From positions 7,426 to 71,425 of the forward strand of contig CAYRUH010000006.1 of the NCBI GenBank assembly GCA_964427415.1: a DNA stretch of 64,000 nt, read 5' to 3'. The notes beneath the pieces were generated by a model that worked only from the letters and a program-made list of their open reading frames with translations, ran no database searches and was not told where the DNA came from. Positions within the stretch are counted from its first letter, which is position 1. Each line of letters begins with the position of its first letter. Made by a program: the position numbers and the translations under genes. The DNA comes from an uncultured Woeseiaceae bacterium (GTDB lineage Bacteria; Pseudomonadota; Gammaproteobacteria; Steroidobacterales; Woeseiaceae). This document shows positions 1 through 64,000 of the stretch, piece after piece.

Positions 1-642
1 GAGTTTCTCGAACACGCCGCCGAAGATCAACGAGCAGACCGACAGCGCCGTTTCCGCCGGCATGCCGACCAGCCAGGGCAGCCAGTAGAGATTCATGCGC
101 TCGCGGCCGAGCATCTCCCAGGGGTGCACGAACACGGCGGCGCCGAGCTCCGCGGCTGCCTCGAGCACCGGGAACACCCGTTCGTCGTCCAGGTTCCAGC
201 CGTTCACGTGGGTGCCGATCTGCACGCCGTGCAGGCCTAGCTCGAGGCAGCGTTCCAGCTCGCGGACTGCGAGTGCGGCGTCCTGCATCGGCAGCGTGCC
301 GAGGCCGAGGAAGCGGCGCGGGTTTTCGGCCACCACCGAGGCGATGTGATCGTTCAGCAGCCGGGCGAGGTCGGCCGTGTCGCCGGGCTTCGCCCAGTAG
401 CTGAACATGACGGGTACCGTGGAGAGCACCTGCACGTTCACGCCGGCGTCGTCGCAGTCGCCCAGGCGCACGTCCGGGTCCCAGCAATTGGACTTCACCT
501 CGCGGAAATTCCTGCCGTTCAGCAGCATACGCGCACAGCCGGGACCGTGATGCTCGAGCTGCACGAAGCCGCCGTAGCCGTAGCGCTCCTTCAGATCCGG
601 CCAGTCCGGCGGCAGCACGTGGGTGTGGATGTCGATCTTCAC
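1..642 (-). CDS. 2-amino-3-carboxymuconate-6-semialdehyde decarboxylase (ACMSD, amidohydrolase family), N-terminal part; gene runs off the left edge
   Basis: Not in the ORF track (GTG start at 642, no stop inside the window). My minus-strand translation from 642 reads VKIDIHTHVLPPDWPDLKERYGYGGFVQLEHH...STVPVMFSYWAKP...LPWLVGMPAETALSVCSLIFGGVFEK. This tracks the ACMSD family closely. An in-frame TGA lies at 661-663, so GTG 642 is the only available start. It sits 4 nt after the stop of the upstream dioxygenase gene. Confidence 0.85.
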   Translation of the reverse strand, partial: MKIDIHTHVLPPDWPDLKERYGYGGFVQLEHHGPGCARMLLNGRNFREVKSNCWDPDVRLGDCDDAGVNVQVLSTVPVMFSYWAKPGDTADLARLLNDHIASVVAENPRRFLGLGTLPMQDAALAVRELERCLELGLHGVQIGTHVNGWNLDDERVFPVLEAAAELGAAVFVHPWEMLGRERMNLYWLPWLVGMPAETALSVCSLIFGGVFEKL

Positions 643-646
643 GGGT

Positions 647-1159
647 TCAGCGCGGCGGCATCACGGCTCCGCAGTTCGGGCAGCGGCGATTCTCCTCGCT
701 GCCGTAGAAGCGCTCGAAGACCGGGGGCAGTTGCTTCACGATGTCGTCGACGTGCAGGAATTCCTCGTAGAGCTTCGTGTCGCACTCGTTGCAGAACCAC
801 ATGAAGCCGTCCAGCTCCCCGGGCACGCGCTTGCGCTCGACCACGAGCCCGACCGTGTCGGCATAGCGCTGGGGCGAGTGGGGTACCCGTGGCGGCAGCA
901 GCAGGATATCGCCCTCGCGGATCGGGATGTCCACTCGCTCGCCTTCCTGCATGGTCCTGAGCAACATGTCGCCCTCGAGCTGGTAGAAGAACTCCTCGCC
1001 TTCGTCCCAGTGGTAGTCGTCCCGGGAGTTCGGGCCGCCGACCACCATGATGATGAACTCGCCGTCCTCGAAGACCTGCCTGTTGCAGACCGGAGGGCGC
1101 AGTGCCGCCCGGTTGGCGTCGATCCAGTCGCGGAAATTGAAAGCGGTGAGGGGTTTCAT
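647..1159 (-). CDS. nbaC: 3-hydroxyanthranilate 3,4-dioxygenase (cupin)
   Basis: 170-aa ORF. Cupin core (EEFFYQLEGDMLL...DIPIREGDILLLPPRVPHSPQR) plus a C-terminal CxxC...CxxC pair (CNEC, CPNC), as in bacterial HAAO. Adjacent to ACMSD. Confidence 0.9.
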   Translation of the reverse strand: MKPLTAFNFRDWIDANRAALRPPVCNRQVFEDGEFIIMVVGGPNSRDDYHWDEGEEFFYQLEGDMLLRTMQEGERVDIPIREGDILLLPPRVPHSPQRYADTVGLVVERKRVPGELDGFMWFCNECDTKLYEEFLHVDDIVKQLPPVFERFYGSEENRRCPNCGAVMPPR

Positions 1160-1193
1160 GTCTCTCTCCCGGTGCGTACGTCGATCCGGCCGC

Positions 1194-1625
1194 CTACACG
1201 TCCGGCAGGGTCGCGATGCATTTAAGCTCGATGGCGATCGGCGTCGGCAGCCGATTCACCTCGACGGTGGTCCGGCAGGGGCCCTCGTCCGGGAAATACT
1301 CCCGGTATAGCCGGTTGAAGGTATCGAAGTCCCGCTCGATGTCGATCAGGAAGACGGTGACGTCCACGAGCCGGTCCCAGCCGGAACCGGCCGCCGCGAG
1401 CACACTCTTCACGTTACGGAATACGGCGTGGCACTGGGCCTCGATGTCGTATTCCACCACTCGCCCTTCGGCGTCCCGGCGCACGCCGGGTATGTCGCCG
1501 CCGGCCGGAGCCCGCGGACCCAGGCCGGACAGGAACAGCAGACCCCCGGCCCGCCTGGCATGGGGGTAGGCGCCTACCGGCGGCGGCGCCTCACTCGTGC
1601 TTATGGCCCTGTCGTCTGATTCCAC
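1194..1625 (-). CDS. RidA/YjgF family deaminase (probably 2-aminomuconate deaminase, judged from its neighbours)
   Basis: 143-aa ORF with the RidA fold signature (PPVGAYPHARRAGGLLFLSG...VTVFL...RTTVEVNRLP). Co-oriented with the HAAO/ACMSD genes. Confidence 0.75.
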   Translation of the reverse strand: MESDDRAISTSEAPPPVGAYPHARRAGGLLFLSGLGPRAPAGGDIPGVRRDAEGRVVEYDIEAQCHAVFRNVKSVLAAAGSGWDRLVDVTVFLIDIERDFDTFNRLYREYFPDEGPCRTTVEVNRLPTPIAIELKCIATLPDV

Positions 1626-1634
1626 GCGGGGATT

Positions 1635-2462
1635 CTAGCGCGACTGGCCGCGGCATTTTACCTGCACCGGCTGCGCCTCCCGGTCGACGCGAAGCGCCGT
1701 CAGCGCGCGACCCCACACGCAGCCCGTGTCCAGGCACAGCAGGTGCGGCTCATTGATCAGTCCCAGCGCAGACCAGTGTCCGAAGACGATACGTGTGCCG
1801 GCCAATGCCCGGTCGCGCGCCCGGTACCAGGGCGTGAGCTTCGCCGGGGCGCCGTCCGGCGGGCCCGTGTAGTTGAAGTCGAGTCTGCCCTTGCGCGTGA
1901 GCATGCGCATGCGGGTGAGTACGTTCACGATGAAGCGCCATCGCGGCACGCCGTGCAGGTCGCCGCGCCAGCGGTCGGGTTCGTCGCCGTAAAGATGCGC
2001 CAGCAGATTGGACGGGCGCGGGCCTCTCAGTACCGCTTCCACCTCGCTTGCCAGGCCGAGGACGGTGTCGAGGTCCCAGGTCGGCAGCACGCCCGCGTGA
2101 ACGAGCACCGTGTCCAGGCCCTCGTCGTAGTGCACCAGCGGGCGGTTCTGCAGCCAGTCGATGAGCTCGTCGCAGTCGTGGGCGCGGAGAATGGGTTTCA
2201 TGGCGAGGGAGGCCGAGCGTCTTGCGGCGGTGCGCTCATGGGCGATCACCAGCAGGTGCAGATCGTGGTTGCCCAGCACGGTCACCACGGCGTCGCCCAG
2301 GGAGTGGACGAAACGCAGCGTCTTCAGCGACTTCGGTCCCCGGTTGACCAGGTCGCCGGCGAGCCAGAGCGTGTCCCGGCCCGGGTCGAAGTCCAGTTTG
2401 TCCAGCAGGCGCCGGAAGGGATCGTAGCAGCCCTGCAGGTCGCCGATGGCATAGACCGCCAT
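1635..2462 (-). CDS. apaH: bis(5'-nucleosyl)-tetraphosphatase, symmetrical
   Basis: C-terminal 275 aa of track ORF 1635..2867, from MAVYAIGDLQGCYDPF...GDLVNRGP...GNHDLHLL. This is a metallophosphatase of the ApaH type. ATG at 2462. The upstream 135 aa of the track ORF overlap apaG in another frame and are Arg/Ala/Pro noise. Confidence 0.9.
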   Translation of the reverse strand: MAVYAIGDLQGCYDPFRRLLDKLDFDPGRDTLWLAGDLVNRGPKSLKTLRFVHSLGDAVVTVLGNHDLHLLVIAHERTAARRSASLAMKPILRAHDCDELIDWLQNRPLVHYDEGLDTVLVHAGVLPTWDLDTVLGLASEVEAVLRGPRPSNLLAHLYGDEPDRWRGDLHGVPRWRFIVNVLTRMRMLTRKGRLDFNYTGPPDGAPAKLTPWYRARDRALAGTRIVFGHWSALGLINEPHLLCLDTGCVWGRALTALRVDREAQPVQVKCRGQSR

Positions 2463-2497
2463 GCTACGGTCTCCGCTGTCGTGGCCGCGGGCGCTGC

Positions 2498-2525
2498 CTA
2501 GTGTCCCGTCCGCGACACTAGTGCA
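2498..2525. repeat. Palindromic REP-like element, copy 1 (shares a 23-mer with 10232..10254)
   Basis: CTAGTGTC-CCGTCCGC-GACACTAG (8-bp stem, 8-nt loop) at 2498-2521. The 23-mer TGCACTAGTGTCGCGGACGGGAC (minus strand, 2503-2525) recurs at 10232-10254. It includes the last His codon and the TAG stop of apaG. Confidence 0.7.
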
Positions 2526-2901
2526 GCAGGCCCGGTACGGCCAGGGTGAATGGCGCGATGGGGGCGTCGAAGCGCACGCCGTCGTCGGCCAGCATCTGGT
2601 AACTGCCCTCCATGCTGCCCACGGGCGTCTCGAGCACCGTGCCGCTGGAGTAGCGGAACTGCTCCCCCGGGCTGAGATGGGGCTGCTCGCCAACGACGCC
2701 GTCGCCGCGGACTTCCTGCACCTTGCCGTTGGCATCTGTGATGATCCAGTGCCGACTGAGCAGGGCTGCGGCCACGTCGCCCTGGTTGGCGATGGTGATC
2801 GTATAGGAGAAAACGTAGCGGTCCAGCGCCGGTTCCGATTGCTCGTCCAGAAAGTTGGTGCGGACATCTACGCTGATGTGGTGATTCGGCTTGTCGCTCA
2901 T
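2518..2901 (-). CDS. apaG: ApaG (DUF525) protein
   Basis: 127-aa [14 protein letters not shown]...[25 protein letters not shown] is typical ApaG. Sits between rsmA and apaH as in E. coli. Confidence 0.9.
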
Positions 2902-2968
2902 GTCGTCTCAGCTGGCCTCCCGGCTGGCCTCTCGCTGGCAAAGTGGGGCCGGCATCCCGTTCGGGGCG

Positions 2969-3808
2969 TCATTCTAGCGCATCGCCCCGCTCGCGCAGTG
3001 CCCGGTTTGCGAGCCGGGCGAATTCCTCCGGCGCGAGGCGTTCCGGGCGCAGCGCCGGGTCGATGCCCTCGTCGGCGATGGCCTCAGCGGTGAGCCACGC
3101 GCCAAGCGCGTTGCGCAGCGTCTTGCGTCGGCGCGAGAAGGCGCCGGTCACCAGTGCGGCGAACTGTCTCTCGTCGCCGACCTCCAGCGGCCGCGTGCGG
3201 GGCAGCAGCCGCACGACGCTGGACTGCACCCGTGGCGGGGGCCGGAAGGCCTCGGGCGGTACGTCGAACAGACGCTCGACTTCCATGGAGCAGGCCAGCA
3301 TCACCGTAAGACGGCCGTATTGCTTGCTACCGGGGGCGGCCGCCATGCGGTCCACCACCTCCTTCTGCAGCATGAAGTGCATGTCGCGTATCGCCCGTCG
3401 CTGCTCGACGAGATGGAACAGGAGCGGGGTCGAGATGTTGTAGGGCAGGTTGCCCACGACGCGCAGATCTTCGCCCAGCGCGGCGAAGTCGAACTTCAGG
3501 GCATCGGCCTGGTGGAGGGTGACGTGGGCTTCGCCGGCGTAGCGGTAGCGCAGCGCCGCCGCCAGGTCCCGGTCGATCTCGACGGCGTCCAGTGTGACGG
3601 GCAGGGCGGCGAGCGGCGCCGTGAGAATGCCTTCGCCGGGGCCGATTTCCACCAGGTGGTCGCCCTCGGCGGGCCCGATCGCGGCGACGATGCCCGATAC
3701 CACCGAGAGGTCGCGCAGAAAGTGCTGGCCGAAACGCTTGCGCGGCCGATGGCTCAACGGACGCTCATCCGCTCCGCCCGGCGAGTTGCGCGGCATGGCG
3801 CAGCGCAA
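2969..3808 (-). CDS. rsmA: 16S rRNA (adenine1518/1519-N6)-dimethyltransferase
   Basis: 279-aa ORF. RKRFGQHFL, EIGPGEGILT and VGNLPYNISTPLLFHL motifs of KsgA/RsmA. Confidence 0.9.
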   Translation of the reverse strand: MRCAMPRNSPGGADERPLSHRPRKRFGQHFLRDLSVVSGIVAAIGPAEGDHLVEIGPGEGILTAPLAALPVTLDAVEIDRDLAAALRYRYAGEAHVTLHQADALKFDFAALGEDLRVVGNLPYNISTPLLFHLVEQRRAIRDMHFMLQKEVVDRMAAAPGSKQYGRLTVMLACSMEVERLFDVPPEAFRPPPRVQSSVVRLLPRTRPLEVGDERQFAALVTGAFSRRRKTLRNALGAWLTAEAIADEGIDPALRPERLAPEEFARLANRALRERGDALE

Positions 3809-4757
3809 TCCCGAGGCTGGCCGGGTCGGCGCGGCCGGTACCGGCGAGGGACAGTGCCGTGCCGTGGTCCACCGAGGTGCGCACGATGGGCAGGCCGAGC
3901 GTGATGTTCACGGCCTTGCCGAATCCGGCGTACTTGATCACGGGCAGACCCTGGTCGTGATACATGGCCAGCACCGCGTCCGCCTTGCCGGCCGTGTCCA
4001 GAAAAGCGGTATCGGCGGAGACCGGACCCTCGATGGCGACGCCGCGCGCCCGCAGGGCGTTCAGTGCCGGAGCGATAACGTCGATCTCCTCCCGCCCCAG
4101 GTGACCCGCCTCGCCGGCATGCGGGTTCAGGCCGCAGACCCGGATCTTCGGATCGTCGATGCCGAAACGCCGGCGCAGGTCGCCGTGCAGCACGTCGATG
4201 ATCCGCGTGAGCCGTTCGGCCGTAATCGCCGCCGGGACGTCGGCCAGCGGCAGGTGGGTGGTCGCCAGCGCGATGCGGAGCTCGTCGGTGGCAAGCATCA
4301 TCACCGGCAGCGGGGCGCCCGTGGTCTCGGCCAGGAACTCCGTGTGGCCGCTGAATACGAGCCCGGCCTCGTTGATGACGCTCTTCTGCAGCGGCGCGGT
4401 CACCAGCGCATCGAATTCGCCGTCGAGGCAGGCCCGGGCCGCCCACTCCAGCCCGGCCAGCAGCGCGCTGGCGTTCGCGGGATCCGGCGTGCCGCGGCAC
4501 TCGACGTTGGGCAGGGCGAACGACATAACGGGTATCTCGCCAGGCGTGTGGCCGCCCCGGCGGGGCTCGCCCCGGTGGTATTCGGGCAGCACCATCTCGA
4601 TGCCCAGGACGGTGGCCCGCTCGGCCAGCTGGCGCCGGTCGCCGACCAGCACCGTCTCTGCGGGCAGTGGACCCGCAGCCAGCATGAGGCAGATATCGGG
4701 CCCGATGCCGGCCGGCTCACCGGCCGTCAGCACCAGGCGTGGGGCTGTGACCGCCAC
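3765..4757 (-). CDS. pdxA: 4-hydroxythreonine-4-phosphate dehydrogenase
   Basis: 330-aa ORF. GEPAGIGPD..., GHTEFLA and NPHAGE...DTAF...YHDQGLP motifs of PdxA. Conserved surA-pdxA-rsmA order. Confidence 0.9.
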   Translation of the reverse strand: MAVTAPRLVLTAGEPAGIGPDICLMLAAGPLPAETVLVGDRRQLAERATVLGIEMVLPEYHRGEPRRGGHTPGEIPVMSFALPNVECRGTPDPANASALLAGLEWAARACLDGEFDALVTAPLQKSVINEAGLVFSGHTEFLAETTGAPLPVMMLATDELRIALATTHLPLADVPAAITAERLTRIIDVLHGDLRRRFGIDDPKIRVCGLNPHAGEAGHLGREEIDVIAPALNALRARGVAIEGPVSADTAFLDTAGKADAVLAMYHDQGLPVIKYAGFGKAVNITLGLPIVRTSVDHGTALSLAGTGRADPASLGIALRHAAQLAGRSG

Positions 4758-4764
4758 AGCCGCC

Positions 4765-6060
4765 TCAGATACGCTTGTCGACGAAGGCCTCGTCGCGCAT
4801 GCGCCGAAGCCAGAGCTGGGTTTCCTCCTCCAGTTTGCCGGCCCGGATGCTGTTCACGCAGTTGCGTTCCCGCACCTCTGCGGTGTTGTCGTAGACGCGC
4901 CGGTCCATAACCTCCAGGACATGCCAGCCGAAGCGGGAGCGAAACGGCTCGCTCACCTCACCGATCTCGAGCGACTCCGCCACCTCGGCGAATTCGGGCA
5001 CGAAGGTGCCGGGCGAGGCCCAGCCGAGGTCGCCGCCCTCCGCCGCGGATCCCGGGTCGTCCGAGTTGAGCTGGGCGAGGTCACCGAAGCTCTCGCCGGC
5101 CAGGATGCGCTCGCGCAGTTCGGCGAGCTGCTGGCGGGCGGTGGCGTCGTCGATGATCTCGTCGGGGCGGATCAGGATATGGCGGATGCGCGACTGGTCG
5201 ACCTCGCTGCGGGCAATGGCGCCGCGCACGTCGTTTAGCTTGATGATATGGAAACCGCTTGCGTTGCGTATGGGTTCGGCGATCTCGCCGGGAGAGAGGT
5301 TATCGACCACCCCGGTGAACAGCGTGGGCAGCTGCGTGCCCTTGCGCCATCCCAGGTTGCCGCCTTCCAGCGCGTTCTGGGCGTCGGAATAACTGACCGC
5401 CGCCTGGGCGAAGTCGGCACCGTCCTTCAGTTCGTCGTACAGCCGGCGGGCTTCCACTTCGGCCTCGCGGAACTGGTCCGCGGTGGCGTTGGCGGGCACG
5501 CTGATCAGAATGTGGGAGATGTCGAACTCGGAGTTCGCGCCGACATTCTCCTGCAGGTTCTCAAGGCAGCGGTTGATCTCGCGGTCGGAGACGTTGATGC
5601 GGCTCATCACGTCGACCTGGCGCAGCTGCTCCAGGGCCAGCTGATCGCGCATCTCCTCCCGGTACATCGTGTAGTCGAGGCCCTGGCCGGCCAGGGCCGC
5701 GGGCAGGTCGGTGAAGGAGATATTGTTGCGCCGGGCGACGTCTGCCAGCGCATTGTTGAGTATCTCGTCGGAGATGCGGATGCCGATGCGCTCGGCGCGC
5801 TGGAGCTGGATGCGGTCGATGATCAGCCGCTCGAGGATCTGGTCGCGCAGCACTTCCTGAGGTGGCAGCTGCACATTCTGCTCCTGCAGGCGCGTGAGCA
5901 CCAGCTCGGTCTGGTTGTCGAGTTCGCTCTCCAGCACGACGCCCTCGTTGACGACGGCCACGATGCTGTCGAGGCGCTCGCTCTCCTGGGCGGACGTGAC
6001 GCCGGCCGGGAGCATGGCGAGGGCGGTGAGAATGAGGCTGAGGCTGGCGGTTCTTTGCAT
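4765..6060 (-). CDS. surA: periplasmic chaperone / peptidyl-prolyl isomerase SurA
   Basis: 431-aa ORF. Has a signal peptide, a SurA N-domain and two parvulin domains (RHILI..., GDLGW..., GWHVLEV). Confidence 0.9.
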   Translation of the reverse strand: MQRTASLSLILTALAMLPAGVTSAQESERLDSIVAVVNEGVVLESELDNQTELVLTRLQEQNVQLPPQEVLRDQILERLIIDRIQLQRAERIGIRISDEILNNALADVARRNNISFTDLPAALAGQGLDYTMYREEMRDQLALEQLRQVDVMSRINVSDREINRCLENLQENVGANSEFDISHILISVPANATADQFREAEVEARRLYDELKDGADFAQAAVSYSDAQNALEGGNLGWRKGTQLPTLFTGVVDNLSPGEIAEPIRNASGFHIIKLNDVRGAIARSEVDQSRIRHILIRPDEIIDDATARQQLAELRERILAGESFGDLAQLNSDDPGSAAEGGDLGWASPGTFVPEFAEVAESLEIGEVSEPFRSRFGWHVLEVMDRRVYDNTAEVRERNCVNSIRAGKLEEETQLWLRRMRDEAFVDKRI

Positions 6061-6179
6061 GAGAGGTGTAAAGCAGTTGGAGTTACGGGGACGACGGGGA
6101 CGGACACCTGGATTCCCCCGACGACCGGGTCGCGTACCCTGGATTACTCCGGGGGGAATTCAGGTGTCCGTCCCGTGAT

Positions 6180-8405
6180 TCAGTCGCGGGTATAACCCAG
6201 AATACCACGTTCCAGGAGTTCGTCCGCAGGGTCTCCGACACTCGTCAGACCCTTCAGTTCCAGCTGGATGGCGATGGACGAATCGGTCGTACGGTCGCGG
6301 CGGCTGATGTAGCGGCGGGTGACCAGCCGGATGCTCCAGCAGCAGCTCTCGTACTCCACGCCGAGGAAGCGCTCCAGGGTGGTGTCCTCGCGCAACGAGT
6401 AGTTGTAGCGGCCGACCACGTTCCAGCGATCGCCGATCGGCCAGCTCCAGGAGACGTCCGTCTGCTCGATGGAGCCGCGGCGGAAGCGGTAGGAAAAATT
6501 CAGTACCCGGTCGTCGCCCGGGCGGTACTGCAGCCGGATCTCGGACCGGGTGGTCGTGTCGGCGTCCGAATTCCACTGATGGCCCAGATCCAGATTCCAG
6601 TTGCCGTACACGTCGAACCCGAGCTCGGCGATGTAGTCCGACGAGTCGGCGGAGACGGGGTCCAGCCCGGGCAGGGTCACGCCCTGATTGCTCAGGTAGC
6701 GGGTCTGGCCGACAGTGGCGCGCAGCAGCTGGCGGCCGGTCGCCGCGTCGAGCAGCCGGGTGGTCACGCCCAGGCTGACCTGGTCGGTATCGGCCAGCCG
6801 GTCCGGTCCGACAAAGCGATTCTTGCGGAAGACCTGCACCAGGTTCAGGTCCGGTTCGATGGTGTCGAAGACCGGCTGATCCTGCTGGTCCGTGTAGGGC
6901 ACGTGCACGTAGAGCACGCGGGGTTCCAGCGTCTGTATCCAGCCCTGGCGCTCGAGGCTGCGCTCGAGGGTCGCGCCGGCGTCCACGCTGAACAGTGGCA
7001 CGGTGCGGCTCGGCGCGTCCTCCTGGCCGGGAGCCGTCTGGTCCAGACCGTAAGCCGCATGGTCCACCTCGATGCCGGGGCGCAGATACAGCCCCGGCCG
7101 CTCGATGGAGTATTCGAAGCGGGGGCGGGCGTTCAGCCGCCAGCCGGTGACCCCGGCGTCGCGGTCGAAATAGGCGAGCTCGGAGTCGATGCCCCAGGAA
7201 GGCCCGGTGCCCGTCGACGGCCAGTCGCCGGAGGCGATCAGACGCGGCAGCTGCCGGTAAGGCTCCTCCTCGTCGGTGACGGCGGAATCGATGGTCTGGA
7301 AAATGCGCAGATCGGCGGCCAGGTACCAGTGGCGGCCGGGCCGGTCGAAGCGCAGGCTCTGATTCAGGTGGGTGGTGCTGGCCTCGCTGAGACTGCCGCC
7401 CAGGTCCTCGAAGTAGTTGTCGTCGGAGACGCTGCGCACGTCGAGCAACGCCCGCCAGCGGTCGGCGATGATGGTGCGATCCTGCAGGCTCAGATAGACA
7501 CGATCCTCGCCGGTCTCGTCGTCGCCGGGCAGGTACTCGAGTTCGGCGCTGCCCCGGCTGGAGCCGGTGAGCATGCGCAGCTCGGTGTTGAGCTGCATGC
7601 CCCGGCGGGTGAGCAGCCGGGGCGTGATCGTGGCGTCGTAGTTCGGGGCGATATTCCAGTAATAGGGGGCGCTTACGTCCGTGCCGCTGCGCCCGCTGCT
7701 GCCGACGTCGGGGATCAGGAATCCCGACTTGCGGGCCGGGCTGATGGGAAAAGACAGCCAGGGGGCGTACAGGATGGGCACGCCCTGGAACTCCAGCCGC
7801 ACGTTGCGCGCGGTGCCAACGCCGTCTGCCGTGTCGAGGCGGATGCGCCGGCCGAGCAGTTGCCAGTCGTTCTTGCCCGGCGGGCAGGTGGTGTAGCTCA
7901 CGTCTTCGAGCGTGAGCAGCCCGGATCGCTCGATCTGCAGCAGCCCGGCCTCGCCGCGGGAGCTGCGGGCCTCCAGGCCGAAGCGGGCATCCTCGAAGCG
8001 GATCAGGCCCTCGTCGTAGCTGAACCGGGCGAGATCGCTCTCCACGTCCGCATCGGGACCGCCGTAGCGCACGCCGTCGGCGAGGCTCAAGGCCCGCAGG
8101 GCCGGATCGTACGTGGCCCGATCGGCCTCCAGCAGAAAACCGGAGCGCTGCAGCCGCACGCCACCGCTGAGCGAGGCGCCGCCGCCGAGCTCGAGTTCGG
8201 CGGCGCCGGCCTGCAACTGAATTTGCCTGTCGCTCGCATCGGGATCGCCGGGCTGCGCCGGCGCATCGGGCACGGCGGCGTCTACTCCGGATGGCGCCGC
8301 CAGCGGGTCGGCCTGACAGTCCAGCCGATCCTGTGCGCGCGCAGGCAGGGAGGTCGCAACGAGCAGGCAGGCCATTGCGGCGAGGCGGAGCGTACTGGGC
8401 AGCAA
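6180..8405 (-). CDS. lptD: LPS-assembly outer-membrane protein LptD
   Basis: Track ORF 6180..8615. The OstA N-domain and a large beta-barrel are recognisable. I place the start at TTG 8405, giving the signal peptide MLPSTLRLAAMACLLVATSLPARA/QD. ATG 8375 (MACLL...) is the alternative. The upstream 70 codons look non-coding. Confidence 0.85.
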   Translation of the reverse strand: MLPSTLRLAAMACLLVATSLPARAQDRLDCQADPLAAPSGVDAAVPDAPAQPGDPDASDRQIQLQAGAAELELGGGASLSGGVRLQRSGFLLEADRATYDPALRALSLADGVRYGGPDADVESDLARFSYDEGLIRFEDARFGLEARSSRGEAGLLQIERSGLLTLEDVSYTTCPPGKNDWQLLGRRIRLDTADGVGTARNVRLEFQGVPILYAPWLSFPISPARKSGFLIPDVGSSGRSGTDVSAPYYWNIAPNYDATITPRLLTRRGMQLNTELRMLTGSSRGSAELEYLPGDDETGEDRVYLSLQDRTIIADRWRALLDVRSVSDDNYFEDLGGSLSEASTTHLNQSLRFDRPGRHWYLAADLRIFQTIDSAVTDEEEPYRQLPRLIASGDWPSTGTGPSWGIDSELAYFDRDAGVTGWRLNARPRFEYSIERPGLYLRPGIEVDHAAYGLDQTAPGQEDAPSRTVPLFSVDAGATLERSLERQGWIQTLEPRVLYVHVPYTDQQDQPVFDTIEPDLNLVQVFRKNRFVGPDRLADTDQVSLGVTTRLLDAATGRQLLRATVGQTRYLSNQGVTLPGLDPVSADSSDYIAELGFDVYGNWNLDLGHQWNSDADTTTRSEIRLQYRPGDDRVLNFSYRFRRGSIEQTDVSWSWPIGDRWNVVGRYNYSLREDTTLERFLGVEYESCCWSIRLVTRRYISRRDRTTDSSIAIQLELKGLTSVGDPADELLERGILGYTRD

Positions 8406-8533
8406 GGTGAGATGAACTCGCTCGTGATTTTTTGCTACCTTGGCACAGTTTCCCGACCCCTTCAAACCGGTCGATCCGCCTCCTGGCGCGGCCTGCGGGC
8501 CCCGCGGCGGCGCTGTTACGGAGTACCCCGGCA

Positions 8534-9553
8534 TTGCGTGACGACAGGCTGCGCGAGCTCGAGGAATGGCTGGTCCGCGATTGCGGGATGACCCTGGAGC
8601 GCCTGAGGCCGGCATCGGCGGATGCGAGTTTCCGCCGTTATTTCCGGGCGCGGAGCGGCGGGCGCACCTACATCGCGATGGACGCCCCGCCCGCCCGGGA
8701 AGACAGCGAGCCGTTCCTGCGGATCGCGGGCTGGCTGCAGGCCCTCGGGCTCACGGCGCCCCGCGTCCTTCAGGCCGACCTCGAGGCCGGATTCCTGTTG
8801 CTCACCGACCTCGGCGACGAGCTTTATCTGCATCGCCTCGAAGCCGAGCCCGGCGAGGCCGATCGGCTGTACGGTGCCGCCATTCGGGCGTTGGTGCGGC
8901 TGCAGCGCGGCGGCGCGCCCCACGCGCCGGAGCTGCCGCCCTACGACCGGGAGTTCCTGCATGCGGAGATGGCGCTATTCCGGGACTGGCTCTGCCAGCG
9001 GCACCTGGCGCTGGACTGGTCCGCGGCCGACGCGGCCGCCTGGGACGACGTCACGGAGCGGCTCGCTGCGAGCGCGCTGGCGCAGCCCTCGGTATTCGTC
9101 CACCGGGACTATCACTCCCGCAACCTCATGGTCACGGCCGAGCCGCCGGGCATACTGGATTTTCAGGATGCCATGCACGGTCCCGTCACCTACGACCTGG
9201 TCTCGCTGCTGAAGGACTGTTACATCACCTGGCCACGGCAGCGGCTGCTTGGCTGGGTGGACGTTTACCGTCAGGAGGCGCTTGCGGCGGGTGTCCGCCC
9301 TGGCGACGTGGCCGGCGAGGCCGGCGGCGGTTTCCTGCGCGCCTTCGACCTGATGGGCGTGCAGCGCCATCTCAAGGCGGCGGGTATCTTCGCCCGGCTC
9401 TGGCACCGGGACGGCAAGCCCGGCTATCTGGCCGACGTGCCCCGCACGCTCGCCTACGTGACCGCACTCGGCGCTGACTACCCTGAGCTCGGGTGGCTCT
9501 GCGCCCTGATCACCGAACGGGTGCTGCCCGCGCTGCCGGAACAGGCGCCGTGA
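8534..9553 (+). CDS. amgK: N-acetylmuramate/N-acetylglucosamine kinase (aminoglycoside-phosphotransferase fold)
   Basis: Track ORF 8432..9553. Contains PASADASFRRYFR, FLLLTDLGD and HRDYHSRNLM...ILDFQDA. Divergent from lptD and followed by murU, as in Pseudomonas. Start uncertain: TTG 8534 is my pick and 8432 is the upper bound. Confidence 0.75.
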   Translation: MRDDRLRELEEWLVRDCGMTLERLRPASADASFRRYFRARSGGRTYIAMDAPPAREDSEPFLRIAGWLQALGLTAPRVLQADLEAGFLLLTDLGDELYLHRLEAEPGEADRLYGAAIRALVRLQRGGAPHAPELPPYDREFLHAEMALFRDWLCQRHLALDWSAADAAAWDDVTERLAASALAQPSVFVHRDYHSRNLMVTAEPPGILDFQDAMHGPVTYDLVSLLKDCYITWPRQRLLGWVDVYRQEALAAGVRPGDVAGEAGGGFLRAFDLMGVQRHLKAAGIFARLWHRDGKPGYLADVPRTLAYVTALGADYPELGWLCALITERVLPALPEQAP

Positions 9554-10239
9554 GCGCGGCACGGGCGACGAGGGCAATGATCCTGGCCGCCGGCCGCGGC
9601 GAGCGACTGCGCCCGCTGACGGACACTGTGCCAAAGCCTCTGGTGGAGGTCGGCGGCGAGACGCTGATCGAGCGCCACATTCGTGCGCTGGCCCGTGCCG
9701 GTGTCACGGCGATCGTGATCAACCTGGCCTGGCGCGGCGGGCAGATCGTCGAGGCGCTGGGGCAGGGCAGCCGCTACGGCGTCACCCTCGTGTACAGCCC
9801 GGAGGGGGAGACGGCGCTCGATACCGGCGGCGGCATCCGGCGGGCGCTGCCGCTGCTGGGGGACGCGCCGTTCTGGGTCGTGAACGCCGATATCCATACC
9901 GACTACGACTTCGCCAGACCGCCACCGCTGGACGATGCGCTGGCTTGCCTGGTACTGGTGCCGAACCCGGAGCACAATCCGGGAGGCGACTTCCCTCTGG
10001 AGGACGGCCTGGTGGGCAGCGGCCGCGGCGCGGGCGGCCGGCGTTATACCTATTCGGGCATCGGCCGCTACCGGCCGGAGTTCTTCGCCGGTCTCGAGGA
10101 GGGCATATTCCCCCTCGCGCCCCTGATCCGCGAGCATGCGGCCGCGGGCCGCGTCCGCGGCGCACTCCATACCGGTGCCTGGCACGACCCCGGCACGCCG
10201 GCCCGCCTGGCCGAGCTGCGCCGGCGGCTTGTGCACTAG
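9550..10239 (+). CDS. murU: N-acetylmuramate alpha-1-phosphate uridylyltransferase (nucleotidyltransferase)
   Basis: MILAAGRGERLRPLTDTVPKPLV nucleotidyltransferase N-terminus. GTG 9550 overlaps the amgK stop (GTGA). ATG 9577 is the alternative start. Confidence 0.8.
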   Translation: MSAARATRAMILAAGRGERLRPLTDTVPKPLVEVGGETLIERHIRALARAGVTAIVINLAWRGGQIVEALGQGSRYGVTLVYSPEGETALDTGGGIRRALPLLGDAPFWVVNADIHTDYDFARPPPLDDALACLVLVPNPEHNPGGDFPLEDGLVGSGRGAGGRRYTYSGIGRYRPEFFAGLEEGIFPLAPLIREHAAAGRVRGALHTGAWHDPGTPARLAELRRRLVH

Positions 10240-10254
10240 TGTCGCGGACGGGAC
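10232..10254. repeat. REP-like element, copy 2 of the 23-mer seen at 2503..2525
   Basis: TGCACTAGTGTCGCGGACGGGAC on the plus strand. It contains the last His codon and the TAG stop of murU. Confidence 0.7.
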
Positions 10255-10274
10255 GCCAAGTCCCTGCGCCGGCC

Positions 10275-10937
10275 CTACTCGGCGGCGGGCGGGTCGAAGC
10301 CCAGTTCCTCGCAGAGCGGTTCGAGCAGCAGGTCCGCCACCCGGTCCAGGTCTTCAGGACCGCCCAGGCGGGCCAGGTCCGTCATCTCCAGACCTTGGTA
10401 GCCGCAGGGGTTGATGCGGGAGAACGGTTGCAGGTCCATGTCCACATTCAGTGCCATGCCGTGGTAGCTGGCGCCGCGTCGTATGCGCAGGCCGATGCTC
10501 GCCAGCTTGCACCCCGCCACGTACACCCCGGGGGCATCGCGGCGGCCCGCCGCCTCGATGCCGAACGACGCCACCATCCGTATGACCGCGGTCTCCAGGG
10601 CGCAGACCAGCCGGCGCACGCCGATGCCCGCCCGGCGGATATCGACGAGCGGGTAGATCATCAGCTGGCCCGGGCCGTGATAGGTGACCTGGCCGCCCCG
10701 GTCGATGTGCACGACGGGGATGTCGCCGGGCGCGAGCACGTGCTCGCGGCTGCCTGCGAGACCCAGTGTGAAGACGGGCGCGTGCTCGGTGAACCAGATC
10801 TCGTCGCCGGTGTCCTCGTCGCGCTCGTCGGTGTGGCGCTGCATCGCCTGCCACAGCGGCTCGTAGTCGCGCCGGCCCAGGCGGCGCACGGTGAGCGTGC
10901 GGCCGCCGTCACGGGCGATGACCGGTTCCGCCGTCAC
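10275..10937 (-). CDS. lipB: octanoyltransferase (lipoyl(octanoyl) transferase)
   Basis: 220-aa ORF. EHAPVFTLG, RGGQVTYHGPGQL and KLASIGLRIRRGASYHG are LipB motifs. Confidence 0.9.
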   Translation of the reverse strand: MTAEPVIARDGGRTLTVRRLGRRDYEPLWQAMQRHTDERDEDTGDEIWFTEHAPVFTLGLAGSREHVLAPGDIPVVHIDRGGQVTYHGPGQLMIYPLVDIRRAGIGVRRLVCALETAVIRMVASFGIEAAGRRDAPGVYVAGCKLASIGLRIRRGASYHGMALNVDMDLQPFSRINPCGYQGLEMTDLARLGGPEDLDRVADLLLEPLCEELGFDPPAAE

Positions 10938-11200
10938 AGGACCACCAGCACCCGTTCGTGATCGCTCAGCCTTCGGTACAGCGAGTCGAGCTGCTCGCGG
11001 CTCTCGGCCCGCACGGTGACCGTGACGGAGAGGAACCGGCCGTTGCGGCTCGGCTGGGTGGCCACCGCTCCCTCCGGCAGCGGCCCGAGTTCCGCCTCGA
11101 CGATAGCTACCGCCTCGCTGCGGAAGTCGTCGTCTTCATCCCTGCCCATAACCTTGACGGGGAAATCGCAGGGGAAGTCGAGGAGGCTGTCATCATGCAT
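10934..11200 (-). CDS. ybeD: YbeD / DUF493 family protein
   Basis: 88 aa from the internal ATG at 11200 (MHDDSLLDFPCDFPVKVMG...). Conserved position upstream of lipB. The upstream part of the track ORF overlaps dat. Confidence 0.8.
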   Translation of the reverse strand: MHDDSLLDFPCDFPVKVMGRDEDDDFRSEAVAIVEAELGPLPEGAVATQPSRNGRFLSVTVTVRAESREQLDSLYRRLSDHERVLVVL

Positions 11201-12083
11201 GGTTTTCAGCTCGTTGGCCGTGATATGCCTGTTGGTAGCGGCGGAACAGGCGTCGCCATAGCGGTCCCGGCGCGCCCGTACCGATGGTGGTGTCATCGAC
11301 CCGGCCCACGGGCACGAGTTCCCGGCTGCTGGCGAGCATGATGACTTCGTCGGCTTCCAGCAGCTCATCGACCGTGAAGCGCCGCCGCGCGCGCGCGACG
11401 CCTTCGGCCTCGGCGATGGCCCAGACGAGGTGCAGCGTCACGCTGGGCAGCACCGAGGTGTCCGCAGGCGGCGCCAGCAGGGTGCCATCGGTGACGATGG
11501 CAATCGTACTTGCGGCTCCCTCGGTGACCCAGCCGTCCCGGTGCAGGATGGCCTCCACCGCGCCGCGCTCGGCGGCATCCTGGCGCGCCAGCACGTTGGC
11601 CAGCAGGGAGGTGGACTTGATGTCGCAGCGGGCCCAGCGCCGGTCCGGCGCCAGCGCGGCGTTCACCCCGGCGCGATAATCGGCCTCACGGGGCGGTTGC
11701 CAGTGCATGGCCATGGCGAGCACCGTCGGTTGCATGTCTGCCGGGAAGCGGTGATCCCGGGCGGCATCCCCGCCGCGGCTCACCTGCAGATAGAGGAACA
11801 TATCGCCGCCGCCGTTGGCCCCCACCAGGCGGGTGAGGATGCTCCGCCAGCCGGACTCGTCGGCGGGGTTGCGGATGCCGATCGCGTTCAGGCTGCGGTC
11901 CAGGCGGGCCAGGTGCTCGGACTCGCCCACCACGCGCCCGCCGCACACCGGCATGGCTTCGTAGACCGCGTCGCCGAACAGGAAGCCCCGGTCCAGCGGC
12001 GAGATCCGCGCCTGGCCGGCCGGAACTATCTCCCCGTCGAGCCACACATTGGGCAGGATTTCAGCCATCGTCCACACCGGCAC
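11193..12083 (-). CDS. dat: class IV aminotransferase, probably D-amino-acid (D-alanine) aminotransferase
   Basis: 296-aa ORF with fold-type IV PLP enzyme features (ISPLDRGFLFGDAVYE, ...KSTSLLANVLA...EAIL). Lies in a cell-wall gene context. A BCAT or PabC-like function cannot be excluded by eye. Confidence 0.65.
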   Translation of the reverse strand: MPVWTMAEILPNVWLDGEIVPAGQARISPLDRGFLFGDAVYEAMPVCGGRVVGESEHLARLDRSLNAIGIRNPADESGWRSILTRLVGANGGGDMFLYLQVSRGGDAARDHRFPADMQPTVLAMAMHWQPPREADYRAGVNAALAPDRRWARCDIKSTSLLANVLARQDAAERGAVEAILHRDGWVTEGAASTIAIVTDGTLLAPPADTSVLPSVTLHLVWAIAEAEGVARARRRFTVDELLEADEVIMLASSRELVPVGRVDDTTIGTGAPGPLWRRLFRRYQQAYHGQRAENHA

Positions 12084-12098
12084 CCGCCGGGCGCGTCC

Positions 12099-13289
12099 TC
12101 ATTCGAACCAGAGCATGACCTCGTCGCTGAGACGCTGCCAGAACGTGCCTTCGGCGACAGGAGCCAGGGCAGCCAGGGGTGTTGCGGCCAGCAGCCGATC
12201 GTCCAGCTCGATACGCAGTTCGCCCAGAGTCTCGCCCTCGGCCACCGGGGCGATCACCGTCGCCGGCATTTCCACCAGCGGCTGCAGGCGGTCGTAGGTG
12301 CCCCGCGGGATGGTAACGTACAGGTCGCGGGAGACGCCGAGCTGTGCGGCCTCGATAGTGCCCTTCCATACCTTCGCCGTCTCCACGACGTCGCCCGCGG
12401 CGAACAGCCGGTGGGTCTCGAAGAAGCGGAAACCGTAATTCAGCAGGGACTGGCTCGCATCCGTGCGCACCCGCGAGCTCGGCGAGCCCATCACCACCGA
12501 GATCAGCCGCATGTCGTCGCGGACCGCCGAGGCCACCAGGCAATAGCCGGCGGCGTCTGTATGGCCGGTTTTGAAGCCGTCCACGGTCGCGTCGCGCCAG
12601 AGCAGCCGGTTGCGGTTGCGTTGCGTAATGTCGTTGTAGGTGAACTCCCGCACCGAGTACCAGCGATAGTACTCCGGGAAGTCATTGATGAGCGCCCGGG
12701 CCAGCGTGGCCATGTCCCGCGCCGTCGTGTAATGGTTCTCGCCGGGCAGGCCGGTGGTGTTCTCGAAGTGGCTGCCCCTCATGCCGAGTTCCCGGGCGTA
12801 GCGGTTCATTATTTCGGCGAAGACGCCTTCGGAGCCGGCGATGTGCTCGGCGAGGGCCACGCTCGCATCGTTGCCGGACTGCACGATCATACCCATCAGC
12901 AGGTCCTGGATACTCACCCGGGAGTTGATCTCGATGAACATGCGCGAGCCGGGCGTGCGGTAGGCCTTGCGGCTGACGGTGGCCTCTTCCTCGAGCGTGA
13001 TCAGGTCGTCGCGCAGGGCGTGGAAGACCACATAGGCGGTCATGAGCTTCGTGAGGCTCGCCGGCGCTACCCGCTTGCCCGCCTCCCGGTCCGCCAGCAC
13101 CGTACCGCTGTCGGCGTCGATCAGCAGGTAACTCGCCGCGTTCAGTTGCGGCGGGGCGGGTATCGGGATGTCCGGCAGCGCCGCCGAAGCCGGCAACGGC
13201 GAGACGAGTAGCAGGATCGGAGCGAGGATCGATGCAAAAAGAGGGGCGCACAGGCGTCCGCGCGCCGTTCGGGGCTGTATGAAGCTCAT
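12099..13289 (-). CDS. D-alanyl-D-alanine carboxypeptidase (PBP5/6 class)
   Basis: 396-aa ORF with signal peptide. SLTKLMT (SxxK), SGND (SxN) and KTGHT (KTG) motifs. Confidence 0.9.
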   Translation of the reverse strand: MSFIQPRTARGRLCAPLFASILAPILLLVSPLPASAALPDIPIPAPPQLNAASYLLIDADSGTVLADREAGKRVAPASLTKLMTAYVVFHALRDDLITLEEEATVSRKAYRTPGSRMFIEINSRVSIQDLLMGMIVQSGNDASVALAEHIAGSEGVFAEIMNRYARELGMRGSHFENTTGLPGENHYTTARDMATLARALINDFPEYYRWYSVREFTYNDITQRNRNRLLWRDATVDGFKTGHTDAAGYCLVASAVRDDMRLISVVMGSPSSRVRTDASQSLLNYGFRFFETHRLFAAGDVVETAKVWKGTIEAAQLGVSRDLYVTIPRGTYDRLQPLVEMPATVIAPVAEGETLGELRIELDDRLLAATPLAALAPVAEGTFWQRLSDEVMLWFE

Positions 13290-13297
13290 GGCACAGT

Positions 13298-14179
13298 CTA
13301 TTCGATAATCATGTGGACGCTGTCGATGCCGAGGGAACCGAGCCTGACGACGGTGGCGTCATAAGCTTCCACCGATAGGATCGGCCCCACCCGCACCCGA
13401 TACAGCCGGCGCTCTTCGGTCATATCCTCGAAGATAAAGGCATCGGGAACGTCGCTGGCCAGCAGCCTGGCGTGCATGCGCTCGGCATTCTCCCGCTGGC
13501 TGAAGGCGCCGACCTGGGCATATAGTACCGGCGCGTCGCCCGTCTGTCCTGCGGGGCGCACCGGCGCGGCTTCCTCGGGCGGCAGGCTCTCGGCCGGCGC
13601 CGCGCTGGGGACGGCAGCGGTCATGGTGTCGCCGGTAGCGGCACCGTCGAAGGTGATGGCGCGGATCTCCACCAGCCCCGTCCCGTCGCTCACGATGTCG
13701 AGTTCCTGCGCCGCGGCGTAGGAGAGATCGATCACGCGGTTGGCGACGAACGGCCCCCGGTCGTTGACCCGCACCAGGATGCTCCTGCGGTTACGCAGGT
13801 TCGTCACCTCCACCCAGGTCGGTAGCGGCAGCGTCTTGTGGGCCGCGGTGAAGGCGTGCATGTCATAGGGCTCGCCGGACGAGGTACGCCGGCCGTGGAA
13901 TTTTGTGCCGTACCAGGAGGCGACACCCCGCTCCCGGTAGCCATCGGCGCTCGCCATCACGTGGTAGCGCTTACCGAACACCTCGTAGGAATCCGGGTTG
14001 CCGTAGCGGCTGTTCGGCTCGGGCGCCGGCATCGTCGGCGGCACGCGGACGTCGGCCCGTGCGGCCGGCGGCGGTCCGTCCTGCCGCGGCGCCTCCTCGC
14101 GCGGTAAGGGCCCGGCGCAGGCCGCCAGCGCCATGGCAGCCGCCGCCACGGCAGCCGTTCTGAGATCAGGCCTGCGCAT
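13298..14179 (-). CDS. rlpA: septal ring lytic transglycosylase RlpA (DPBB + SPOR domains), lipoprotein
   Basis: Start at the internal ATG 14179 (MRRPDLRTAAVAAAAMALAAC lipobox). GVASWYG...HGRRTSSGE...AAHKTLPLPT...VNDRGPF is the RlpA DPBB domain. C-terminal SPOR-like domain. Confidence 0.85.
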   Translation of the reverse strand: MRRPDLRTAAVAAAAMALAACAGPLPREEAPRQDGPPPAARADVRVPPTMPAPEPNSRYGNPDSYEVFGKRYHVMASADGYRERGVASWYGTKFHGRRTSSGEPYDMHAFTAAHKTLPLPTWVEVTNLRNRRSILVRVNDRGPFVANRVIDLSYAAAQELDIVSDGTGLVEIRAITFDGAATGDTMTAAVPSAAPAESLPPEEAAPVRPAGQTGDAPVLYAQVGAFSQRENAERMHARLLASDVPDAFIFEDMTEERRLYRVRVGPILSVEAYDATVVRLGSLGIDSVHMIIE

Positions 14180-15197
14180 CGTCGGCTCCGCGCGCGACGG
14201 CCAGCGCGATCTCGCGGCCGAGTTGCCACACCGCCAGCGCATACATGGCGCTGCGGTTGTAGCGGGTGATCACGTGGAAGTTGTGGAAACCCACCCAGAG
14301 CTGGTCGCCATCCTCGCCCTGCATGCGCAGCAGGCGTGCGCTCGCCGCGTCGGGCAGCCCGGTGGCGAAGACAATGCCGCTGGCGCTCAGCCCGGCCACC
14401 GTGGCGTCCGTGTCCAGGCCCTTGTCGCCGGCGGGCTCGCCGGACCAGGCCGGGCCGGTGCCGGCACGCGCAAACACCGGTTCGCCGGCGCGCCAGCCGT
14501 GGGTCTTCAGATAGTTGGCCACGCTGCCGAACACGTCGCTCCAGTCCGTCCACAGATCGCGGAGCCCGTCGGCGCTCGCGTCCACCGCGTAGGCACGGTA
14601 GCTGGAGGGCATGAACTGGGGCGCGCCCATGGCGCCCGCGTAGGAGCCCAGCACCGTGTCGACGTCGACCTGCTCCTCGCGGGCCAACAGCAGGAACTGC
14701 TCGAGCTCCTTGCGGAAGAACGGGCTGCGGGGCGGGTAGTCGAAGGCCAGCGTGGCCAGCGCGTCCAGCACCCGGTAGCGGCCGGTGATGCGGCCGAAGT
14801 AGGTCTCGACGCCGATGATGGCGACGATGATCTCCGGGTCCACGCCCGTCTCCCGGCCGATGCGTTCGATTTCGCCGGCATGCTCACGCCAGAACGCGGC
14901 GCCGGCCTCGGTGCGCTCCGGCGTCAGGAAGATCGCGCGGTACTCGTGCCAGGGCTTCACCTTTTCCGCGGGACGGCTGATGGCATCGAGGATGGGCTGC
15001 TGTGTCTCGGCGGCATCCAGGGTGCGCTCGAGCTCCGCCCGTTCGAAGCCGTGGCGCTCGGCCACCTCGTCGATGAACCCGGCCACCTCGGCGCGGGAGG
15101 TGTCCAGCGCCCGCACCGGCGCGCTCGCCACGGTGGCGAGGATAGCGAGGGCCGCGAGGGCGGGCATGCGGAAGGGAGGGCGGATCACTGATCGCAT
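14166..15197 (-). CDS. mltB: lytic murein transglycosylase B family
   Basis: 343-aa ORF with signal peptide. Contains GVETYFG, GAMGAPQFMPSSY and HNFHVITRYNRS, typical of MltB/SltB1. Confidence 0.85.
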   Translation of the reverse strand: MRSVIRPPFRMPALAALAILATVASAPVRALDTSRAEVAGFIDEVAERHGFERAELERTLDAAETQQPILDAISRPAEKVKPWHEYRAIFLTPERTEAGAAFWREHAGEIERIGRETGVDPEIIVAIIGVETYFGRITGRYRVLDALATLAFDYPPRSPFFRKELEQFLLLAREEQVDVDTVLGSYAGAMGAPQFMPSSYRAYAVDASADGLRDLWTDWSDVFGSVANYLKTHGWRAGEPVFARAGTGPAWSGEPAGDKGLDTDATVAGLSASGIVFATGLPDAASARLLRMQGEDGDQLWVGFHNFHVITRYNRSAMYALAVWQLGREIALAVARGADDAQA

Positions 15198-15243
15198 GTC
15201 CTGGCCGGCGTTTCCTGGCAGTGCGTGTACATCTGTCGTGGAC

Positions 15244-16383
15244 CTACCGAGGCAGGAGTTTGCGGTGGGTGTGGATGGACATGAGGATACCGAAACCTGC
15301 CATGAGCGTCACCATGGAGGTGCCGCCGAAGCTGACCAGCGGCAGCGGCACGCCGACCACCGGTATGAGGCCGCAGACCATGGCGGTATTCACGAACACG
15401 TAGACGAAGAAGGTCAGGCTGATGCTGCCGGCCAGCAGACGGGAGAAGGTGTCCTGGGCATTGGCGGCGATGTACAGGCCGCGTCCGACCACGAACAGGT
15501 ACATCGTCAGCAACGCCAGCACGCCGAGCAGGCCGAATTCCTCGGACAGCACCGCGAAGATGAAATCGGTGTCTTTCTCCGGCAGGAACTCGAGCTGCGC
15601 CTGGCTGCCGTTGGTCCAGCCCTTGCCGAACAGCCCGCCTGAGCCGATCGCGATCTTGGACTGGATGATGTTGTAGCCGGCGCCGAGGGGGTCGCTCTGG
15701 GGATCGAGCAGGGTCAGTACCCGCTGGCGCTGGTAGTCATGCATGAAGTGCCAGAGCGCCGGCATGGTGGCGACGGCGAGAGCGGCCAGCGCCAGAATGT
15801 GGCCGAACGACATACCGGCGAGCAGCACCACCAGCACGCCGGCCGCGACGATCAGGAGCGCGGTGCCGAGATCCGGCTGCACGGCGATCATCAGGGCGGG
15901 CAGGACGATCATGGCGCCGATGACGACCAGATGGCCGAAGCGCGGCGGCAGCGGCCGGTCGTGCAGGAAGGCCGCGACCATCATCGGCACCGCCAGCTTC
16001 ATGATCTCCGACGGCTGGAAGCGCACGCCAATGTCCAGCCAGCGCTGCGCCCCCTGGCCCACCTCGCCGAGGATCAGTACCAGAGCCAGCAGGGTGAGTC
16101 CGGCCAGATAGCCCGAGGGCGTCCAGCGCCGCAGCAGCGCCGGCGAGAGCTGCGCCACGATCGCCAGCGCCAGCAGGGCGAGGCCGAGGCGTATCACCTG
16201 GCGCAGCAGCAGGTCCGGGTTCTGCCCTACCGCGCTGTAGAGCACGAACAGGCCGAACACACAGATCACTCCGAGGCCGGCGAGCAGGGAGCCGTCCAGG
16301 TGCAGGTTGGCGAGTACCTGACCGATGCCGCCCAGCGGCCGGCGCTCGGCGAAGCGGGCGTTCTCCCGGAACAGCGTACCCAT
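15244..16383 (-). CDS. rodA: peptidoglycan glycosyltransferase RodA (SEDS family)
   Basis: 379-aa polytopic membrane ORF with FtsW/RodA/SpoVE motifs (QPSEIMKL, PEKDTDFIF, VPLPLVSFGGTS). Confidence 0.9.
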   Translation of the reverse strand: MGTLFRENARFAERRPLGGIGQVLANLHLDGSLLAGLGVICVFGLFVLYSAVGQNPDLLLRQVIRLGLALLALAIVAQLSPALLRRWTPSGYLAGLTLLALVLILGEVGQGAQRWLDIGVRFQPSEIMKLAVPMMVAAFLHDRPLPPRFGHLVVIGAMIVLPALMIAVQPDLGTALLIVAAGVLVVLLAGMSFGHILALAALAVATMPALWHFMHDYQRQRVLTLLDPQSDPLGAGYNIIQSKIAIGSGGLFGKGWTNGSQAQLEFLPEKDTDFIFAVLSEEFGLLGVLALLTMYLFVVGRGLYIAANAQDTFSRLLAGSISLTFFVYVFVNTAMVCGLIPVVGVPLPLVSFGGTSMVTLMAGFGILMSIHTHRKLLPR

Positions 16384-16386
16384 CGG

Positions 16387-18321
16387 TCAGTCCTCCGCCG
16401 GCGTGCTGCTCGCCACCGGCGCTTCGGCCGGCGGGGCGGGACGCCGGCCCGGTGCCGCGGCTTCGCCGCGCTCCTCCAGCAGCCACTTGTCCATGACCGC
16501 CCGTGCGATGGGTGCGGCCACGCGGCTGCCGCTGGAACCGTTCTCGACGATCACCGACACGGCGATGCGGGGCTCCTCCAGGGGGGCGAAAGCGATGAAC
16601 AGAGCATGGTCGCGCAGCCGCTCGTCGATCTGCTCCTCGTCGTATTCCTCGTCCTGGCCCACGCTGAACACCTGAGCGGTGCCGCTCTTGCCGGCCATGG
16701 GGTAGGGGGCATCCATCCCCACCGCCCGGGCGGTGCCGTTCTCGCCCTGGAGCACGTCGCGCATGGCATTGATAATCACCTCCCAGTGCAGGGGGTCATG
16801 GACGCCCACCGGCGGGAGGGGCTCGGGCTCGAGAGCGTGGAACTCGCCGTCCAGCGGGTGTTCCCAGCCCAGCGCCAGATGCGGTCGGTAGCGCTCGCCC
16901 CGGGTGGCCACCGCGGCAGTCGCCACCGCGAGCTGCAGCGGCGTGGTCAGCATATAACCCTGACCGATGGAGGCGATGACCGTCTCGCCCGGGAACCAGA
17001 CCTGGTTGGCGCGGCTGGAGAACTTCTCCCGCTTCCAGGCCCGGGACGGCACGACGCCGGCGGTTTCGCCGGCGATGTCGATGCCGGTGCGGCTGCCCAG
17101 GCCGAAGCGGGTGAGGTAGTCGTGCATGGTGTCGATGCCGAGCTCGGTCGACATCTGGTAGAAGTACACGTCGCAGGATTCGGTGATGGCGTCGTGCAGA
17201 TTCACGAGACCGTGGGTCTTCCAGTCCCGGTACCGGTGGGTGCTGCCGGGCAGCGAGAAATGCCCCGGGCAGCGCAGGCTGTGGTCCAGGTCGGAGACGC
17301 TCTGCTCCAGGGCCGCGAAGCCGAGCATCGGCTTGATGGTGGAGCCCGGCGGATAGCGGCCCCGCACGGCCCGGTTGAACAGCGGCTGGTCCGGGTGCGT
17401 GCTGAGTGCGCGGAACTCGGCCGGCTTCAGCCCGGCGGCAAAGGCGTTGGGGTCGAAGCCGGGCGTGCTGACCAGCGCCAGCACCTCGCCGTTGCGTGGG
17501 TCCAGCGCCACCACCGCGCCACGCCGGCCGGCCATCGCCTCCTCGGCGAGCAGCTGCAGCTCGATGTCCAGGCTGACGTAGACGTTGGCGCCCGGCCGGG
17601 GCTGCTTGCCCGGCACCTGGCCGAGCATACGGCCGCGGGCGTTGGCGATCACCTGGCGGTGGCCCACGTCACCGTGCAGCAGCTCCTCGAAGCGCTGCTC
17701 GATGCCGGTCTTGCCGTACTGGGTGGTACCCGCGTAGGCGGCCGGGTCCTCGAGCCGTTCCAGCTCCTCCTTGCTCAGCCCGCCGACGTAACCGACCGCA
17801 TGCACGGCAGCGCTGTCGAAACGGTAGTGGCGCATCAGGCGCGCGCGGATGTCGACGCCCGGGTAGCGGGGCCGGGCGATCGCGAAATGCGCCAGCTCCT
17901 CCTCCTCCAGCCGGTAGCGCAGCGGGATGGGCGTGAAGCGCTGGTTCGTGCCGAGCAGCGTGTGGATGCGGGGCAGCTCCTCCTCGGCGAGCAGCCCTTC
18001 CCCGATCAGCGCGGCCAGGGTCACATCCACGTCCTTCACCTGCTCGGGCACGAGTTCGAGCTGATAGGTGGGCACGTTCTCGGCCAGGATGACGCCCCGG
18101 CGGTCGTAGATCAGGCCGCGGGTCGGTGGCACGGGTTCGATGCGGATGCGATTGCCCTGGGAGAGGTCCGCGAAATGCTCGTGCTCGATCACCTGAAGCT
18201 GGACCAGGCGGCCGACGACGAGTCCCATCAGCCCGAGCGCGACTACCACCGCGAGAACCACGCGCCTCAGGAACATCCGCTGCTCGGCACCCGAGTCCTT
18301 GATGGGAGCGCGTCCGCGCAT
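16387..18321 (-). CDS. mrdA: penicillin-binding protein 2 (elongasome transpeptidase)
   Basis: 644-aa ORF. N-terminal TM, PBP dimer domain, then STIKP (SxxK), SCD (SxN-like) and KSGTA (KSG). Confidence 0.9.
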   Translation of the reverse strand: MRGRAPIKDSGAEQRMFLRRVVLAVVVALGLMGLVVGRLVQLQVIEHEHFADLSQGNRIRIEPVPPTRGLIYDRRGVILAENVPTYQLELVPEQVKDVDVTLAALIGEGLLAEEELPRIHTLLGTNQRFTPIPLRYRLEEEELAHFAIARPRYPGVDIRARLMRHYRFDSAAVHAVGYVGGLSKEELERLEDPAAYAGTTQYGKTGIEQRFEELLHGDVGHRQVIANARGRMLGQVPGKQPRPGANVYVSLDIELQLLAEEAMAGRRGAVVALDPRNGEVLALVSTPGFDPNAFAAGLKPAEFRALSTHPDQPLFNRAVRGRYPPGSTIKPMLGFAALEQSVSDLDHSLRCPGHFSLPGSTHRYRDWKTHGLVNLHDAITESCDVYFYQMSTELGIDTMHDYLTRFGLGSRTGIDIAGETAGVVPSRAWKREKFSSRANQVWFPGETVIASIGQGYMLTTPLQLAVATAAVATRGERYRPHLALGWEHPLDGEFHALEPEPLPPVGVHDPLHWEVIINAMRDVLQGENGTARAVGMDAPYPMAGKSGTAQVFSVGQDEEYDEEQIDERLRDHALFIAFAPLEEPRIAVSVIVENGSSGSRVAAPIARAVMDKWLLEERGEAAAPGRRPAPPAEAPVASSTPAED

Positions 18322-18324
18322 CGT

Positions 18325-18816
18325 CTACCTCGCCGCCGTCATTTGCTGGCGGACACCGTTGAAGAACAGCATCAGCGGCGGCCATAGCAGCGCGCCCGTG
18401 ATGACGGAACCCCAATAGTCCATGAGATCGGATGCGGCGCCTGCGGTTCCGTTGATCCAGAACAGGATGAACTGGTAGAGGGCGAGCAGGGCCATCACCG
18501 TGGCCGTGAGCTGCCAGATGGGGAAGACCCGCAGGCGCAGGTGGAAGCGCAGCGGGATGTAGATCATCACGGTGAGCGCCAGCGCATGCTGGCCTAGCAG
18601 CGTGCCCTGGGCCACGTCGAGCAGCAGGCCGCTCACCCAGGCGGTCAGCAGGCCGAACCATCGCGGGAACGCGAGCGCCCAGTAGATCAGCGTCAGTGCC
18701 ACCCAGTCCGGGCGGAAGGGCTCGATGAGCGCGGGCAGCGGCATGATAGAGAGGAGCAGCGCCGCCAGCAGGCAGAACCAGACCGGCCAGCGTTCCAGGG
18801 CTACCGCGTCATTCAT
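18325..18816 (-). CDS. mreD: rod shape-determining protein MreD
   Basis: Polytopic membrane ORF. Start taken at ATG 18816 (MNDAVALERWPVWF...), overlapping the mreC stop. Position between mreC and mrdA. Confidence 0.8.
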   Translation of the reverse strand: MNDAVALERWPVWFCLLAALLLSIMPLPALIEPFRPDWVALTLIYWALAFPRWFGLLTAWVSGLLLDVAQGTLLGQHALALTVMIYIPLRFHLRLRVFPIWQLTATVMALLALYQFILFWINGTAGAASDLMDYWGSVITGALLWPPLMLFFNGVRQQMTAAR

Positions 18817-19741
18817 CGGCCGCCTCCGGCGCTGGTTCGTCGGCAGGGTCCGTGGCGCCTGCGGCGTCTGCACCGGACTCGTCCGGCGCCTGTGTCTCCG
18901 GCTCGCCCGGCCAGATCAGCAGCACCTCACGCACCTGGTTCAGTTCGGTGGCCGGCGTGGCACGGATCGTGGCGAAGGACTCCGCCGGGTTAGGCGTCAC
19001 CTCGGTGACCTCGCCCACCGGATAGCCCGCCGGGAACGCGCCGCCGAGCCCGGAGGTGACCAGCAGGTCGCCGGCCCGAATATCGGCGTTGTTCGGCAGA
19101 AAGGGCAGGTCGAGTCGGTCGTACTCGCCGGTGCCGACGGCGATAGTGCGCAGCCCGTTCCGGTTCACTTCCACCGGTAGCGCGTGGTCCGGATCGCTGA
19201 TCAGCATGGCTTCCGAGGTGAAGGGCCCGGCGTGCATGATCTGACCCACGACACCGGTGGCGTCGATGATGGCCTGACCCTCGTAGGCACCGTGCCGGCG
19301 GCCCTTGTCGATGACGATGTCGTGACGGTAGGGGTTGGCGTCGACGGCCATGATCTCGGCCACCCGCACCCGGTCGCCCACGCGGGTGGTGGTCTGCAGC
19401 ATCATGCGCAGCCGGGCATTCTCTGACTCGAGTGCGGCCATCTGCTGCAGCTTCGCACGTATGGCCAGTCGTTCGGCCTTCAGCCGGTTGTTCTCGCGCT
19501 GCAGGTCGCTGCGGCTGATGCCGCTCTCGCGGGCCCAGCCGAATGCCTCGGCGGGTAGCGCGACGATGACCTGCAGTGGATAGATGGCGGTAGCGATCGC
19601 CCGGCGCACGGCATCCAGGTGGTTTTCCCGGTGGTCGACCACCAGTGCGATGACGCTCAGCAGCACGAGCGCCAGCGTACGGGCGCCGAGCGAGCGCATC
19701 GGCGCCGTTCTTCGCTGGGTGTCAGACTGAGCTGTCGCCAT
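18809..19741 (-). CDS. mreC: rod shape-determining protein MreC
   Basis: 310-aa ORF. Has a TM segment, a coiled coil (NARLRMML) and beta domains (GDLLVTSGLGGAFPAGYPVG). Confidence 0.9.
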   Translation of the reverse strand: MATAQSDTQRRTAPMRSLGARTLALVLLSVIALVVDHRENHLDAVRRAIATAIYPLQVIVALPAEAFGWARESGISRSDLQRENNRLKAERLAIRAKLQQMAALESENARLRMMLQTTTRVGDRVRVAEIMAVDANPYRHDIVIDKGRRHGAYEGQAIIDATGVVGQIMHAGPFTSEAMLISDPDHALPVEVNRNGLRTIAVGTGEYDRLDLPFLPNNADIRAGDLLVTSGLGGAFPAGYPVGEVTEVTPNPAESFATIRATPATELNQVREVLLIWPGEPETQAPDESGADAAGATDPADEPAPEAADE

Positions 19742-19885
19742 GCCCTTGCATGATAAGGATGTTGAACGGGTTGCAAACCGCCTGCAGGCATGCCGTTCCG
19801 CCGGGCGCCGGCGCCCGGGTTGCCGGCGGTGCAGGGCTGTTCACTGGGCGGCGACGGTGGATGGGGCCGCCGCGCTCACGGGCGC

Positions 19886-20950
<1,065 letters not shown>

Positions 20951-21084
20951 TCAAGGCAAAAAGCTACTCTAGCAACGGGGACGACATTGGGCAAGACGGC
21001 GTGTATCATTTCGCGTTCGGCACCGTGGCGGCACGTGCCGACCTGATCGACAACGATACATACGTCACAGACCGGAGCCTTGCG

Positions 21085-21372
21085 GTGTCCCTGACCAGAC
21101 AGCAAGTGGAGCATATCGCGACTCTCGCGCGACTGGAGTTCGACGAGGCGGAAATCCCCGATTTTGTCGACAAGCTGGGCAGCATCGTCGATTTCGTGGA
21201 CCAATTGCAACAGGCGGACACGGATTCGGTGGAGCCGATGGCCCACCCTCTGGACCAGGTCCAGCGGCTGCGCCCGGACGAAGTCACGAAAAGCGTCGAC
21301 AGGGACGAGTACCAGAAGAATGCGCCGGCGGTCGACGGCGGCATGTATCTGGTGCCCAAGGTCATAGAATAA
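21085..21372 (+). CDS. gatC: Asp/Glu-tRNA amidotransferase subunit C
   Basis: 95 aa from GTG 21085 (VSLTRQQVEHIATLARLEFDEAE...). The track ORF starting at 20863 overlaps the mreB 5' end and is over-extended. Confidence 0.85.
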   Translation: MSLTRQQVEHIATLARLEFDEAEIPDFVDKLGSIVDFVDQLQQADTDSVEPMAHPLDQVQRLRPDEVTKSVDRDEYQKNAPAVDGGMYLVPKVIE

Positions 21373-21519
21373 AGGCCATCGAGCAGGTATCGCCGCACGG
21401 GTCCGCGGCCGCGGACCGGTCGCGGCACTTGCCGCCCCGGCGGCGCGATGCCAGCGATGCAATCTGCCCGGTCAGTCTGTCCATAAGAGATATCGTCCAA
21501 CCATTGCTGAGTCACGACC

Positions 21520-22974
21520 ATGCATGAGCTGTCACTCGCGGCGATAGGGCGCGCGCTCGAGGCGGGCGAATTCACCGCCGCGCAACTCGTCGAGGCGCTG
21601 CTCGAGCGCATCGGTGCCCGCGACGGCACGCTGAACAGTTTCATCACCGTCACCGGGGACCATGCCCGGGCCGCCGCCGCCGAGTCCGACCGCCGCCGTG
21701 CGGTCGGCGAGGCGCGCCCGCTGGAGGGCCTGCCCCTCGCCCACAAGGACATCTTCTGCACCGCCGGCGTGCGCACCAGCTGCGGCTCACGCATGCTGGA
21801 CAACTTCGTCTCGCCCTACGACGCCACCGTGGTGGAGCGGCTGAAAGCGGCCGGTGCCATCATGCTCGGCAAGACCAACATGGACGAGTTCGCCATGGGC
21901 TCGTCCAACGAGACGAGCTGGTACGGCCCGGTCGCCAATCCCTGGGATACCGCCCGCTCGCCCGGTGGCTCCTCCGGCGGCTCGGCGGCGGCGGTGGCGG
22001 CACGGCTGGTGCCGGCGGCCACGGGCACGGACACCGGCGGTTCCATCCGCCAGCCGGCCGCGCTGACCGGTATCACGGGACTGAAACCCACCTATGGGCG
22101 GGTCTCCCGCTGGGGCATGATCGCGTTCGCCTCCAGCCTGGATCAGGCCGGCACGCTGACCCGCAGTGCGGAGGACGCCGCGCTGCTGCTGGGGGCCATG
22201 GCCGGCTTCGACGAACGGGATTCCACCTCCGTGGACGAGCCGGTGCCGGACTACGTGGCCGGGCTGGAGCAGCCGCTGGAAGGCCTCACCATCGGGCTCG
22301 CACGCCAGTTCTTCGACGAAGGGCTGGAGGCCGACAACGAGGCGGCGCTGCGCGCGGCCATCGGTGAGCTGGAGGGCCTCGGGGCGGGCGTGCGGGAGAT
22401 CGACCTGCCGAATATCGGCCTGTCGGTGCCCACCTATTACGTGGTGGCGCCGGCCGAGTGTTCCTCCAACCTGTCGCGTTTCGACGGCGTGCGCTTCGGC
22501 TACCGGGCCCACGACCCGAAGGACCTCATGGAGTTGTATTGCCGCAGCCGGGCCGAGGGCTTCGGCGCCGAGGTGAAGCGGCGCATCATGACCGGCACCT
22601 ATGTGCTCTCCGCCGGCTACTACGATGCCTATTACCTGAAGGCGCAGAAGGTCCGGCAGCTCATCAGCGAGGACTTCCGCCGCGCTTTCGCCGAGGTGGA
22701 CCTCATCGCCGGGCCGACCACGCCGACGCCGGCTTTCGAACTGGGCGCGAAGACCGACGATCCCATCACCATGTATCTGAACGACATCTACACCATCGGC
22801 GCGAATCTGGCGGGGCTGCCCTGCCTGTCGGTCCCCTGCGGTTTCTCGGCCGGGTTGCCGGTGGGCCTGCAGCTGATCGGGCCGGCGTTTGGCGAGGAAC
22901 GCCTGCTCGCCTGCGCCCATCAGTATCAGGGCGTCACCGACTGGCACCGGCGCGCGCCGGCGGACTACGAGTGA
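21520..22974 (+). CDS. gatA: Asp/Glu-tRNA amidotransferase subunit A (amidase signature)
   Basis: 484-aa ORF. KDIFCT and [13 protein letters not shown] are amidase-signature motifs. Confidence 0.95.
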
Positions 22975-22984
22975 GGAGGTGGCG

Positions 22985-24430
22985 ATGAGCTGGGAGACGG
23001 TCATCGGCCTGGAGGTCCACGCGCAGCTGGCGACTGAGAGCAAGATATTCTCCGGTGCGCCCACCCGCTACGGCGCAGAGCCGAACACCCAGGCCTGCCT
23101 GGTGGATCTGGGCTACCCGGGCGTGCTGCCGGTGCTGAACCGTGGCGCGGTCGTGATGGCGGTGAAGTTCGGTCTGGCCGTCGGCGCCGGCATAGCGCCG
23201 CGGAGCGTGTTCGCTCGCAAGAACTACTTCTATCCGGACCTGCCGAAGGGCTACCAGATCAGCCAGTACGAGCTGCCCGTCGTCACCGGCGGCTCGGTGG
23301 AGATCGTCACGGAAGGCGGCGAGGTGCGCCGCATCGGCCTCACCCGGGCCCACCTGGAGGAGGACGCGGGCAAGTCGGTGCACGAGGGCTTCGAGCGCCT
23401 TACCGGCATCGACCTGAACCGGGCGGGCACGCCGCTGTTGGAGATCGTCTCGGAGCCCGAGCTGCGCTCGGCGAAGGAGGCCGCGGCTTACATGAAGGCC
23501 ATGCATACGCTGGTGCGCTATCTCGGCATCTGCGACGGCAACATGCAGGAGGGTTCGTTCCGCTGCGACGCCAACGTCTCGGTGCGCCGGACCGGGGACG
23601 AGAAGCTCGGCACCCGCACCGAGCTGAAGAACCTCAACTCCTTCCGTTTCCTCGAACGCGCCATCAACTTCGAGGTGGCACGCCAGATCGAGGTGCTGGA
23701 AGACGGCGGCACCGTGGTGCAGGAGACGCGTCTCTACGATGCCGAGCGGGACGAGACCCGGCCGATGCGCACGAAGGAAGAGGCCAACGATTACCGCTAT
23801 TTCCCGGATCCGGACCTGCTGCCGGTGGAGATCGACGAGGCGCTCATCGAGGCGGTGCGAAAGACCCTGCCCGAGCTGCCCGACGCCAAACGCCGGCGGC
23901 TGGGCGAGCAATACGGCGTCAAGCCGGACGATGCCGTGGTGCTGGCTGGCTCCCCGGCGCTGGCGGATTACTTCGAGGCGGTGGCAGCCGCCGGCGGCAG
24001 CGACGGCCAGACCGCGGCCAACTGGGTGCTCGGCGAACTCTCCGCGGCGCTCAACCGGGACGGCCTGGACATCACGTCCAGCCGCATCGAACCGGCCGGT
24101 CTCGCGCAGCTGCTCGAGCGCATCGCCGACGGCACGCTGTCCGGCAAGCTCGCCAAACAGGTCTTTGAGGCCATGTGGGCCGACGATGGCGATGGCGATG
24201 CGGATGCGGTCATCGAGGCGAAAGGCCTGAAGCAGATCACCGACAGCGGCGAGATCCGGCGCATCGTGGAAGAGGTGCTGGCCGCCAACCCGGAGCAGGT
24301 GGCGCAGTACCGCGGCGGCAAGACCAAGGTGATCGGCTTTTTCGTCGGCCAGGTGATGAAGGCGACGAAGGGCAAGGCCAACCCCGGCGAGGCCAATCGC
24401 CTGCTGAAAGCCGCCCTGGATGCGGACTGA
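22985..24430 (+). CDS. gatB: Asp/Glu-tRNA amidotransferase subunit B
   Basis: Start at ATG 22985 ([15 protein letters not shown]...). Full GatB, including the C-terminal YqeY-like domain. Confidence 0.95.
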
Positions 24431-24436
24431 CGCGTC

Positions 24437-25309
24437 TTGAGTCGGGATGTCCTGCAACCGTTCCTGTTCGAGCACCTGCCGGTGCGCGGTGCGCTCGTGC
24501 AGCTTGCCGGGACCTGGCGCGAGCTATCCTCCACCCAGGATTACCCGCCGCCGGTCGGCCGCGTTCTCGGCGAGGCCAGCGCCGCCGCGGCGCTCATCGC
24601 CAACACGCTGAAGTTCGACGGTCAGCTGACGCTGCAGCTCTCCGGCGACGGGCCGCTGGAGCTGCTGGTCGTCCAGTCCACCAACGAGCTGCACCTGCGC
24701 GGCATGGCGCTGGCCCGTGAGGTGGCTCCGCAGGCCGGTTTCCCTGAATTGTCGCGGGGTGCTCGCTGCGCGATGACGGTGGAGTCGAGTGTGCTGGCCG
24801 ACCGCTACCAGGGCATCGTGGATGCGAGCGGCGACTCCCTCGCCGACTGTCTCGAGGGTTATTTCGAGCGTTCCGTGCAGCTGCCGACCCGCCTCTGGCT
24901 GATGGCGGACGCGGACTGCGCGGCCGGCCTGCTGCTGCAGCGGGTGCCCGATGCGGCGACGCCCCTGCCTGAGGACGACTGGCGGCGCCTCGGTTGCCTG
25001 GCCGACACGCTGACCCTGGGCGAGATGCGCGACGGCATCGGTACGGAAGTGCTCGGCAAACTGTTCGCCGAGGACGACGTGCGGATCTTCCGGCCGCGTA
25101 CCACCCGTTTCGAATGCCGTTGTTCCGTCGACCGCGTCGAGCGTGCCCTGCGTCTGCTGGGCGAGGACGAAGTGCGCGAAACCCTGGAGGAGCAGGGCGA
25201 GATCCGCGTCACCTGCGAATTCTGCAACCGGGAGCGCCGGCTCGACGCCATCGACGTCGAGCGCCTTTTCTCCGCCGGCGGTCAGCCCGCATCCTACTGC
25301 GTGCACTGA
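24437..25309 (+). CDS. hslO: redox-regulated chaperone Hsp33
   Basis: 290-aa ORF. C-terminal zinc centre CxC...CxxC (FECRCS ... CEFCNRE). Confidence 0.9.
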   Translation: MSRDVLQPFLFEHLPVRGALVQLAGTWRELSSTQDYPPPVGRVLGEASAAAALIANTLKFDGQLTLQLSGDGPLELLVVQSTNELHLRGMALAREVAPQAGFPELSRGARCAMTVESSVLADRYQGIVDASGDSLADCLEGYFERSVQLPTRLWLMADADCAAGLLLQRVPDAATPLPEDDWRRLGCLADTLTLGEMRDGIGTEVLGKLFAEDDVRIFRPRTTRFECRCSVDRVERALRLLGEDEVRETLEEQGEIRVTCEFCNRERRLDAIDVERLFSAGGQPASYCVH

Positions 25310-25406
25310 CGCGGCACCGCACGCGCACGCCCTGGCGCGGTATCCGCCTTATTTCGAATCGGCCGGGACAGCGTCCGGCAGGCGCGCTATACTCTTGTGC
25401 CAAATA

Positions 25407-25422
25407 CATAAAGATATCTTTA
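25407..25422. promoter_or_regulatory. Perfect 16-bp palindrome ATAAAGATATCTTTAT; candidate operator of the downstream ArsR/SahR-like regulator
   Basis: Read directly. It is self-complementary and lies in the only A+T-rich stretch of this intergenic region. It sits about 14 nt downstream of a TATACT -10-like hexamer and 25 nt upstream of the GTG start at 25448. Confidence 0.4.
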
Positions 25423-25447
25423 TATTTTTAATGAAACTGAGGCGCCT

Positions 25448-27333
<1,886 letters not shown>

Positions 27334-27335
27334 CC

Positions 27336-31040
<3,705 letters not shown>

Positions 31041-31101
31041 TACCCTCGGTGATCCGGGCATCCCGCGGCGGGCCTGGGATCTTCAGCCAGGGAGGCCGGA
31101 T

Positions 31102-32034
31102 ATGGGTTATGGAGCGATACGGGAGAGACTCGGCGCCGGCGACATCGTCCTGCTGGACGGCGGCACCGGCACCGAACTGCAGCGCCGCGGTGTGCGGATG
31201 GACGCGGGTGCCTGGTGTGGACCGGCGTCGCTCGAGAGCGGCGACGTCCTCGAGCGCGTGCACCGGGATTACATCGCCGCGGGCGCCGACGTCATCACCG
31301 CCAATACCTATGCCTCGTCCCGGCTGATGCTCGAACCGGCGGGCTACGGGAAGCGCTTCGCGGAGATCAACCGGGCCGCCGTCGAGGCCGCGCGCCGGGC
31401 GCGGCAGGCGAGCGGGCGCAGCGACGTGCTCATCGGCGGGTCTCTCTCGCACATGGCCCCCTTCGTCGCCGGCAGTGCGCAACCGGATGCCGCGCGGGCG
31501 CCGTCTGCCGCTGCCATGCGGGATGCCTTCACCGAGCTCGCCGGGTTTCTGCGCGACAGCGGCTGCGATCTCATCCTGCTGGAGATGATGTACTACCCGG
31601 AGCGCATGCGGCTTGCCTTCGAAGCGGCGCTCGCCACGGGTCTGCCCGTGTGGGCCGGGTTCTCGGCGCGCCGGGGCGAGGACGGCCGGCTGCTCAGCTT
31701 CGCGCCGGAGCGCGACATGCCGTTCGAGGAGCTCGTCGGCGTTCTGGCCGACTACGACGTGGCTGCCGCCGGCGTCATGCACACGCCGTGCGATCTGGTG
31801 GCCGAGGGCCTCGACAGTGTGCGGCGGCATTTCGACGGTCCGACGCTCGCCTATCCGGATTCCGGCTATTTCCGCATGCCGGTGTGGCAGTTCACGGAGG
31901 TGGTTCCGCCGGGGGATTTCCTGCGCTATGCCTCCGACTGGGTCGCCGACGGCGCACAGATCCTGGGCGGCTGCTGCGGCCTTTCACCGGAACACATCGA
32001 CGCCCTGCGGCCGCTGCGTTACGACCGTCCCTGA
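31102..32034 (+). CDS. homocysteine S-methyltransferase family protein (stand-alone Hcy-binding domain)
   Basis: 310-aa ORF. LLDGGTGTEL, ITANTY and the C-terminal GGCCGLSPEHI zinc/Hcy motif. Confidence 0.85.
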   Translation: MGYGAIRERLGAGDIVLLDGGTGTELQRRGVRMDAGAWCGPASLESGDVLERVHRDYIAAGADVITANTYASSRLMLEPAGYGKRFAEINRAAVEAARRARQASGRSDVLIGGSLSHMAPFVAGSAQPDAARAPSAAAMRDAFTELAGFLRDSGCDLILLEMMYYPERMRLAFEAALATGLPVWAGFSARRGEDGRLLSFAPERDMPFEELVGVLADYDVAAAGVMHTPCDLVAEGLDSVRRHFDGPTLAYPDSGYFRMPVWQFTEVVPPGDFLRYASDWVADGAQILGGCCGLSPEHIDALRPLRYDRP

Positions 32035-32488
32035 GCCGGCTGCTTTGCGCAGGCGTTCACGCCGCAGGGCGTACAGCTGCCACAGCGGTATACCCAGCAG
32101 TGCGCCGAAGGTCAGGATCAGTTTGCCGAGGATCATGAGTTCCGCGCCATTCATCCGTCTGCGATACTCCCGTCACCTGCAGAGCCACTTCCTATGACCG
32201 ACTATAACCCGGAAATTGTCCATACGCGTCCCGGCGGCGGCCGCCAGCGGCTGGAGACCGAGACTCGCTTGCAGATGCCCGTGGCAGAGGTATTCCCGTT
32301 CCTGCCGCTGGTACGCAGCCAGATCGAGCGCATCTTCCGCTTCCGGGCCGCGGCCATGGCCCGCCTCGTCGTGCCCTCATCCGGCGATCGGCGCGAATTG
32401 TGAAGCAGTGCAGCGCATGGCGTAAGTCATCCGGGGTATACATGGCCCATGCGCCAGGAACATCGACATCACGGTTCGCGCCATCAGC

Positions 32489-32749
32489 ATGGCGATTGAC
32501 GGACCCGCCCGACGCCTCTCTTCCTGCGGCGACGAGCCGTCGCGCACCCCTCTGCCCGTCCTGCTGACCGATTTGCTCCGCACCTGCTTCGGCGTGGCGC
32601 TCGGCCTCGCCGCGATCCTGCTGCCGGCCATGGTCTGGCGGGACATGGAGGGGCTGTACGCCCGGTTCGGTGCACCGGTGATCCTTGTCATGTTCGCGCC
32701 GCTGGCGATCCTGGTCGGCACCTACAGGCGCAGCGACGGAGACGACTGA
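32489..32749 (+). CDS. hypothetical small membrane protein
   Basis: 86-aa ORF with two hydrophobic segments. No family recognised. High-GC background makes this weak. Confidence 0.25.
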   Translation: MAIDGPARRLSSCGDEPSRTPLPVLLTDLLRTCFGVALGLAAILLPAMVWRDMEGLYARFGAPVILVMFAPLAILVGTYRRSDGDD

Positions 32750-32782
32750 GAAAGGCGTCCCGCCGCGTCTCCCGTCCGCCTT

Positions 32783-33097
32783 TCAGCCGGTGCGCGCCTG
32801 CCGTTCCTTCCGGGTGGCCAGGTAGAGCAGGGGACCGAACGATCCCAGGAACAGGGTCACCGCCAGCCACGGCCACGGGCTGCGTCCCTCCCGGCGAGCC
32901 GTCGGTATCAGCCAGGCGAGTACAAGCACCAGTGCGACCACGAGGTCCGCGGCGAGCTGCCAGCCCGCCGGTCCGTCCAGCGCATGGGCAAAGATCCCGG
33001 CGTAGCCGACCCGGTACACGGCATAGGCCGAGATCAGGCCGAACGGGATCAGCAGGACGATGGCGAGTAGTCGACCATGGTTCATTGGATGGTTCAT
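32783..33097 (-). CDS. hypothetical small integral membrane protein
   Basis: 104 aa from the internal ATG (MNHPMNHGRLLAIVLLIPFGL...). Three clear TM segments. Divergent from the MmyB-like regulator. Confidence 0.45.
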   Translation of the reverse strand: MNHPMNHGRLLAIVLLIPFGLISAYAVYRVGYAGIFAHALDGPAGWQLAADLVVALVLVLAWLIPTARREGRSPWPWLAVTLFLGSFGPLLYLATRKERQARTG

Positions 33098-33221
33098 TGC
33101 GAACTCCTCGGTTGGGTTTCGCGCTATGCTCTGCGGGCGAGTGGATGACCGCAATTACCTCGCAGGTCATTGAACCGGAAGAGGGGCGGCGGGGATAGTC
33201 GCTCCCCGGGGAGGAGTCCTT

Positions 33222-34034
33222 ATGCCGCCTGTTCAAGCCCGGAATTTTCCGTCGCTGTGTCGCCAGTGGCGCCGTTTCAGGAAGCTCTCGCAGCTGGACC
33301 TGGCGCTGGCCGCCGACGTCTCGCAACGCCACGTGAGCTGGCTCGAGACCGGCCGCAGCACGCCAAGCCGCGAGATGGTGCTGCGCCTCTCGGACGCCAT
33401 GGAGGTCCCGCTGCGCGAGCGCAACGTTCTGCTGCGTGCCGCCGGCTACGCGCCGGCGTACGGTGAGAGCGGGCTCGACGAGCCGGTGATGCAGCCGGTG
33501 CTGCAGGCGCTGAAACGCATCCTGGATCATCATGAGCCGCTGCCGGCGGTGGTCGTGGACCGCCTCTGGAACGTGCGAATGCAGAACCGGGCGGCGGATA
33601 GACTGCTGGGCGCGGGGGGCGACCCAGGAGCCATGATCGAGGAGGTCGCCGTCGATGACGTGCTGAATCTCGCGCTCCTGACCGTGCATCCGCGGGGACT
33701 GAGACGCTTCATCGTCAACTGGGACGAGGTCATGCCCTCGTTTTTGCGCCGGCTGCGCAGCGAGGCGATGGCGACCGACGATCCGAAAGTGCAGCACTGG
33801 TATACGCGGCTGCTGGAGCTGGTCGGCCCGGTCGCGGACGGGGGTCCAATGCTGGAGAGCCTGCTGCCGGTGCTGCCGCTGGAGCTGAACATCGACGGCC
33901 TGGAGCTGAGCCTGTTCTCCGTCATGTCGACCTTCGGCACGCCCCAGGACGTCACCACCGATGAACTCCGCATCGAAGCGTTTTATCCCACGGATGCGAA
34001 GACGGCGGATTTCTTTACGAGGGTAGCCTCATGA
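33222..34034 (+). CDS. MmyB-like XRE-family transcriptional regulator (HTH + MmyB ligand-binding-like domain)
   Basis: 270-aa ORF. WRRFRKLSQLDLALAADVSQRHVSWLETGRSTPSREMVLRL is the HTH. It is followed by the characteristic PAVVVDRLWNV...NRAA segment. Confidence 0.8.
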   Translation: MPPVQARNFPSLCRQWRRFRKLSQLDLALAADVSQRHVSWLETGRSTPSREMVLRLSDAMEVPLRERNVLLRAAGYAPAYGESGLDEPVMQPVLQALKRILDHHEPLPAVVVDRLWNVRMQNRAADRLLGAGGDPGAMIEEVAVDDVLNLALLTVHPRGLRRFIVNWDEVMPSFLRRLRSEAMATDDPKVQHWYTRLLELVGPVADGGPMLESLLPVLPLELNIDGLELSLFSVMSTFGTPQDVTTDELRIEAFYPTDAKTADFFTRVAS

Positions 34035-34279
34035 TTCGCGCAGGCATCCCTTGGATGGCCGCTCTCTCGCTTACGCGCGTCTCGACCGCCTGCGGAGGCG
34101 GCGGCGGACCTGCCGCCCACGTCTTTATCGTCGTTGCCATTTCTTGATGTGGAACCACCACAGCGGCAGACTGGCGCCTTGTCCAAGGCGCTCAGCTTCT
34201 CGCAGAAGGTTAACGAATTACCCGGACGGGACACTAGAATGCGGCGGGCAATCACGTTGTGATCGCCCGGGAGAGCGGC

Positions 34280-35383
34280 ATGAAACTTCGCTACAAGATC
34301 CTGACTGGAGCGTGCGTCTTTCTCGTCGTCGCGGTGGCAGGCATCGCATTCGTGCTCAGCCACGAGGCGCCTTGCCCGGCGCCGCCGCCGGATTCGGAAT
34401 CCGGCGATGCAATGCGGGCATGGGTCCATCGCTGCTACGGCACCACCGAAGTGCTCAGCCTCGAGCGGCATGAACGGCCGGTACCGGCCGCCGACGAGTT
34501 GCTGGTCAGGGTCGCCGCCGCAGGCGTGAACCCCTACGACTGGCACTTCATGACCGGTTCACCCTATCTCATGCGGCTCATGACCGGGCTGAGCAGGCCG
34601 AATGAGATCCGGCTGGGTGCGGATTTTTCCGGCACCGTGGTGGCGGTCGGGGCGGACGTGACGCGATTTTCCCCCGGAGACGAGGTCTTCGGCGGCGCAA
34701 GCGGATCGTTCGGCGAATATCTGACCGTGGCGGAAGACGGCGCCGTAGCGGCGAAGCCGGCGAATGTCTCCTTCGAGCAGGCCGCCGCCGCCGGCATCGC
34801 CGCCATTACCGCTATCCAGGCGCTGCGGGACCGCGGTGCAGTGGAGTCTGGCGAAGCGGTCCTTATCAACGGCGCATCCGGTGGTGTCGGCACCTTCGCC
34901 GTGCAGATCGCCCACGCCATGGGCGCCGAGGTCACCGGTGTCTGCAGTGCAGGAAAGATGGCACTGGTGCGATCCATCGGCGCCGATCACGTCATCGACT
35001 ACCGCCAGCACGACTACACGGAGAGCGAGCGCCGCTACGACGTCATTATCGACCTGGTCGGCAACCGTTCCGTACGGGCGAATACGCGGATCCTCGAGCC
35101 CGATGGCCGGCTGGTGATCGTGGGCGGCCCAAAGGGGGACTGGTTCGCGCCCCTGAAACCGATGATCGATGCCGCGCTGACGTCGCCGTTCGTCGACCAG
35201 CAGGTTGGCACGATGCTCGCCTATATGACACGGGACGATGCGGTCCGTCTCGGCGAGCTGATGCGCGACGGGACCCTGACGCCCGTAGTCGACCGGACGT
35301 TCACCCTGGAGCAACTTCCGGCCGCCATCGAATACTGGAAGTCGGGCAAGGCGACGGGCAAAGTGACGGTCACCATACGGTGA
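34280..35383 (+). CDS. zinc-type/MDR NAD(P)-dependent oxidoreductase (quinone-reductase-like) with an N-terminal TM anchor
   Basis: Start at ATG 34280 (MKLRYKILTGACVFLVVAVAGIAFVL). ELLVRVAAAGVNPYDW, INGASGGVGTFAVQIA and the C-terminal GKATGKVTV are typical MDR features. Confidence 0.8.
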   Translation: MKLRYKILTGACVFLVVAVAGIAFVLSHEAPCPAPPPDSESGDAMRAWVHRCYGTTEVLSLERHERPVPAADELLVRVAAAGVNPYDWHFMTGSPYLMRLMTGLSRPNEIRLGADFSGTVVAVGADVTRFSPGDEVFGGASGSFGEYLTVAEDGAVAAKPANVSFEQAAAAGIAAITAIQALRDRGAVESGEAVLINGASGGVGTFAVQIAHAMGAEVTGVCSAGKMALVRSIGADHVIDYRQHDYTESERRYDVIIDLVGNRSVRANTRILEPDGRLVIVGGPKGDWFAPLKPMIDAALTSPFVDQQVGTMLAYMTRDDAVRLGELMRDGTLTPVVDRTFTLEQLPAAIEYWKSGKATGKVTVTIR

Positions 35384-35422
35384 CGGCACCGTCGTGACTC
35401 CCGCCTCGCAGGCGCAGGTCGG

Positions 35423-36157
35423 TCAGCGGCCGGCGCACACCGGGCAATCGACGCGTTTCTTCAGCCGGATCCGCCGCCATTCCTCGGTGATGGCGTCGTA
35501 GAGTGACAATTCACCGGCGTGCACGGGCAGGCCGGCCACCAGCTTCATGACGGCGCCGGCCATGGCCACGCCGAGGAGGCCCGGCACCGGCGAGAACACG
35601 CCATGGCCCTGGCAGTCTTGCAGGGATTCATCCGCTTCCTCGTAGATGCAGCGGTAGCAGGGCTGGTTGTCGTAATCCGTGAAGACGGCCAGCTGGCCTT
35701 CGTAGCGGATGGCGGCCCCGCTGACCAGCGGCGTCCGCACGGCGACGCAGGCCGCGTTGACGGCGAAGCGGGTGGCGAAATTGTCGCTCGCGTCCACCAC
35801 CACGTCCGCCTCGCGGACGGCCGCTGCCAGGGCCTCCCCTTCCAGCCGGCGATCGATCATCTCGTGGCGGACCGCTCCATTGATCATGTGCAGCCGGGCG
35901 GCGGCGATCTCCACCTTCGGTTTGCCGATGTCGTCTGCGGAGTAGAGGAACTGGCGGGCGAGGTTACTCTCGTCGATCGTGTCGAAGTCGTTCAGCACCA
36001 GCTGGCCTACGCCCGCGGAGGTCAGATAGGCCGCCGCCGGGCAGCCCAGCCCGCCCATCCCGATTACCAGCACGCGCGTGGTGGCGAGCCGTCGCTGCCC
36101 CTCGGCACCGAACCCGGTCAGCGGCAGATGCCGTGCGTAGCGCAGCGGTGTGCTCAA
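35423..36157 (-). CDS. moeB: MoeB/ThiF-family adenylyltransferase (molybdopterin-synthase adenylyltransferase type)
   Basis: 244-aa ORF. RYARHL, VIGMGGLGCPAAAYL, SNLARQ and the zinc cysteines CYRC...CPVC. Confidence 0.8.
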   Translation of the reverse strand: MSTPLRYARHLPLTGFGAEGQRRLATTRVLVIGMGGLGCPAAAYLTSAGVGQLVLNDFDTIDESNLARQFLYSADDIGKPKVEIAAARLHMINGAVRHEMIDRRLEGEALAAAVREADVVVDASDNFATRFAVNAACVAVRTPLVSGAAIRYEGQLAVFTDYDNQPCYRCIYEEADESLQDCQGHGVFSPVPGLLGVAMAGAVMKLVAGLPVHAGELSLYDAITEEWRRIRLKKRVDCPVCAGR

Positions 36158-36171
36158 GGCCCGGTCTTCGC

Positions 36172-36669
36172 TCAGTCTTGCGCGCTTTCTTCGAGGCGCG
36201 CCGAGACGATCTTCACCGGCTCCACGGGCACGTCGCTGTGGCCGCCCCGGTTGCCCGTCTCCACGGCCGCGATCCTGTCGACCACGTCCATGCCGTCGGC
36301 CACCTGCGCGAATACGGCATAGCCGAAATCGCGGGAGCCGTGGTCCAGGGGCGCGTTGTCCTTGAGGTTGATGAAGAACTGGGAAGTAGCACTGTTCCTG
36401 TCCTGGGTCCGGGCCATCGACAGTGTGCCGCGCAGGTTCTTCACTCCGTTGTCCGCCTCGTTTGTGATCGGGTTACGGGTGGTCTTTCGGCTCATGTCCT
36501 CCGTGTGGCCGCCGCCCTGGATGACGAAGCCGGGGATGACCCGGTGGAAGATCGTGTCGTCGTAGAAGCCTTCTTGCACGTAACGGCGGAAGTTCTCCGT
36601 GGTGACGGGTGCTTCCTCCGTCATCAGCTCTATCCTGATTTCGCCCAGGCTCGTCTCGAAAATAACCAC
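36172..36669 (-). CDS. ppiB: cyclophilin-type peptidyl-prolyl cis-trans isomerase (cytoplasmic)
   Basis: 165-aa ORF. FHRVIPGFVIQGG, LSMART...SQFFIN and no signal peptide. Confidence 0.9.
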   Translation of the reverse strand: MVIFETSLGEIRIELMTEEAPVTTENFRRYVQEGFYDDTIFHRVIPGFVIQGGGHTEDMSRKTTRNPITNEADNGVKNLRGTLSMARTQDRNSATSQFFINLKDNAPLDHGSRDFGYAVFAQVADGMDVVDRIAAVETGNRGGHSDVPVEPVKIVSARLEESAQD

Positions 36670-36692
36670 TCGCTCTCTCCTGTTGCCGGTTG

Positions 36693-37550
36693 TCAGGCGT
36701 CCGGCAGCCGTGCTTCCGTGACGCGCTCGGCGCCCGCGAGATCCCGCCGGCAGGCGACGACCTCCAGACCCTCGGCCCGGAGGATACCCGCAACGTCCGC
36801 GGCCTGCATGGCGGCGTGCTCGATCAGCGCCCGTCCGCCGGGTTCCAGGCGCGCAGACAGGCCTGCCGCGATGCGTCGGATATCGTCGAGTCCGTCGGCG
36901 CCGGCTGCGAGCGCACGGCGGGGCTCGAAGGTAATGGCCGGGTCGGCGAGTGCCGGGTCGTTTTCAGCGACGTAGGGCGGGTTCGAGACGATCAGGTCGA
37001 ATCGCTCGTCGCCGAGGGCTGCGTACCAGTCGCTCTCGATGAAGCGGATGCGTCCGGGCGCGAGGCGAGCGGCATTACGTTGGGCGACGGCGAGCGCCTC
37101 CGCGCTGGCGTCCGTCGCCGTCAGCTCGGCCGCGGGCCGTTCGCTGGCGAGGGCGATAGCGATAGCGCCGCTGCCGGTGCCGAGATCCATAACCCGGCTG
37201 GCGGCTTCCTGCGGTATCAGCTCCAGCGCCCCCTCGACGAGGATCTCCGTGTCCGGGCGGGGAATGAGCACCGCGGGCGTGAGTTCGAACTCCAGGGACC
37301 AGAATTCCCGACTGCCCGTAATGTAGGCAAGGGGTTCGCCCGCAAGGCGGCGTGCCAGCCAGTCATCGGCATGCGTCCGCGCAGTCCCGGCCGGGACGTC
37401 GTCCCGGTGCGCGAGGAGCCAGCTACGGTCGCGACCGAGGGCGTGCGCGAGCAACAGCTCGGCGTCCAGCGCCGGGCTGTCCGAAACGTCCGCCAGGGCC
37501 GACCGCGCGCGCTGCAGCCAGCCGCCGATATCGTGCGCCCCACTATTCAT
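36693..37550 (-). CDS. prmC: release-factor glutamine N5-methyltransferase
   Basis: Start at the internal ATG 37550 (MNSGAHDIGGWL...). Contains DLGTGSGAIAI and the NPPY motif (SNPPYV). Confidence 0.85.
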   Translation of the reverse strand: MNSGAHDIGGWLQRARSALADVSDSPALDAELLLAHALGRDRSWLLAHRDDVPAGTARTHADDWLARRLAGEPLAYITGSREFWSLEFELTPAVLIPRPDTEILVEGALELIPQEAASRVMDLGTGSGAIAIALASERPAAELTATDASAEALAVAQRNAARLAPGRIRFIESDWYAALGDERFDLIVSNPPYVAENDPALADPAITFEPRRALAAGADGLDDIRRIAAGLSARLEPGGRALIEHAAMQAADVAGILRAEGLEVVACRRDLAGAERVTEARLPDA

Positions 37551-37681
37551 GATCCGCCCCCCGGACACGGTGTCCGCCGCGCTGCCGCCCAGGCGGCGCA
37601 TGCTACCGTCAGGGCGCCCGGCCGGCTAGCCGCCGCGCGTCCATGGCGTAGAATGGCGTTCATTCCGCAAGGGGATCCCTG

Positions 37682-39061
37682 ATGAATATCTATTCCAACG
37701 TGCTGGACATGGTGGGCCGCACGCCGATGCTGGAGGTGAGCCGTTTCGACACCGGCCCCTGCCGGCTGTTCCTGAAACTCGAACTCGCCAACCCCGGCGG
37801 CTCCATCAAGGACCGCATCGGCATCTCCATGATCGAGGAGGCCGAGAAACGCGGCGACCTGAAACCGGGCGACACCATCGTGGAGGCGACCGCCGGCAAC
37901 ACCGGTATCGCGCTCGGGCTGGTCGCCGCCCAGAAGGGCTATCACCTGGTGCTCGTGATTCCGGACAAGATGAGTCAGGAGAAGATCTTCAACCTGCGCG
38001 CCATGGGCGCCGAAGTGGTACTCACCCGCTCGGATGTCGGCAAGGGCCATCCGGAGTATTACCAGGACCTGGGCCAGCGGATCGCGGACGAGCGCGGCGC
38101 CTACTTCATCAACCAGTTCGGCAACCCGGACAACCCGCTGGCCCACGAGCGGACGACGGCGCCGGAGATCTGGGAGCAGATGCAGGGCGACCTCGACGCG
38201 GTCGTGGTCGGCGTCGGCTCCAGCGGCACCATCTCGGGCATGTCGAAGTATTTCCGTGACAACGACACGGGCGTGAAGATGATCCTGGCCGACCCGGAGG
38301 GCTCCGTGCTGGCCGACTACGTGGAGACCGGCGAGCTGGGCGAGAAGGGCAGCTGGCTGGTGGAAGGCATTGGCGAGGATTTCATCCCGTCGATCTGCGA
38401 CCTCTCCGATGTGGATGCGGCGTACACCGTGCCGGATGCCGAGTCTTTCGCCCTGGCGCGGGAGCTGCTGCTGAAGGAGGGTATCCTCGCCGGCTCGTCC
38501 TCCGGCACGCTGCTTGCGGCCGCGCTCAGATACTGCCGCGCGCAGACGGCGCCGAAGCGTGTCGTGGCCTTCGCCTGCGATACCGGCAACAAGTATCTCT
38601 CGAAGCTCTACAACGACTTCTGGATGGAGGACAACGGCTTCATCAGCCGCGAGCACTACGGGGACCTGCGCGACCTCATCGGCCGCCCGCACGGCGAGCA
38701 GGCCACCATCACGGTGGGCCCGTCCGACGTGGTGACCACCGCTCACAATCGTTTGCGCAATGCCGGCATCTCCCAGTTGCCGGTGATTGAAGAGGGTCGG
38801 CTCGTCGGCGTGCTCACCGAGGACGACATCATTCGCTTCGTCTTCGGCCATCCGGCGTTGATGCACGCGGCGGTAGCCGACGCCATGCAGACTGCCTTCA
38901 TCCGGCTCGATAAGGACGCGAGCGTCGACAACCTGGTGGCGATGCTGCAGGTGCAGCCCTATGCGGCTATTACCGCCGGCGACGAGTTCCTGGGGCTGAT
39001 CACACGATCCGACGTACTCAATTATCTGCGCAAGCAGAGCGGACAGGTGGCGACGACATGA
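37682..39061 (+). CDS. cystathionine beta-synthase (PLP fold-type II + tandem CBS domains)
   Basis: 459-aa ORF. NPGGSIKDR, TAGNTGIAL and GVGSSGTISG motifs. C-terminal CBS pair (ISQLPVIEEGRLVGVLTEDDI). Confidence 0.85.
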   Translation: MNIYSNVLDMVGRTPMLEVSRFDTGPCRLFLKLELANPGGSIKDRIGISMIEEAEKRGDLKPGDTIVEATAGNTGIALGLVAAQKGYHLVLVIPDKMSQEKIFNLRAMGAEVVLTRSDVGKGHPEYYQDLGQRIADERGAYFINQFGNPDNPLAHERTTAPEIWEQMQGDLDAVVVGVGSSGTISGMSKYFRDNDTGVKMILADPEGSVLADYVETGELGEKGSWLVEGIGEDFIPSICDLSDVDAAYTVPDAESFALARELLLKEGILAGSSSGTLLAAALRYCRAQTAPKRVVAFACDTGNKYLSKLYNDFWMEDNGFISREHYGDLRDLIGRPHGEQATITVGPSDVVTTAHNRLRNAGISQLPVIEEGRLVGVLTEDDIIRFVFGHPALMHAAVADAMQTAFIRLDKDASVDNLVAMLQVQPYAAITAGDEFLGLITRSDVLNYLRKQSGQVATT

Positions 39062-40218
39062 GCAGCGACAGGAAACACGGCTTCGCGACACGCACCATCC
39101 ACGCCGGCCAGTCGCCGGACCCCGCCACCGGTGCCATCATGCCGCCGATCTACGCCACCTCCACCTACGTGCAGTCCAGCCCCGGCGAGCATCAGGGCTA
39201 CGAGTACTCGCGCACCCGGAACCCGACCCGCGCGGCCTGGGAGCGCTGCATGGCAGATCTGGAGGGCGGCGCCGGCGCATTCGCGTTCGCCTCTGGGATG
39301 GCGTCCATTGCCACGGTGCTGGAGCTGCTGGATGCCGGCTCCCACATGGTGGCCATGGACGACCTCTACGGCGGCACTTACCGCCTGTTCGAGGGCGTGC
39401 GCAGGCGCTCGGCGGACCTCGACTTCGACTTCGTCGACTTCACGGACTGCGACGCCATCCGCGCCGCCATCCGGCCGGAGACCCGCATGCTGTGGCTGGA
39501 GAGCCCCAGCAACCCGCTGCTGAAGCTGGTGGATATCGAAGCGGTGGCGGCCATCGCCCGGGAACACCACTGCCTGCTGGTGGCGGACAACACCTTCGCC
39601 ACACCCTGGAGCCAGCAGCCGCTCGGTCTTGGCTGCGATATCGTCGTGCACTCCGTGACCAAGTACCTGAGCGGCCACTCGGACATGGTGGGCGGTATTG
39701 CTGTCACCGCGACCGACGAACTGGCCGAACGTCTCGCCTACCTGCAGAACTCGGTGGGTGCGATCGCGGGGCCGTTCGACAGTTTCCTCGCGCTCCGCGG
39801 CGTGAAGACGCTGGCGCTCAGGATGCAGCGTCACAACGACAACGCCAGTGCCATCGCCGAATGGCTGGTCGGCCGCGGCGAAGTGGAAGAGGTGGTCTAC
39901 CCGGGACTCGCGAGCCACCCCCAGCACGAACTGGCTTCACGGCAGATGAAGGGGGGCGGCGGCATCGTGACGTTTTTCATGAAAGGCGGACCTGAGGCAT
40001 CCCGCCGGTTCCTCGAGCGCTGCGAGGTGTTCGCGCTGGCGGAGAGCCTGGGCGGCGTGGAGAGCCTCATCGAGCATCCGGCCATCATGACCCATGCTTC
40101 CATACCCAAAGACAAGCGCGAGGCGCTCGGCATCAGCGATACCCTCATCCGCCTGTCGGTGGGCGTCGAAGACGTGGACGACCTGATCGCGGACCTGCAA
40201 CAGGCACTGGAGATGTAG
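39058..40218 (+). CDS. cystathionine gamma-lyase / Cys-Met metabolism PLP enzyme
   Basis: 386-aa ORF. YSRTRNPT and HSVTKYLSGHSD (PLP lysine) motifs. ATGA overlap with the CBS gene suggests translational coupling. Confidence 0.85.
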   Translation: MSSDRKHGFATRTIHAGQSPDPATGAIMPPIYATSTYVQSSPGEHQGYEYSRTRNPTRAAWERCMADLEGGAGAFAFASGMASIATVLELLDAGSHMVAMDDLYGGTYRLFEGVRRRSADLDFDFVDFTDCDAIRAAIRPETRMLWLESPSNPLLKLVDIEAVAAIAREHHCLLVADNTFATPWSQQPLGLGCDIVVHSVTKYLSGHSDMVGGIAVTATDELAERLAYLQNSVGAIAGPFDSFLALRGVKTLALRMQRHNDNASAIAEWLVGRGEVEEVVYPGLASHPQHELASRQMKGGGGIVTFFMKGGPEASRRFLERCEVFALAESLGGVESLIEHPAIMTHASIPKDKREALGISDTLIRLSVGVEDVDDLIADLQQALEM

Positions 40219-40312
40219 GAGGGCCTTCAGGCCCGATTGATTAATGAATCGGGGCTAAAGCCCCTGCTACGGGCCCCTGCTACGGGCCCCTGCTACGGGC
40301 CCCTCCTACGAG
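40216..40312. repeat. REP-like hairpin cluster plus a 13-nt tandem repeat
   Basis: Hairpin GGGCC-TTCA-GGCCC lies within the 22-mer TAGGAGGGCCTTCAGGCCCGAT (40216-40237, starting with the TAG stop of the lyase gene). A second hairpin, GGGGC-TAAA-GCCCC, is at 40251-40264. Then CCCCTGCTACGGG x3 plus a degenerate fourth copy CCCCTCCTACGAG (40261-40312). Confidence 0.8.
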
Positions 40313-40328
40313 GCGCTCCTGCATCGGT

Positions 40329-40709
40329 TTATTGCGGGTTCTGCGGCAGGCCGTCGGCGATGTCGTAGTAGTCGCCCTTGTCGGCCACGAAGATGTGCAG
40401 GCCGAGTTTGACGCCGGTCGGGCCGTCGAAAGCGCCCATGGCGATGCCGAATTCCTCTTTGCCGAGGGCGTCCCAGAACAGGAACGACCCGCAGGTGGAG
40501 CAGAAGCCGCGCCGCGCCTTCTCCGAGGCCTGGTACCAGGTCAGGTTATCGTCGCCGTGAATGGTGACACGGTCCCTCGGGACGTCGGTCGCCGCCCAAT
40601 AGTGGCCCGACTGCTTGCGGCACTGGGAACAGTGGCACGCCTCCGGCGTGGCGAGTTCGCCGGCCAGCTCGAACGTGACGGCGCCGCAGAGGCAGGATCC
40701 GGTGTGCAT
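40329..40709 (-). CDS. GFA / CENP-V family (glutathione-dependent formaldehyde-activating-like) zinc protein
   Basis: 126-aa ORF. GSCLCGAV...CHCSQCRK...FCSTCGS cysteine pattern of the GFA family. Confidence 0.85.
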   Translation of the reverse strand: MHTGSCLCGAVTFELAGELATPEACHCSQCRKQSGHYWAATDVPRDRVTIHGDDNLTWYQASEKARRGFCSTCGSFLFWDALGKEEFGIAMGAFDGPTGVKLGLHIFVADKGDYYDIADGLPQNPQ

Positions 40710-40992
40710 GATGGAGTCCTCCGTTGATGATTGACAGCGGGTTTCGAGCGCGACACCGATGTCGGCCGGTCCCCCCAGTCTTCGGCGTAGATGCGCACGC
40801 GGGAATCGTCGAGCACGTCACGAGGCCGCAGGCCGGCCGGTGGCGGATCCCGTAAAGCAATCTGCAGCCGGTCCCGGAGAACCGGACTGGTCCGATGCGC
40901 GCAGGTCTCTGAATTCGGTCCTCGGCTCCTCGGTTCGTGTGTCCGGAGCATCGCACAAGCGCTAAGATGCCACCATCGCCTCGAGACATTGC

Positions 40993-41481
40993 ATGAACAG
41001 CGAATTGCAGAACTTCGGCCTGACTCCTTTTTTTGTCGCCCAGCTGAGGGTGGAAGAACTGGAGGACGGCCGCATCGCGCGGGTCTCTCAGGTGCAGCGG
41101 TCCGTGCTGCGACTCCTGGACGGTGCCGGCGAGAAGACGCTGCCGCTGCGCTCCGATTACGTGTCGGCTCCATCGGGGGACCGGCCGACCGTCGGGGACT
41201 GGGTCGTGCTCTCCGAAGGCGGATCGAGGATCGACCGCGTGCTGGTGCGCAGGAGTATCTTCCGGCGCGTGGCCGCCGGTGAGAAAACCGAGCTCCAGCT
41301 GATTGCCGCGAACGTCGACGTCCTGTTCGTGGTGAGTTCCTGTAACGAGGAATTCAGGGAATCACGCCTCGAGCGCTACCTGGCGCTTGCCGGGGAGGCC
41401 GGCGTGCTGCCCGTCGTCGTGCTGACCAAGATGGACCTCGCGGATGACGCGGATTCCTACGTCGCCCGGGACGTCGCCCTG
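40993..41481 (+). pseudogene. RsgA/YjeQ-like ribosome-associated GTPase, 3'-truncated (N-terminal OB domain and start of the GTPase domain only)
   Basis: MNSELQNFGLTPFFVAQL...IAANVDVLFVVSSCNEEF...LERYLALAGEAGVLPVVVLTKMDLADD matches the RsgA paralog family. No G1 (GxSGVGKS) or zinc-finger region follows. After about 41481 the frame becomes Arg/Pro nonsense, which is the antisense of the glycosyltransferase remnant. Confidence 0.65.
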
Positions 41482-42301
41482 CCATGCTGCCGAAGCCGAC
41501 GTAGACCGGCGGCGGCCCGGCGTCCAGGAACGCGGCCAGCGCGGCCGATGGTCGCCAATCGTCATGGCTTTGCAGGAACCAGTAGCCTGTCGTTTCCGCA
41601 TGCCCGCCCGTGCGCCCCGGCGTCTCCGGCACCACGTGACGACTCCAGCCGTTCAGCATAGGAACGAATGCGCCATCGTGCCGCTGGATCACGCTCCTGC
41701 GCGGGAGCCGCGCAGGCAGCCCTTCCGAGCTTCGCCATGCTGCGGACATACGCCGCGACGCGGCGCTGACGGCGCCGAGCACGAGCCGGTGTGTCGCCCG
41801 GTTATAAGCCGCGCCCGGCCGGCCGCCGAACGGCAGCTCGGGAAAACCGGGATTGGGATAGGCACCGGTCGGATGGAACGTCGGGAACAGAGCCGCCATG
41901 GCGGCGGGGATGTCCATGCGCTCGGCGTAATGGAGTGCGATGGCCATCTTCGGGTGGTATACGATCAGGTCCGGCTCCGCCTCCCGCGCCGCCGCCCAGC
42001 CGTCCCGGAACAGGTCGCGCTGGATCTGGAGTGATTCCCGGATCAGGGCGAACAGCGAGCGTAGCCCGGAGATCGTCCCGCCCGCGGCCGCGATGGCCTC
42101 CCGGCCCCGGGGCGTCTCCACCAGCGCCACCAGGTCGTCGCTGAGGTATCCGTAGTCGAGGCCACGCCCGGTGATGAGGGACTCGTAACGCGGGCTCGTG
42201 CAGACCGTAACGGCATGGCCCGCCCCGCGCAGGCCCTCGGCAAGAGCGACATAGGGTTGCACGTCCCCTCGCGTGCCGATGGTGGCGATGAAGACCTTCA
42301 T
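41477..42301 (-). pseudogene. GT1-family (MGT/UDP-glycosyltransferase-like) glycosyltransferase, C-terminally truncated
   Basis: MKVFIATIGTRGDVQPYVALAEGL...PPVYVGFGSMAG is the N-terminal half of a GT-B glycosyltransferase. The whole C-terminal nucleotide-sugar-binding domain is missing. The track ORF tail (RRPGRRRNPRHPRG...) is the antisense of the rsgA remnant. Confidence 0.65.
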
Positions 42302-42347
42302 CCATCCTCTTGGGGTCCCCGGACGATCAATTGCCGGCGGAGCGCGA

Positions 42348-42767
42348 TCATCCCGGTGGTTTCACGGCCCTGCCGATCCTTGTGGCCGCGAACGCCATGG
42401 GGAAATACGCCAGCACGAGGTCGGCGACAACGAACCAGGTCGGTGCCGGTATCATCCGCGCGGCGGCGATGCCGCCCGCGAAGAACACGGCACCGACGGC
42501 CCAGGCGGCTGCGTTGCGGTAGCCGCCGGCGAACAGGTGTGCCGCCGTGGCGCCGACCAGCGTACCGACGGCATGCGCGAGGAAGGGAAACAGGAAATGC
42601 TGCGGCTGAAAGAGGTGAGCGGAAGCCGCGACCGACTCGGCATTCGTGACGTCCATGCCTTCGGGCGCCGGTACGATCGCCGATCCCAGCATCACCAGCG
42701 CCAGGTTGACGATTCCGCCGATCAACACACCGGCAACGAGGGCAAGTATCACGCGCAGGATCTTCAT
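42348..42767 (-). CDS. hypothetical integral membrane protein
   Basis: 139 aa from the internal ATG 42767 (MKILRVILALVAGVLIGGIVNLALV...). Four hydrophobic segments. The upstream part of the track ORF is compositionally non-coding. Confidence 0.5.
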   Translation of the reverse strand: MKILRVILALVAGVLIGGIVNLALVMLGSAIVPAPEGMDVTNAESVAASAHLFQPQHFLFPFLAHAVGTLVGATAAHLFAGGYRNAAAWAVGAVFFAGGIAAARMIPAPTWFVVADLVLAYFPMAFAATRIGRAVKPPG

Positions 42768-42813
42768 GACGTGTCTCCTCGGGTGCCCATGGTAGCGGGG
42801 CTGTCGCCGTATC

Positions 42814-43047
42814 TTACCGTGCGTCAGGGCCGGGTGCCCGCGGACCGGACGGTGCTGCGCTTTCGGCCGGCAGGCTTGCGTGAAAATGCACCGCCAGCAG
42901 GGCGGCGACGATGAGGAACACGCCCACGTAGCCCGCGATGCCGACATTGCGGAGCGCCATGTTGCCGGTGACCACACCGCTCAGACCTGCAAGGGCGAGA
43001 CCCCGGCTCAGTAGTGTGGCTGCCCTGATCGAGAGCAGGAGCGGCAT
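42814..43047 (-). CDS. hypothetical small membrane protein
   Basis: 77-aa ORF with two hydrophobic segments. No family recognised. Confidence 0.3.
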   Translation of the reverse strand: MPLLLSIRAATLLSRGLALAGLSGVVTGNMALRNVGIAGYVGVFLIVAALLAVHFHASLPAESAAPSGPRAPGPDAR

Positions 43048-43074
43048 GCGTCCGGGCGCGGCAGCTGCGCAGAG

Positions 43075-43722
43075 TCACGCTTTCGCAATGATATAGCTCC
43101 CGGCACCGAGCATGATGGTTCCCGCCGCCTTCCTGGCTGCGCGCTCGAACTTCAGTTCTCTCGCCATCGTCGCAAGTTTTCGCGCCGATAGCGCATACAG
43201 CATCTTCACGCCGCCGACGCTCGTGACCGTTACACACACGATCGTCACCACGTCTGCGGCTTGAAGCGCAGACACGTCAACGAACACGGGAAAAAGGCTG
43301 AGGTAGAACAGGATGGCCTTCACGTCTCCCAGGGTCAGCGCAAAGCCCGCAAGAAAGCTGGCCGTGAGACTGCCGCGTGGGTTACCGGCGTTCGCCCGGC
43401 CGGTGGTCCCCGGTTTTGTTCTCAGCAGCGAGAGACCAAGCCAGAGAAGGTATATCGCCCCCAGGTATCTGATGCCCAGGAAAAGGCTTCCGAGGGTCTC
43501 CGCGAGTACGGACAAGCCGAATACGGCCAGCCCGATAAAGACCAGGTCACCCAGCACGATTCCCGCGGCAACGGCGGCACCGTTTGCCATACCCAGAGTC
43601 GCCGACCGGGTCACGACGAGTGCGACGCTGGCGCTCGGTATGGCGGCAAGCGACGCCATGATGCCGAAAAGGGCGAGTATTTCGATGAGGCTCATTGTCG
43701 GCATAGTGCCAGTCATCGGCAC
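43075..43722 (-). CDS. LysE/RhtB family amino-acid efflux translocator
   Basis: 215-aa ORF with a six-TM pattern. Typical LysE N-terminus (LALFGIMASLAAIPSASVALVV) and LTLGDVKAILFY. The real start may be the internal ATG at 43695. Confidence 0.85.
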   Translation of the reverse strand: MPMTGTMPTMSLIEILALFGIMASLAAIPSASVALVVTRSATLGMANGAAVAAGIVLGDLVFIGLAVFGLSVLAETLGSLFLGIRYLGAIYLLWLGLSLLRTKPGTTGRANAGNPRGSLTASFLAGFALTLGDVKAILFYLSLFPVFVDVSALQAADVVTIVCVTVTSVGGVKMLYALSARKLATMARELKFERAARKAAGTIMLGAGSYIIAKA

Positions 43723-43759
43723 CGGCGGTCATCTGTCCATTTGGTCGACCGGCGCGCGG

Positions 43760-43954
43760 CTAACCGCCGCCGTCTTCCGCGGGCAGCACCGAGTAGATGC
43801 CGGTCAGGTGGTAGCGGAAATCGAAGTCGACATAGAGAGCAATGACGGGCGCCGCCAGCCAGCAGGCCCAGCCAATAAACAGATTACGTCTGCGCTTCGC
43901 ACGCGCCGTGGGTATTTTTGAGAGAAGTTCCATTTCGCGCTGCGTGAGATTCAT
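43760..43954 (-). CDS. hypothetical small membrane protein
   Basis: 64 aa from the internal ATG (MNLTQREMELLSKIP...FIGWACWLAAPVIALYV). One TM segment. Weak call. Confidence 0.3.
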   Translation of the reverse strand: MNLTQREMELLSKIPTARAKRRRNLFIGWACWLAAPVIALYVDFDFRYHLTGIYSVLPAEDGGG

Positions 43955-44075
43955 GGCGGTTCGCGACGAAAGAAATCTCTTGGTCTGAAAATACCACAAG
44001 CGGCGCCCAACCGGGAGCGTGCGCCAAGGTCGGTGACCGGGGAACGGCCCTGGAGCTCCTCGCTTCCCGGCTGTG

Positions 44076-46421
44076 TCACAGCGTGGCCAGCAACTCCTCC
44101 GCTTCCTGCCGATGCGCATAGTCGTCATCGGCAGCCGACCAAACTTCGAGCGCGGATTCCAGCAGCGGCCTCGCGCGTGCCGGGTCACCTTCACCGATAT
44201 GGACCTTGGCGAGTGTCAGCTTGGCGAAACCGTAGGTCGGGAACACCTTCAGCACGCGCTCGAGCACGTCGCGGGCCTTTTCCGGCGCGCCCGCCTCGAG
44301 GTACAGCTCGGCGATGGCGACGTAGACCGACGATGAACTGAGATTGCCGACCATTACCTGCAGGATGGACTTGTCCAGCAGCTCGCGGGCGCGGTCCGTT
44401 TCGCGGATGGCCGTCGCGAAATCGCCGTCCCAGATCGCGATCTTGGCGGTCTCGGTGGCGATGAACGACTTGAAGATCTCGGGATACTGGCCCATCGACT
44501 GCCGGCTCATCGCCGCGCGCTCCCGGAATGCCTCGCGGTCGTCGGTGCGGGCATGGATCTCCGTATAGGTGAAGTTCATGAACGCGTCGAAGGGCGGCTG
44601 CAGCTGTGCGGAAATCGCGTCGGCATTCGCGAGTGCCTCGTCGAAGCGTCCGAGCAGCAGCAGCAGGCTGGAGCGCTGGTTCTCCAGGTTCATCAACCGC
44701 ACCATCGGCGGCACGAAGGTCCGGCTGAGTTCGACAATCTCTACATGCAGAGCGAGCGCGCGCTCGACCTGTCCGCGCACGAGCGCGATTTCGGTCTGCG
44801 CGCTCAGCACCTCCACTCGCTGCTCCGGGTTGAGCGAATCGCTCAGCTGCGCAGCCAGGCGTTGTTCCGCCGCGGTGTAGTCGCCACGGGCTGCCTCGAT
44901 GCGGGCCAGTGCCAGCTCCGAGGCACGGGGGGCGTCGGCCAGCACCGCCGCATCCTCGAGCGATGCCCGGGCCTTGTCCAGATCGCCGGCGGCCTGGTAG
45001 ACGGCGGCCAGCTGTCGGTGCGCGCCGGCGCTATCGGGCCGGCTCTCCAGGTACAGCCTCAGGTAATTCGCGGCGGCCTCGTAGTCACCGCGTTGCTGCT
45101 CCAGGCCGGCCATCTGGCGATAGACGCCGACCGCCAGCGGGTCGAGTTCCAGTAGGCGGTCGTAGGCGGCGCGCGCCTTCTCCAGACCCTCGTCGCCGCC
45201 CTGCAGCCGTGCCAGCCGCGCCTGCTGCTCGTAGGCCCGGGTGGCGTTCGGCTGTACCTCCGTCCACATGTCGAGCACCCGCAGTGCGCGTTCGTAGTCG
45301 CCGTCGAAGACGTAGCGGTTCGCTCTCAGCACGAACCGGCTGGCCTCCGAGAGACGGTAGCTGTTCCTGAGGCCCGCTGCGGCGGCGGCCCGCGCAGACT
45401 CGATATCGCCTGCCAGGTAATAGGAGATCGAGAGTTCGCCGCTGGCCTCGGCGAAATCGGGGTCTTCCTCGAGCGCGCGGCCCAGTTCGGCGATGCCCTG
45501 CTCGAAATCGTTGTTCAGGCCGATCGCGACGATGCCGGTGGTGTAGTGCCGCAGCGCTTCCAGCGAGTCGCTGAAATGCTGCGCGAGCGGGTCGTCGCTG
45601 CGGTTCTCGCCCGGCGAGATGTCCAGGTAATCCAGCAGGGCCTCGCTGACGTCGTCGACGCCGGCCAGCCAGTCGTCGGCGGCTACGGTGTGGGTGCCGA
45701 TCTCGTCGCCACTCTCGGCGTCGATCAATTTGGCAGTGATGATCAGCGTATCGCCGTCGGTCCTGAACCGGCCGGTGATGAATGCGGCGCTGCGGCGGTC
45801 TCTGACGATCTGCACGCGCAGTGCGGGGGGTTCGTCGCGCAGCGAGTCGTAACCGCGGTCCCGGAGCTCGCTCTTCAGCGAGGTCGAATCGAGCGGTGTC
45901 TCCACGGTGACCACCGGCGATACACGATTCATGTCGTGGGAGAGCATGAAGGGGAGGCCGTAGGTCAGCCAGTCCAGATCGCTGTTGCCGGACTGGTTCT
46001 CCCAGAAGAAGGCGACGACCTCCCGGTGATAGCCCTGCCGGGCCACCTCGAATTCCCGCACGGCGCCGGTCTCGTCGGTGACCTGCACGGTCTCGGTCGC
46101 CGCCTCGACAAGAAGCGACGGTCCGGTGACGTAAAGTATGCCGACCGCGAGCGCGGCGTTCAGCGGGATGACCACCCGTTCGGTGCGGGTCCAGCGGTCC
46201 TTGCCCGGCGCGCCGTGGTTGTAGGCAAAGAGGATGACCGCCGGCAACATCACCAGCATGGCGACGAACACGTAGGAAGTCAGGTTCGGCGGCAGGGCGG
46301 AACGCTCGCTGACCCAGTCGCCGAGCTCGATCACCAGCCATGACGCCGCGATGTACATGCCGACAATCTGCGGCACGCGCCGGTGCATCAGGTTGTGCAG
46401 CACTGAGCCCTCGGCGGACAT
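44076..46421 (-). CDS. membrane-anchored tetratricopeptide-repeat (TPR) protein
   Basis: 781-aa ORF. Three N-terminal TM segments, a middle domain, then many TPR-like helical pairs (e.g. GDYEAAANYLRLYLESRPDSAGAHRQLAAVYQAAGDLDKA). Confidence 0.8.
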   Translation of the reverse strand: MSAEGSVLHNLMHRRVPQIVGMYIAASWLVIELGDWVSERSALPPNLTSYVFVAMLVMLPAVILFAYNHGAPGKDRWTRTERVVIPLNAALAVGILYVTGPSLLVEAATETVQVTDETGAVREFEVARQGYHREVVAFFWENQSGNSDLDWLTYGLPFMLSHDMNRVSPVVTVETPLDSTSLKSELRDRGYDSLRDEPPALRVQIVRDRRSAAFITGRFRTDGDTLIITAKLIDAESGDEIGTHTVAADDWLAGVDDVSEALLDYLDISPGENRSDDPLAQHFSDSLEALRHYTTGIVAIGLNNDFEQGIAELGRALEEDPDFAEASGELSISYYLAGDIESARAAAAAGLRNSYRLSEASRFVLRANRYVFDGDYERALRVLDMWTEVQPNATRAYEQQARLARLQGGDEGLEKARAAYDRLLELDPLAVGVYRQMAGLEQQRGDYEAAANYLRLYLESRPDSAGAHRQLAAVYQAAGDLDKARASLEDAAVLADAPRASELALARIEAARGDYTAAEQRLAAQLSDSLNPEQRVEVLSAQTEIALVRGQVERALALHVEIVELSRTFVPPMVRLMNLENQRSSLLLLLGRFDEALANADAISAQLQPPFDAFMNFTYTEIHARTDDREAFRERAAMSRQSMGQYPEIFKSFIATETAKIAIWDGDFATAIRETDRARELLDKSILQVMVGNLSSSSVYVAIAELYLEAGAPEKARDVLERVLKVFPTYGFAKLTLAKVHIGEGDPARARPLLESALEVWSAADDDYAHRQEAEELLATL

Positions 46422-46632
46422 GGGCCGGCCCTTCTCTCCCTGCCAGCGGCGAGTATAGCCGATCGGCTGTCAAGGCTATCGACCGCTGTATAGCGTTTGT
46501 CAGATTCGGGGAAACGAGGCACCAATGCGTTTGTCGGTGAACAAAGCCCTGCCCCGGATGCGCGTTCTGCCAGACAGCGGTATCGCTTCTGCGGTGCTGC
46601 AGGAGCACCGGTCCGGCGTTCGAAAGATACGC

Positions 46633-47076
46633 TCAGGTGGCGGGTTCATTACCGTCGTCGATGAATTCGATGCCTTCCTGCTCGCACCACTCCCGCAGGG
46701 CAGCAAGCGTTTCGGACTCCTCGTATCGATACCACTGTTCCAGCTGATCGTTGCGCTCGAGCAACGCCTTGAAGCGGGAATACGCGCCCTTGCTGCGAAA
46801 GATATCTCGGACCTCATCATAAAACTCCGGCAGCTCCGCGCGAACAAATCGGAACACCAGGCTCTTTCCCAGGTCCAGGTCCATCTTGTGCGGAACGGCG
46901 ATATACAAAGCCGGATTATCAACATCGTCGGGCGCCGGTTCCGTATCAGCGACAGCCTCGGACACCCAGAAAATTTCGCCAGCCTGCCGTGATATGTAGG
47001 CGGCACATTCGTACAGTGCAAGGGAGCTGACGAAATCGTACGCCAGCTCCAGATCCTTGAGTCTTACCCGGGTCAT
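46633..47076 (-). CDS. hypothetical acidic protein (putative integron cassette ORF)
   Basis: 147-aa ORF in the lower-GC block. Its ATG lies 17 nt after the GTTAGAC core of the upstream attC-like site. No family recognised with confidence. Confidence 0.6.
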   Translation of the reverse strand: MTRVRLKDLELAYDFVSSLALYECAAYISRQAGEIFWVSEAVADTEPAPDDVDNPALYIAVPHKMDLDLGKSLVFRFVRAELPEFYDEVRDIFRSKGAYSRFKALLERNDQLEQWYRYEESETLAALREWCEQEGIEFIDDGNEPAT

Positions 47077-47093
47077 TTTGCTGTTCGCCGGCT

Positions 47094-47189
47094 GTCTAAC
47101 GTTCGAGCACAGCCGTGGGCAGCATCATGCCGGTGACCGAGGGCTGCAACAAGGGGTCAGGCCACGCTGTGCGCCGCGCCCCGTTCAAG
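47094..47189 (-). other. attC-like recombination site (about 96 nt)
   Basis: Minus strand reads CTTGAAC (overlaps the TGA stop of ORF 47185..47631)-GGGGCGCG-GCACAGCGTGG...CCAC[G]GCTGTGC-TCGAAC-GTTAGAC. Terminal AAC/GTT triplets are present, the 3' core fits GTTRRRY, and the internal arms pair with one bulged G. Confidence 0.5.
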
Positions 47190-47631
47190 AGCTGCGAACC
47201 ACCTGGATATTGAACTCCAGACGGATCTCTTCAAGCGATCGATCCAGGTAGTCGATGTGCTCAGCCCACGGCCAAGGCTTGCTCATTTGCCTGGCGCAGA
47301 TGAATGCGCGGGGCGACTTGGCAACCAGCTTGAAGATGTGCCGCGCGAGGTGGCGCCAGCTGTACTGCTTGAACAGGGCGAAAGCATCAGCCTCGGCATA
47401 ACCAGTGAGGTGCTTCCAAAAGCCCAGGGTGGTTCCAAAGATGGTGAATATCTTCAGCACACCCTCTCCGAAAAGCGAGGTATCGCAGCCGAAGATAACA
47501 TGCGCCGTGTCATGGCAGCGGAAAAATTCCTGCGCTTCAGGTGACACATCTCTTGCGGAGAATACGGCGGCATTTTGTTCATAGAACCGCCTGACACCCT
47601 CTCGAAGGGTAAGTGCAGTGTCGATATTCAC
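47185..47631 (-). CDS. Coq4-like metal-motif protein (putative integron cassette ORF)
   Basis: 148-aa ORF (GTG start) preceded by the AAGGAAGGAAG Shine-Dalgarno sequence. Contains CHDTAHVIFGCDTSLFGE, i.e. HDxxH-x11-E exactly. Confidence 0.65.
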   Translation of the reverse strand: MNIDTALTLREGVRRFYEQNAAVFSARDVSPEAQEFFRCHDTAHVIFGCDTSLFGEGVLKIFTIFGTTLGFWKHLTGYAEADAFALFKQYSWRHLARHIFKLVAKSPRAFICARQMSKPWPWAEHIDYLDRSLEEIRLEFNIQVVRSS

Positions 47632-47655
47632 CGGGTGCCGCTTCCTTCCTTAGCT

Positions 47656-47720
47656 GCCTAACGCCTAACGCCTCGCTTCAGCCGCGCGACAATCGCCTCA
47701 GCTGCAAGCGTTGGTTATGC
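47656..47720 (-). other. attC-like recombination site (58-65 nt, 3' core duplicated)
   Basis: Minus strand reads GCATAAC-CAA-CGCTT[G]CAGC-TGAGGCGATTGTCGCGCG-GCTGAAGCG-AGGC-GTTAGGC-GTTAGGC. The 5' 7-mer is 6/7 complementary to the GTTAGGC core (GTTRRRY). The arms pair perfectly apart from one extrahelical G. The next ORF's RBS starts 4 nt downstream. Confidence 0.6.
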
Positions 47721-47756
47721 ATTGTTACATGAACCTTCGACGCCTGAATGCGGACA

Positions 47757-48527
47757 CTCCACCTGCCAGCGAGATTTGTAGAGTGCGCAAACGGTCAGGG
47801 CCGGCGAAAGGTGTGGTTGGTCAGGAATACCAGGCTTTTGCGGGTATCGGGGTCGCGATAGCGGATACGCCGCAAGTACGCCGGGTAGTTTTGCGAGGCG
47901 TAGAAGCCGTTCAATGCCACGGTCTGGTCGCAGATCAGTCCGCAGCTGCGATCGACGGGGGCAGAGTACAGTCGCCGCGCATCGAGGTTTTTCTTGGCGC
48001 GAGTGACGAAGAAGCTGCCGGCCTGATTGAGGCGATAGACCCGCTCAAAGTCGAGATAGCCGCGATTCATGATGTAGAAGGCGCCCGGCTCGGGCAGCAG
48101 CATATCGAGGATGTTGACGTCGTGGAGGCGCCCGTCGGAGACGTGAATAAAGCTGGGGATCGCCCCCCCGCAGGTCGAGCAAGGTATGCACCTTCACCGC
48201 CGCCTTGGTGCTGCGGAAATTCGCCCATGGGAACAACGACAGACACAGATCGATCGTGGTGGAGTCGAGTGCATAAACGGTGTTATCGAGTTCCGCCCCG
48301 AGCGAGTCGCTGGCGTAGAGCTTGCGGGCTTGCGCTGCGAGGCAGCTCTCGATGTCGCGCAGGCTCTCGCGATAGGTGAGCTGGGCGAAGGCCGTGACGC
48401 GGAACTGCTCGGCGCAGGGCAGCGTGCGAATCCGATGGTTGCCTTGGTATCGCTTCACGATGCGGTGGAAGGTGGTCCACGGCAGGAAGTCCATGACTTG
48501 GGCGAACAATGTCTTGCCGGCATACAT
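47757..48527 (-). pseudogene. IS4-family (DUF4372 + DDE) transposase, two frameshifts and 3'-truncated
   Basis: Track ORFs 48045..48527 and 47795..48103 are consecutive parts of one transposase (MYAGKTLFAQVMDFLPWTTF...LTYRESLRDIE...LDLRG / IPSFIHVSDGRLHDVNILD...FVTRAKKN...). The frame changes at the C7 run 48163-48169 and again near 47806-47812. A third frame continues ALTVCALYKSRWQVE, then homology stops at about 47757. The expected C-terminal quarter is absent. Confidence 0.8.
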
Positions 48528-48939
48528 CGGCGTTCCTCGGAAACGGGGTTCCGAGACGGTCTCCGAGAGGGCAAGTCAGGTTCAAGTCGAAACCACCTCA
48601 AAAGGGCCGTTTTTGAAAATCAAATCAGACGCTTGGCTGCAGGCCCGGCGCAGTTAACCGGACAGTAGTGATGGCAGGACTAATTCGCGCATTACGTTTA
48701 CTTTGCCGTCGGATTAGCATTCTTCTTCTGGGCTCCACCAAGGATTGCTGCTGCAGCAGCTGCATAGATAGCTGCAACTGATCCGTAGATAGACGGCGTG
48801 CCGGGAATTGACGAAGACATTGCAATGCCGATAAACAGGCCAGCACCGCCGAAAGCAATTCCGGCGAGCGCATATGTGTATCTAGCCGTCGTTGTATTCC
48901 TTGTTCGGTGTCAAGAACGACTCGATCTATTGAAACCTA

Positions 48940-49028
48940 GCATAACGACGTACATGAGGGGCGTTTTTTTGGGAGGGTAGCCCGAAGGGCGCGGCAGGAA
49001 AACATCCCAGCCCATGTACTTGTTAGCC
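48940..49028 (-). other. attC-like recombination site (89 nt)
   Basis: Minus strand reads GGCTAAC-AA-GTACATGGGC...CCCCTCATGTAC-GTC-GTTATGC. The terminal 7-mers approximate RYYYAAC/GTTRRRY and are 5/7 complementary. There is a perfect 7-bp inner stem GTACATG/CATGTAC with flanking bulges. Confidence 0.6.
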
Positions 49029-49057
49029 ATCAAATACACCGCGGTAAACACGCTTGA

Positions 49058-49132
49058 TTAACCTCAATGTGGCAATAAATCAGGCCGCGATTTCCCGTTC
49101 GACTGCCTGATTTATTGCTACATTGAGGTTAC
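49058..49132. mobile_element. 75-bp miniature element made of two IS1380-type terminal inverted repeats (MITE-like, internally deleted IS)
   Basis: TAACCTCAATGTGGCAATAAATCAG (49059-49083) and its reverse complement with one mismatch (49107-49131), separated by 23 nt. The left about 50 nt match the left end of the IS remnant at 54982-55031 with 4 mismatches, including the last transposase codons (AVEREIAA* versus AVERAIAA*). Confidence 0.75.
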
Positions 49133-49240
49133 TCCCCTCTCTTATTCCGATTGTGCAAGCCTTTATACTACAAAAATAGCAGTAGTCAGGGATGTTGGAG
49201 TTCGCTAGGTTCCGGCAGGAGACAATGGGAGGATTCAGCA

Positions 49241-50542
49241 ATGCGATGGTTGTGCGGATTGGTACTGGTATTTTCAACGTTCAATTCCGGATTTATTGCA
49301 GCCGAAGCTACGGCATCGAACCAATCCGAAATTGTCGTTGCCTGGAATGAAGTCATTTTTAAGATGGCAGAGGCCGAGGACGGCTTTCTCACTCTGAAAG
49401 GGGTTCGTACGGCGGCAATGACACATCTCGCCATCCACGATGCGATATCGCACATCCACGATCAGTTCTCGACTGTCAGACATGACAAATCAGACAAAAA
49501 TGCAGAATCCGTCGCTGCAGCAAGCCAGGCCGCATTCACCATTGCCGTTGACCAGTATCCGGACCAATTAGCGACTCTCGACGCCCTAAATGATCGGTGG
49601 CTGGCAACTGTTGCGAGCGGAGGCGCGAAACAGAAGGGAATTGCGCTCGGTGAAGCGGCAGCGAATGCGGTTCTTAACGATCGAGCGGATGACGGCTGGG
49701 ATACCTCCGCCGACTACAAGTGGCACCCAATGGCCCCGGGGGTTTACGCAGAGTTTTCCGAGCACAGCGACACTCCGCAGGGTTTCATCTTTGGCGCTGG
49801 TTGGGGGAGTGCAAAAGGATTTGCATTAACGAGCCCGGATCAGTTTCGCTCGCCACCGCCGCCAACCATCGAAAGCGATGCCTACGCAAAGGCGTTTAAC
49901 GAAGTAAAATACGTTGGCCGATTCCAAAGCCTTGGTCGAAGCCCGGATCAGACTCATTTGGCGCTTTGGTGGAAAGACTTTGCGGAAAATTCGCACAATC
50001 GACTTGCGCGCGATCTCGCCATTAAAGAGAATCTGACACTATCCGAATCCGCAAGACTGTTCGCGTTGTTGAACGCGAGCATCTTCGACGCGTATGTCAG
50101 CGTATTCAATAACAAGTTTCACTACAATCATTGGCGACCTTATACCGCCATTCGCTGGGCGGCTAACGACGGCAACCCGAATACGGAGGCAGAGGAAAGC
50201 TGGACCAACACCCACCGCCACACCTATGCCTTTCCGTCCTATCCGTCAGCTCACGGAACAGCCTGTGCTGCAGCAATGTCCACGTTCGCAGAGGTGTTTG
50301 GAGACGATTACGCATTCACGATGCGCACTCCGATGGTCGATATCGCGGGACCGTTTTCCGGGAAGATCGAGATGCATCCGCCCACACGTGAGTTTGACAA
50401 TTTTTCCGAAGCTGCTGCGGAATGTGCCATCTCACGACTCTATCTAGGCATTCATTTTCGCTATGACTCCGATGCAGGTTATGAACTTGGTCAGCAAGTT
50501 GGACGCCAGGTGATCGAAAATCTACTGACACAAGTCCCGTAG
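49241..50542 (+). CDS. secreted PAP2-superfamily protein, vanadium-haloperoxidase / acid-phosphatase-like
   Basis: Start at ATG 49241 (MRWLCGLVLVFSTFNSGFIAAEA signal peptide). Three PAP2 motifs: KFHYNHWRP (KxxxxxxRP), PSYPSAHG (PSGH-type) and SRLYLGIHFRYD (SRxxxxxHxxxD). Confidence 0.8.
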   Translation: MRWLCGLVLVFSTFNSGFIAAEATASNQSEIVVAWNEVIFKMAEAEDGFLTLKGVRTAAMTHLAIHDAISHIHDQFSTVRHDKSDKNAESVAAASQAAFTIAVDQYPDQLATLDALNDRWLATVASGGAKQKGIALGEAAANAVLNDRADDGWDTSADYKWHPMAPGVYAEFSEHSDTPQGFIFGAGWGSAKGFALTSPDQFRSPPPPTIESDAYAKAFNEVKYVGRFQSLGRSPDQTHLALWWKDFAENSHNRLARDLAIKENLTLSESARLFALLNASIFDAYVSVFNNKFHYNHWRPYTAIRWAANDGNPNTEAEESWTNTHRHTYAFPSYPSAHGTACAAAMSTFAEVFGDDYAFTMRTPMVDIAGPFSGKIEMHPPTREFDNFSEAAAECAISRLYLGIHFRYDSDAGYELGQQVGRQVIENLLTQVP

Positions 50543-50681
50543 CCCTTCAAACGCGGAATAGTCACTCACGTTTGCCGCAAGAACGGTTGTACTGCGCAGA
50601 AGAGCCCGACGGCAACTGAACCAATTGGGCTTTCCACTTCGACAATACCGAACCGGAGACGCCGTCGGACTGAGCCTGTGC

Positions 50682-51257
50682 CTATCTTGGCTTCCACGTT
50701 TCCTTATCCATCACGAAATACTTTGCGTCGGGCGCGCTGGCAATGCGCTTGCCAAACGGCGTCATGCCCAGCCGCTCCATTACTTGAAACGACCCGGTGT
50801 TCGGTAAGTCGGCACCGGCGATAACTCGCGGTATCTCCAAGGTGTTGAATGAGTACTCGAGCAGTGCCGCTGACGCTTCGGTGGCATACCCCATCCCCCA
50901 AACGTTGGGGTGCAGTCCGTAGAGAAGTTCAACTTCACTCGACCCTTCAGGATGTCGAAGGGCAACAAAGCCTATAAGCTCGTTGCCGGCCGGGTGCGCG
51001 TTTTCACGCAGCGTCCAGAGACCCAGTCCTTCGTTTTTCGCGTCCTCCATGCTGGATACAACCGTTTCGCAGGCTCGCGAGGCTGAAATTTTCGCGTCGT
51101 CCCAAAGATACCTGCGAACTGCGGGCAGCGCCCAAAGTGCGTGGAGCCGACTGACATCTGCCTCCCTCACACGGCAGAGACTCAACCGCTCAGTGGTAAT
51201 GATCGCGCTCACAACCTCAAACTCCCACAGATCGCTCCAAGGCACGTAACACCGCAA
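50682..51257 (-). CDS. GNAT-family N-acetyltransferase (RimJ/RimL-like)
   Basis: 191-aa ORF. TERLSLCRVREAD...IGFVAL...WGMGYATEA...LEIPRVIAGADLPNTGSFQVMERLGM. The start may be an internal GTG. Confidence 0.85.
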   Translation of the reverse strand: MRCYVPWSDLWEFEVVSAIITTERLSLCRVREADVSRLHALWALPAVRRYLWDDAKISASRACETVVSSMEDAKNEGLGLWTLRENAHPAGNELIGFVALRHPEGSSEVELLYGLHPNVWGMGYATEASAALLEYSFNTLEIPRVIAGADLPNTGSFQVMERLGMTPFGKRIASAPDAKYFVMDKETWKPR

Positions 51258-51368
51258 GAGGTGGACATAGCCTTACGTCGCAATGGTCGTCGCAATATCA
51301 AGGCAATTGTCTTGACATCGATCCGCTTCACACTACATTTGAATCGCGATCGATGCGTACACACGAAC

Positions 51369-53915
51369 TCATGGCGGCGATACCGAAAAAGTCGCCGTCA
51401 CCGTGCGCGGTCCGTCCATGCTCTGGATGAAACAGCCCTCCTCGCCCTGGTCTTCGTCGCAGCCGCTCCAGCCGATACCGGTGGTGCCGGGTTCGGGAAT
51501 GGGGGTAAGCAGTACCGCCATGCCCAACGGAATTTCCTCGTCGCAGTCGTTGCCGTTCGTTCCGCACAGGATGCCGCCATCGGCGCCGCGGACGGTACCG
51601 CCGGGCCCGCCATTGATCAACACCTGCACGGTCAGCAGGGCGGTTTCTGTAGCAGTGTCGGTAACGTTCACACTCTCCGTCGTTTCGCTCGTGTTGCCAG
51701 CGTTGTCGGTGATTCTCAAGCGCGCCAGGTAGCTACCGGCGGCCGGATAACTGTGGCTCACGCTTTGGCCGCTGGCATCGAAGCTGCCGTCATCCTCAAA
51801 ATCCCACTGGTGGCTGGCGATGTCACCGGTCGAGTCCGCGGCGTCGAAGACGATGTTGGCATCGACGGTGGCGGGGTTCGGCGTGACGGTAAAGCTGGCG
51901 AGCAGTTCTGTTGGTGGCTCTCCCGGCTCTTCCGGCTCGCCGCGGCCGAAGCGGATCTTGCAATGCGTCGGGCCATTGACCTGCACGCTGGTAGTCAACA
52001 AGCCGGGGAAGCCGGTGCAGTCCCATTGCCATTGCGATTCACTGACAGAGGAGTTTTCATCCGGCGTCGCGGTCAGGGTCACCGTGGTGCCGGCCGGCAG
52101 ATTCTGCCAGCACATGATGCCGCGGCAATAGAGGGTTTGGTCGATGTCGGTGGTGGGGTCGGTGCCGCTGACGTCGCTGGTCACCTCGCCGCTGCCGAGG
52201 CCCTGTTTGTAAACGATGAGCCGGTGACCGATATCATTCACGCAGCTGTTGTCATCGCCCAGGGTCAGCACCGGTGTGGCACCCAGCGCGTTGATGCCGG
52301 TGCCGTCCCCGCGTTGGCCAGAAAGATTGTCGCCCCAGGCGTAGACGCGGCTGCCCAGGTCACGGCCCGTACCCGCTTCCTGGCAGGCGTTGATGTGGCG
52401 CCCAACGCTGACCGCCATGGCGTGGGAAGCACCCGCGGCGATCTGCCTGACGCCATCGAAATCGTTGTTGATCAACGGCGTGCTCAAGGCCTGGATGGGG
52501 GCAGGTTCCTGGACGACGCCGGCAATGCCCAGGCCGCCGCCCTGGCCCAAGCCAACGTCGCCCCATATCCAGACACTGCCTTCCGGGTCGCCGGTAACGG
52601 GGTCGCCGACGACTGCCGCCATACCAAATGCCCCGCCCGCGGCGATGCGCGAGACATTGCGCAAACCCGGAATGACGGCTGGCTCTGGGTCGCGGTCATT
52701 CGCAATGTCGGTGACACGCCCAAGCTGATTGCTATCGTTATCTCCCCAACTCCAGACACGATTTTCTCCATCGAGCGCCAGATAGAACGATCTCGCACCT
52801 ATCGATTCAGCGCCACCGGCCGCGATCTCACGTATATCCGGTAAACCATCTTTCACCTCCATGCTGTAACCTTCCGTGACAAGATCCTCGGGCTGATAAG
52901 CCTCCCAAACTTGATTGCTGTCATCCAGCGCCAAAAAGCCACCGCCGACATTGCGACCTCCTCCCGCGGCGATCGCCCTGATCCCATCGAGAAAGCCGTC
53001 TGCGGTAGGAATTGCAACCGGCACGAAGCCGTTATCCGGATAGACGGATTCGCCCTCTCGCTCGCGCACCCAGAGGGTCGTCAAAACGCCCCAGCCGAAA
53101 ACCTGGCCGTCACTGCGTAGCGCATACGACATGTCGTCGCCGGCCGCTACCGCCACGATATTGCCCAAGCCTGAGACCTGCACGGGAGTCTCTCGATCGG
53201 TATTAGTGCCGTCACCGAGAATACCGTCAATGTTTCTGCCCCAAGCCCATACCGCACCATCGGAATCCACAGCGACCGAATGAGAAGTCCCGCCGGCAAT
53301 CGCAACAATGTTGCTCAGATTGGCGATCCGCGCCGGCTGTGAACGATCTCGCCGAGAGCCATCGCCCAACTGGCCGCGGTCATTCGAACCCCAGGCCCAG
53401 ACACTGCCATCAGCGGTCAGCGCCAGAGAATGGGCCTCACCGGCCGCCAATTCGACGACCGGCGGCGCGGCTGCGGGCGATGCCAGAAACAGGTTGACGG
53501 GCACCTTCAAGGGCGTGCTGCCGCGGAATCCGCTCGCAGCGTAGTGATCATACTCGTGGTCGTCGGCGCTCAACCCCGCGTCAACGGTGCGCCACTCGCA
53601 GCCGACGTCGAAATCAGAGTCGGGGCAGGCTTCCGACGGGCCGATGTTGAGATACCGGGCCAACAACTCGGTTATGGTCAGTGTGCCGAAATCAAAACCC
53701 ACCGGATCGCCGGTAAAGGAGTCGACCGCGGTTGTTTCGACGGTTTCGCTTTCCCCCGGTCTTAGGACGACGGCCACGGGTTGCGATTGAAGAGTTGTGT
53801 TGTCGCCGATGGGAGTCGCTTCACCTCCTCCGACGTTGCCCTGCCCGCACCCGGCGAGAACGAGCAGCAAGAAAATGGCCATCAGGCGGGTCTTGTTGAT
53901 TGTTGCTTGGATCAT
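51369..53915 (-). CDS. RCC1-repeat (beta-propeller) lipoprotein with a PKD domain and two Cys-containing beta-repeat modules
   Basis: Start at ATG 53915 (MIQATINKTRLMAIFLLLVLAGCGQ lipobox). Repeated xVWAWGxNxxGQLGDG units (SVWAWGSNDRGQLGDG, AVWAWGRNIDGILGDG, RVWSWGDNDSNQLG, RVYAWGDNLSGQRGDG). The PKD-like segment is FTVTPNPATVDANIVFDAADS...HQWDFEDDG...SHSYPAAGSYLARLRITDNAGN. Confidence 0.85.
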   Translation of the reverse strand: MIQATINKTRLMAIFLLLVLAGCGQGNVGGGEATPIGDNTTLQSQPVAVVLRPGESETVETTAVDSFTGDPVGFDFGTLTITELLARYLNIGPSEACPDSDFDVGCEWRTVDAGLSADDHEYDHYAASGFRGSTPLKVPVNLFLASPAAAPPVVELAAGEAHSLALTADGSVWAWGSNDRGQLGDGSRRDRSQPARIANLSNIVAIAGGTSHSVAVDSDGAVWAWGRNIDGILGDGTNTDRETPVQVSGLGNIVAVAAGDDMSYALRSDGQVFGWGVLTTLWVREREGESVYPDNGFVPVAIPTADGFLDGIRAIAAGGGRNVGGGFLALDDSNQVWEAYQPEDLVTEGYSMEVKDGLPDIREIAAGGAESIGARSFYLALDGENRVWSWGDNDSNQLGRVTDIANDRDPEPAVIPGLRNVSRIAAGGAFGMAAVVGDPVTGDPEGSVWIWGDVGLGQGGGLGIAGVVQEPAPIQALSTPLINNDFDGVRQIAAGASHAMAVSVGRHINACQEAGTGRDLGSRVYAWGDNLSGQRGDGTGINALGATPVLTLGDDNSCVNDIGHRLIVYKQGLGSGEVTSDVSGTDPTTDIDQTLYCRGIMCWQNLPAGTTVTLTATPDENSSVSESQWQWDCTGFPGLLTTSVQVNGPTHCKIRFGRGEPEEPGEPPTELLASFTVTPNPATVDANIVFDAADSTGDIASHQWDFEDDGSFDASGQSVSHSYPAAGSYLARLRITDNAGNTSETTESVNVTDTATETALLTVQVLINGGPGGTVRGADGGILCGTNGNDCDEEIPLGMAVLLTPIPEPGTTGIGWSGCDEDQGEEGCFIQSMDGPRTVTATFSVSPP

Positions 53916-54054
53916 TGTTGGCTCCTTCGTCCTTGTAGGGAGTGCCCGACGGCATGTCGCTGGATCGATCCCCCCGAAGTCGAAAGGCACGACTCTAGCG
54001 GCGAGTTCTTGTATCAACTAGTATCGTTTCTGTAGTAACTCAGGAGCCGCGGCG

Positions 54055-54825
54055 ATGCCAACGCGTACACCGACGTCATCTACCTACGGACAATATTGTC
54101 CCCTTGCCCTCGCCGCCGAGCTGTTGTGCCGACGTTGGTCGATCCTGGTGATCAGCCGCGTGTTGGACGGCTGCCGGACGTACAGCGAGATCCATAGAGG
54201 CGTACCGAAGATCTCGCCGTCGCTGCTGTCGACGCGTCTGTCGGAGCTCGAGGATGCCGGGCTGATCCGGCGCGAAAAAATTAAGGGTGAGAAACGCTAT
54301 CGGTATCTGCCGACCGACGCTGGTGCGGACCTTGAGCCCGTGATCAACAGCATGGCTGTCTGGGGTCAGCAGTGGTCGCGGGATATGAAGATGGATGATC
54401 TCGATCCCGCTTTCCTCGCCTGGAGCATGTCAACGCGCATCGACATCGACGCAATGCCGCCGGGGCGTACCGTGATCGAGTTCGAGTTCTCTGGAACACC
54501 GGCCGGACTTCGGCGCTTCTGGTTGATTAGCGAAGACGGCAAGATCGACATGTGTTTGAAGGACCCGGGCTACGAGACAGATTTGTACGTCCGGTCGAAC
54601 ATGCGTCGATTCGTTGAGGCGTGGCGCGGTTTTCGCGATCTCAGAGCGGAGATACGCGCCGGCACTATTCGCTTGACGGGACCGAAAGCACTACGTTCGG
54701 CATTCCCGAACTGGATGCTGTTGAGCGGTCTTGCGATTCATCGACGCCGCGCGACTGGCCGCGAAAGCAAGTTGAGCGAATGCGGTCGAACGGTCAGGTT
54801 GAAACAGCGCGCTACAAAAGCATAG
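54055..54825 (+). CDS. HxlR-family winged-helix transcriptional regulator with a C-terminal extension
   Basis: 256-aa ORF. YCPLALAAELLCRRWSILVISRVLDGCRTYSEIHRGVPKISPSLLSTRLSELEDAGLI is the HxlR signature. Divergent from the RCC1 lipoprotein gene. Confidence 0.85.
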   Translation: MPTRTPTSSTYGQYCPLALAAELLCRRWSILVISRVLDGCRTYSEIHRGVPKISPSLLSTRLSELEDAGLIRREKIKGEKRYRYLPTDAGADLEPVINSMAVWGQQWSRDMKMDDLDPAFLAWSMSTRIDIDAMPPGRTVIEFEFSGTPAGLRRFWLISEDGKIDMCLKDPGYETDLYVRSNMRRFVEAWRGFRDLRAEIRAGTIRLTGPKALRSAFPNWMLLSGLAIHRRRATGRESKLSECGRTVRLKQRATKA

Positions 54826-54978
54826 CTGAAGCGGAAACCGGATTAATGCCCATTTGACCGACTGGGCCGAGGCCGGTGCATTCGAGAACGCCGCGGCCGC
54901 AACGATCGCGGCAGAACTTGCGGTATCTGATGAACGGTCCTTTACTATTCCCTGCAAGGCCATTTCGCAACCAGTGAC

Positions 54979-55726
54979 TAGCCTCAATGTCGCAATAAAT
55001 CAGGCCGCGATCGCCCGTTCGACGGCCTGAAACCGCTCCCGGATAATCGCGTTGCTGCCGACATCGAGGGTTGATCGGCCGTCGGGCCGCACGAGCAGGC
55101 CGGCCCGATTGATGAACTGATAACGCAAGGTGTGAATCGACTGGAACAGGCGGATCGTGCGGCGCTTGCGGTTCGAGCCTCGGCGCTCCGTTGTCCGGGT
55201 CTGCAGCGCGCGCATCAGATTGAACGCGAGAATGCTCATGATCTGCGAGGCGCTGTTGGCCTCGTAGCGCTGCGTCGGCACGCAGTCGAAGGCAAAGCCG
55301 CCCTTGAGCTCGCCGTAAACCTTCTCGTGAGTCCCGCGGCCGCAGAGGAAGAACCACAAGGTTCGCCCCGAGACCGGCTTGTTGGTCACGATCACCAGCA
55401 CCAAAAGCATCATTGGCACCGAACCGAAATCGCTGGCCGGCAACGCCGCCGGGGCGCCGCGCAGATGACCCTTGAAATCCAGCGCTCGAAGAAACCGGGC
55501 GATCAGCTCCAGCCCGGCGAACGACGTCAGCCCTGGCGCCTCGTAGCGCAGCGACAAATCTCCATTGATCCGGCGCCGCAAATCTGCTCTGCTTAACCTC
55601 ACGAGATGTGGCCTCTCCTGGATGGCTTTGTTTAGGTCTGCAAACCCAACAATACCAGCAGTGACGCCCATCTCGCCTTATCCCTTCACCCGATCAATCG
55701 CCCGGTTTTTGCAACATCGAGGTTAA
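54979..55726 (-). mobile_element. IS1380-family insertion sequence remnant (about 0.75 kb, internally deleted; transposase ORF 55000..55671)
   Basis: The 223-aa ORF keeps the N-terminal LTSFAGLELI motif. It also keeps the C-terminal R-x3-E-x6-K box (GRGTHEKVYGELK), the ANSASQIMSILAFNL segment and the TLRYQFINRAGLLVR tail. The central DDE region (about half the expected length) is missing. Terminal repeats are CCTCAATGTCGCAATAAATCAG (left) and TTTTTGCAACATCGAGG (right). Exact ends are uncertain by 3 nt either way. Confidence 0.75.
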
Positions 55727-55861
55727 CTATATCTATTTGACGATTATGTCATGAGAGAAAACTATCACAAGCGGCGAATAATGGATGAGGCGCGTCGGCA
55801 AGTTCCCGAATACTCTGAGGCTGATGGGGAGATATGTTTCGCGAACCAGTAGGCAGGATAT

Positions 55862-56050
55862 TTGACGTCATCGCAGCCGCCCAAATTGCTTGATCGGGTC
55901 CGCGAAACGATCCGGTTGCACCAGTACAGTGATCAAACAGAGAAGGCATATGTCAGCTGGATTCGACGCTGAATCATCTTCCACGGAAAGCGCCAGCCGG
56001 CGGACCTGGGCGCGATGGAGGCCACCGCTCGACGCGTGGAAGCTGGGGCG
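55862..56050 (+). pseudogene. intI: integron-integrase-type tyrosine recombinase, N-terminal SAM-like domain remnant
   Basis: My translation from TTG 55862 is LTSSQPPKLLDRVRETIRLHQYSDQTEKAYVSWIRR*IIFHGKRQPADLGAMEATA. It aligns residue for residue with the IntI1 segment [49 protein letters not shown]. An in-frame TGA replaces the conserved Phe. Homology is lost after about 56010, and the catalytic domain is absent because the next gene ends at 56107. Confidence 0.7.
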
Positions 56051-56106
56051 TTAACGCGGTGAGGAGTCCGATGGATACGTGATCCGGGCTTGCAGCTCTG
56101 CCGGCT

Positions 56107-58833
56107 TCAGCTTTGCTGGTCCAGCGCGCGGCGGAACGGCGCGATGATCCACTCCTGCATGCCGTCGCGTTCCATCGCGGCGATGGTCTTGCGGAGCAGC
56201 GCGGTGCCTTCTTCCCGGCGGCCGTCGAGAAGCAGCGCCCAGCCCCTGAGCGCATCGATGCGTGCCGGCCACTCATCGCCCGGGCTGCCCGCGGCGAGCT
56301 GCGCGGGGTCGAGGCCGTCGATCAGCGCCGTCGCCGCTCCGCCGTCGCCCGTGTCGAGCAGCCCCTGCGCCAGATAGTAGTTCATCACCTGCACGCCGGG
56401 AGTGCCCGGGCCCATCATGCGCTCGAAGACGTCGCGCGCGGCGACAAGTCTCGGGATGGCGTTACCGGCCTCGCCCAGCTGGACCAGGATGACGCCTTCA
56501 TTGCCTCCCGCCATGACGCAGGTGAGGTGGTCCGCGCCCTGAGTGGCACAGGTCGTTGCGCGCACATCGCTGATCAACGGCAGGGCTTCGGCCCAGCGCC
56601 CGCCCGCCGCGTAGAGATTACCGAGCACACTCTTGCCTTCTGCCAGTTGGTTCGAACCAGGGCCGAAGGCCGCGGCCAGTGCGCGGACGGCCTGGTTGAG
56701 CGCGAGCTCGGCGTCCTCGAGTCGTCCGGCATGCAGTAGCGCAGCGCCATAATGCAGTATTGCCGTCGCGCGGCTCGAGTCGGCGACGCCTGCCTCCGCG
56801 AAGCGCGCTTCATCCTGCAGCGATTCGAGCAAATCCACCGCTTCGTCCTGGCGGCCGCTGCGGACATACCCCTGAGCAAGGTCCAGTTTGAGCCCGTGTC
56901 TGGCGCGCGCGTTGTCCGGCCCCGCACGATCGAGCCGCGCCAGCGCTTCTTCGTAATAGGTCACGGCCGGTTCGATCTGCGCCTGCATCAGGTGCAGGCG
57001 TCCGCGCGCACGCGCCGCGGCGAGGGCGACGGCGTCGTCCTGCTCGAGCAGCGCCGCGGCATGCCGGTCGGCGTCATCCAGAACCTCGGCTGCTGCGGCG
57101 TAGTCAGAGGCGTTGACCAGCGATTCGCCGAGCCGGTAACCGGCCACGAGCGTCCGTGGATGATCGGGCCCGAGCATCGTTGCAAACAGTGACGCCACCC
57201 GGCGGTGATGTTCAGCGGCGGTCCTGAAGTCCTGGAGGCCGGTGTAGATTTCCCCCGCAGTCTCGCGGATCGTCGCTTCCATGGCGGGATCGGCGGCGAA
57301 ACGGGCCTCGATGCGATCCGCCGCACGGGAGAGCGCTTCCCGCAGCGTCGCGTCATAGCCGGCGCCGGGTTCACGCGGATCCGCATTTATCATGATGTCG
57401 CGCAGGAACGTTGCCGTGGCCTCGGCGCGTGCGGCCTGTTCCAGGGCTGTGTGCTGAGCCGCTCTCGCCCGCAGAAAGAGGAGGCTGCTGGCGGCAACGC
57501 CAACCAGCAGTACGACGCCTGCCGCAATGGCCCAGGGACGGCGCGAGCGGGCGCGCTCGAGCGCCGCCTGGGCGGCGAGTGCCCGTGATTCCGCTGCTTC
57601 CAGTCGTGCGCGCTCGCGACGGCGCTCCTCGAGCCCGCGCAGGCGCTGCGCCAGTTCAGAGGCAGAGACGATTCGCTGCGCGGGATTGCCGGCGGTCGCC
57701 CCGGCGATATCCAGTGCGACCAGCTCGTCGGCAATGTCGCTTTCCCAGCCGGTGGTGAGCGGTCTGCCGAGGTCGGCCGCGAGTATCTGATACAGCAGCA
57801 TGCCGAGTGCGTAGACGTCGCTCTTTACCGTGGCTGCCTCGCCGGCGATGATCTCCGGGGCGATATAAAGCGGGGTGCCGAAGCTCGAATCGCTGGTGGA
57901 GTCCACCGTCCGCGTGAGCCCGAGGGGCGTCACGCCCAGTTCGCCCAGTCGTCCGGGTTCCATCAGGCGGCCGCTGCCGAAATCGGTGAGCCGCACCTGC
58001 ACTCTGCCGTCGCCATCCTCTTCGATCAGGATGTTGGCGGGTTTCAGGTCCTTGTGCAGCACGCCCACGTCATGGGCGGCGGCGACTGCGTCGATCGCCT
58101 GCAGGGCAAGCTCCAGTCGTGCCTGCGGCGCCAGTGCGGCGAGCCTGGCGTTATCTTCAGCCCAGGCCGGCAGACTGTCTCCGCCATACTCGCACTCGAG
58201 AAAAAACGGCTCGCTTTCGAAGTTCCAGTCGACGACACGCACGATATCGGCGCGCTCACCGAGTGCTTCGCGCAGGATGCGTGAGAGCGTCGCCTCGCGC
58301 TTGAGCGCGGCCAGTCTTTCGCCGTCCGGGCTGAACTTGTAGACCCGGTGCTCGCCGGTCTTGCCGTGGCGGGCGAGCCATACCTCGCTGGCGCCGGCGC
58401 CGGAAAGCTGGCGCGTCAGGCGGAAGTTCGGCCGGCCGGGAACAGCCTGACCGGTCTTCAGGTCGTGCTGGCTGACGAGACGCCGGCCCGCCGCGACACG
58501 CTCCACCTTGCCATCGAGTCGGTATCCGATGCGGGGCTTGGTGACGATGAATCCGGCGTTGGCCTCGCCGAGTGCCTTGCGCAATTTGGCCACCGCATTG
58601 GCAAGCACATTCTCGACAGTGATGCGGCCTTCCCAGACGGTGTCGAGGAGTTCTTCCTTGGTGACGACTTCGCCGGCATGACGGAGCAGGGTACTCAGCA
58701 CCTCGAGGGGGCGGCGTTCGAGCTCGACGGGCAGTCCGGCCACCCGCAGCTCGAAGCGCGATTCGTCAAACTCTGCCGCGCCGAAACGGTAGAGATAAAG
58801 CGCCCCGTGGCGCGACGGCTCCGAATCGCTCAT
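56107..58833 (-). CDS. hybrid regulator: OmpR/PhoB-type winged-helix DNA-binding domain + Ser/Thr protein kinase + TM segment + TPR sensor region
   Basis: 908-aa ORF. wHTH: LEVLSTLLRHAGEVVTKEELLDTVW...TKPRIGYRL. Kinase: G-loop SGAGASEVW, VYKF lysine, HKDLKPANIL, TDFGSG, YIAPE. TM: WAIAAGVVLLVGVAASSLLFL. About 430 aa of TPR-like repeats follow. Confidence 0.85.
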   Translation of the reverse strand: MSDSEPSRHGALYLYRFGAAEFDESRFELRVAGLPVELERRPLEVLSTLLRHAGEVVTKEELLDTVWEGRITVENVLANAVAKLRKALGEANAGFIVTKPRIGYRLDGKVERVAAGRRLVSQHDLKTGQAVPGRPNFRLTRQLSGAGASEVWLARHGKTGEHRVYKFSPDGERLAALKREATLSRILREALGERADIVRVVDWNFESEPFFLECEYGGDSLPAWAEDNARLAALAPQARLELALQAIDAVAAAHDVGVLHKDLKPANILIEEDGDGRVQVRLTDFGSGRLMEPGRLGELGVTPLGLTRTVDSTSDSSFGTPLYIAPEIIAGEAATVKSDVYALGMLLYQILAADLGRPLTTGWESDIADELVALDIAGATAGNPAQRIVSASELAQRLRGLEERRRERARLEAAESRALAAQAALERARSRRPWAIAAGVVLLVGVAASSLLFLRARAAQHTALEQAARAEATATFLRDIMINADPREPGAGYDATLREALSRAADRIEARFAADPAMEATIRETAGEIYTGLQDFRTAAEHHRRVASLFATMLGPDHPRTLVAGYRLGESLVNASDYAAAAEVLDDADRHAAALLEQDDAVALAAARARGRLHLMQAQIEPAVTYYEEALARLDRAGPDNARARHGLKLDLAQGYVRSGRQDEAVDLLESLQDEARFAEAGVADSSRATAILHYGAALLHAGRLEDAELALNQAVRALAAAFGPGSNQLAEGKSVLGNLYAAGGRWAEALPLISDVRATTCATQGADHLTCVMAGGNEGVILVQLGEAGNAIPRLVAARDVFERMMGPGTPGVQVMNYYLAQGLLDTGDGGAATALIDGLDPAQLAAGSPGDEWPARIDALRGWALLLDGRREEGTALLRKTIAAMERDGMQEWIIAPFRRALDQQS

Positions 58834-58957
58834 GGGACTTGCCGCTCCCTGTCTGGAATGCGCCCAGAGGTGATGGCCGGCGCGTCAACGCGTTCCGCGC
58901 GTCTTCCGAAGCGCCGTGGGCAGACACAAGCCTCTGATCCGTCGCAACAATCTAGCG

Positions 58958-58977
58958 CGTTAGCAATCCGTTAGCAA
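58958..58977. promoter_or_regulatory. Tandem direct repeat CGTTAGCAA-n2-CGTTAGCAA (11-bp period); candidate binding site for the adjacent winged-helix regulator
   Basis: Read directly at 58958-58966 and 58969-58977. It lies in the 289-bp divergent intergenic region between the hybrid regulator (start 58833) and the membrane-protein/lipoprotein pair (start 59123). Confidence 0.4.
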
Positions 58978-59122
58978 CGCGTGAAGGTTTCGGTGACGGA
59001 CTGCGTCATCTTGCTGCGTGGCGGCCCCTATCAGAGGGATAGCGGAGTCTCCCGCGCCAGGCAGCGCGGCCGCCGCGCATCAAGTGAGCATCGAACGTGG
59101 AAACAGAAGAAGGAATAACGAC

Positions 59123-59509
59123 ATGAAAATTGCAATCGTCATACTGGCTGTTCTCGGGGCGCTGTCCTCGGGGTTTCTGGGGGTCAACTGGATGAACGAT
59201 CTGGGCGCGCTTGGCGAGATGAGCGAGCTGGAACGGATGGCGGCCAAGTCCATGGCTGCCGCGCAGGGACAGTCGCTGGACAAGATGGGCGCGGCGGCCT
59301 TCATCCTCATCTTCGGCGCCATGGCGGGATTCGTCGGCGCCTTCTTCGCGATGAAGAATCGCCACTCGCTCGCCGGCGGGCTGCTCCTCGGCGCCGGCAT
59401 CCTGCCCGTTCTGGTCCAGCCGCAGGCCGTGGTGTTCACGGCGTTACTGATCATCGGCGGTGGGCTCGCGTTTTTCATGCATTCGAAGAGCAAGGCGGTA
59501 GCATCATGA
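59123..59509 (+). CDS. hypothetical integral membrane protein (4 TM)
   Basis: 128 aa from ATG 59123 (MKIAIVILAVLGALSSGFLGV...). GGAATAA SD-like sequence upstream. ATGA overlap with the next ORF. Confidence 0.6.
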   Translation: MKIAIVILAVLGALSSGFLGVNWMNDLGALGEMSELERMAAKSMAAAQGQSLDKMGAAAFILIFGAMAGFVGAFFAMKNRHSLAGGLLLGAGILPVLVQPQAVVFTALLIIGGGLAFFMHSKSKAVAS

Positions 59510-60705
59510 AAGCCCCATATCTGCCGATAATCGGGGTCATCGCTCTCGCCGCCGCCTGTGGCGGGGCCGGTGACAAGGATCGGGCGCGATACGTCGCTGC
59601 CTGCATCGCCGGTGGCGATACGGAAACCGAGTGCGCCTGTCAGGGCGATACGCTCCTGGGCCAGCTCGACGAGCCGACCTTTACCGCGCTCGCTGACTTC
59701 GCCGAGGGCATGGCCGAAGCGAGCGCTGACGCCCAGGGCCGGATCGCCATGGGCGCGCTGACCAATCCGCAGCTGGTGTCCGCGCTCGATAAGACGGAAG
59801 CGGCGGCGCGGACCTGCAAACAGGCAGCGGCACTGGAAGCGGCCAGGGCCGAGGTCATCGCGATCGAGGCGGTGCGGGAGCAGCGCCGCAAGCAGGCTGC
59901 CGCACGCAAGTGCCCGCATACGCCTGCCATGGGTCCGCTGCTGCCGGGCATGCCGGTGCATGATGTGGCGGATCTGCGCCCGGGCATGAGCTTCGAGGAT
60001 GTGGAAGCCGTGCTCGAGTGCCGCGGCAATATTCTCAGCTTCGACGTCGCCGAGAGCTGGGTGCGCAAGACTCAGGGCCTGGCCACGCGGCAGCTGCTGC
60101 GCGCGGCGGATGGCGACATCTGTCCGGCCGAGGCGCGGATCGCAGGCGGCGAGGCCTGCGAGGACGGCGGCTACGACTTCGAGCCGCTGCAGAATGTCGG
60201 CGAGGAGTTCATGGTGGCTTTCACGGGTCTGCCGCAAGCAGAGCGTGCGGGGATCATCTGGCGGCGAACGGTTTTTTCCGCCGACGAGTATCCGACCGTC
60301 TCGTCACTGCGCGAAGCACTGACCGCCAAATACGGGCAGCCGCATCTGGCGGCGAATCAGGAGGGCTATTACAGCCCGGGCCACCGTCGCGGCTCGCTGA
60401 CCTATAGCTGGGTCTATGACCCGTCGCAACGGCCGATCCCGGATAGCGACGGCACCCTTCGCTCCCGTTGCGTGAGTGGTCCGCGCCCGACATTCGAGCG
60501 TCAGATGAGCTGGAATACCGGCTGCGGTATCACCGTGCGAGCCGAGATCATGCCGGCACCGGGGAATACGGTACTCGCCAGCGAACTGAATGTCGTGGTC
60601 GTGGACCAGAAGCGCTTCAATGATGCCGTGGGTCAGTTCGACGTCGATCTGAAAGCGGCCGTGGAGGCCCAGCACGCAGGCAAGGGGGCGGCGCCGGATC
60701 TCTGA
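59506..60705 (+). CDS. hypothetical Cys-rich lipoprotein
   Basis: 399-aa ORF. Lipobox VIALAAAC. Ten further cysteines are spread through the mature part. No family recognised. Confidence 0.65.
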   Translation: MKAPYLPIIGVIALAAACGGAGDKDRARYVAACIAGGDTETECACQGDTLLGQLDEPTFTALADFAEGMAEASADAQGRIAMGALTNPQLVSALDKTEAAARTCKQAAALEAARAEVIAIEAVREQRRKQAAARKCPHTPAMGPLLPGMPVHDVADLRPGMSFEDVEAVLECRGNILSFDVAESWVRKTQGLATRQLLRAADGDICPAEARIAGGEACEDGGYDFEPLQNVGEEFMVAFTGLPQAERAGIIWRRTVFSADEYPTVSSLREALTAKYGQPHLAANQEGYYSPGHRRGSLTYSWVYDPSQRPIPDSDGTLRSRCVSGPRPTFERQMSWNTGCGITVRAEIMPAPGNTVLASELNVVVVDQKRFNDAVGQFDVDLKAAVEAQHAGKGAAPDL

Positions 60706-60710
60706 TCCGG

Positions 60711-60730
60711 CCTCGCCGCGGCCGCGGCGA
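60711..60730 (+). terminator. perfect 20-nt GC-rich palindrome (possible transcript-end hairpin, no U-tract)
   Basis: CTCGCCGCGG/CCGCGGCGAG begins 6 nt after the lipoprotein stop. Not a canonical intrinsic terminator. Confidence 0.3.
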
Positions 60731-60957
60731 GCGGCTCCTGCGAAAAAACGGAGTTTCCGGGCGCTTCTAATGGGATCCTCCGGCTTGCGAAAATGTACGA
60801 TGACGCTCGGCCGGAGGATCAACCCGCCAGCAGTGCCGGTCTCAGGGCGATTTCCAGCGGTATCATGTGAGCGAGTTTTTCCGCCGCCTCCGGATCGTGA
60901 TTATCGCGGCACTGCAACCGATCGATCAGCGTGCCTTAATCGTCTCCCAGCCCAACG

Positions 60958-61404
60958 TCATCGCCTTGCCCGGAATGCGTTGAATAAACGTATGCTACCG
61001 AGCAGTACGAATGGAAGACCTGTGACAGCAAATAGGGTTGCTTTAGCCCAAAGCCGGAGGAAGGAGGCCACGATTGGCGGACGTTGATCAAGTGGGTCGT
61101 AGCGCACGGAGATGCTTTCACCGATCTCGTAGAGCCGGCCCCCTGCGCCTACCTGGCTCGTAAAGCGCCGCGCACGACCAGCCTGGTCGGTGAACTCCAC
61201 AACGGGGTAGTACAGCAGCGCTGACACCTTGCTGGGCGCCGACTCGTAGCCGGATTCATAATCGACAACGATACCCGGTACCGCCTTCATTCCATCCAGT
61301 AGGTCGGCAGATGCGGTCCATGCCTGCAGCGCATGGTACCAGGGGACCAGACCGACCATTAAGAGGATCAAGGGCGGTAGAACACGTCGATTATTTTCGT
61401 CCAT
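60958..61404 (-). CDS. DUF3592-like membrane protein (TM - beta domain - TM)
   Basis: 148 aa from the internal ATG 61404 (MDENNRRVLPPLILLMVGLVPWY...YYPVVEFTD...RYDP...). Upstream track codons are Arg/Pro-rich and overlap the cysteine-synthase 3' end. Confidence 0.55.
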   Translation of the reverse strand: MDENNRRVLPPLILLMVGLVPWYHALQAWTASADLLDGMKAVPGIVVDYESGYESAPSKVSALLYYPVVEFTDQAGRARRFTSQVGAGGRLYEIGESISVRYDPLDQRPPIVASFLRLWAKATLFAVTGLPFVLLGSIRLFNAFRARR

Positions 61405-61583
61405 GTGTAGTCCTGTAGCCCAACGAACCGGCTTATCGATAAAGGCCATTGGACGTCTTCCGTGACGTCTCCTGCAATTCGCTCCCGATACCGATATCTC
61501 CGGCGGCGCCGTCGCCACCCGTGGCCGCGCAGCTCTCTTCTTTGAGCGAAATGTACCGAGGTTCGCCCCCTGAATGATCAATA

Positions 61584-61605
61584 TAGTAGGGCCTTCAGGC
61601 CCGAT
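61584..61605. repeat. REP-like hairpin, 21/22 identical to 40216..40237, same orientation
   Basis: TAGTAGGGCCTTCAGGCCCGAT. The TTCA loop carries the (reverse-strand) TGA stop of the cysteine-synthase-like gene, and the stem encodes its last residues D-R-A. Confidence 0.75.
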
Positions 61606-62611
61606 CCCGCCGTCCGTCCAGCCACTCCGGCAGCGACAGCCCCTTGGACTCCAGATAGGCGCCGTTGAACAGCCGCTCGCGGTAGCGCATGGCGCCGTCG
61701 CAGAGGACTGTGACGATAACGTGACCCGGACCCAGCTCACGCGCCATGGCCATGGCTCCGCCCACATTGATGCCGCTGGAACCGCCGAGCACGAGGCCTT
61801 GCTGGCGGATCATGTCGTAGACCAGCGGGATGGCTACTTCATCCGTTATGCGGTAGGCCAGGTCGATGGCGGCGCCTTCGAGATTGGCGGTGATGCGCGA
61901 GTTGCCGATACCCTCGGTAATGGAGCTGCCTTCGATCTTTATCTCACCGTTCCTGTAGAGCTCGTACAGCCCGGAGCCGCCCGGATCGGCCAGGCCGATC
62001 TTCACCTCCGGTTTGCACGCCTTCAGATACTGCGACACGCCGGCCAGCGTGCCGCCGGTGCCGACGGCGCAGATGAAAGCGTCCATTTCGCCGTCGGTCT
62101 GGTCCCAGATCTCCGGGCCGGTGGTCTCGGCGTGGAAGTCCCGGTTGGCGGTGTTGTCGAACTGGTTCGGCCAAAAGGCACTGCCCGGCTCCCGCGCGTT
62201 CATCTCCTCGGCCATGCGGCCGGAGACGTGGACGAAGTGGTTGGGGTCGCGAAAGGGCACGGCGGGGATGAGCCTGACGTCGGCGCCGTAGGTGCGCAGC
62301 GTGTCGATCTTCTCTTTGCTCTGGGTGTCCGGCATGACGATGATGCTCGGATGCCCCAGTGCATTGCCGACCATGGCCAGCCCGATACCGGTGTTGCCTG
62401 CCGTGCCCTCGATGATGGTGCCGCCGGGCTTCAGCTCGCCGGTGGCCTGGGCACGGCGCACCATGCCGAGCGCAGCGCGGTCTTTCACCGAGCCGCCCGG
62501 GTTCATGAACTCGGCCTTGCCGAGGATCTCGCAGCCGGTTTCCTCGGACGCCCGGTTCAGCCGAATCAGGGGCGTCGCGCCGATGGCGTCGATGAGCTGC
62601 CGCGCGTCCAT
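61595..62611 (-). CDS. cysteine synthase / O-acetylserine sulfhydrylase-like PLP enzyme (fold-type II, no CBS domains)
   Basis: 338-aa ORF. NPGGSVKDR, TAGNTGIGLA and GTGGTLAGV motifs. Confidence 0.85.
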   Translation of the reverse strand: MDARQLIDAIGATPLIRLNRASEETGCEILGKAEFMNPGGSVKDRAALGMVRRAQATGELKPGGTIIEGTAGNTGIGLAMVGNALGHPSIIVMPDTQSKEKIDTLRTYGADVRLIPAVPFRDPNHFVHVSGRMAEEMNAREPGSAFWPNQFDNTANRDFHAETTGPEIWDQTDGEMDAFICAVGTGGTLAGVSQYLKACKPEVKIGLADPGGSGLYELYRNGEIKIEGSSITEGIGNSRITANLEGAAIDLAYRITDEVAIPLVYDMIRQQGLVLGGSSGINVGGAMAMARELGPGHVIVTVLCDGAMRYRERLFNGAYLESKGLSLPEWLDGRRDRA

Positions 62612-62625
62612 GGCGATGTCCTTCC

Positions 62626-63711
62626 TCAGTGCCCGGTGAGTGCCGCGAGCTGGTCGGCCTGATATTCGCGGGTGAGCGGGTCGATGATCGGCTCCAGGCT
62701 GCCTTGCAGCACTTCGTCCAGTTTATAAAGCGTCAGGTTGATGCGATGGTCCGTCACCCGGCCCTGGGGATAGTTGTAGGTGCGGATGCGCTCGGAGCGG
62801 TCGCCGGATCCCACCAGGAGCTTGCGGGTCTCGGCCCGTTCGGTGGCCAGCACCTCTTCCTCGGCGGCCACCAGCTTCGCCTGCAGCAGAGCCAGCGCCC
62901 GCGCCCGATTCTTGTGCTGGGAGCGTTCGTCCTGACATTCCACCACGATGCCGCTGGGCAGGTGGGTGATGCGCACCGCGGAGTCGGTCTTGTTCACGTG
63001 CTGGCCGCCGGCGCCGGACGCCCGGTAGGTATCCACGCGGAGGTCCGAGGGGTTTATCTCGATCTCGCCTACTTCCTCTGCCTCGGGCAGGACGGCAACC
63101 GTGCAGGCGGAAGTGTGGATGCGGCCCTGGGATTCGGTCTCCGGCACCCGCTGCACGCGGTGGGCGCCGGACTCGAACTTCATCTGCGCGTATACATTGC
63201 GGCCGCTCACCTTGCAGATGAGTTCCTTGTAGCCGCCTTGCTCGCCCTCGCTGGCAGAGAGCACCTCGATGCGCCAGCCTTTCGTCTCGGCGTAGCGCGA
63301 GTACATGCGGAACAGGTCACCGGCGAAGATGGCGGCCTCGTCGCCGCCGGTGCCGGCGCGTATCTCGAGATAGGCGTCGCTCTCGTCCTTCGGGTCTTTC
63401 GGTACCAGGGCCAGTTCGAGTTCGCGCTCGAGAGTCTCGCGTTCGGCCTCCAGCCGTTCGGCTTCCTCGCGGCCCATCGCCCGCATGTCGGCGTCGGCAT
63501 CCTTCGCCATCTCCTCCGCCGCGGCCAGGTCGTCGACGAGGTCACGGTAGCGTCGGAACAGCGTCATTACCGGCTCCAGCTGCGCGTACTCTTTGGAATA
63601 GTCACGGAAGCGGTCCTGCGTCGCGATGACGTCGCGGTCGGCGAGCAGCCCGGCGAGTTCCTCGAACCGGTCGGCGAGACCCTGGAGCTTTTGTTCGATG
63701 CTGGCTTTCAC
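62626..63711 (-). CDS. prfA: peptide chain release factor 1
   Basis: 361-aa ORF. Contains the PET (PxT-class) tripeptide in [10 protein letters not shown] and the GGQ motif ([11 protein letters not shown]). Confidence 0.95.
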
Positions 63712-63736
63712 GGGGGGGCCGTCGCTGCGGCCGGGC

Positions 63737-64000
63737 TCAGGAACGGTTCTTTTTGTCGTCGTTCAGGCCGAAGAGTTCCCGGGCCGAGAGCATGATGGCC
63801 TCGTCGGACTCCTCGCCGGCCTGGCGCAGCCGCTCGCTGGGCTTGTGCAGCATCTTGTTCATCAGCGTGGAGGCCAGGTACTGGAGCGCGGCTTCCGGGT
63901 CGCCGCTGTTGGCCAGCCGTCGTATCGCCTGTTCGAGCACCTCCTGCTTCAGCACCTCTCCGCGGCCACGGATGGACTTGATGAGGGGCACGGCGTCCAG
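63737..64000 (-). CDS. hemA: glutamyl-tRNA reductase, C-terminal part (gene continues past the right edge)
   Basis: The C-terminal dimerisation helix sequence ...[41 protein letters not shown] is typical of HemA. Conserved hemA-prfA order. Confidence 0.8.

Follow-up and report, generated by a model that had tools for sequence, protein, structure and literature searches.

Probable remains of a degraded integron in a low-GC island of a Woeseiaceae genome

A low-GC island in the window, that is, in the whole 64,000-nucleotide stretch of DNA analysed here, is very probably an integron that arrived by horizontal transfer and no longer functions. The first-pass annotation had read part of this region as a decayed integron cassette array, and that reading is supported by the attC scores, by a remnant of an integron-integrase gene (delta-intI) and by homologues of a UPF0158 cassette gene that are themselves flanked by attC sites. 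The tyrosine recombinase IntI recombines the folded bottom strand of the attC hairpin of a cassette with attI. In a working integron, promoterless cassettes are stacked in the same orientation downstream of a promoter beside the divergent intI gene.

The island and its absence from related genomes

All of the parts described below lie in one island of 9.6 kb (Table 1), which is bordered on one side by the stop codon of a kinase/TPR gene (56107-58833, minus strand) and on the other by sequence upstream of a TPR gene (44076-46421, minus strand). The A+T enrichment reported by the first-pass annotation holds, as the surroundings have 65-72% GC. In L. orientalis and in a Woeseiaceae MAG the island is absent and ~30-36 bp separate its two flanks; none of the seven related loci carries it, and among the relatives this position is a hot spot of variable content. 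Because it is missing from the Lentisalinibacter and Woeseiaceae genomes examined, the island looks like a recent acquisition, and an integron that was acquired and degraded fits better than the chromosomal integron resident at this locus that had been proposed earlier. When contigs encoding exactly the same proteins were looked up, all that came back (two metagenome contigs) matched the window without a difference, and accordingly no variation in cassette content was seen among the contigs sharing the locus. A megablast comparison of the island with plasmids gave no DNA match.

Table 1. Features of the island, with strand and basis of assignment (R1, attC covariance model)
Feature	Position	Strand	Basis
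Low-GC island, 9.6 kb, holding all parts	46466-56106		52-62% GC
Last cassette ORF, UPF0158 family, 147 aa	46633-47076	-	Pfam PF03682, E=6e-7
attC site 3, decayed	47094-47162	-	R1 18.4 bits, E=0.014 window-wide, 7e-4 local
Cassette ORF, Coq4-like, 148 aa	47185-47631	-	Pfam Coq4 21.7 bits, just under cut-off
attC site 2, intact	47663-47720	-	R1 35.8 bits, E=4e-7 (whole window, both strands)
IS4-family transposase pseudogene, frameshifted, 3'-truncated	47757-48527	-	Pfam DUF4372
Open frame, two hydrophobic segments, possible cassette-ORF remnant	48698-48910	-	Six-frame translation, ORF list
Possible decayed attC site 1	48940-49028	-	R1 10.0 bits, E=2.1 window-wide, 0.1 local
Miniature IS1380-family derivative	49056-49134		Pair of terminal inverted repeats separated by 19 nt, near-perfect 30-bp hairpin
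Non-cassette module, 5.8 kb	49135-54975		Between two IS1380 relics, IS ends in direct orientation
PAP2/vanadium-haloperoxidase-like gene	49241-50542	+	Pfam
GNAT gene	50682-51257	-	Pfam
RCC1+PKD protein gene	51369-54017	-	Pfam
HxlR regulator gene	54055-54825	+	Pfam
Truncated IS1380-family element	54976-55395	-	Terminal inverted repeat 54976-55005 and C-terminal third of transposase
delta-intI, integron-integrase gene remnant	55862-56029	+	tblastn, NCBIfam, Pfam

Recognition of attC sites

A covariance model (R1) was built in this analysis from 36 real attC sites adjoining IntI genes; it has N-masked centres and a short calibration and is distinct from the model of IntegronFinder, whose call threshold for attC is E<1. 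In held-out real arrays, R1 recovered 36 sites with scores of 21.6-59.5 bits, every one of them on the cassette strand, while ~220 kb of non-integron DNA searched on both strands gave at most 10.8 bits, the background maxima of the separate searches being 9.0-10.8 bits. R1 is a valid test for attC sites. The candidates of the first-pass annotation fared unequally under it: sites 2 and 3 clear the background by a wide margin, site 1 is marginal, and site 4 fails. The three 7-mer pairs that had been listed on the minus strand (GGCTAAC...GTTATGC, GCATAAC...GTTAGGC and CTTGAAC...GTTAGAC) are indeed present.

Site 2 (GCATAAC-CAACG-CTT(G)CAGCTG...CGGCTGAAG-CGAGGC-GTTAGGC) has the geometry R''(7)-5-L''(3 bp, bulged G, 6 bp)...L'(9)-6-R'(7), in which R'' and R' (GCATAAC/GTTAGGC) are complementary at six of seven positions and the L-boxes form nine of nine pairs around the bulged G. 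An attC site has an R'' of the form RYYYAAC that pairs with an R' of the form GTTRRRY, and spacers of 5 and 6 with three base pairs before the bulge are the commonest geometry in real attC sites (37 of 58 well-paired sites). The opposite strand of site 2 reaches only 11.5 bits. The strong match stands, while its extent had been given as 47656-47720; the extra 7 nt (47656-47662) are a second GTTAGGC, a tandem copy directly after the site. When the arms are aligned position by position, bulged G included, site 2 (GCATAAC CAACG CTTGCAGCTG / CGGCTGAAG CGAGGC GTTAGGC) resembles the cmlA5 attC of class 1 mobile integrons (GCCCAAC AAATC GCTGCAGCCG / CGGCTGAGC TCAGGC GTTAGGC). An integrase acting in trans could still be able to recombine attC 2.

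Site 3 (GCCTGAC-CCCTT-GTT(G)CAGCC...GGCTGTGC-TCGAAC-GTTAGAC) lies on the minus strand 501 bp from site 2, with one ORF between them. In its R'' (GCCTGAC) the conserved AAC has become GAC, and its L-box keeps the register of site 2 with two mismatches. The 3' end given by the first-pass annotation (47094-47189) is real, and R1 places the 5' end at 47162 instead. Site 1 (GGCTAAC-AAGTA-CATGGGCTGG...CCCCTCATG-TACGTC-GTTATGC) has canonical 5/6 spacing, five of seven complementary positions in R''/R' (GGCTAAC/GTTATGC) and seven of nine paired positions in the L-boxes, and its L' (CCCCTCATG) is identical to that of the aac(6')-Ib attC (class 1). Its score falls within the background range, with the local E value in Table 1 referring to a 3.1-kb search, and as an attC it is marginal. 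A fourth site had been proposed to close the array at 46509-46624. By eye it shows 5/5 spacing and arms pairing through G-T wobbles; it was rejected, as R1 gave no match there even in a local search that reported scores as low as 2.4 bits.

The first-pass annotation had also proposed to fold the bottom strands. Those of sites 2 and 3 are no more stable than shuffled sequences (z=-0.6 and +0.6, respectively), which is a caveat to the attC reading, and single-strand folding of sites 1 and 3 is noise-like. The top strand of site 2 (-14.9 kcal/mol, z=-2.0) is the sole site strand reaching such a z-score. When all AAC...GTT pairs were ranked by energy density in a crude scan of our own, site 2 came 20th of 322 and site 1 231st; the scan was topped by the 79-nt hairpin at 49056-49134, which is a terminal repeat pair of the IS1380 family without an R1 match and was rejected as an attC. 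A search of 42-60 kb with Rfam 15 at a permissive threshold was likewise set aside, as its four matches were all at chance level and none was to an attC family. Against this GC-rich background, real attC sites are recognised by arm sequence and register and not by energy; folding and energy-density ranking were discarded as uninformative.

The cassette genes

The next ORF's RBS or start follows sites 2 and 3 within 11-17 nt, as had been noted for cassette boundaries. The accompanying claim that each site comes directly after the stop of a small ORF, in one case overlapping it, applies to site 3, which lies 22 nt after a stop without overlap. Upstream of site 1 is the miniature IS and no ORF, and upstream of site 2 the truncated IS4 transposase pseudogene ends ~37 nt before the site, with no cassette ORF. 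In the open frame at 48698-48910, an ATG precedes the last 40 codons only.

The Coq4-like ORF, whose RBS (AAGGAAGGAAG) lies 11 nt after attC 2, is full length in comparison with its homologues (93 of ~148 aa, coverage up to 100%). With site 2 on one side and site 3 on the other, this gene has the full structure of a cassette, namely TTAGGC, RBS, ORF and attC. Its homologues lie in ordinary surroundings, in which R1 found no attC above 10.8 bits; a row of small co-oriented genes at one of these loci was suggestive and was rejected on the same score.

The UPF0158 ORF is also full length, and no recognisable terminal attC follows it, R1 giving no match in 46466-46632. Its homologues were examined in four independent contexts from metagenomes or MAGs, and in every one they are flanked by attC matches, of up to 52 bits. 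Two of these contexts (three contigs) have a gene with a PRiA4_ORF3 domain adjoining the homologue, once upstream and once downstream, which would fit a two-gene module including UPF0158. No sigma-70-like promoter was detected at 46.4-49.3 kb, and PADLOC gave no match for six island proteins.

The integrase remnant

delta-intI comprises about the first 56 codons of the gene, with a TTG start and an in-frame TGA at 55970-55972, and homology is lost after ~56029. IntI1 matches it in tblastn with 51% identity over 59 aa (E=5e-11); its only NCBIfam matches are the 'integron integrase' profile NF011946 (E=2.5e-12, positions 15-63 of 337) and TIGR02249 (E=2e-9), and its Pfam match is Phage_int_SAM_4. 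Its identity to the N-termini of the IntI genes of 91 integron loci is 50-60%. The window holds no further IntI-like sequence, and the remnant falls short of a complete integron, whose intI is intact and encodes both the additional domain specific to IntI and the catalytic C-terminal domain. delta-intI does not appear in the first-pass annotation. Neither attI nor a Pc promoter was recognised when the region 55396-55861 was read by eye.

It is worth pointing out that delta-intI lies upstream of the array and points away from the cassettes, which is the canonical integron layout. The nearest attC is site 1, at a distance of 6.8 kb, and R1 found no attC between them. Judging from the shared island, the orientation and the IS debris, delta-intI and the attC sites were probably parts of one former integron.

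Insertion-sequence debris and the proposed course of decay

The transposase of the truncated IS1380 element corresponds to positions 310-418 of 419 in the NCBIfam profile NF033539 and to Pfam DDE_Tnp_1_4. The arms of the 79-bp miniature derivative are 93% complementary, and arm plus loop are 89% identical to 54975-55030. Within the module bracketed by these relics, R1 found no attC above 5.3 bits. The IS4 pseudogene covers positions 92-151 and 175-270 of 332 in NF033592, in two frames. The array is thus broken up by the IS1380-bracketed module and the IS4 pseudogene, and the IS relics would account for both the gap between intI and the attC sites and the lack of an ORF before site 1.

Based on the results presented above, the integrase would have been lost first but for its N-terminal stub, after which insertion sequences would have disrupted the array. 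What is left of intI is its first ~56 codons, including a stop, and the attI-proximal part is taken up by the truncated IS1380 copy, which together with the 79-bp miniature brackets ordinary genes over 5.8 kb. Distally, the intact attC 2, the mutated attC 3 and the doubtful relic at site 1 survive, and the IS4 pseudogene lies inside the first surviving cassette. Such a platform is presumably unable to capture or shuffle cassettes by itself, and its two intact cassette ORFs have probably become fixed accessory genes, whose expression, if any, would depend on read-through or internal promoters.

Alternative explanations

A reading of the sites as chance hairpins, terminators or a REP-like repeat unrelated to integrons would agree with the weak folding z-scores, the energy-density ranks of sites 2 and 1 and the failure of any Rfam family to match. 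Yet the 35.8 and 18.4 bits of sites 2 and 3 far exceed the 10.8-bit maximum of ~220 kb searched on both strands, the register is exactly that of real attC arms, the two strands score asymmetrically, and delta-intI is nearby. A generic REP family had been considered by the first-pass annotation itself, and a dispersed one is contradicted by the lack of any other R1 match above 9.5 bits in the 64-kb window and 97 kb of related genomes; nor are there terminator-like T-runs at the sites. This explanation is largely refuted, with scarcely any probability left to it. It is also improbable that the attC cluster and delta-intI have separate origins, with a working integrase encoded elsewhere in the genome or on a transient plasmid having inserted the cassettes at a secondary, non-attI site, and delta-intI and the IS debris being unrelated passengers. 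The 6.8 kb without attC and the hot-spot nature of the locus point that way, and off-target cassette insertion and IntI-made CALINs are documented (PMC4889954; 10.1101/2022.09.11.507474). However, orientation and order match a single integron, all parts share the atypical GC and are absent en bloc in the relatives, and the gap is accounted for by the IS1380-bracketed insert.

A working satellite array, in which an intact integrase elsewhere in the genome still exchanges the cassettes, would be in keeping with the intact attC 2 and the two full-length cassette ORFs, and for half of CALINs an IntI is encoded on the same replicon (PMC4889954). We consider it very unlikely, as attC 3 has a mutated conserved AAC and L-box mismatches, the last cassette lacks an attC, the array contains an undisturbed IS pseudogene, and both metagenome contigs with the locus are identical to the window. 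There is a small chance that the UPF0158 subfamily is a widespread recurrent cassette family with a specific function, perhaps as half of a two-gene module such as a toxin-antitoxin or defence pair that stayed intact here when the platform died, and, in a related reading, that attC 2 and its tandem core are still used in trans.

The acquired and degraded integron therefore remains the preferred explanation. It shows integron-derived gene flow into Woeseiaceae, which are abundant marine-sediment Gammaproteobacteria; a full-text literature search returned no paper treating integrons in this family, only two in which each of the words occurs once. The locus is a worked example of how an integrase-less attC cluster arises and leaves the current understanding of integrons unchallenged. 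Its practical value is small: the Coq4-like and UPF0158 genes are flagged as mobile cargo, and the UPF0158 subfamily as a recurrent cassette gene.

Comparison with known integrons

Similar attC arms are found in the class 1 mobile integrons (attC of cmlA, aac(6')-Ib and aadA), from which the island differs in having no resistance genes, 5'-CS or 3'-CS, no plasmid match and a stub only ~51% identical to IntI1. Sedentary chromosomal integrons are defined by the same locus across a species or genus or by more than 19 attC sites (PMC4889954); here, 0 of 7 related loci carry the island, and there are only two to three attC sites. Xanthomonas chromosomal integrons with inactivated intI resemble it in their lost integrase function, frozen array and genes mostly of unknown function (10.1101/2025.06.18.660453). 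Their platform is ancestral, at a conserved locus downstream of ilvD, and their intI is inactivated by point mutations (10.1101/2025.06.18.660453), whereas the present island is missing from the relatives examined and its intI is almost wholly deleted.

The closest likeness is to the CALIN, defined as a group of two or more attC sites that share a strand, are spaced by less than 4 kb and have no integron-integrase within 4 kb (PMC4889954; 10.1101/2022.02.28.482270). Sites 2 and 3 form such a cluster, the only integrase trace being the 56-codon stub 6.8 kb from site 1. CALINs have been proposed to be degraded integrons, a few of which have nearby intI pseudogenes and which often occur with IS elements (PMC4889954; 10.1101/2022.02.28.482270), and the small array, the neighbouring IS elements and the cassettes without assigned function agree with this picture. 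Unlike in a typical CALIN, an integrase remnant survives here 6.8 kb away; an intI pseudogene was recognisable within 10 kb in only 15 of 279 CALINs (PMC4889954). Since that screen used an IntI C-terminal profile with at least 50% coverage (PMC4889954), an N-terminal stub like the present one would escape it. The island thus belongs with degraded integrons of CALIN type, a common and well-described kind of genomic fossil.

Recognition of attC sites

An Rfam search returned no matching family for the candidate sites, and when the four sites proposed by the first-pass annotation were folded as single-stranded DNA, the z-scores were weak, with -2.0 reached only by the top strand of site 2. An energy scan, in which every xxxxAAC...GTTxxxx pair in the window was ranked by folding energy per nucleotide, placed site 2 20th of 322 and site 1 231st, and site 3, with its originally proposed boundaries, did not pass the entry criterion. 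By these tests alone the sites looked like chance, an impression that we judge misleading. When written in one register with real attC sites, sites 1-3 have arms that resemble the real ones position by position, and those of site 2 match the cmlA5 attC in register, bulged G included.

An attC covariance model (R1) was built from real sites. A tblastn search with IntI1 (100% matches) retrieved class 1 integrons from plasmids, and 12 arrays were read; a scan of metagenome contigs with IntI1 added 80 loci whose integrases share 70-100% identity with it. Hairpins upstream of those integrases supplied 100 distinct candidate sites, whose commonest geometry was R''(7)-5-L''(3 bp + 1 bulge + 6 bp)...L'(9)-6-R'(7). 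For training, 36 non-redundant sites were aligned with variable centres masked and the dominant geometry as structure, and six loci were held out. On sites outside training at ten loci, including the six deliberately held out, R1 recovered 36 sites, each of them on the cassette strand, with scores of 21.6-59.5 bits (E<0.01). With default filters, 157 kb of related genomes and unrelated contexts gave nothing at E<=10; with filters off, the best background scores were 9.5 bits in 97 kb of related genomes, 10.8 bits in 58 kb around Coq4 homologues and 9.0 bits in the window outside the region under study.

R1 was run over the full window on both strands with filters off, which supplied the covariance-model check suggested earlier: sites 2 and 3 score above the background maximum of 10.8 bits. 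Site 2 is an intact attC on the minus strand, as had been claimed, and its orientation is fixed, since its opposite strand scores just 11.5 bits. The attC identity and 3' end of site 3 also stand, but its 5' end moves from 47189 to 47162; its 5' half reads GCCTGAC CCCTT GTTGCAGCC, with GAC in place of the conserved AAC and two L-box pairs broken. The match at site 1 has exactly the coordinates first proposed and ranks fourth in the window, but its score lies within the background range, and the site is consequently treated only as a possible relic. Elsewhere in the island, R1 gave no match above 5.3 bits. The R' core of site 2 is doubled in tandem (GTTAGGCGTTAGGC), perhaps through slippage or as the scar of a recombination event.

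Features of the island and its flanks (window coordinates; scores are those of R1)
Feature	Position	Strand	Description
TPR gene	44076-46421		conserved flank
Variable interval	~46459-61617		conserved block to TPR gene
Island	46466-56106		low-GC insertion
Site 4	46509-46624	minus	proposed to close the array; no R1 match, rejected as attC
UPF0158 ORF	46633-47076	minus	start 17 nt past attC 3
attC site 3	47094-47162	minus	18.4 bits, E=0.014; real but decayed
Coq4-like ORF	47185-47631	minus	complete cassette
Doubled R' core	47656-47669		at attC 2
attC site 2	47663-47720	minus	35.8 bits, E=4e-7; intact
Hydrophobic open frame	48698-48910	minus	70 codons
Site 1	48940-49028	minus	10.0 bits, E=2.1 window-wide, 0.1 in 3.1-kb local search; marginal
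Hairpin	49056-49134		near-perfect, 30-bp arms
Bracketed segment	49135-54975		5.8 kb; PAP2/haloperoxidase-like, GNAT, RCC1-PKD and HxlR genes
Repeat copy	54975-55030		89% identity to one hairpin arm plus loop
A+T-rich stretch	55396-55861		~470 bp, between IS1380 fragment and integrase stub
Core-like motif	55721-55727		GGTTAAC
IntI1 match	55865-56029	plus	59 residues, 51% identity, E=5e-11 (tblastn)
Integrase stub	55862-56029	plus	opens with TTG at 55862, TGA in frame at 55970-55972
Kinase/TPR gene	56107-58833		
Release-factor gene	62626-63711		beyond the start of the conserved block (~61617)

Cassette genes

Given the R1 results for sites 2 and 3, the Coq4-like ORF is a complete cassette: the TTAGGC left by attC 2 is followed 11 nt on by an RBS, the full-length ORF and the terminal attC 3. 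For the UPF0158 ORF, R1 recognised no attC of its own. Four UPF0158 homologues (53-59% identity, on five contigs) were looked up, and in all four R1 matches flank the gene on its own strand, at 52 and 17.4 bits (L109), 17.6 and 14.2 bits (L108), 15.5 bits (L110/L111) and 10.1 and 15.4 bits (L112). The UPF0158 gene is thus a cassette gene in other contexts. In two of the four contexts, on three contigs (L108 5604-6654; L110 and L111 151-1457), a PRiA4_ORF3-domain gene adjoins it, once on its downstream side and once upstream, and an attC-like match lies between the two genes.

Unlike UPF0158, the Coq4-like family occurs mostly in ordinary genomic contexts. One homologue (L024 1-16441; GCA_041751425.1, JBGSXL010000011.1) lies within an extended run of small, co-oriented genes of the kind typical of cassette cargo (GFA, methyltransferase, PhdYeFM antitoxin, GNATs, glyoxalase, DUF4336, DUF2165), where R1 found no attC above 10.8 bits. 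The hydrophobic open frame in the window has two glycine/alanine-rich segments and no ATG, GTG or TTG ahead of the first; either N-terminal damage to a cassette ORF or an unusual start may account for this. Neither a defence nor a resistance function was detected; PADLOC, run on six island proteins, found nothing.

Integrase remnant and insertion-sequence relics

Similarity of the integrase stub to IntI1 ends near residue 63. Its only NCBIfam matches are two integron-integrase models, and it is 50-60% identical to the integrase N-termini of the collected integron loci. As in a canonical integron, the stub is placed upstream of the minus-strand cassettes and runs divergently from them; its position is the far end of the same island. 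The A+T-rich stretch beside it, which contains the core-like motif, is where attI and the cassette promoter would be expected.

The repeat copy of the hairpin adjoins what is left of an IS1380-family transposase gene, its C-terminal third. Consequently, the hairpin is read as a miniature derivative of IS1380 that consists of two terminal repeats with 19 nt between them. The third copy of the terminal repeat is the one beside the truncated transposase gene. The two relics are in direct orientation and bracket ordinary genes in a composite-transposon-like insert, which accounts for the missing ORF ahead of site 1 as well as for the attC-free 6.8 kb that separates the integrase stub from the sites. 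In addition, a frameshifted, 3'-truncated IS4-family transposase pseudogene lies between the hydrophobic frame and attC 2.

Variability of the locus

The TPR gene product is 88-93% identical to proteins of three Lentisalinibacter species and several Woeseiaceae MAGs; the source of the window is a Lentisalinibacter-like member of the Woeseiaceae (Gammaproteobacteria). Two Logan metagenome contigs match the window at 100% identity. As first noticed, the block is A+T-richer than its surroundings, with 52-62% GC over 46-56 kb vs 65-72% over most of the window.

BLAST comparison with related loci showed that in L. orientalis (L008) and a Woeseiaceae MAG (L005) ~30-36 bp separate the stop of the kinase/TPR gene from the TPR upstream region (window 46465). 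The flanks being so joined, the island is an insertion in the window. In other relatives 56107-61600 is missing too, which makes the whole locus a variable hot spot. The interval from the conserved block to the TPR gene differs in each relative: ~120 bp in L006, 0.6 kb in L009, 1.4-1.8 kb of lower-GC DNA in L003 and L004, and a 4.6-kb kinase/TPR segment in L005 and L008, against 15 kb in the window. This interval is a recombination or insertion hot spot.

Discussion

The island is a degraded integron. Its boundaries, sequence features and scores are direct observations; that the integrase stub and attC cluster were once a single integron is what we infer. Its intI is cut down to a stub, and IS1380 activity has overwritten the attI-proximal region. 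What remains of the array is a single intact attC site and one or two eroded ones, set around two cassette genes that are themselves intact. The first-pass annotation, which described a decayed chromosomal integron array, was correct on the degraded integron and its cassettes and holds overall, apart from the site 3 boundary, the rejected site 4 and the marginal site 1. Its description as chromosomal is less apt: the whole island is missing in relatives, which fits a recently acquired fragment better than a resident integron of the lineage.

By the nomenclature of Cury et al. (PMC4889954), the island would be reported as a small CALIN, an attC cluster without integron-integrase, and it illustrates the routes of CALIN origin described there, namely intI loss and IS-associated rearrangement. 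Among the 279 CALINs of that survey, an intI pseudogene could be recognised within 10 kb in only 15, and the IntegronFinder 2.0 RefSeq survey counted 2961 CALINs (10.1101/2022.02.28.482270). The island adds a further member to this already well-known and common class of degraded integrons.

Follow-up and report, generated by a model that had tools for sequence, protein, structure and literature searches.

The window, the whole stretch of 64,000 nucleotides that was analysed here, comes from an uncultured bacterium of the Woeseiaceae, a little-studied family of marine sediments. It contains a remnant of an integron integrase gene (intI), an attI-like region, a segment bracketed by IS ends and an array of gene cassettes with attC sites, all of which lie on a strain-specific island between two core genes, a TPR gene (44076-46421) and a kinase gene. 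The features are collected in Table 1, together with other loci that carry truncated or split intI genes.

Table 1. Features of the island and of loci used for comparison; positions refer to the window unless a contig is named
Feature	Position	Strand	Remarks
Strain-specific island	46466..56106		~9.6 kb; 54-61% G+C vs 66% in the flanks
Cassette ORF after attC C	46633-47076	-	147 aa, UPF0158
attC site C	47094..47162	-	69 nt; R'' GCCTGAC ... R' GTTAGAC; R2 19.8 bits, E = 0.01
Cassette ORF between attC B and attC C	47185-47631	-	148 aa, weak Coq4-like match
attC site B	47663..47720	-	58 nt; GCATAAC-CAACG-CTT-G-CAGC ... GCTG-AAG-CGAGGC-GTTAGGC
Truncated IS4-family element	47721..48620 (approximate)	-	In the cassette flanked by attC A and attC B
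attC site A	48940..49028	-	89 nt; R'' GGCTAAC ... R' GTTATGC; R2 17.3 bits, E = 0.04
MITE-like palindrome	49055..49134		80 bp; two back-to-back copies of the same IS1380-type inverted repeat
IS-bracketed passenger DNA	49135..54975		Four ordinary genes (next four lines)
PAP2/vanadium-haloperoxidase-like gene	49151-50542	+	463 aa
GNAT acetyltransferase	50682-51257	-	
RCC1-repeat/PKD protein	51369-54017	-	882 aa
HxlR-type regulator	54055-54825	+	
IS1380-family element, internally deleted	54976..55727	-	Inverted repeats at both ends; transposase fragment 55000-55671
attI-like region	55728..55876		Between IS end and intI remnant; first ~45 bases best conserved with L002
Promoter-like site	55743..55770	-	TTGTGA, 16 nt spacer, TG-CATAAT; points towards the cassettes
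intI remnant, N-terminal part	55877..56029	+	PPKLLDRVRETIRLHQYSDQTEKAYVSWIRR, stop, IIFHGKRQPADLGAMEATA; integron-integrase profile covered up to about position 48
intI remnant, extreme C-terminal part	56047..56082	+	GVNAVRSPMDT and TGA, in a +1-shifted frame
Kinase gene	56107-58833	-	Stop codon 24 bp past the intI stop
L113/L114 relic loci	L113 10001-20264; L114 10001-11413		Truncated intI; attC sites beside it in L113
L118	10001-14400		100-aa N-terminal intI relic and 4 attC sites
L116	7700-12800		intI split by ~1.7 kb, and one attC

The intI remnant

A preliminary description of this DNA had assigned 55862-56050 on the plus strand to the N-terminal SAM-like domain of an integron integrase. 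We reproduced the peptide quoted there exactly (LTSSQPPKLLDRVRETIRLHQYSDQTEKAYVSWIRR, stop, IIFHGKRQPADLGAMEATARRVEAGA), with the in-frame TGA at 55970-55972. The frame has a possible TTG start at 55862, is closed upstream by an in-frame TAG at 55850 and codes for the N-terminal ~50 residues of such an enzyme, including TIRLHQYS, a signature peptide of its lineage. When the stop was read through, PF13495 (Phage_int_SAM_4) matched above threshold (44.3 bits, E = 2.5e-11; cutoff 27), although coverage was limited to profile positions 1-46 of 85; the 50 residues are only about half of a SAM-like domain. A scan of NCBIfam at E <= 10 returned integron-integrase models only, namely PRK15417 (E = 1.2e-12) and TIGR02249 (E = 4.2e-10), in agreement with the assignment. 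The match to the class 1 integron-integrase model was partial, at 47.7 bits against a cutoff of 435 that applies to the whole protein. In a PDB search with the remnant, the sole tyrosine recombinase found was IntI4 of V. cholerae (2a3v, E = 7e-5).

To collect homologues, 1.84 billion representative proteins were searched exhaustively with HMMER, which gave 10,483 matches. All of the best 150 match both TIGR02249 and PRK15417, and models of the XerC, XerD and XerA types match 39-69 of these 150, more weakly. The TIGR02249 cutoff of 265 bits was passed by five of the eight longest homologues scanned (P0004, 496 bits; P0040, 467; P0042, 366; P0022, 348; P0131, 304). A word-indexed protein search with the 61-aa fragment gave no match, as too few 5-mers were shared. 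The match of the remnant to an integron integrase is far beyond chance. We also observed that ~60 of the best 150 homologues, among them P0004, P0040, P0042 and P0022, match the fragment twice, having an extra N-terminal SAM-like module before the integron-integrase region; this region is complete in two such proteins, P0004 (459 aa) and P0040.

The limits given in the preliminary description hold as far as they go, but the relic continues beyond them with a tail in another frame. This tail corresponds to the integron-integrase tail G-x-G-V-x-S-P-L-D, downstream of the catalytic Tyr region, and a degraded deletion junction (56030-56046) separates it from the N-terminal part. An HMM search with the tail alone detected nothing; the call rests on an 11-residue motif and on DNA homology to the equivalent part of L002 (25 of 32 bases identical), a 1.25-kb Logan contig (SRR24605001) that encodes P0049, the closest library relative of the relic (74% identity).

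An internal deletion has removed most of intI, roughly codons 57-296, and leaves ~50 N-terminal codons and ~11 C-terminal codons with the stop in another frame. PF00589 did not match in the relic, the catalytic domain with its R-H-R-Y residues is absent, and tblastn with full-length IntI against the whole window found only residues 1-54 and no other piece of the gene. The deletion must be internal because the C-terminal tail and stop survive, because the relative on L002 is fused in the same N+C manner, and because no other piece of intI is present. Thus, the preliminary description was correct in that no catalytic domain remains and that the kinase gene ends at 56107, but its explanation that the kinase gene had cut intI short is ruled out, since the last codons and the stop of intI survive before the kinase stop. 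The additional domain specific to IntI (the IntI_Cterm patch) is deleted as well. It is present in the homologues P0004 and P0131, where the TIGR02249 match spans the region and the motif is visible in the sequence. Therefore, the locus is an IntI-derived pseudogene and not a functional member of the family.

Cassette array and IS-bracketed segment

To find attC sites we used two covariance models, neither of which is that of IntegronFinder. R1 was made from 15 class 1 attC sites of annotated plasmid integrons, which were checked for the architecture R''(7)-5-L''(3+1+4) ... L'(4+3)-5/6-R'(7). Loops were trimmed and 5-nt spacers were padded with N in the alignment, since full-length attC sites could not be aligned in register by MAFFT. 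R1 recovered its training sites and one held-out attC, and it found 27 sites in a set of 84 further loci, most of them integrase loci from metagenomes. Where the geometry is divergent, these sites are upstream of intI and on the other strand; in loci of the inverted type they are downstream and on the strand of intI. R2 was built only from the 27 environmental matches of R1.

In the window, R1 found only attC B (32.4 bits, E = 8e-6), and not A and C. The top three matches of R2 were B (38.9 bits, E = 2e-7), C and A, all on the minus strand and within 2 kb; in a control of ~65 kb from the empty-site loci of relatives, R2 found nothing at E <= 0.1. Sites A and C are weak and depend on R2, and the E-values are roughly calibrated. 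A strict scan of the window for attC architecture matched B only; simulated sequence gives ~0.7 matches per window, so that one match carries no significance by itself. Folding energies of the attC regions were no better than those of shuffled sequences (z -0.3 to -1.9), Rfam gave no match in the window at gathering thresholds, and searches for direct repeats upstream of metagenomic intI genes revealed no homogeneous attC families. A scan for AAC...GTT hairpins was discarded as unspecific in G+C-rich DNA. Past the last cassette ORF no further attC was detected, and a fourth site suspected there by eye (~46540-46625) was supported by neither R1 nor R2.

The cassette array is real. Both minus-strand cassette ORFs start 20-35 nt past the G/TTAG.. 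crossover of the preceding attC (B and C). The minus-strand orientation of the attC sites at lower coordinates fits the plus-strand intI, as had been noted before, and the same arrangement was seen in divergent metagenomic control integrons. The N-terminus of the IS4 transposase (DUF4372) lies at 48045-48527. Between attC A and the IS4 fragment (48698-48873), the longest ORF has 82 aa and an unconvincing sequence, and an overlapping frame encodes a Gly/Ala-rich membrane-like peptide whose first start codon is an internal ATG. The gene that this cassette once carried may be degraded.

From TAAC (55724-55727), the end of the IS repeat, the window is homologous to L002. In L002, this TAAC is the complement of a GTTATAC core where the first cassette begins, and a small divergent ORF of the cassette type starts 12 nt after the core. 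The conserved block on the intI side reads TAACTATATYTATTTGACG. From this comparison, we infer that the region between the IS end and the relic was attI. One promoter-like site was found, compared with 0.3 expected from shuffles, and it is partly conserved in L002; it is a weak candidate for Pc.

The position of the homology breakpoint at the TAAC/GTTA core indicates that the IS-bracketed segment sits at the junction of attI and the first cassette. The bracketed segment is 6.7 kb long, and the relic is 6.83 kb from the first attC, with IS ends bracketing the DNA in between; this agrees with the spacing of ~6.8 kb estimated earlier. The transposase profile of IS1380 matches in its C-terminal third only (65.5 bits against a cutoff of 180), and the element is a deleted derivative without a full DDE transposase. 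The inverted repeats of the IS1380 type end in ..GGTTA(A/C), and one IS end (55700-55727) shares the GTTA of the presumed attI core, which may reflect targeting, coincidence or capture by an integrase. The 80-bp palindrome at the other side resembles an attC superficially (TTAAC ... GTTAC) and was unscored by the attC models. The passenger genes (49151-54825) have 58% G+C, compared with 66% in the host. They are not cassettes, since the covariance models found no attC in the passenger block. Target-site duplications were searched for around the MITE, the IS and the composite, and none were found; moreover, only 26 bp are left between the palindrome and attC A, so the gene of the first cassette was probably lost in an IS-mediated rearrangement.

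The island and related intI relics

Using the kinase protein, we retrieved 24 loci, the closest of which belong to Lentisalinibacter orientalis (Woeseiaceae) and to a Woeseiaceae MAG (L003, L012). The TPR gene and the kinase gene are ~30 bp apart in both of these genomes, which shows that 46466-56106 is a 9.6-kb insertion. The preliminary description had proposed to look for an intact intI at the orthologous position; no intI sequence was found at any of the 24 kinase loci, and the relatives are without the entire island. There was no clean duplication at the island ends, and no near match to the island among 72,556 plasmids. An independent Logan contig, L001, is identical to 55672-62806 and stops at the IS (55672); for the continuity from relic to array through the IS elements we rely on the source assembly. 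Should that assembly be in error at the IS, the common insertion site between two core genes still places relic and array in one island. This bears out the earlier view that the locus is an inactivated integron platform and not an isolated CALIN.

Some observations were made on the surrounding core region. Three loci labelled as Thioalkalivibrio (L004, 'Thioalkalivibrio sp. XN8', L005 and L006) have a kinase orthologue with 80-81% protein identity and ~78% DNA identity, and the 84-85% identity in Woeseiaceae genomes is not far above this; these labels may be misassignments. Upstream of the island, at 40260-40311, there are four copies of a 13-nt tandem repeat, GCCCCTGCTACGG.

The relic of the window is not the only fusion of the two ends of intI. 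P0049 matches TIGR02249 at positions 1-47 and 287-314 of 315, so that it is an N+C fusion too, and L002 can be aligned to the window from 55724 to about 56100, with 78% identity over the N-terminal codons. The ORF of L002 is still open, with 104-125 aa. On the N-terminal side the relic of the window is longer by 11 codons (PADLGAMEATA), and on the C-terminal side L002 is longer by ~18 codons (..GHADVKSTQVYTHV..); both end points of the deletions differ, and neither of the two lies within the other. The 40 N-terminal codons common to both show 27 differences, 7/1/19 at codon positions 1/2/3, corresponding to a dN/dS of ~0.04. This indicates that purifying selection acted on the frame during most of the time since the window and L002 diverged. 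The differing end points, together with this signal of selection, favour two separate events, and the two relics are most simply read as independent, recent deletions of an intact gene.

A third lineage, P0151 and P0152 on L113 and L114, has an N+C fused relic of 87 aa with a junction common to two genomes. It differs at 3/4/3 sites by codon position (dN/dS ~0.7), while its neighbouring genes have a dN/dS of 0.06-0.16, and it evolves neutrally. L113 has at least eight attC sites downstream of the relic on the same strand (inverted geometry). L113 and L114 diverge from ~280 bp downstream of the relic, where L113 continues with DUF433... and L114 with GIY-YIG/RAMA. Like the window, L002 and L113/L114 carry a gutted intI, with ~45-60 N-terminal and ~25-35 C-terminal codons, which adjoins cassette-type genes or attC arrays. 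They are unlike the window in that their junctions are others, in that the cassettes of L113/L114 are downstream on the same strand, and in that the ORF of L002 is open. The L113/L114 lineage was retrieved with an N+C query, and the recurrence of such fusions is partly an ascertainment effect. Microhomology between the regions coding for HPxEMGxxEV and GHxDVxTTxIYTHV was considered as a source of recurrent N+C deletions and rejected, because the longest word shared across the two regions has a mean of 5.1 nt, compared with 5.4 nt in controls (22 intact genes). Short ORFs that match PF13495 only are frequent on long contigs, and attC sites adjoin the ORF in two of the four such contigs sampled.

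Interpretation and relation to known integrons

Taken together, we give a probability of about 0.88 to the reading that the locus is a decayed chromosomal integron, namely a CALIN with an intI relic, at the edge of a foreign island of ~9.6 kb. The original platform would have consisted of intI on the plus strand, attI and then the minus-strand cassettes. This platform is disabled by no fewer than four changes. An internal deletion has removed the whole catalytic domain and the IntI-specific insertion, and the remaining intI, presumably afterwards, has acquired the nonsense codon and the frameshift at the junction. The 6.7-kb segment, with the IS1380 derivative and its 80-bp miniature copy, lies at the junction of attI and the first cassette, and the truncated IS4 element within one cassette is a further disabling change. 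In this state the locus can no longer capture or shuffle cassettes by itself, and its cassettes would be mobile only with an integrase supplied in trans.

Other readings of the same data have to be weighed. One is that the fragment comes from a tyrosine recombinase outside the integrons, such as a XerC/D-like, phage or transposon enzyme, and that attC-like hairpins lie nearby by chance. PF13495 is indeed not exclusive to integron integrases, and the insertion that defines IntI is deleted here, so it cannot be inspected. However, even at E <= 10 no NCBIfam family of other recombinases was found for the fragment, and the best 150 homologues, which the preliminary description had named as a point where its reading might fail, all match integron-integrase models, with fewer and weaker matches to XerC/D models. 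The C-terminal piece of P0049 also scores best on TIGR02249, the L002 relic is accompanied by a divergent cassette-type ORF right after its GTTATAC core, and the attC sites of the window have the matching orientation; an origin outside the integrons is very improbable. There is just as little reason to expect that the cassettes are an independent CALIN made by an integrase encoded elsewhere, and that the intI relic arrived at the same locus by a separate event. This would suit the distance between relic and first attC with its two IS-type elements, and the lack of target duplications that would show how the pieces were joined, but both pieces are in one insertion between core genes that are adjacent in relatives, share the same lowered G+C and have the relative orientation of a normal integron, and matching IS inverted repeats flank the DNA between them, one repeat lying directly against the attI core.

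It is also conceivable that the N+C fused short ORF is a selected small protein, such as a peptide that binds DNA at attI or at the cassette promoter, and that the copy in the window died recently. The low dN/dS between the window and L002, the open ORF of L002 and the fact that the closest known relative is likewise an N+C fusion speak for it. Were it so, the peptide could still bind attI or control cassette expression after recombination was lost. Nevertheless, we consider this unlikely: the deletion end points differ on both sides, for which two independent recent deletions are the simpler account, the copy in the window has a stop codon and a frameshift, the L113/L114 relic, the only lineage whose junction is common to two genomes, is neutral, and 50 residues fall well short of a whole SAM-like domain. 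A reading that is more likely than a selected mini-gene is that N-terminal-only relics of intI are common beside 'orphan' CALINs and are systematically missed, because pseudogene screens use C-terminal profiles.

A decayed integron is a known kind of genomic fossil rather than a new system; what is new here is the host. The locus resembles the class 1 platform (intI1/attI1/Pc/attC) in the divergent orientation of intI and cassettes, in the GTTRRRY crossover directly upstream of the cassette ORFs and in attC B, which has exactly the canonical architecture R''-5 nt-L''(3+1+4) ... L'(4+3)-5/6 nt-R'. It is unlike that platform in that there is no context of Tn402 or a 3'-conserved segment, there are no resistance genes and the integrase is dead. 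Chromosomal integrons with an inactivated intI have been reported in Xanthomonas. The present one is similar in that it is chromosomal, has cassettes of unknown function and has an integrase killed by deletion, nonsense codon, frameshift and IS elements, but its host belongs to the Woeseiaceae, and it lies on a strain-specific island that is absent from the nearest sequenced relatives, instead of being conserved in a lineage.

By definition, a CALIN has two or more attC sites, detected with a covariance model and separated by less than 4 kb, and no integrase (Cury et al. 2016, IntegronFinder, PMC4889954). Three same-strand sites within this distance were found here with our own covariance model. 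A complete integron has a functional intI beside the array, and the intI of the window has the deletion, the TGA and the frameshift. Cury et al. (2016, PMC4889954) found intI pseudogenes near only 15 of 279 CALINs (5%), in a screen with the profiles IntI_Cterm and PF00589 at more than 50% coverage. Like those CALINs with a pseudogene (PMC4889954), the locus combines two or more attC sites inside 4 kb with an intI pseudogene no further than 10 kb away, lacks a functional integrase and has IS elements associated with the decay. Unlike those pseudogenes, the relic has lost the parts recognised by IntI_Cterm and PF00589 and is known by an N-terminal SAM-like segment and an 11-codon tail. Therefore, that screen would overlook it and would list the locus among CALINs that have no pseudogene.

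The value of the locus is mainly methodological, as by itself it is one more decayed chromosomal integron. It demonstrates that traces of the integrase can persist beside an array that would be classed as an orphan CALIN. Given that attC sites adjoin two of the four sampled ORFs with PF13495 only, scanning the surroundings of CALINs with PF13495 in six frames could change the estimated share of arrays that arose from integrase loss. If N-terminal relics are common, loss of intI would explain more CALINs than the reported 5%.

Follow-up and report, generated by a model that had tools for sequence, protein, structure and literature searches.

Within the 64-kb stretch of DNA analysed here (the window), a genuine single gene at positions 56107-58833 encodes a DNA-binding regulator that is anchored in the membrane and contains a protein kinase of eukaryotic type. 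Its reading frame, on the (-) strand, is one ORF without interruption, and the identical protein sequence is present in NCBI and was also obtained from an independent Logan assembly. No second copy (paralogue) of this fusion gene was found elsewhere in the 64-kb window. The features of the locus are as follows.

56107..58833, (-) strand: fusion gene, ATG at 58833, stop codon at 56107-56109, 908 aa (ORF listing)
58516..58797, (-) strand: OmpR/PhoB/CadC-type winged helix, residues 13-106 (Pfam Trans_reg_C, PDB matches, AlphaFold)
58567..58620, (-) strand: predicted recognition helix, residues 72-89, TVENVLANAVAKLRKALG, near-invariant in the family
58435..58515, (-) strand: conserved linker, residues 107-133, mean column conservation 0.67, with a modelled strand at 111-117
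57649..58434, (-) strand: Hanks-type Ser/Thr kinase, residues 134-395 (Pfam Pkinase; Foldseek matches Stk1/PknB/PknA)
57538..57648, (-) strand: juxtamembrane segment, residues 396-432, helical, Arg/Glu-rich
57469..57537, (-) strand: single TM helix, residues 433-455, hydropathy maximum, mean Kyte-Doolittle 2.5
56110..57468, (-) strand: periplasmic domain, residues 456-908 (Pfam TPR models and AlphaFold)
58958..58984, (-) strand: predicted operator, three 11-bp-phased direct-repeat units, T[A/C]ACG
59123..59509, (+) strand: small membrane protein, 128 aa, first gene of the putative divergent operon, weak DUF4064
59506..60705, (+) strand: lipoprotein A, 399 aa, lipobox LAAAC, 11 conserved Cys

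Domain searches, hydropathy and an AlphaFold (AF2) model established the architecture and topology of the protein, which are read from sequence and model. From the N- to the C-terminus, the winged helix (13-106) is followed by the linker, the Hanks kinase (134-395), the TM helix (433-455) and a periplasmic TPR solenoid. Pfam calls were judged against gathering cut-offs: Trans_reg_C (PF00486) matched residues 35-106 with 55.7 bits (cut-off 26.2; E 5e-15), Pkinase (PF00069) matched residues 148-353 with 84.8 bits (cut-off 31.7; E 8e-24), and TPR_12 scored 40.1 bits (cut-off 30.1), with several further TPR models below cut-off. The AF2 model was confident (pLDDT 85.9). When the full-length model was compared with the PDB by Foldseek, only isolated kinase domains were matched, and no solved structure spans the architecture.

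The winged helix was modelled with strands at 11-17, 20-23, 28-31, 34-36, 96-99 and 103-106 and helices at 40-51, 59-67 and 75-93 (pLDDT about 86-92), so that the four-strand sheet, three helices and wing hairpin that define the fold are all present. Among PDB sequences, it best matched the DNA-binding domains of response regulators and that of CadC (5ju7, E 5e-10). The conservation of the linker is close to that of the folded domains, at an AF2 pLDDT of 73-78. Before the membrane, the juxtamembrane sequence RLRGLEERRRERARLEAAESRALAAQAALERARSRR, taken straight from the ORF, forms an AF2 helix at 401-428, and residues 428-434 are predicted to be disordered in the model. The TM region lies in an unbroken AF2 helix (435-483), and most of 76 homologues have one hydrophobic segment, with a median position of 432. 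The 453-aa periplasmic part contains a TPR-like alpha-solenoid of ~20 helices at ~497-905 (~410 aa, pLDDT mostly >90); the TPR_12 score and the modelled helices together satisfy the definition of TPR proteins as tandem-repeat helical solenoids. Conservation is highest in the winged helix and the kinase N-lobe (0.75 each) and lowest in the periplasmic domain (0.47), which, used alone as a homology query, gave only 5 matches and no informative alternative outputs.

In the kinase, HKDLKPAN is found at position 260, DFG at 284, GTPLY at 319 and APE at 325. The residues K166, E180, H260-K261-D262, N267, D284-F-G, A325-P-E, D339 and R387 are invariant in sets of 63 and 76 sequences, as are the APE and GT substrate-binding motifs, and the Hanks profile with its catalytic residues is thereby fulfilled for subdomains II, III, VIb, VII, VIII, IX and XI. 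The activation segment holds T302 and T307, which are conserved in 75/76 and 65/76 sequences, respectively; T320 is conserved in all 76. PDB sequence matches placed the kinase core closest to PknB, Stk1 and PknA, and the same proteins were the top Foldseek matches (target TM-score 0.7-0.75). The catalytic loop is HKD, never the canonical HRD, in 139/139 sequences, and the glycine loop reads LSGAGASEVW rather than GxGxxG and is degenerate family-wide (consensus xSxGSEVW), which leaves open the possibility that ATP binding is atypical. Non-RD loops often go with kinases that are not regulated via activation-loop phosphorylation. Neither the HKD loop nor the degenerate Gly-loop is known to rule out kinase activity, and we take both to be family-specific deviations. 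All residues needed for catalysis are kept; catalytic activity itself is inferred from sequence alone, without kinase assay data.

A preliminary description of the locus had proposed the order winged helix, kinase, TM helix and TPR repeats in one membrane protein, with the winged helix and the kinase on the cytoplasmic side, and this order and topology held in the domain searches, the AF2 model and the PDB matches. It had named failure of the Trans_reg_C or Pkinase assignments as a refutation, which was not realised, as both scored above cut-off. The HKDLKPANIL, DFG and APE motifs it listed also held, with catalytic residues invariant across the family, whereas its statement that all catalytic motifs are present held only in part, having overlooked the degenerate Gly-loop and the non-RD HKD loop. 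The claim that the winged helix is fused directly to the kinase failed, since a conserved linker of ~27 aa lies between them, and the periplasmic TPR region of about 430 aa was adjusted to 453 aa, with the helical repeat at ~497-905. The survey of the architecture and its neighbours that it had suggested revealed a rigid family in which two lipoproteins, A and B, recur.

The same ~900-aa architecture occurs in at least 583 GTDB species genomes and in 642 clusters at 50% identity. The top 120 homologues are all ~900 aa long and all carry the same three Pfam families, and no member without the winged helix was found among the top homology matches. The family is widespread, with members in Xanthomonadales/Lysobacterales, Nevskiales, Steroidobacterales, Woeseiaceae and Hyphomonadaceae. 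Searches of the full-text literature, including kinome censuses and work on non-RD kinases, returned no characterisation of the family, and the earlier remark that the architecture is poorly characterised held to that extent. One census of transmembrane transcription regulators records Pkinase for 27 of its ~50,000 proteins, as an entry of a supplementary table that is not discussed, and an atlas of bacterial STKs does not mention DNA-binding fusions. The family is large and unstudied, and combines features of a ToxR/CadC-like regulator with those of a PknB/PknS-like receptor kinase.

Upstream of the fusion gene, the small membrane protein and lipoprotein A are likely co-transcribed, an inference from sequence alone that rests on the 4-nt overlap of the lipoprotein A start with the preceding gene. 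The small membrane protein matched Pfam DUF4064 only below cut-off (E 2e-4) and is kept in the closest loci as well as in Amphiplicatus and Iodidimonas (58% identity in Iodidimonas). Lipoprotein A had no match in Pfam, and a Foldseek search of its AF2 model (pLDDT 84) against the PDB gave nothing significant (best E 0.026, TM <0.3). HMM-based searches found its homologues divergently upstream of the fusion gene in 33/80 loci from Alpha- and Gammaproteobacteria, and found lipoprotein B in that divergent upstream position in 26/80. In Amphiplicatus, where the genomic context is unrelated, the regulator is again found together with the small membrane protein and lipoprotein A. Clustering of the neighbours of all 80 loci, without individual annotation of sigma factors, identified lipoprotein families A and B as the only widely conserved ones; STK/ECF43 pairs of the PknS-EcfK type, for comparison, have the gene of the cognate ECF sigma factor beside that of the kinase. 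The conserved neighbours showed neither a cognate PP2C phosphatase nor an FHA partner.

The region between the divergent genes contains a predicted operator of three phased units, TCACG at 58984-58980, TAACG at 58973-58969 and TAACG at 58962-58958. Within it, the exact repeat TTGCTAAC-gga-TTGCTAAC at 58958-58977 occurs nowhere else in the window (0.05 chance matches expected), and the operator is likewise the single site in these 64 kb, adjoining the regulator's own gene. This element is conserved. The 1.02 Mb of locus DNA contain 49 instances of TAAC-N7-TAAC; 42 of these lie within 300 bp upstream of a fusion gene, which is 2.4% of the sequence searched, and 39 of the 42 are oriented with the gene. 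The best PWM match of the whole locus lay upstream of the fusion gene in 51/80 loci, 14 of which were outside the PWM training set, and aligning the sites across loci showed three phased units. A second operator class (class II), TTCAAG-N5-TTCAAG, was found at the same position in 23 loci, so that both classes combined give an upstream element in 67/80 loci, compared with 0.47 (maximum 3) in shuffled upstream regions. The held-out Amphiplicatus and Iodidimonas loci have exactly one site each, at -146 and -127. The 58958-58977 repeat, put forward in the preliminary description as an EMSA target, thus held as part of the conserved predicted operator.

A sigma-70 promoter scan of the intergenic region found nothing, and no -10/-35 element lies at a fixed offset from the aligned operators. 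Since such fixed-offset promoter elements are lacking, activation and repression cannot be distinguished. A weak TTGCTA-N17-TAGATT in the window overlaps the operator and is noted as no more than a possible promoter.

The operator sequence covaries with residues 75, 79 and 82 of the recognition helix, which are N75, N79 and A82 here. K75 goes with G-TAAC in 23/24 units and N75 with C-TAAC in 43/44 (Fisher 3e-17); in addition, A75 pairs with AAAC, H75/N79 with TCAC and H75/T79 with TCAA (the TCAAG operator). Seven positions in the protein are fixed within operator classes and differ between them. Of these seven, five fall within the 94 residues of the winged helix (P = 1.9e-4) and none within the kinase; the 18-aa recognition helix accounts for three of the five (P = 2.2e-4). 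These statistics carry no phylogenetic correction, and class II is largely one clade; on a tree built with the winged helix left out, the covarying states change several times. Nevskia-type loci and one further locus (L053) are exceptions, falling outside the recognition code or the operator placement. Because operator variants covary with recognition-helix residues, we argue that the target of the winged helix is the divergent promoter of its own gene. The conserved phased operator and the covariation lend support to sequence-specific binding to tandem direct repeats; physical binding is inferred, without binding data.

Among known systems, the protein shares with ToxR/CadC-like regulators (ToxR, TcpP, CadC, PsaE, VtrA) an OmpR-type winged helix at a cytoplasmic N-terminus, a single TM helix and a sensor at a periplasmic C-terminus, a topology supported by domain searches, hydropathy, AF2 and 76 homologues; in both, the gene of an envelope-protein partner is often adjacent. 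ToxR and CadC, however, have no phosphotransfer module, whereas the fusion protein adds a Hanks kinase of ~260 aa and a conserved linker before the membrane and has a TPR solenoid as its sensor. It does not meet the expectation of no enzymatic module and a short or unstructured linker, and is thus a variant rather than a typical member. With PknB/PknA of M. tuberculosis and Stk1 of S. aureus it shares the kinase fold and the layout of kinase, TM helix and extracytoplasmic sensor. Xanthomonas citri PknS, a kinase-TM-periplasmic TPR protein that phosphorylates the ECF sigma factor EcfK, resembles it further in its TPR periplasmic domain, its occurrence in Xanthomonadales and its control of transcription. 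Unlike these receptor kinases, the fusion protein carries a transcription factor in cis at its N-terminus, HKD in place of HRD, and a degenerate Gly-loop.

OmpR/PhoB response regulators have the same DNA-binding fold, bind tandem repeats with an 11-bp period (pho boxes; predicted here) and also carry a phosphorylation-capable module directly beside the DNA-binding domain. The fusion protein differs in having no receiver or Asp phosphorylation, in its N-terminal rather than C-terminal DNA-binding domain, and in its membrane anchor. Membership of the response regulators was rejected, as Response_reg was absent in both Pfam and NCBIfam and response-regulator models match via the DNA-binding domain only. 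Bacteroides hybrid two-component systems (PMC10269533) likewise place sensor, kinase and DNA-binding output in one membrane polypeptide, but use a His-Asp phosphorelay instead of Ser/Thr phosphorylation and an AraC domain instead of a winged helix, and differ in domain order and phylum. In the SARP proteins EmbR and AfsR, an OmpR-like winged helix is under Ser/Thr phosphorylation control, EmbR being phosphorylated by PknH and other Hanks kinases. There, the kinase is a separate protein, and the BTAD plus FHA or NB-ARC domains are missing from the fusion protein; SARP membership was rejected, with no BTAD, FHA or NB-ARC match in Pfam at E up to 1.

On balance, we favour a mechanism in which the protein is a membrane-anchored one-component regulator whose winged helix would sit at its own operator under the control of the kinase. 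The winged helix would bind the three 11-bp-phased T[A/C]ACG repeats of the divergent promoter region that separates its own gene from the small-membrane-protein/lipoprotein operon, and the Hanks kinase, lying between the DNA-binding domain and the membrane, would take the role of the OmpR/PhoB receiver domain. The periplasmic TPR solenoid would bind a signal, and the oligomeric state of the receptor would change as a result; the signal is probably a protein or a component of the envelope, the co-encoded lipoprotein being one possibility. The kinase domains would then pair and trans-autophosphorylate at T302 and T307, and the winged helices would thereby come to lie head-to-tail along the phased repeats, so that transcription of both the regulator gene and the divergent envelope operon would be switched. 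OmpR/PhoB-type domains bind as head-to-tail dimers on direct repeats about one helical turn apart, and winged helices that act on DNA while tethered to the membrane have precedents in ToxR and CadC. The three repeat units, instead of two, speak against a simple dimer model. It is only by inference that the winged helix binds the operator and that phosphorylation or kinase-domain dimerisation gates this binding, and the sense of the regulation and the nature of the signal are likewise inferred; the preliminary idea that autophosphorylation gates DNA binding stays a hypothesis, as first put. For every family member, DNA binding, kinase activity and gating rest on inference, and no experimental data exist. 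Among the readings considered, kinase-gated oligomerisation of the DNA-binding domains is, by inference, the most likely mechanism.

A possible alternative is signalling in trans, in which the protein is a receptor kinase for separate substrates (a transcription factor, a sigma factor or envelope enzymes) and the fused winged helix serves autoregulation only, outside kinase control. This is supported by a kinase core nearest to PknB, Stk1 and PknA, by X. citri PknS, which has a like layout and targets a separate ECF sigma factor, and by the operator being seen only beside the regulator's own gene, as one site in the 64-kb window. Against it, the winged helix and N-lobe (0.75 each) and the linker (0.67) are conserved to a degree that suggests tight structural coupling, the architecture is rigid, with no winged-helix-less members among the top matches, and no substrate-like conserved neighbour was seen. 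It is unlikely that the kinase is instead a non-catalytic, pseudokinase-like dimerisation or spacer module that relays a conformational change of the TPR domain without phosphotransfer. The family-wide degenerate Gly-rich loop, the non-RD HKD catalytic loop and the absence of a detectable phosphatase partner nearby would fit such a scaffold, but K166, E180, D262, N267 and D284 are invariant in 139 sequences, as are APE and GT. Pseudokinases are not expected to keep such invariant catalytic residues.

Proteolytic release, by which cleavage at the juxtamembrane or TM region would free a soluble winged-helix/kinase fragment to act on DNA, appears very improbable. The predicted disorder at 428-434 is compatible with it, cleavage-dependent activation of CadC has been reported (PMC11484849) and provides a precedent, and such release has also been reported for RIP-controlled factors. 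However, site-1/site-2 protease genes were not noted among the conserved neighbours, the operator adjoins genes for membrane or secreted proteins, consistent with a tethered regulator capturing nearby DNA, and direct evidence is absent in either direction. That the ORF represents two to three genes joined by a sequencing frameshift or misassembly is all but excluded: the identical protein in an independent assembly and hundreds of full-length homologues of equal length and domain order, from cultured isolates and MAGs, rule this out, and no evidence favouring an artefactual fusion was found.

Beyond the favoured kinase-gated mechanism, a bolder reading, about which we are more sceptical than convinced, is that the family is a Ser/Thr-kinase counterpart of a two-component system in one membrane polypeptide, with a simple and evolvable code that insulates paralogues. 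In this reading, the Hanks kinase would replace the receiver as a phosphorylation-dependent oligomerisation switch, the extracytoplasmic TPR sensor would set promoter occupancy straight from the membrane via Ser/Thr autophosphorylation, and the code would pair residues 75, 79 and 82 with the T[A/C]ACG half-site.

The usual view is that bacterial Hanks kinases act on transcription indirectly, via phosphorylation of EmbR, response regulators, EcfK-like sigma factors or other separate regulators, and that ToxR/CadC-type regulators signal without chemical modification. The fusion family unites a Hanks kinase and a membrane winged-helix regulator in one chain. The coupling of Ser/Thr phosphorylation or kinase dimerisation to promoter occupancy is tractable here because every component, from sensor and kinase to DNA-binding domain and predicted operator, is defined, the operator adjoins the gene, and the residues predicted to set specificity can be exchanged; the predicted conserved DNA target site thus makes the mechanism directly testable. 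The recognition code may offer a route to target prediction for hundreds of regulators that have yet to be studied, and could perhaps serve as the basis for orthogonal membrane-to-DNA sensors.

The predicted regulator, which joins a winged helix, a Hanks-type kinase, a transmembrane (TM) helix and a TPR region, is encoded by one uninterrupted reading frame:

56107-58833, minus strand, fusion gene, 908 aa (ATG at 58833, stop codon at 56107-56109)

Three Pfam families were matched over their curated cut-offs, namely Trans_reg_C at residues 35-106 (55.7 bits), Pkinase at residues 148-353 (84.8 bits) and TPR_12 (40.1 bits); several other TPR models matched more weakly between 521 and 890. NCBIfam agreed, placing PknB-like kinase models on the middle part of the protein, and its CadC and PhoB models aligned solely via the N-terminal domain. 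Hydropathy revealed a single strong hydrophobic segment (433-455), and the C-terminal 453 residues are inferred to be periplasmic because DNA binding and ATP-dependent catalysis need the cytoplasm. A ColabFold model based on an alignment of 63 homologues was confident (mean pLDDT 85.9). In it the winged helix is canonical, made of four strands, three helices and a wing hairpin. The linker has a short strand (111-117), and within the kinase fold the activation loop is disordered (307-318). A juxtamembrane helix (401-428) is followed by a TM helix that is long and runs on into the periplasm (435-483), and then by an all-helical periplasmic solenoid of ~20 helices (497-905). The nearest PDB structures to the kinase part were Stk1, PknB and PknA (target TM-score 0.7-0.75), and the N-terminal domain matched response-regulator DNA-binding domains and that of CadC (5ju7, E 5e-10). 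No solved structure in this comparison spanned the whole architecture.

A frameshift or misassembly of two genes was ruled out, since an independently assembled contig encodes the identical 908-aa protein and the best 120 database homologues are all ~900 aa long with the same three Pfam families. At least 583 relatives were found in a scan of one genome per GTDB species. The closest, at 85%, 84% and 80%, come from a Woeseiaceae MAG, Lentisalinibacter orientalis and Thioalkalivibrio sp. XN8, respectively. Many belong to Lysobacterales/Xanthomonadales (Luteimonas, Pseudoxanthomonas, Thermomonas, Dokdonella, Rhodanobacter, Dyella and Rudaea), and others to Nevskiales, Steroidobacterales and Hyphomonas. 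When residues 1-215 alone (winged helix, linker and kinase N-lobe) were searched against 1.84 billion cluster representatives, 642 clusters were recovered at E <= 1e-30; the best 150 were ~900 aa, save for shorter entries that are probably fragments. The 64-kb window contained no second copy of the fusion gene.

Conservation was assessed in 63 database homologues and 76 genome-derived sequences. K166, E180, H260-K261-D262, K264, N267, D284-F-G, T320, A325-P-E, D339 and R387 were invariant in both samples. This family-wide invariance of catalytic residues leads us to infer that the kinase is under selection for catalysis. The catalytic loop is HKD, never HRD, and the glycine-rich loop is degenerate (consensus xSxGSEVW) across the family. 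In the activation segment, T302 (kept in 75/76 genome-derived sequences) and T307 (65/76) could plausibly be sites of autophosphorylation, as inferred from PknB. Mean column conservation was 0.75 in both the winged helix and the kinase N-lobe, 0.67 in the linker and 0.47 in the TPR domain, a pattern that would be expected for a diversifying sensor attached to a preserved, tightly coupled DNA-binding/kinase unit.

The preliminary description, made without database searches, had proposed that all four modules lie in one polypeptide, with the DNA-binding and kinase domains cytoplasmic and the TPR region periplasmic. The first claim held on the reading frame, both domain libraries, hydropathy and the model, and the second on the topology argument, with 433-455 as the sole strong TM segment. 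The winged helix had been described as fused directly to the kinase; a linker with its own strand lies between them. All catalytic motifs (HKDLKPANIL, DFG, APE) had been called present, which held for the catalytic residues and not for the glycine-rich loop. Two separate genes joined by a sequencing or assembly frameshift, named there as a refuting outcome, were not borne out.

Upstream of the fusion gene, two identical 8-bp copies stand in direct orientation with a period of 11 bp, TTGCTAAC-gga-TTGCTAAC. The repeat occurs nowhere else in the window (0.05 chance matches expected) and forms part of an element of three phased units:

58959-58977, minus strand, direct repeat
58984-58980, minus strand, operator unit 1, TCACG
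58973-58969, minus strand, operator unit 2, TAACG
58962-58958, minus strand, operator unit 3, TAACG

We surveyed 80 fusion-gene loci (1.02 Mb). TAAC-N7-TAAC occurred 49 times, and 42 of these occurrences, in 37 loci, fell within 300 bp upstream of the fusion gene, a region making up 2.4% of the sequence; 39 of the 42 had the same orientation as the gene. One of the few exceptions lay upstream of a tandem paralogue in L038. With a PWM built from the upstream sites, the top match of the entire locus was inside the upstream 320 bp in 51/80 loci, including 14 that had not contributed to the PWM. Aligned sites resolved into T[C/A]ACG-N6-TAACG-N6-TAACG. Among loci without this element, 23 carried a second class, TCACG-N6-TCAAG-N6-TCAAG, at the same position. 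Together, phased units of either class were present upstream in 67/80 loci, compared with 0.47 (maximum 3) in shuffled upstream regions, and control tetramers gave no phased units in the upstream regions. Amphiplicatus and Iodidimonas loci, fetched after the survey, each had exactly one TAAC-N7-TAAC per ~12.7 kb, at -146 and -127, respectively. The repeat reported in the preliminary description near 58958-58977 therefore held as an exact repeat and is part of a larger conserved element, which we predict to be an operator; there are no binding data.

Some loci depart from this arrangement. L038 (Dokdonella ginsengisoli; ~2920-3510 and 6001-8577) has two tandem paralogues of the fusion gene; the upstream one carries a triple GTAAC operator of its own, ~170 bp ahead of its start, and no operator was found before the downstream one. 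In the window, a weak sigma-70-like TTGCTA-N17-TAGATT (58949-58977, minus strand, 8/12 matches) shares bases with operator units 2 and 3; it was below the promoter scanner's threshold and showed no fixed-offset conservation in other loci.

To relate protein to site, class I (TAAC-type) and class II (TCAA-type) proteins were compared over their full length. Seven positions were conserved within each class and different between them (15, 75, 79, 82, 93, 459 and 817). Of these, five map to the 94-aa winged helix (hypergeometric P = 1.9e-4) and three of the five to the 18-aa recognition helix (P = 2.2e-4); the linker and the 255-aa kinase contain none. Residues 75, 79 and 82 would share one helix face because of their i, i+4, i+7 spacing. 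N79 was present in 34/34 class I loci and T79 in 23/23 class II loci, and finer distinctions showed up inside class I and among the remaining variants:

Recognition-helix residues and operator sequence
K75, G-TAAC, 23/24 units
N75, C-TAAC, 43/44 units
A75 with N79, AAAC, 2 loci
H75 with N79, TCAC, 2 loci
H75 with T79, TCAA, 21 loci

The K75/N75 split was significant without phylogenetic correction (Fisher P = 3e-17). In a neighbour-joining tree of residues 134-908 only, the T79/TCAA state appeared at >=2 separate places and N79 states were nested within a large class II clade; the pattern is therefore not one single split. Exceptions were the Nevskia-type loci (L026, L035 and L037), which, contrary to the code, pair T79 with inverted CTAAC repeats at ~-190 to -220 from the gene, and, in placement, L053 (Tahibacter soli), with an operator-like site 3' of the gene at ~+2730. 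This covariation, from which binding is inferred, is the strongest in-silico evidence available that the winged helix reads the repeats.

The predicted operator sits inside a 289-bp divergent intergenic region, 125-151 bp from the regulator ATG and 139-165 bp away from where the opposite gene begins:

59123-59509, divergent from the regulator, membrane protein gene, 128 aa
59506-60705, plus strand, lipoprotein A gene, 399 aa, its start overlapped by the stop of the 128-aa gene

A survey of conserved neighbours, suggested in the preliminary description, showed that lipoprotein genes recur as a divergently transcribed operon upstream of the fusion gene: homologues of lipoprotein A in 33/80 loci, and lipoprotein family B (~270 aa, missing from the window) in 26/80. 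Among these loci are those of Hyphomonas, Pseudoxanthomonas, Thermomonas, Rhodanobacter and Steroidobacteraceae. L022 has lipoprotein-family genes at 3938-4999 and 3133-3960 (minus strand). Family A proteins (~350-400 aa) share 11 conserved cysteines; the AF2 model of lipoprotein A was confident, with no Pfam match and no PDB fold match, and B likewise had no Pfam match. In Amphiplicatus (Alphaproteobacteria; L081, 2546-7742), lipoprotein A (69%) and the 128-aa protein accompany the regulator (78% identity), and the flanking genes differ from the window's, which suggests a cassette travelling as a unit. The same comparison suggests that the cassette as a whole moved horizontally between classes, the two carriers being an alphaproteobacterium and the Woeseiaceae-like gammaproteobacterium of the window. 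In Iodidimonas the small membrane protein is present (58% identity) and lipoprotein A is missing. These neighbours could be targets, co-sensors or both.

Around the cassette, GC content is 0.55-0.62 at 46000-56000, compared with ~0.67-0.70 elsewhere, and the low-GC stretch, which stops exactly at the 3' end of the fusion gene, is likely a horizontally acquired island inserted beside it:

51369-54017, minus strand, RCC1-repeat/PKD-domain lipoprotein, 882 aa, inside the low-GC stretch
54055-54825, plus strand, HxlR-family regulator, inside the low-GC stretch
55000-55671, minus strand, truncated DDE transposase, only the C-terminal third of DDE_Tnp_1_4 matched
60958-63991, genes upstream of the cassette: DUF3592 membrane protein, PALP (cysteine-synthase-like) enzyme, prfA and the 3' end of a hemA-like gene

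The 60958-63991 synteny is common to Lentisalinibacter and the Woeseiaceae loci L001 and L011. Across 56090-60822, on both strands, numerous long ORFs of 100-390 aa run antisense to the real genes or through them in another frame, for example 59080-60237 (minus) and 56113-56739 (plus); they are typical of ~68% GC DNA and were rejected as genes.

The regulator resembles ToxR/CadC-type tethered regulators and PknB/PknS-type receptor kinases in mode of action. However, it departs from each in one defining feature: ToxR-like proteins have no enzymatic module, and Hanks kinases carry HRD and GxGxxG rather than HKD and a degenerate loop. Pfam and NCBIfam show neither a response-regulator receiver nor a SARP-type BTAD domain here. 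The architecture is already in databases under generic names, and a census of transmembrane transcription regulators counted it, uncommented, in a supplementary table (27 of ~50,000). No study of it was found in the literature searched, in line with the preliminary description of it as poorly characterised. DNA-binding fusions also go unmentioned in a 2025 atlas of bacterial STK families.

OmpR/PhoB domains bind direct repeats head-to-tail at a spacing of about one helical turn; what drives this is that the phosphorylated receiver next to them dimerises. In PknB-type receptor kinases, the sensor drives dimerisation through the N-lobes, and this, together with trans-autophosphorylation, switches the kinase on. 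By analogy, a combination of the two is the most economical model. The TPR domain would set the oligomeric state, the kinase domains would come together and autophosphorylate, and the winged helices, tied to the kinase N-lobes via the conserved linker, would line up on the phased repeats.

Alternatively, the kinase may signal in trans, as in PknS-EcfK, its domain may be purely structural, or the regulator may be released by proteolysis. The operator result fits all of these, which differ from the combined scheme solely in the kinase's role. Under the combined OmpR/PhoB and PknB model, the output would be switching of the regulator's own promoter and of the divergent envelope operon. Neither the promoter scan nor the aligned operators resolve activation from repression; the repeats run in the same orientation as the regulator gene, which points to autoregulation as the main output. 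For the family, this analysis newly contributes a predicted operator that falls into two main classes, together with a putative recognition-helix code.
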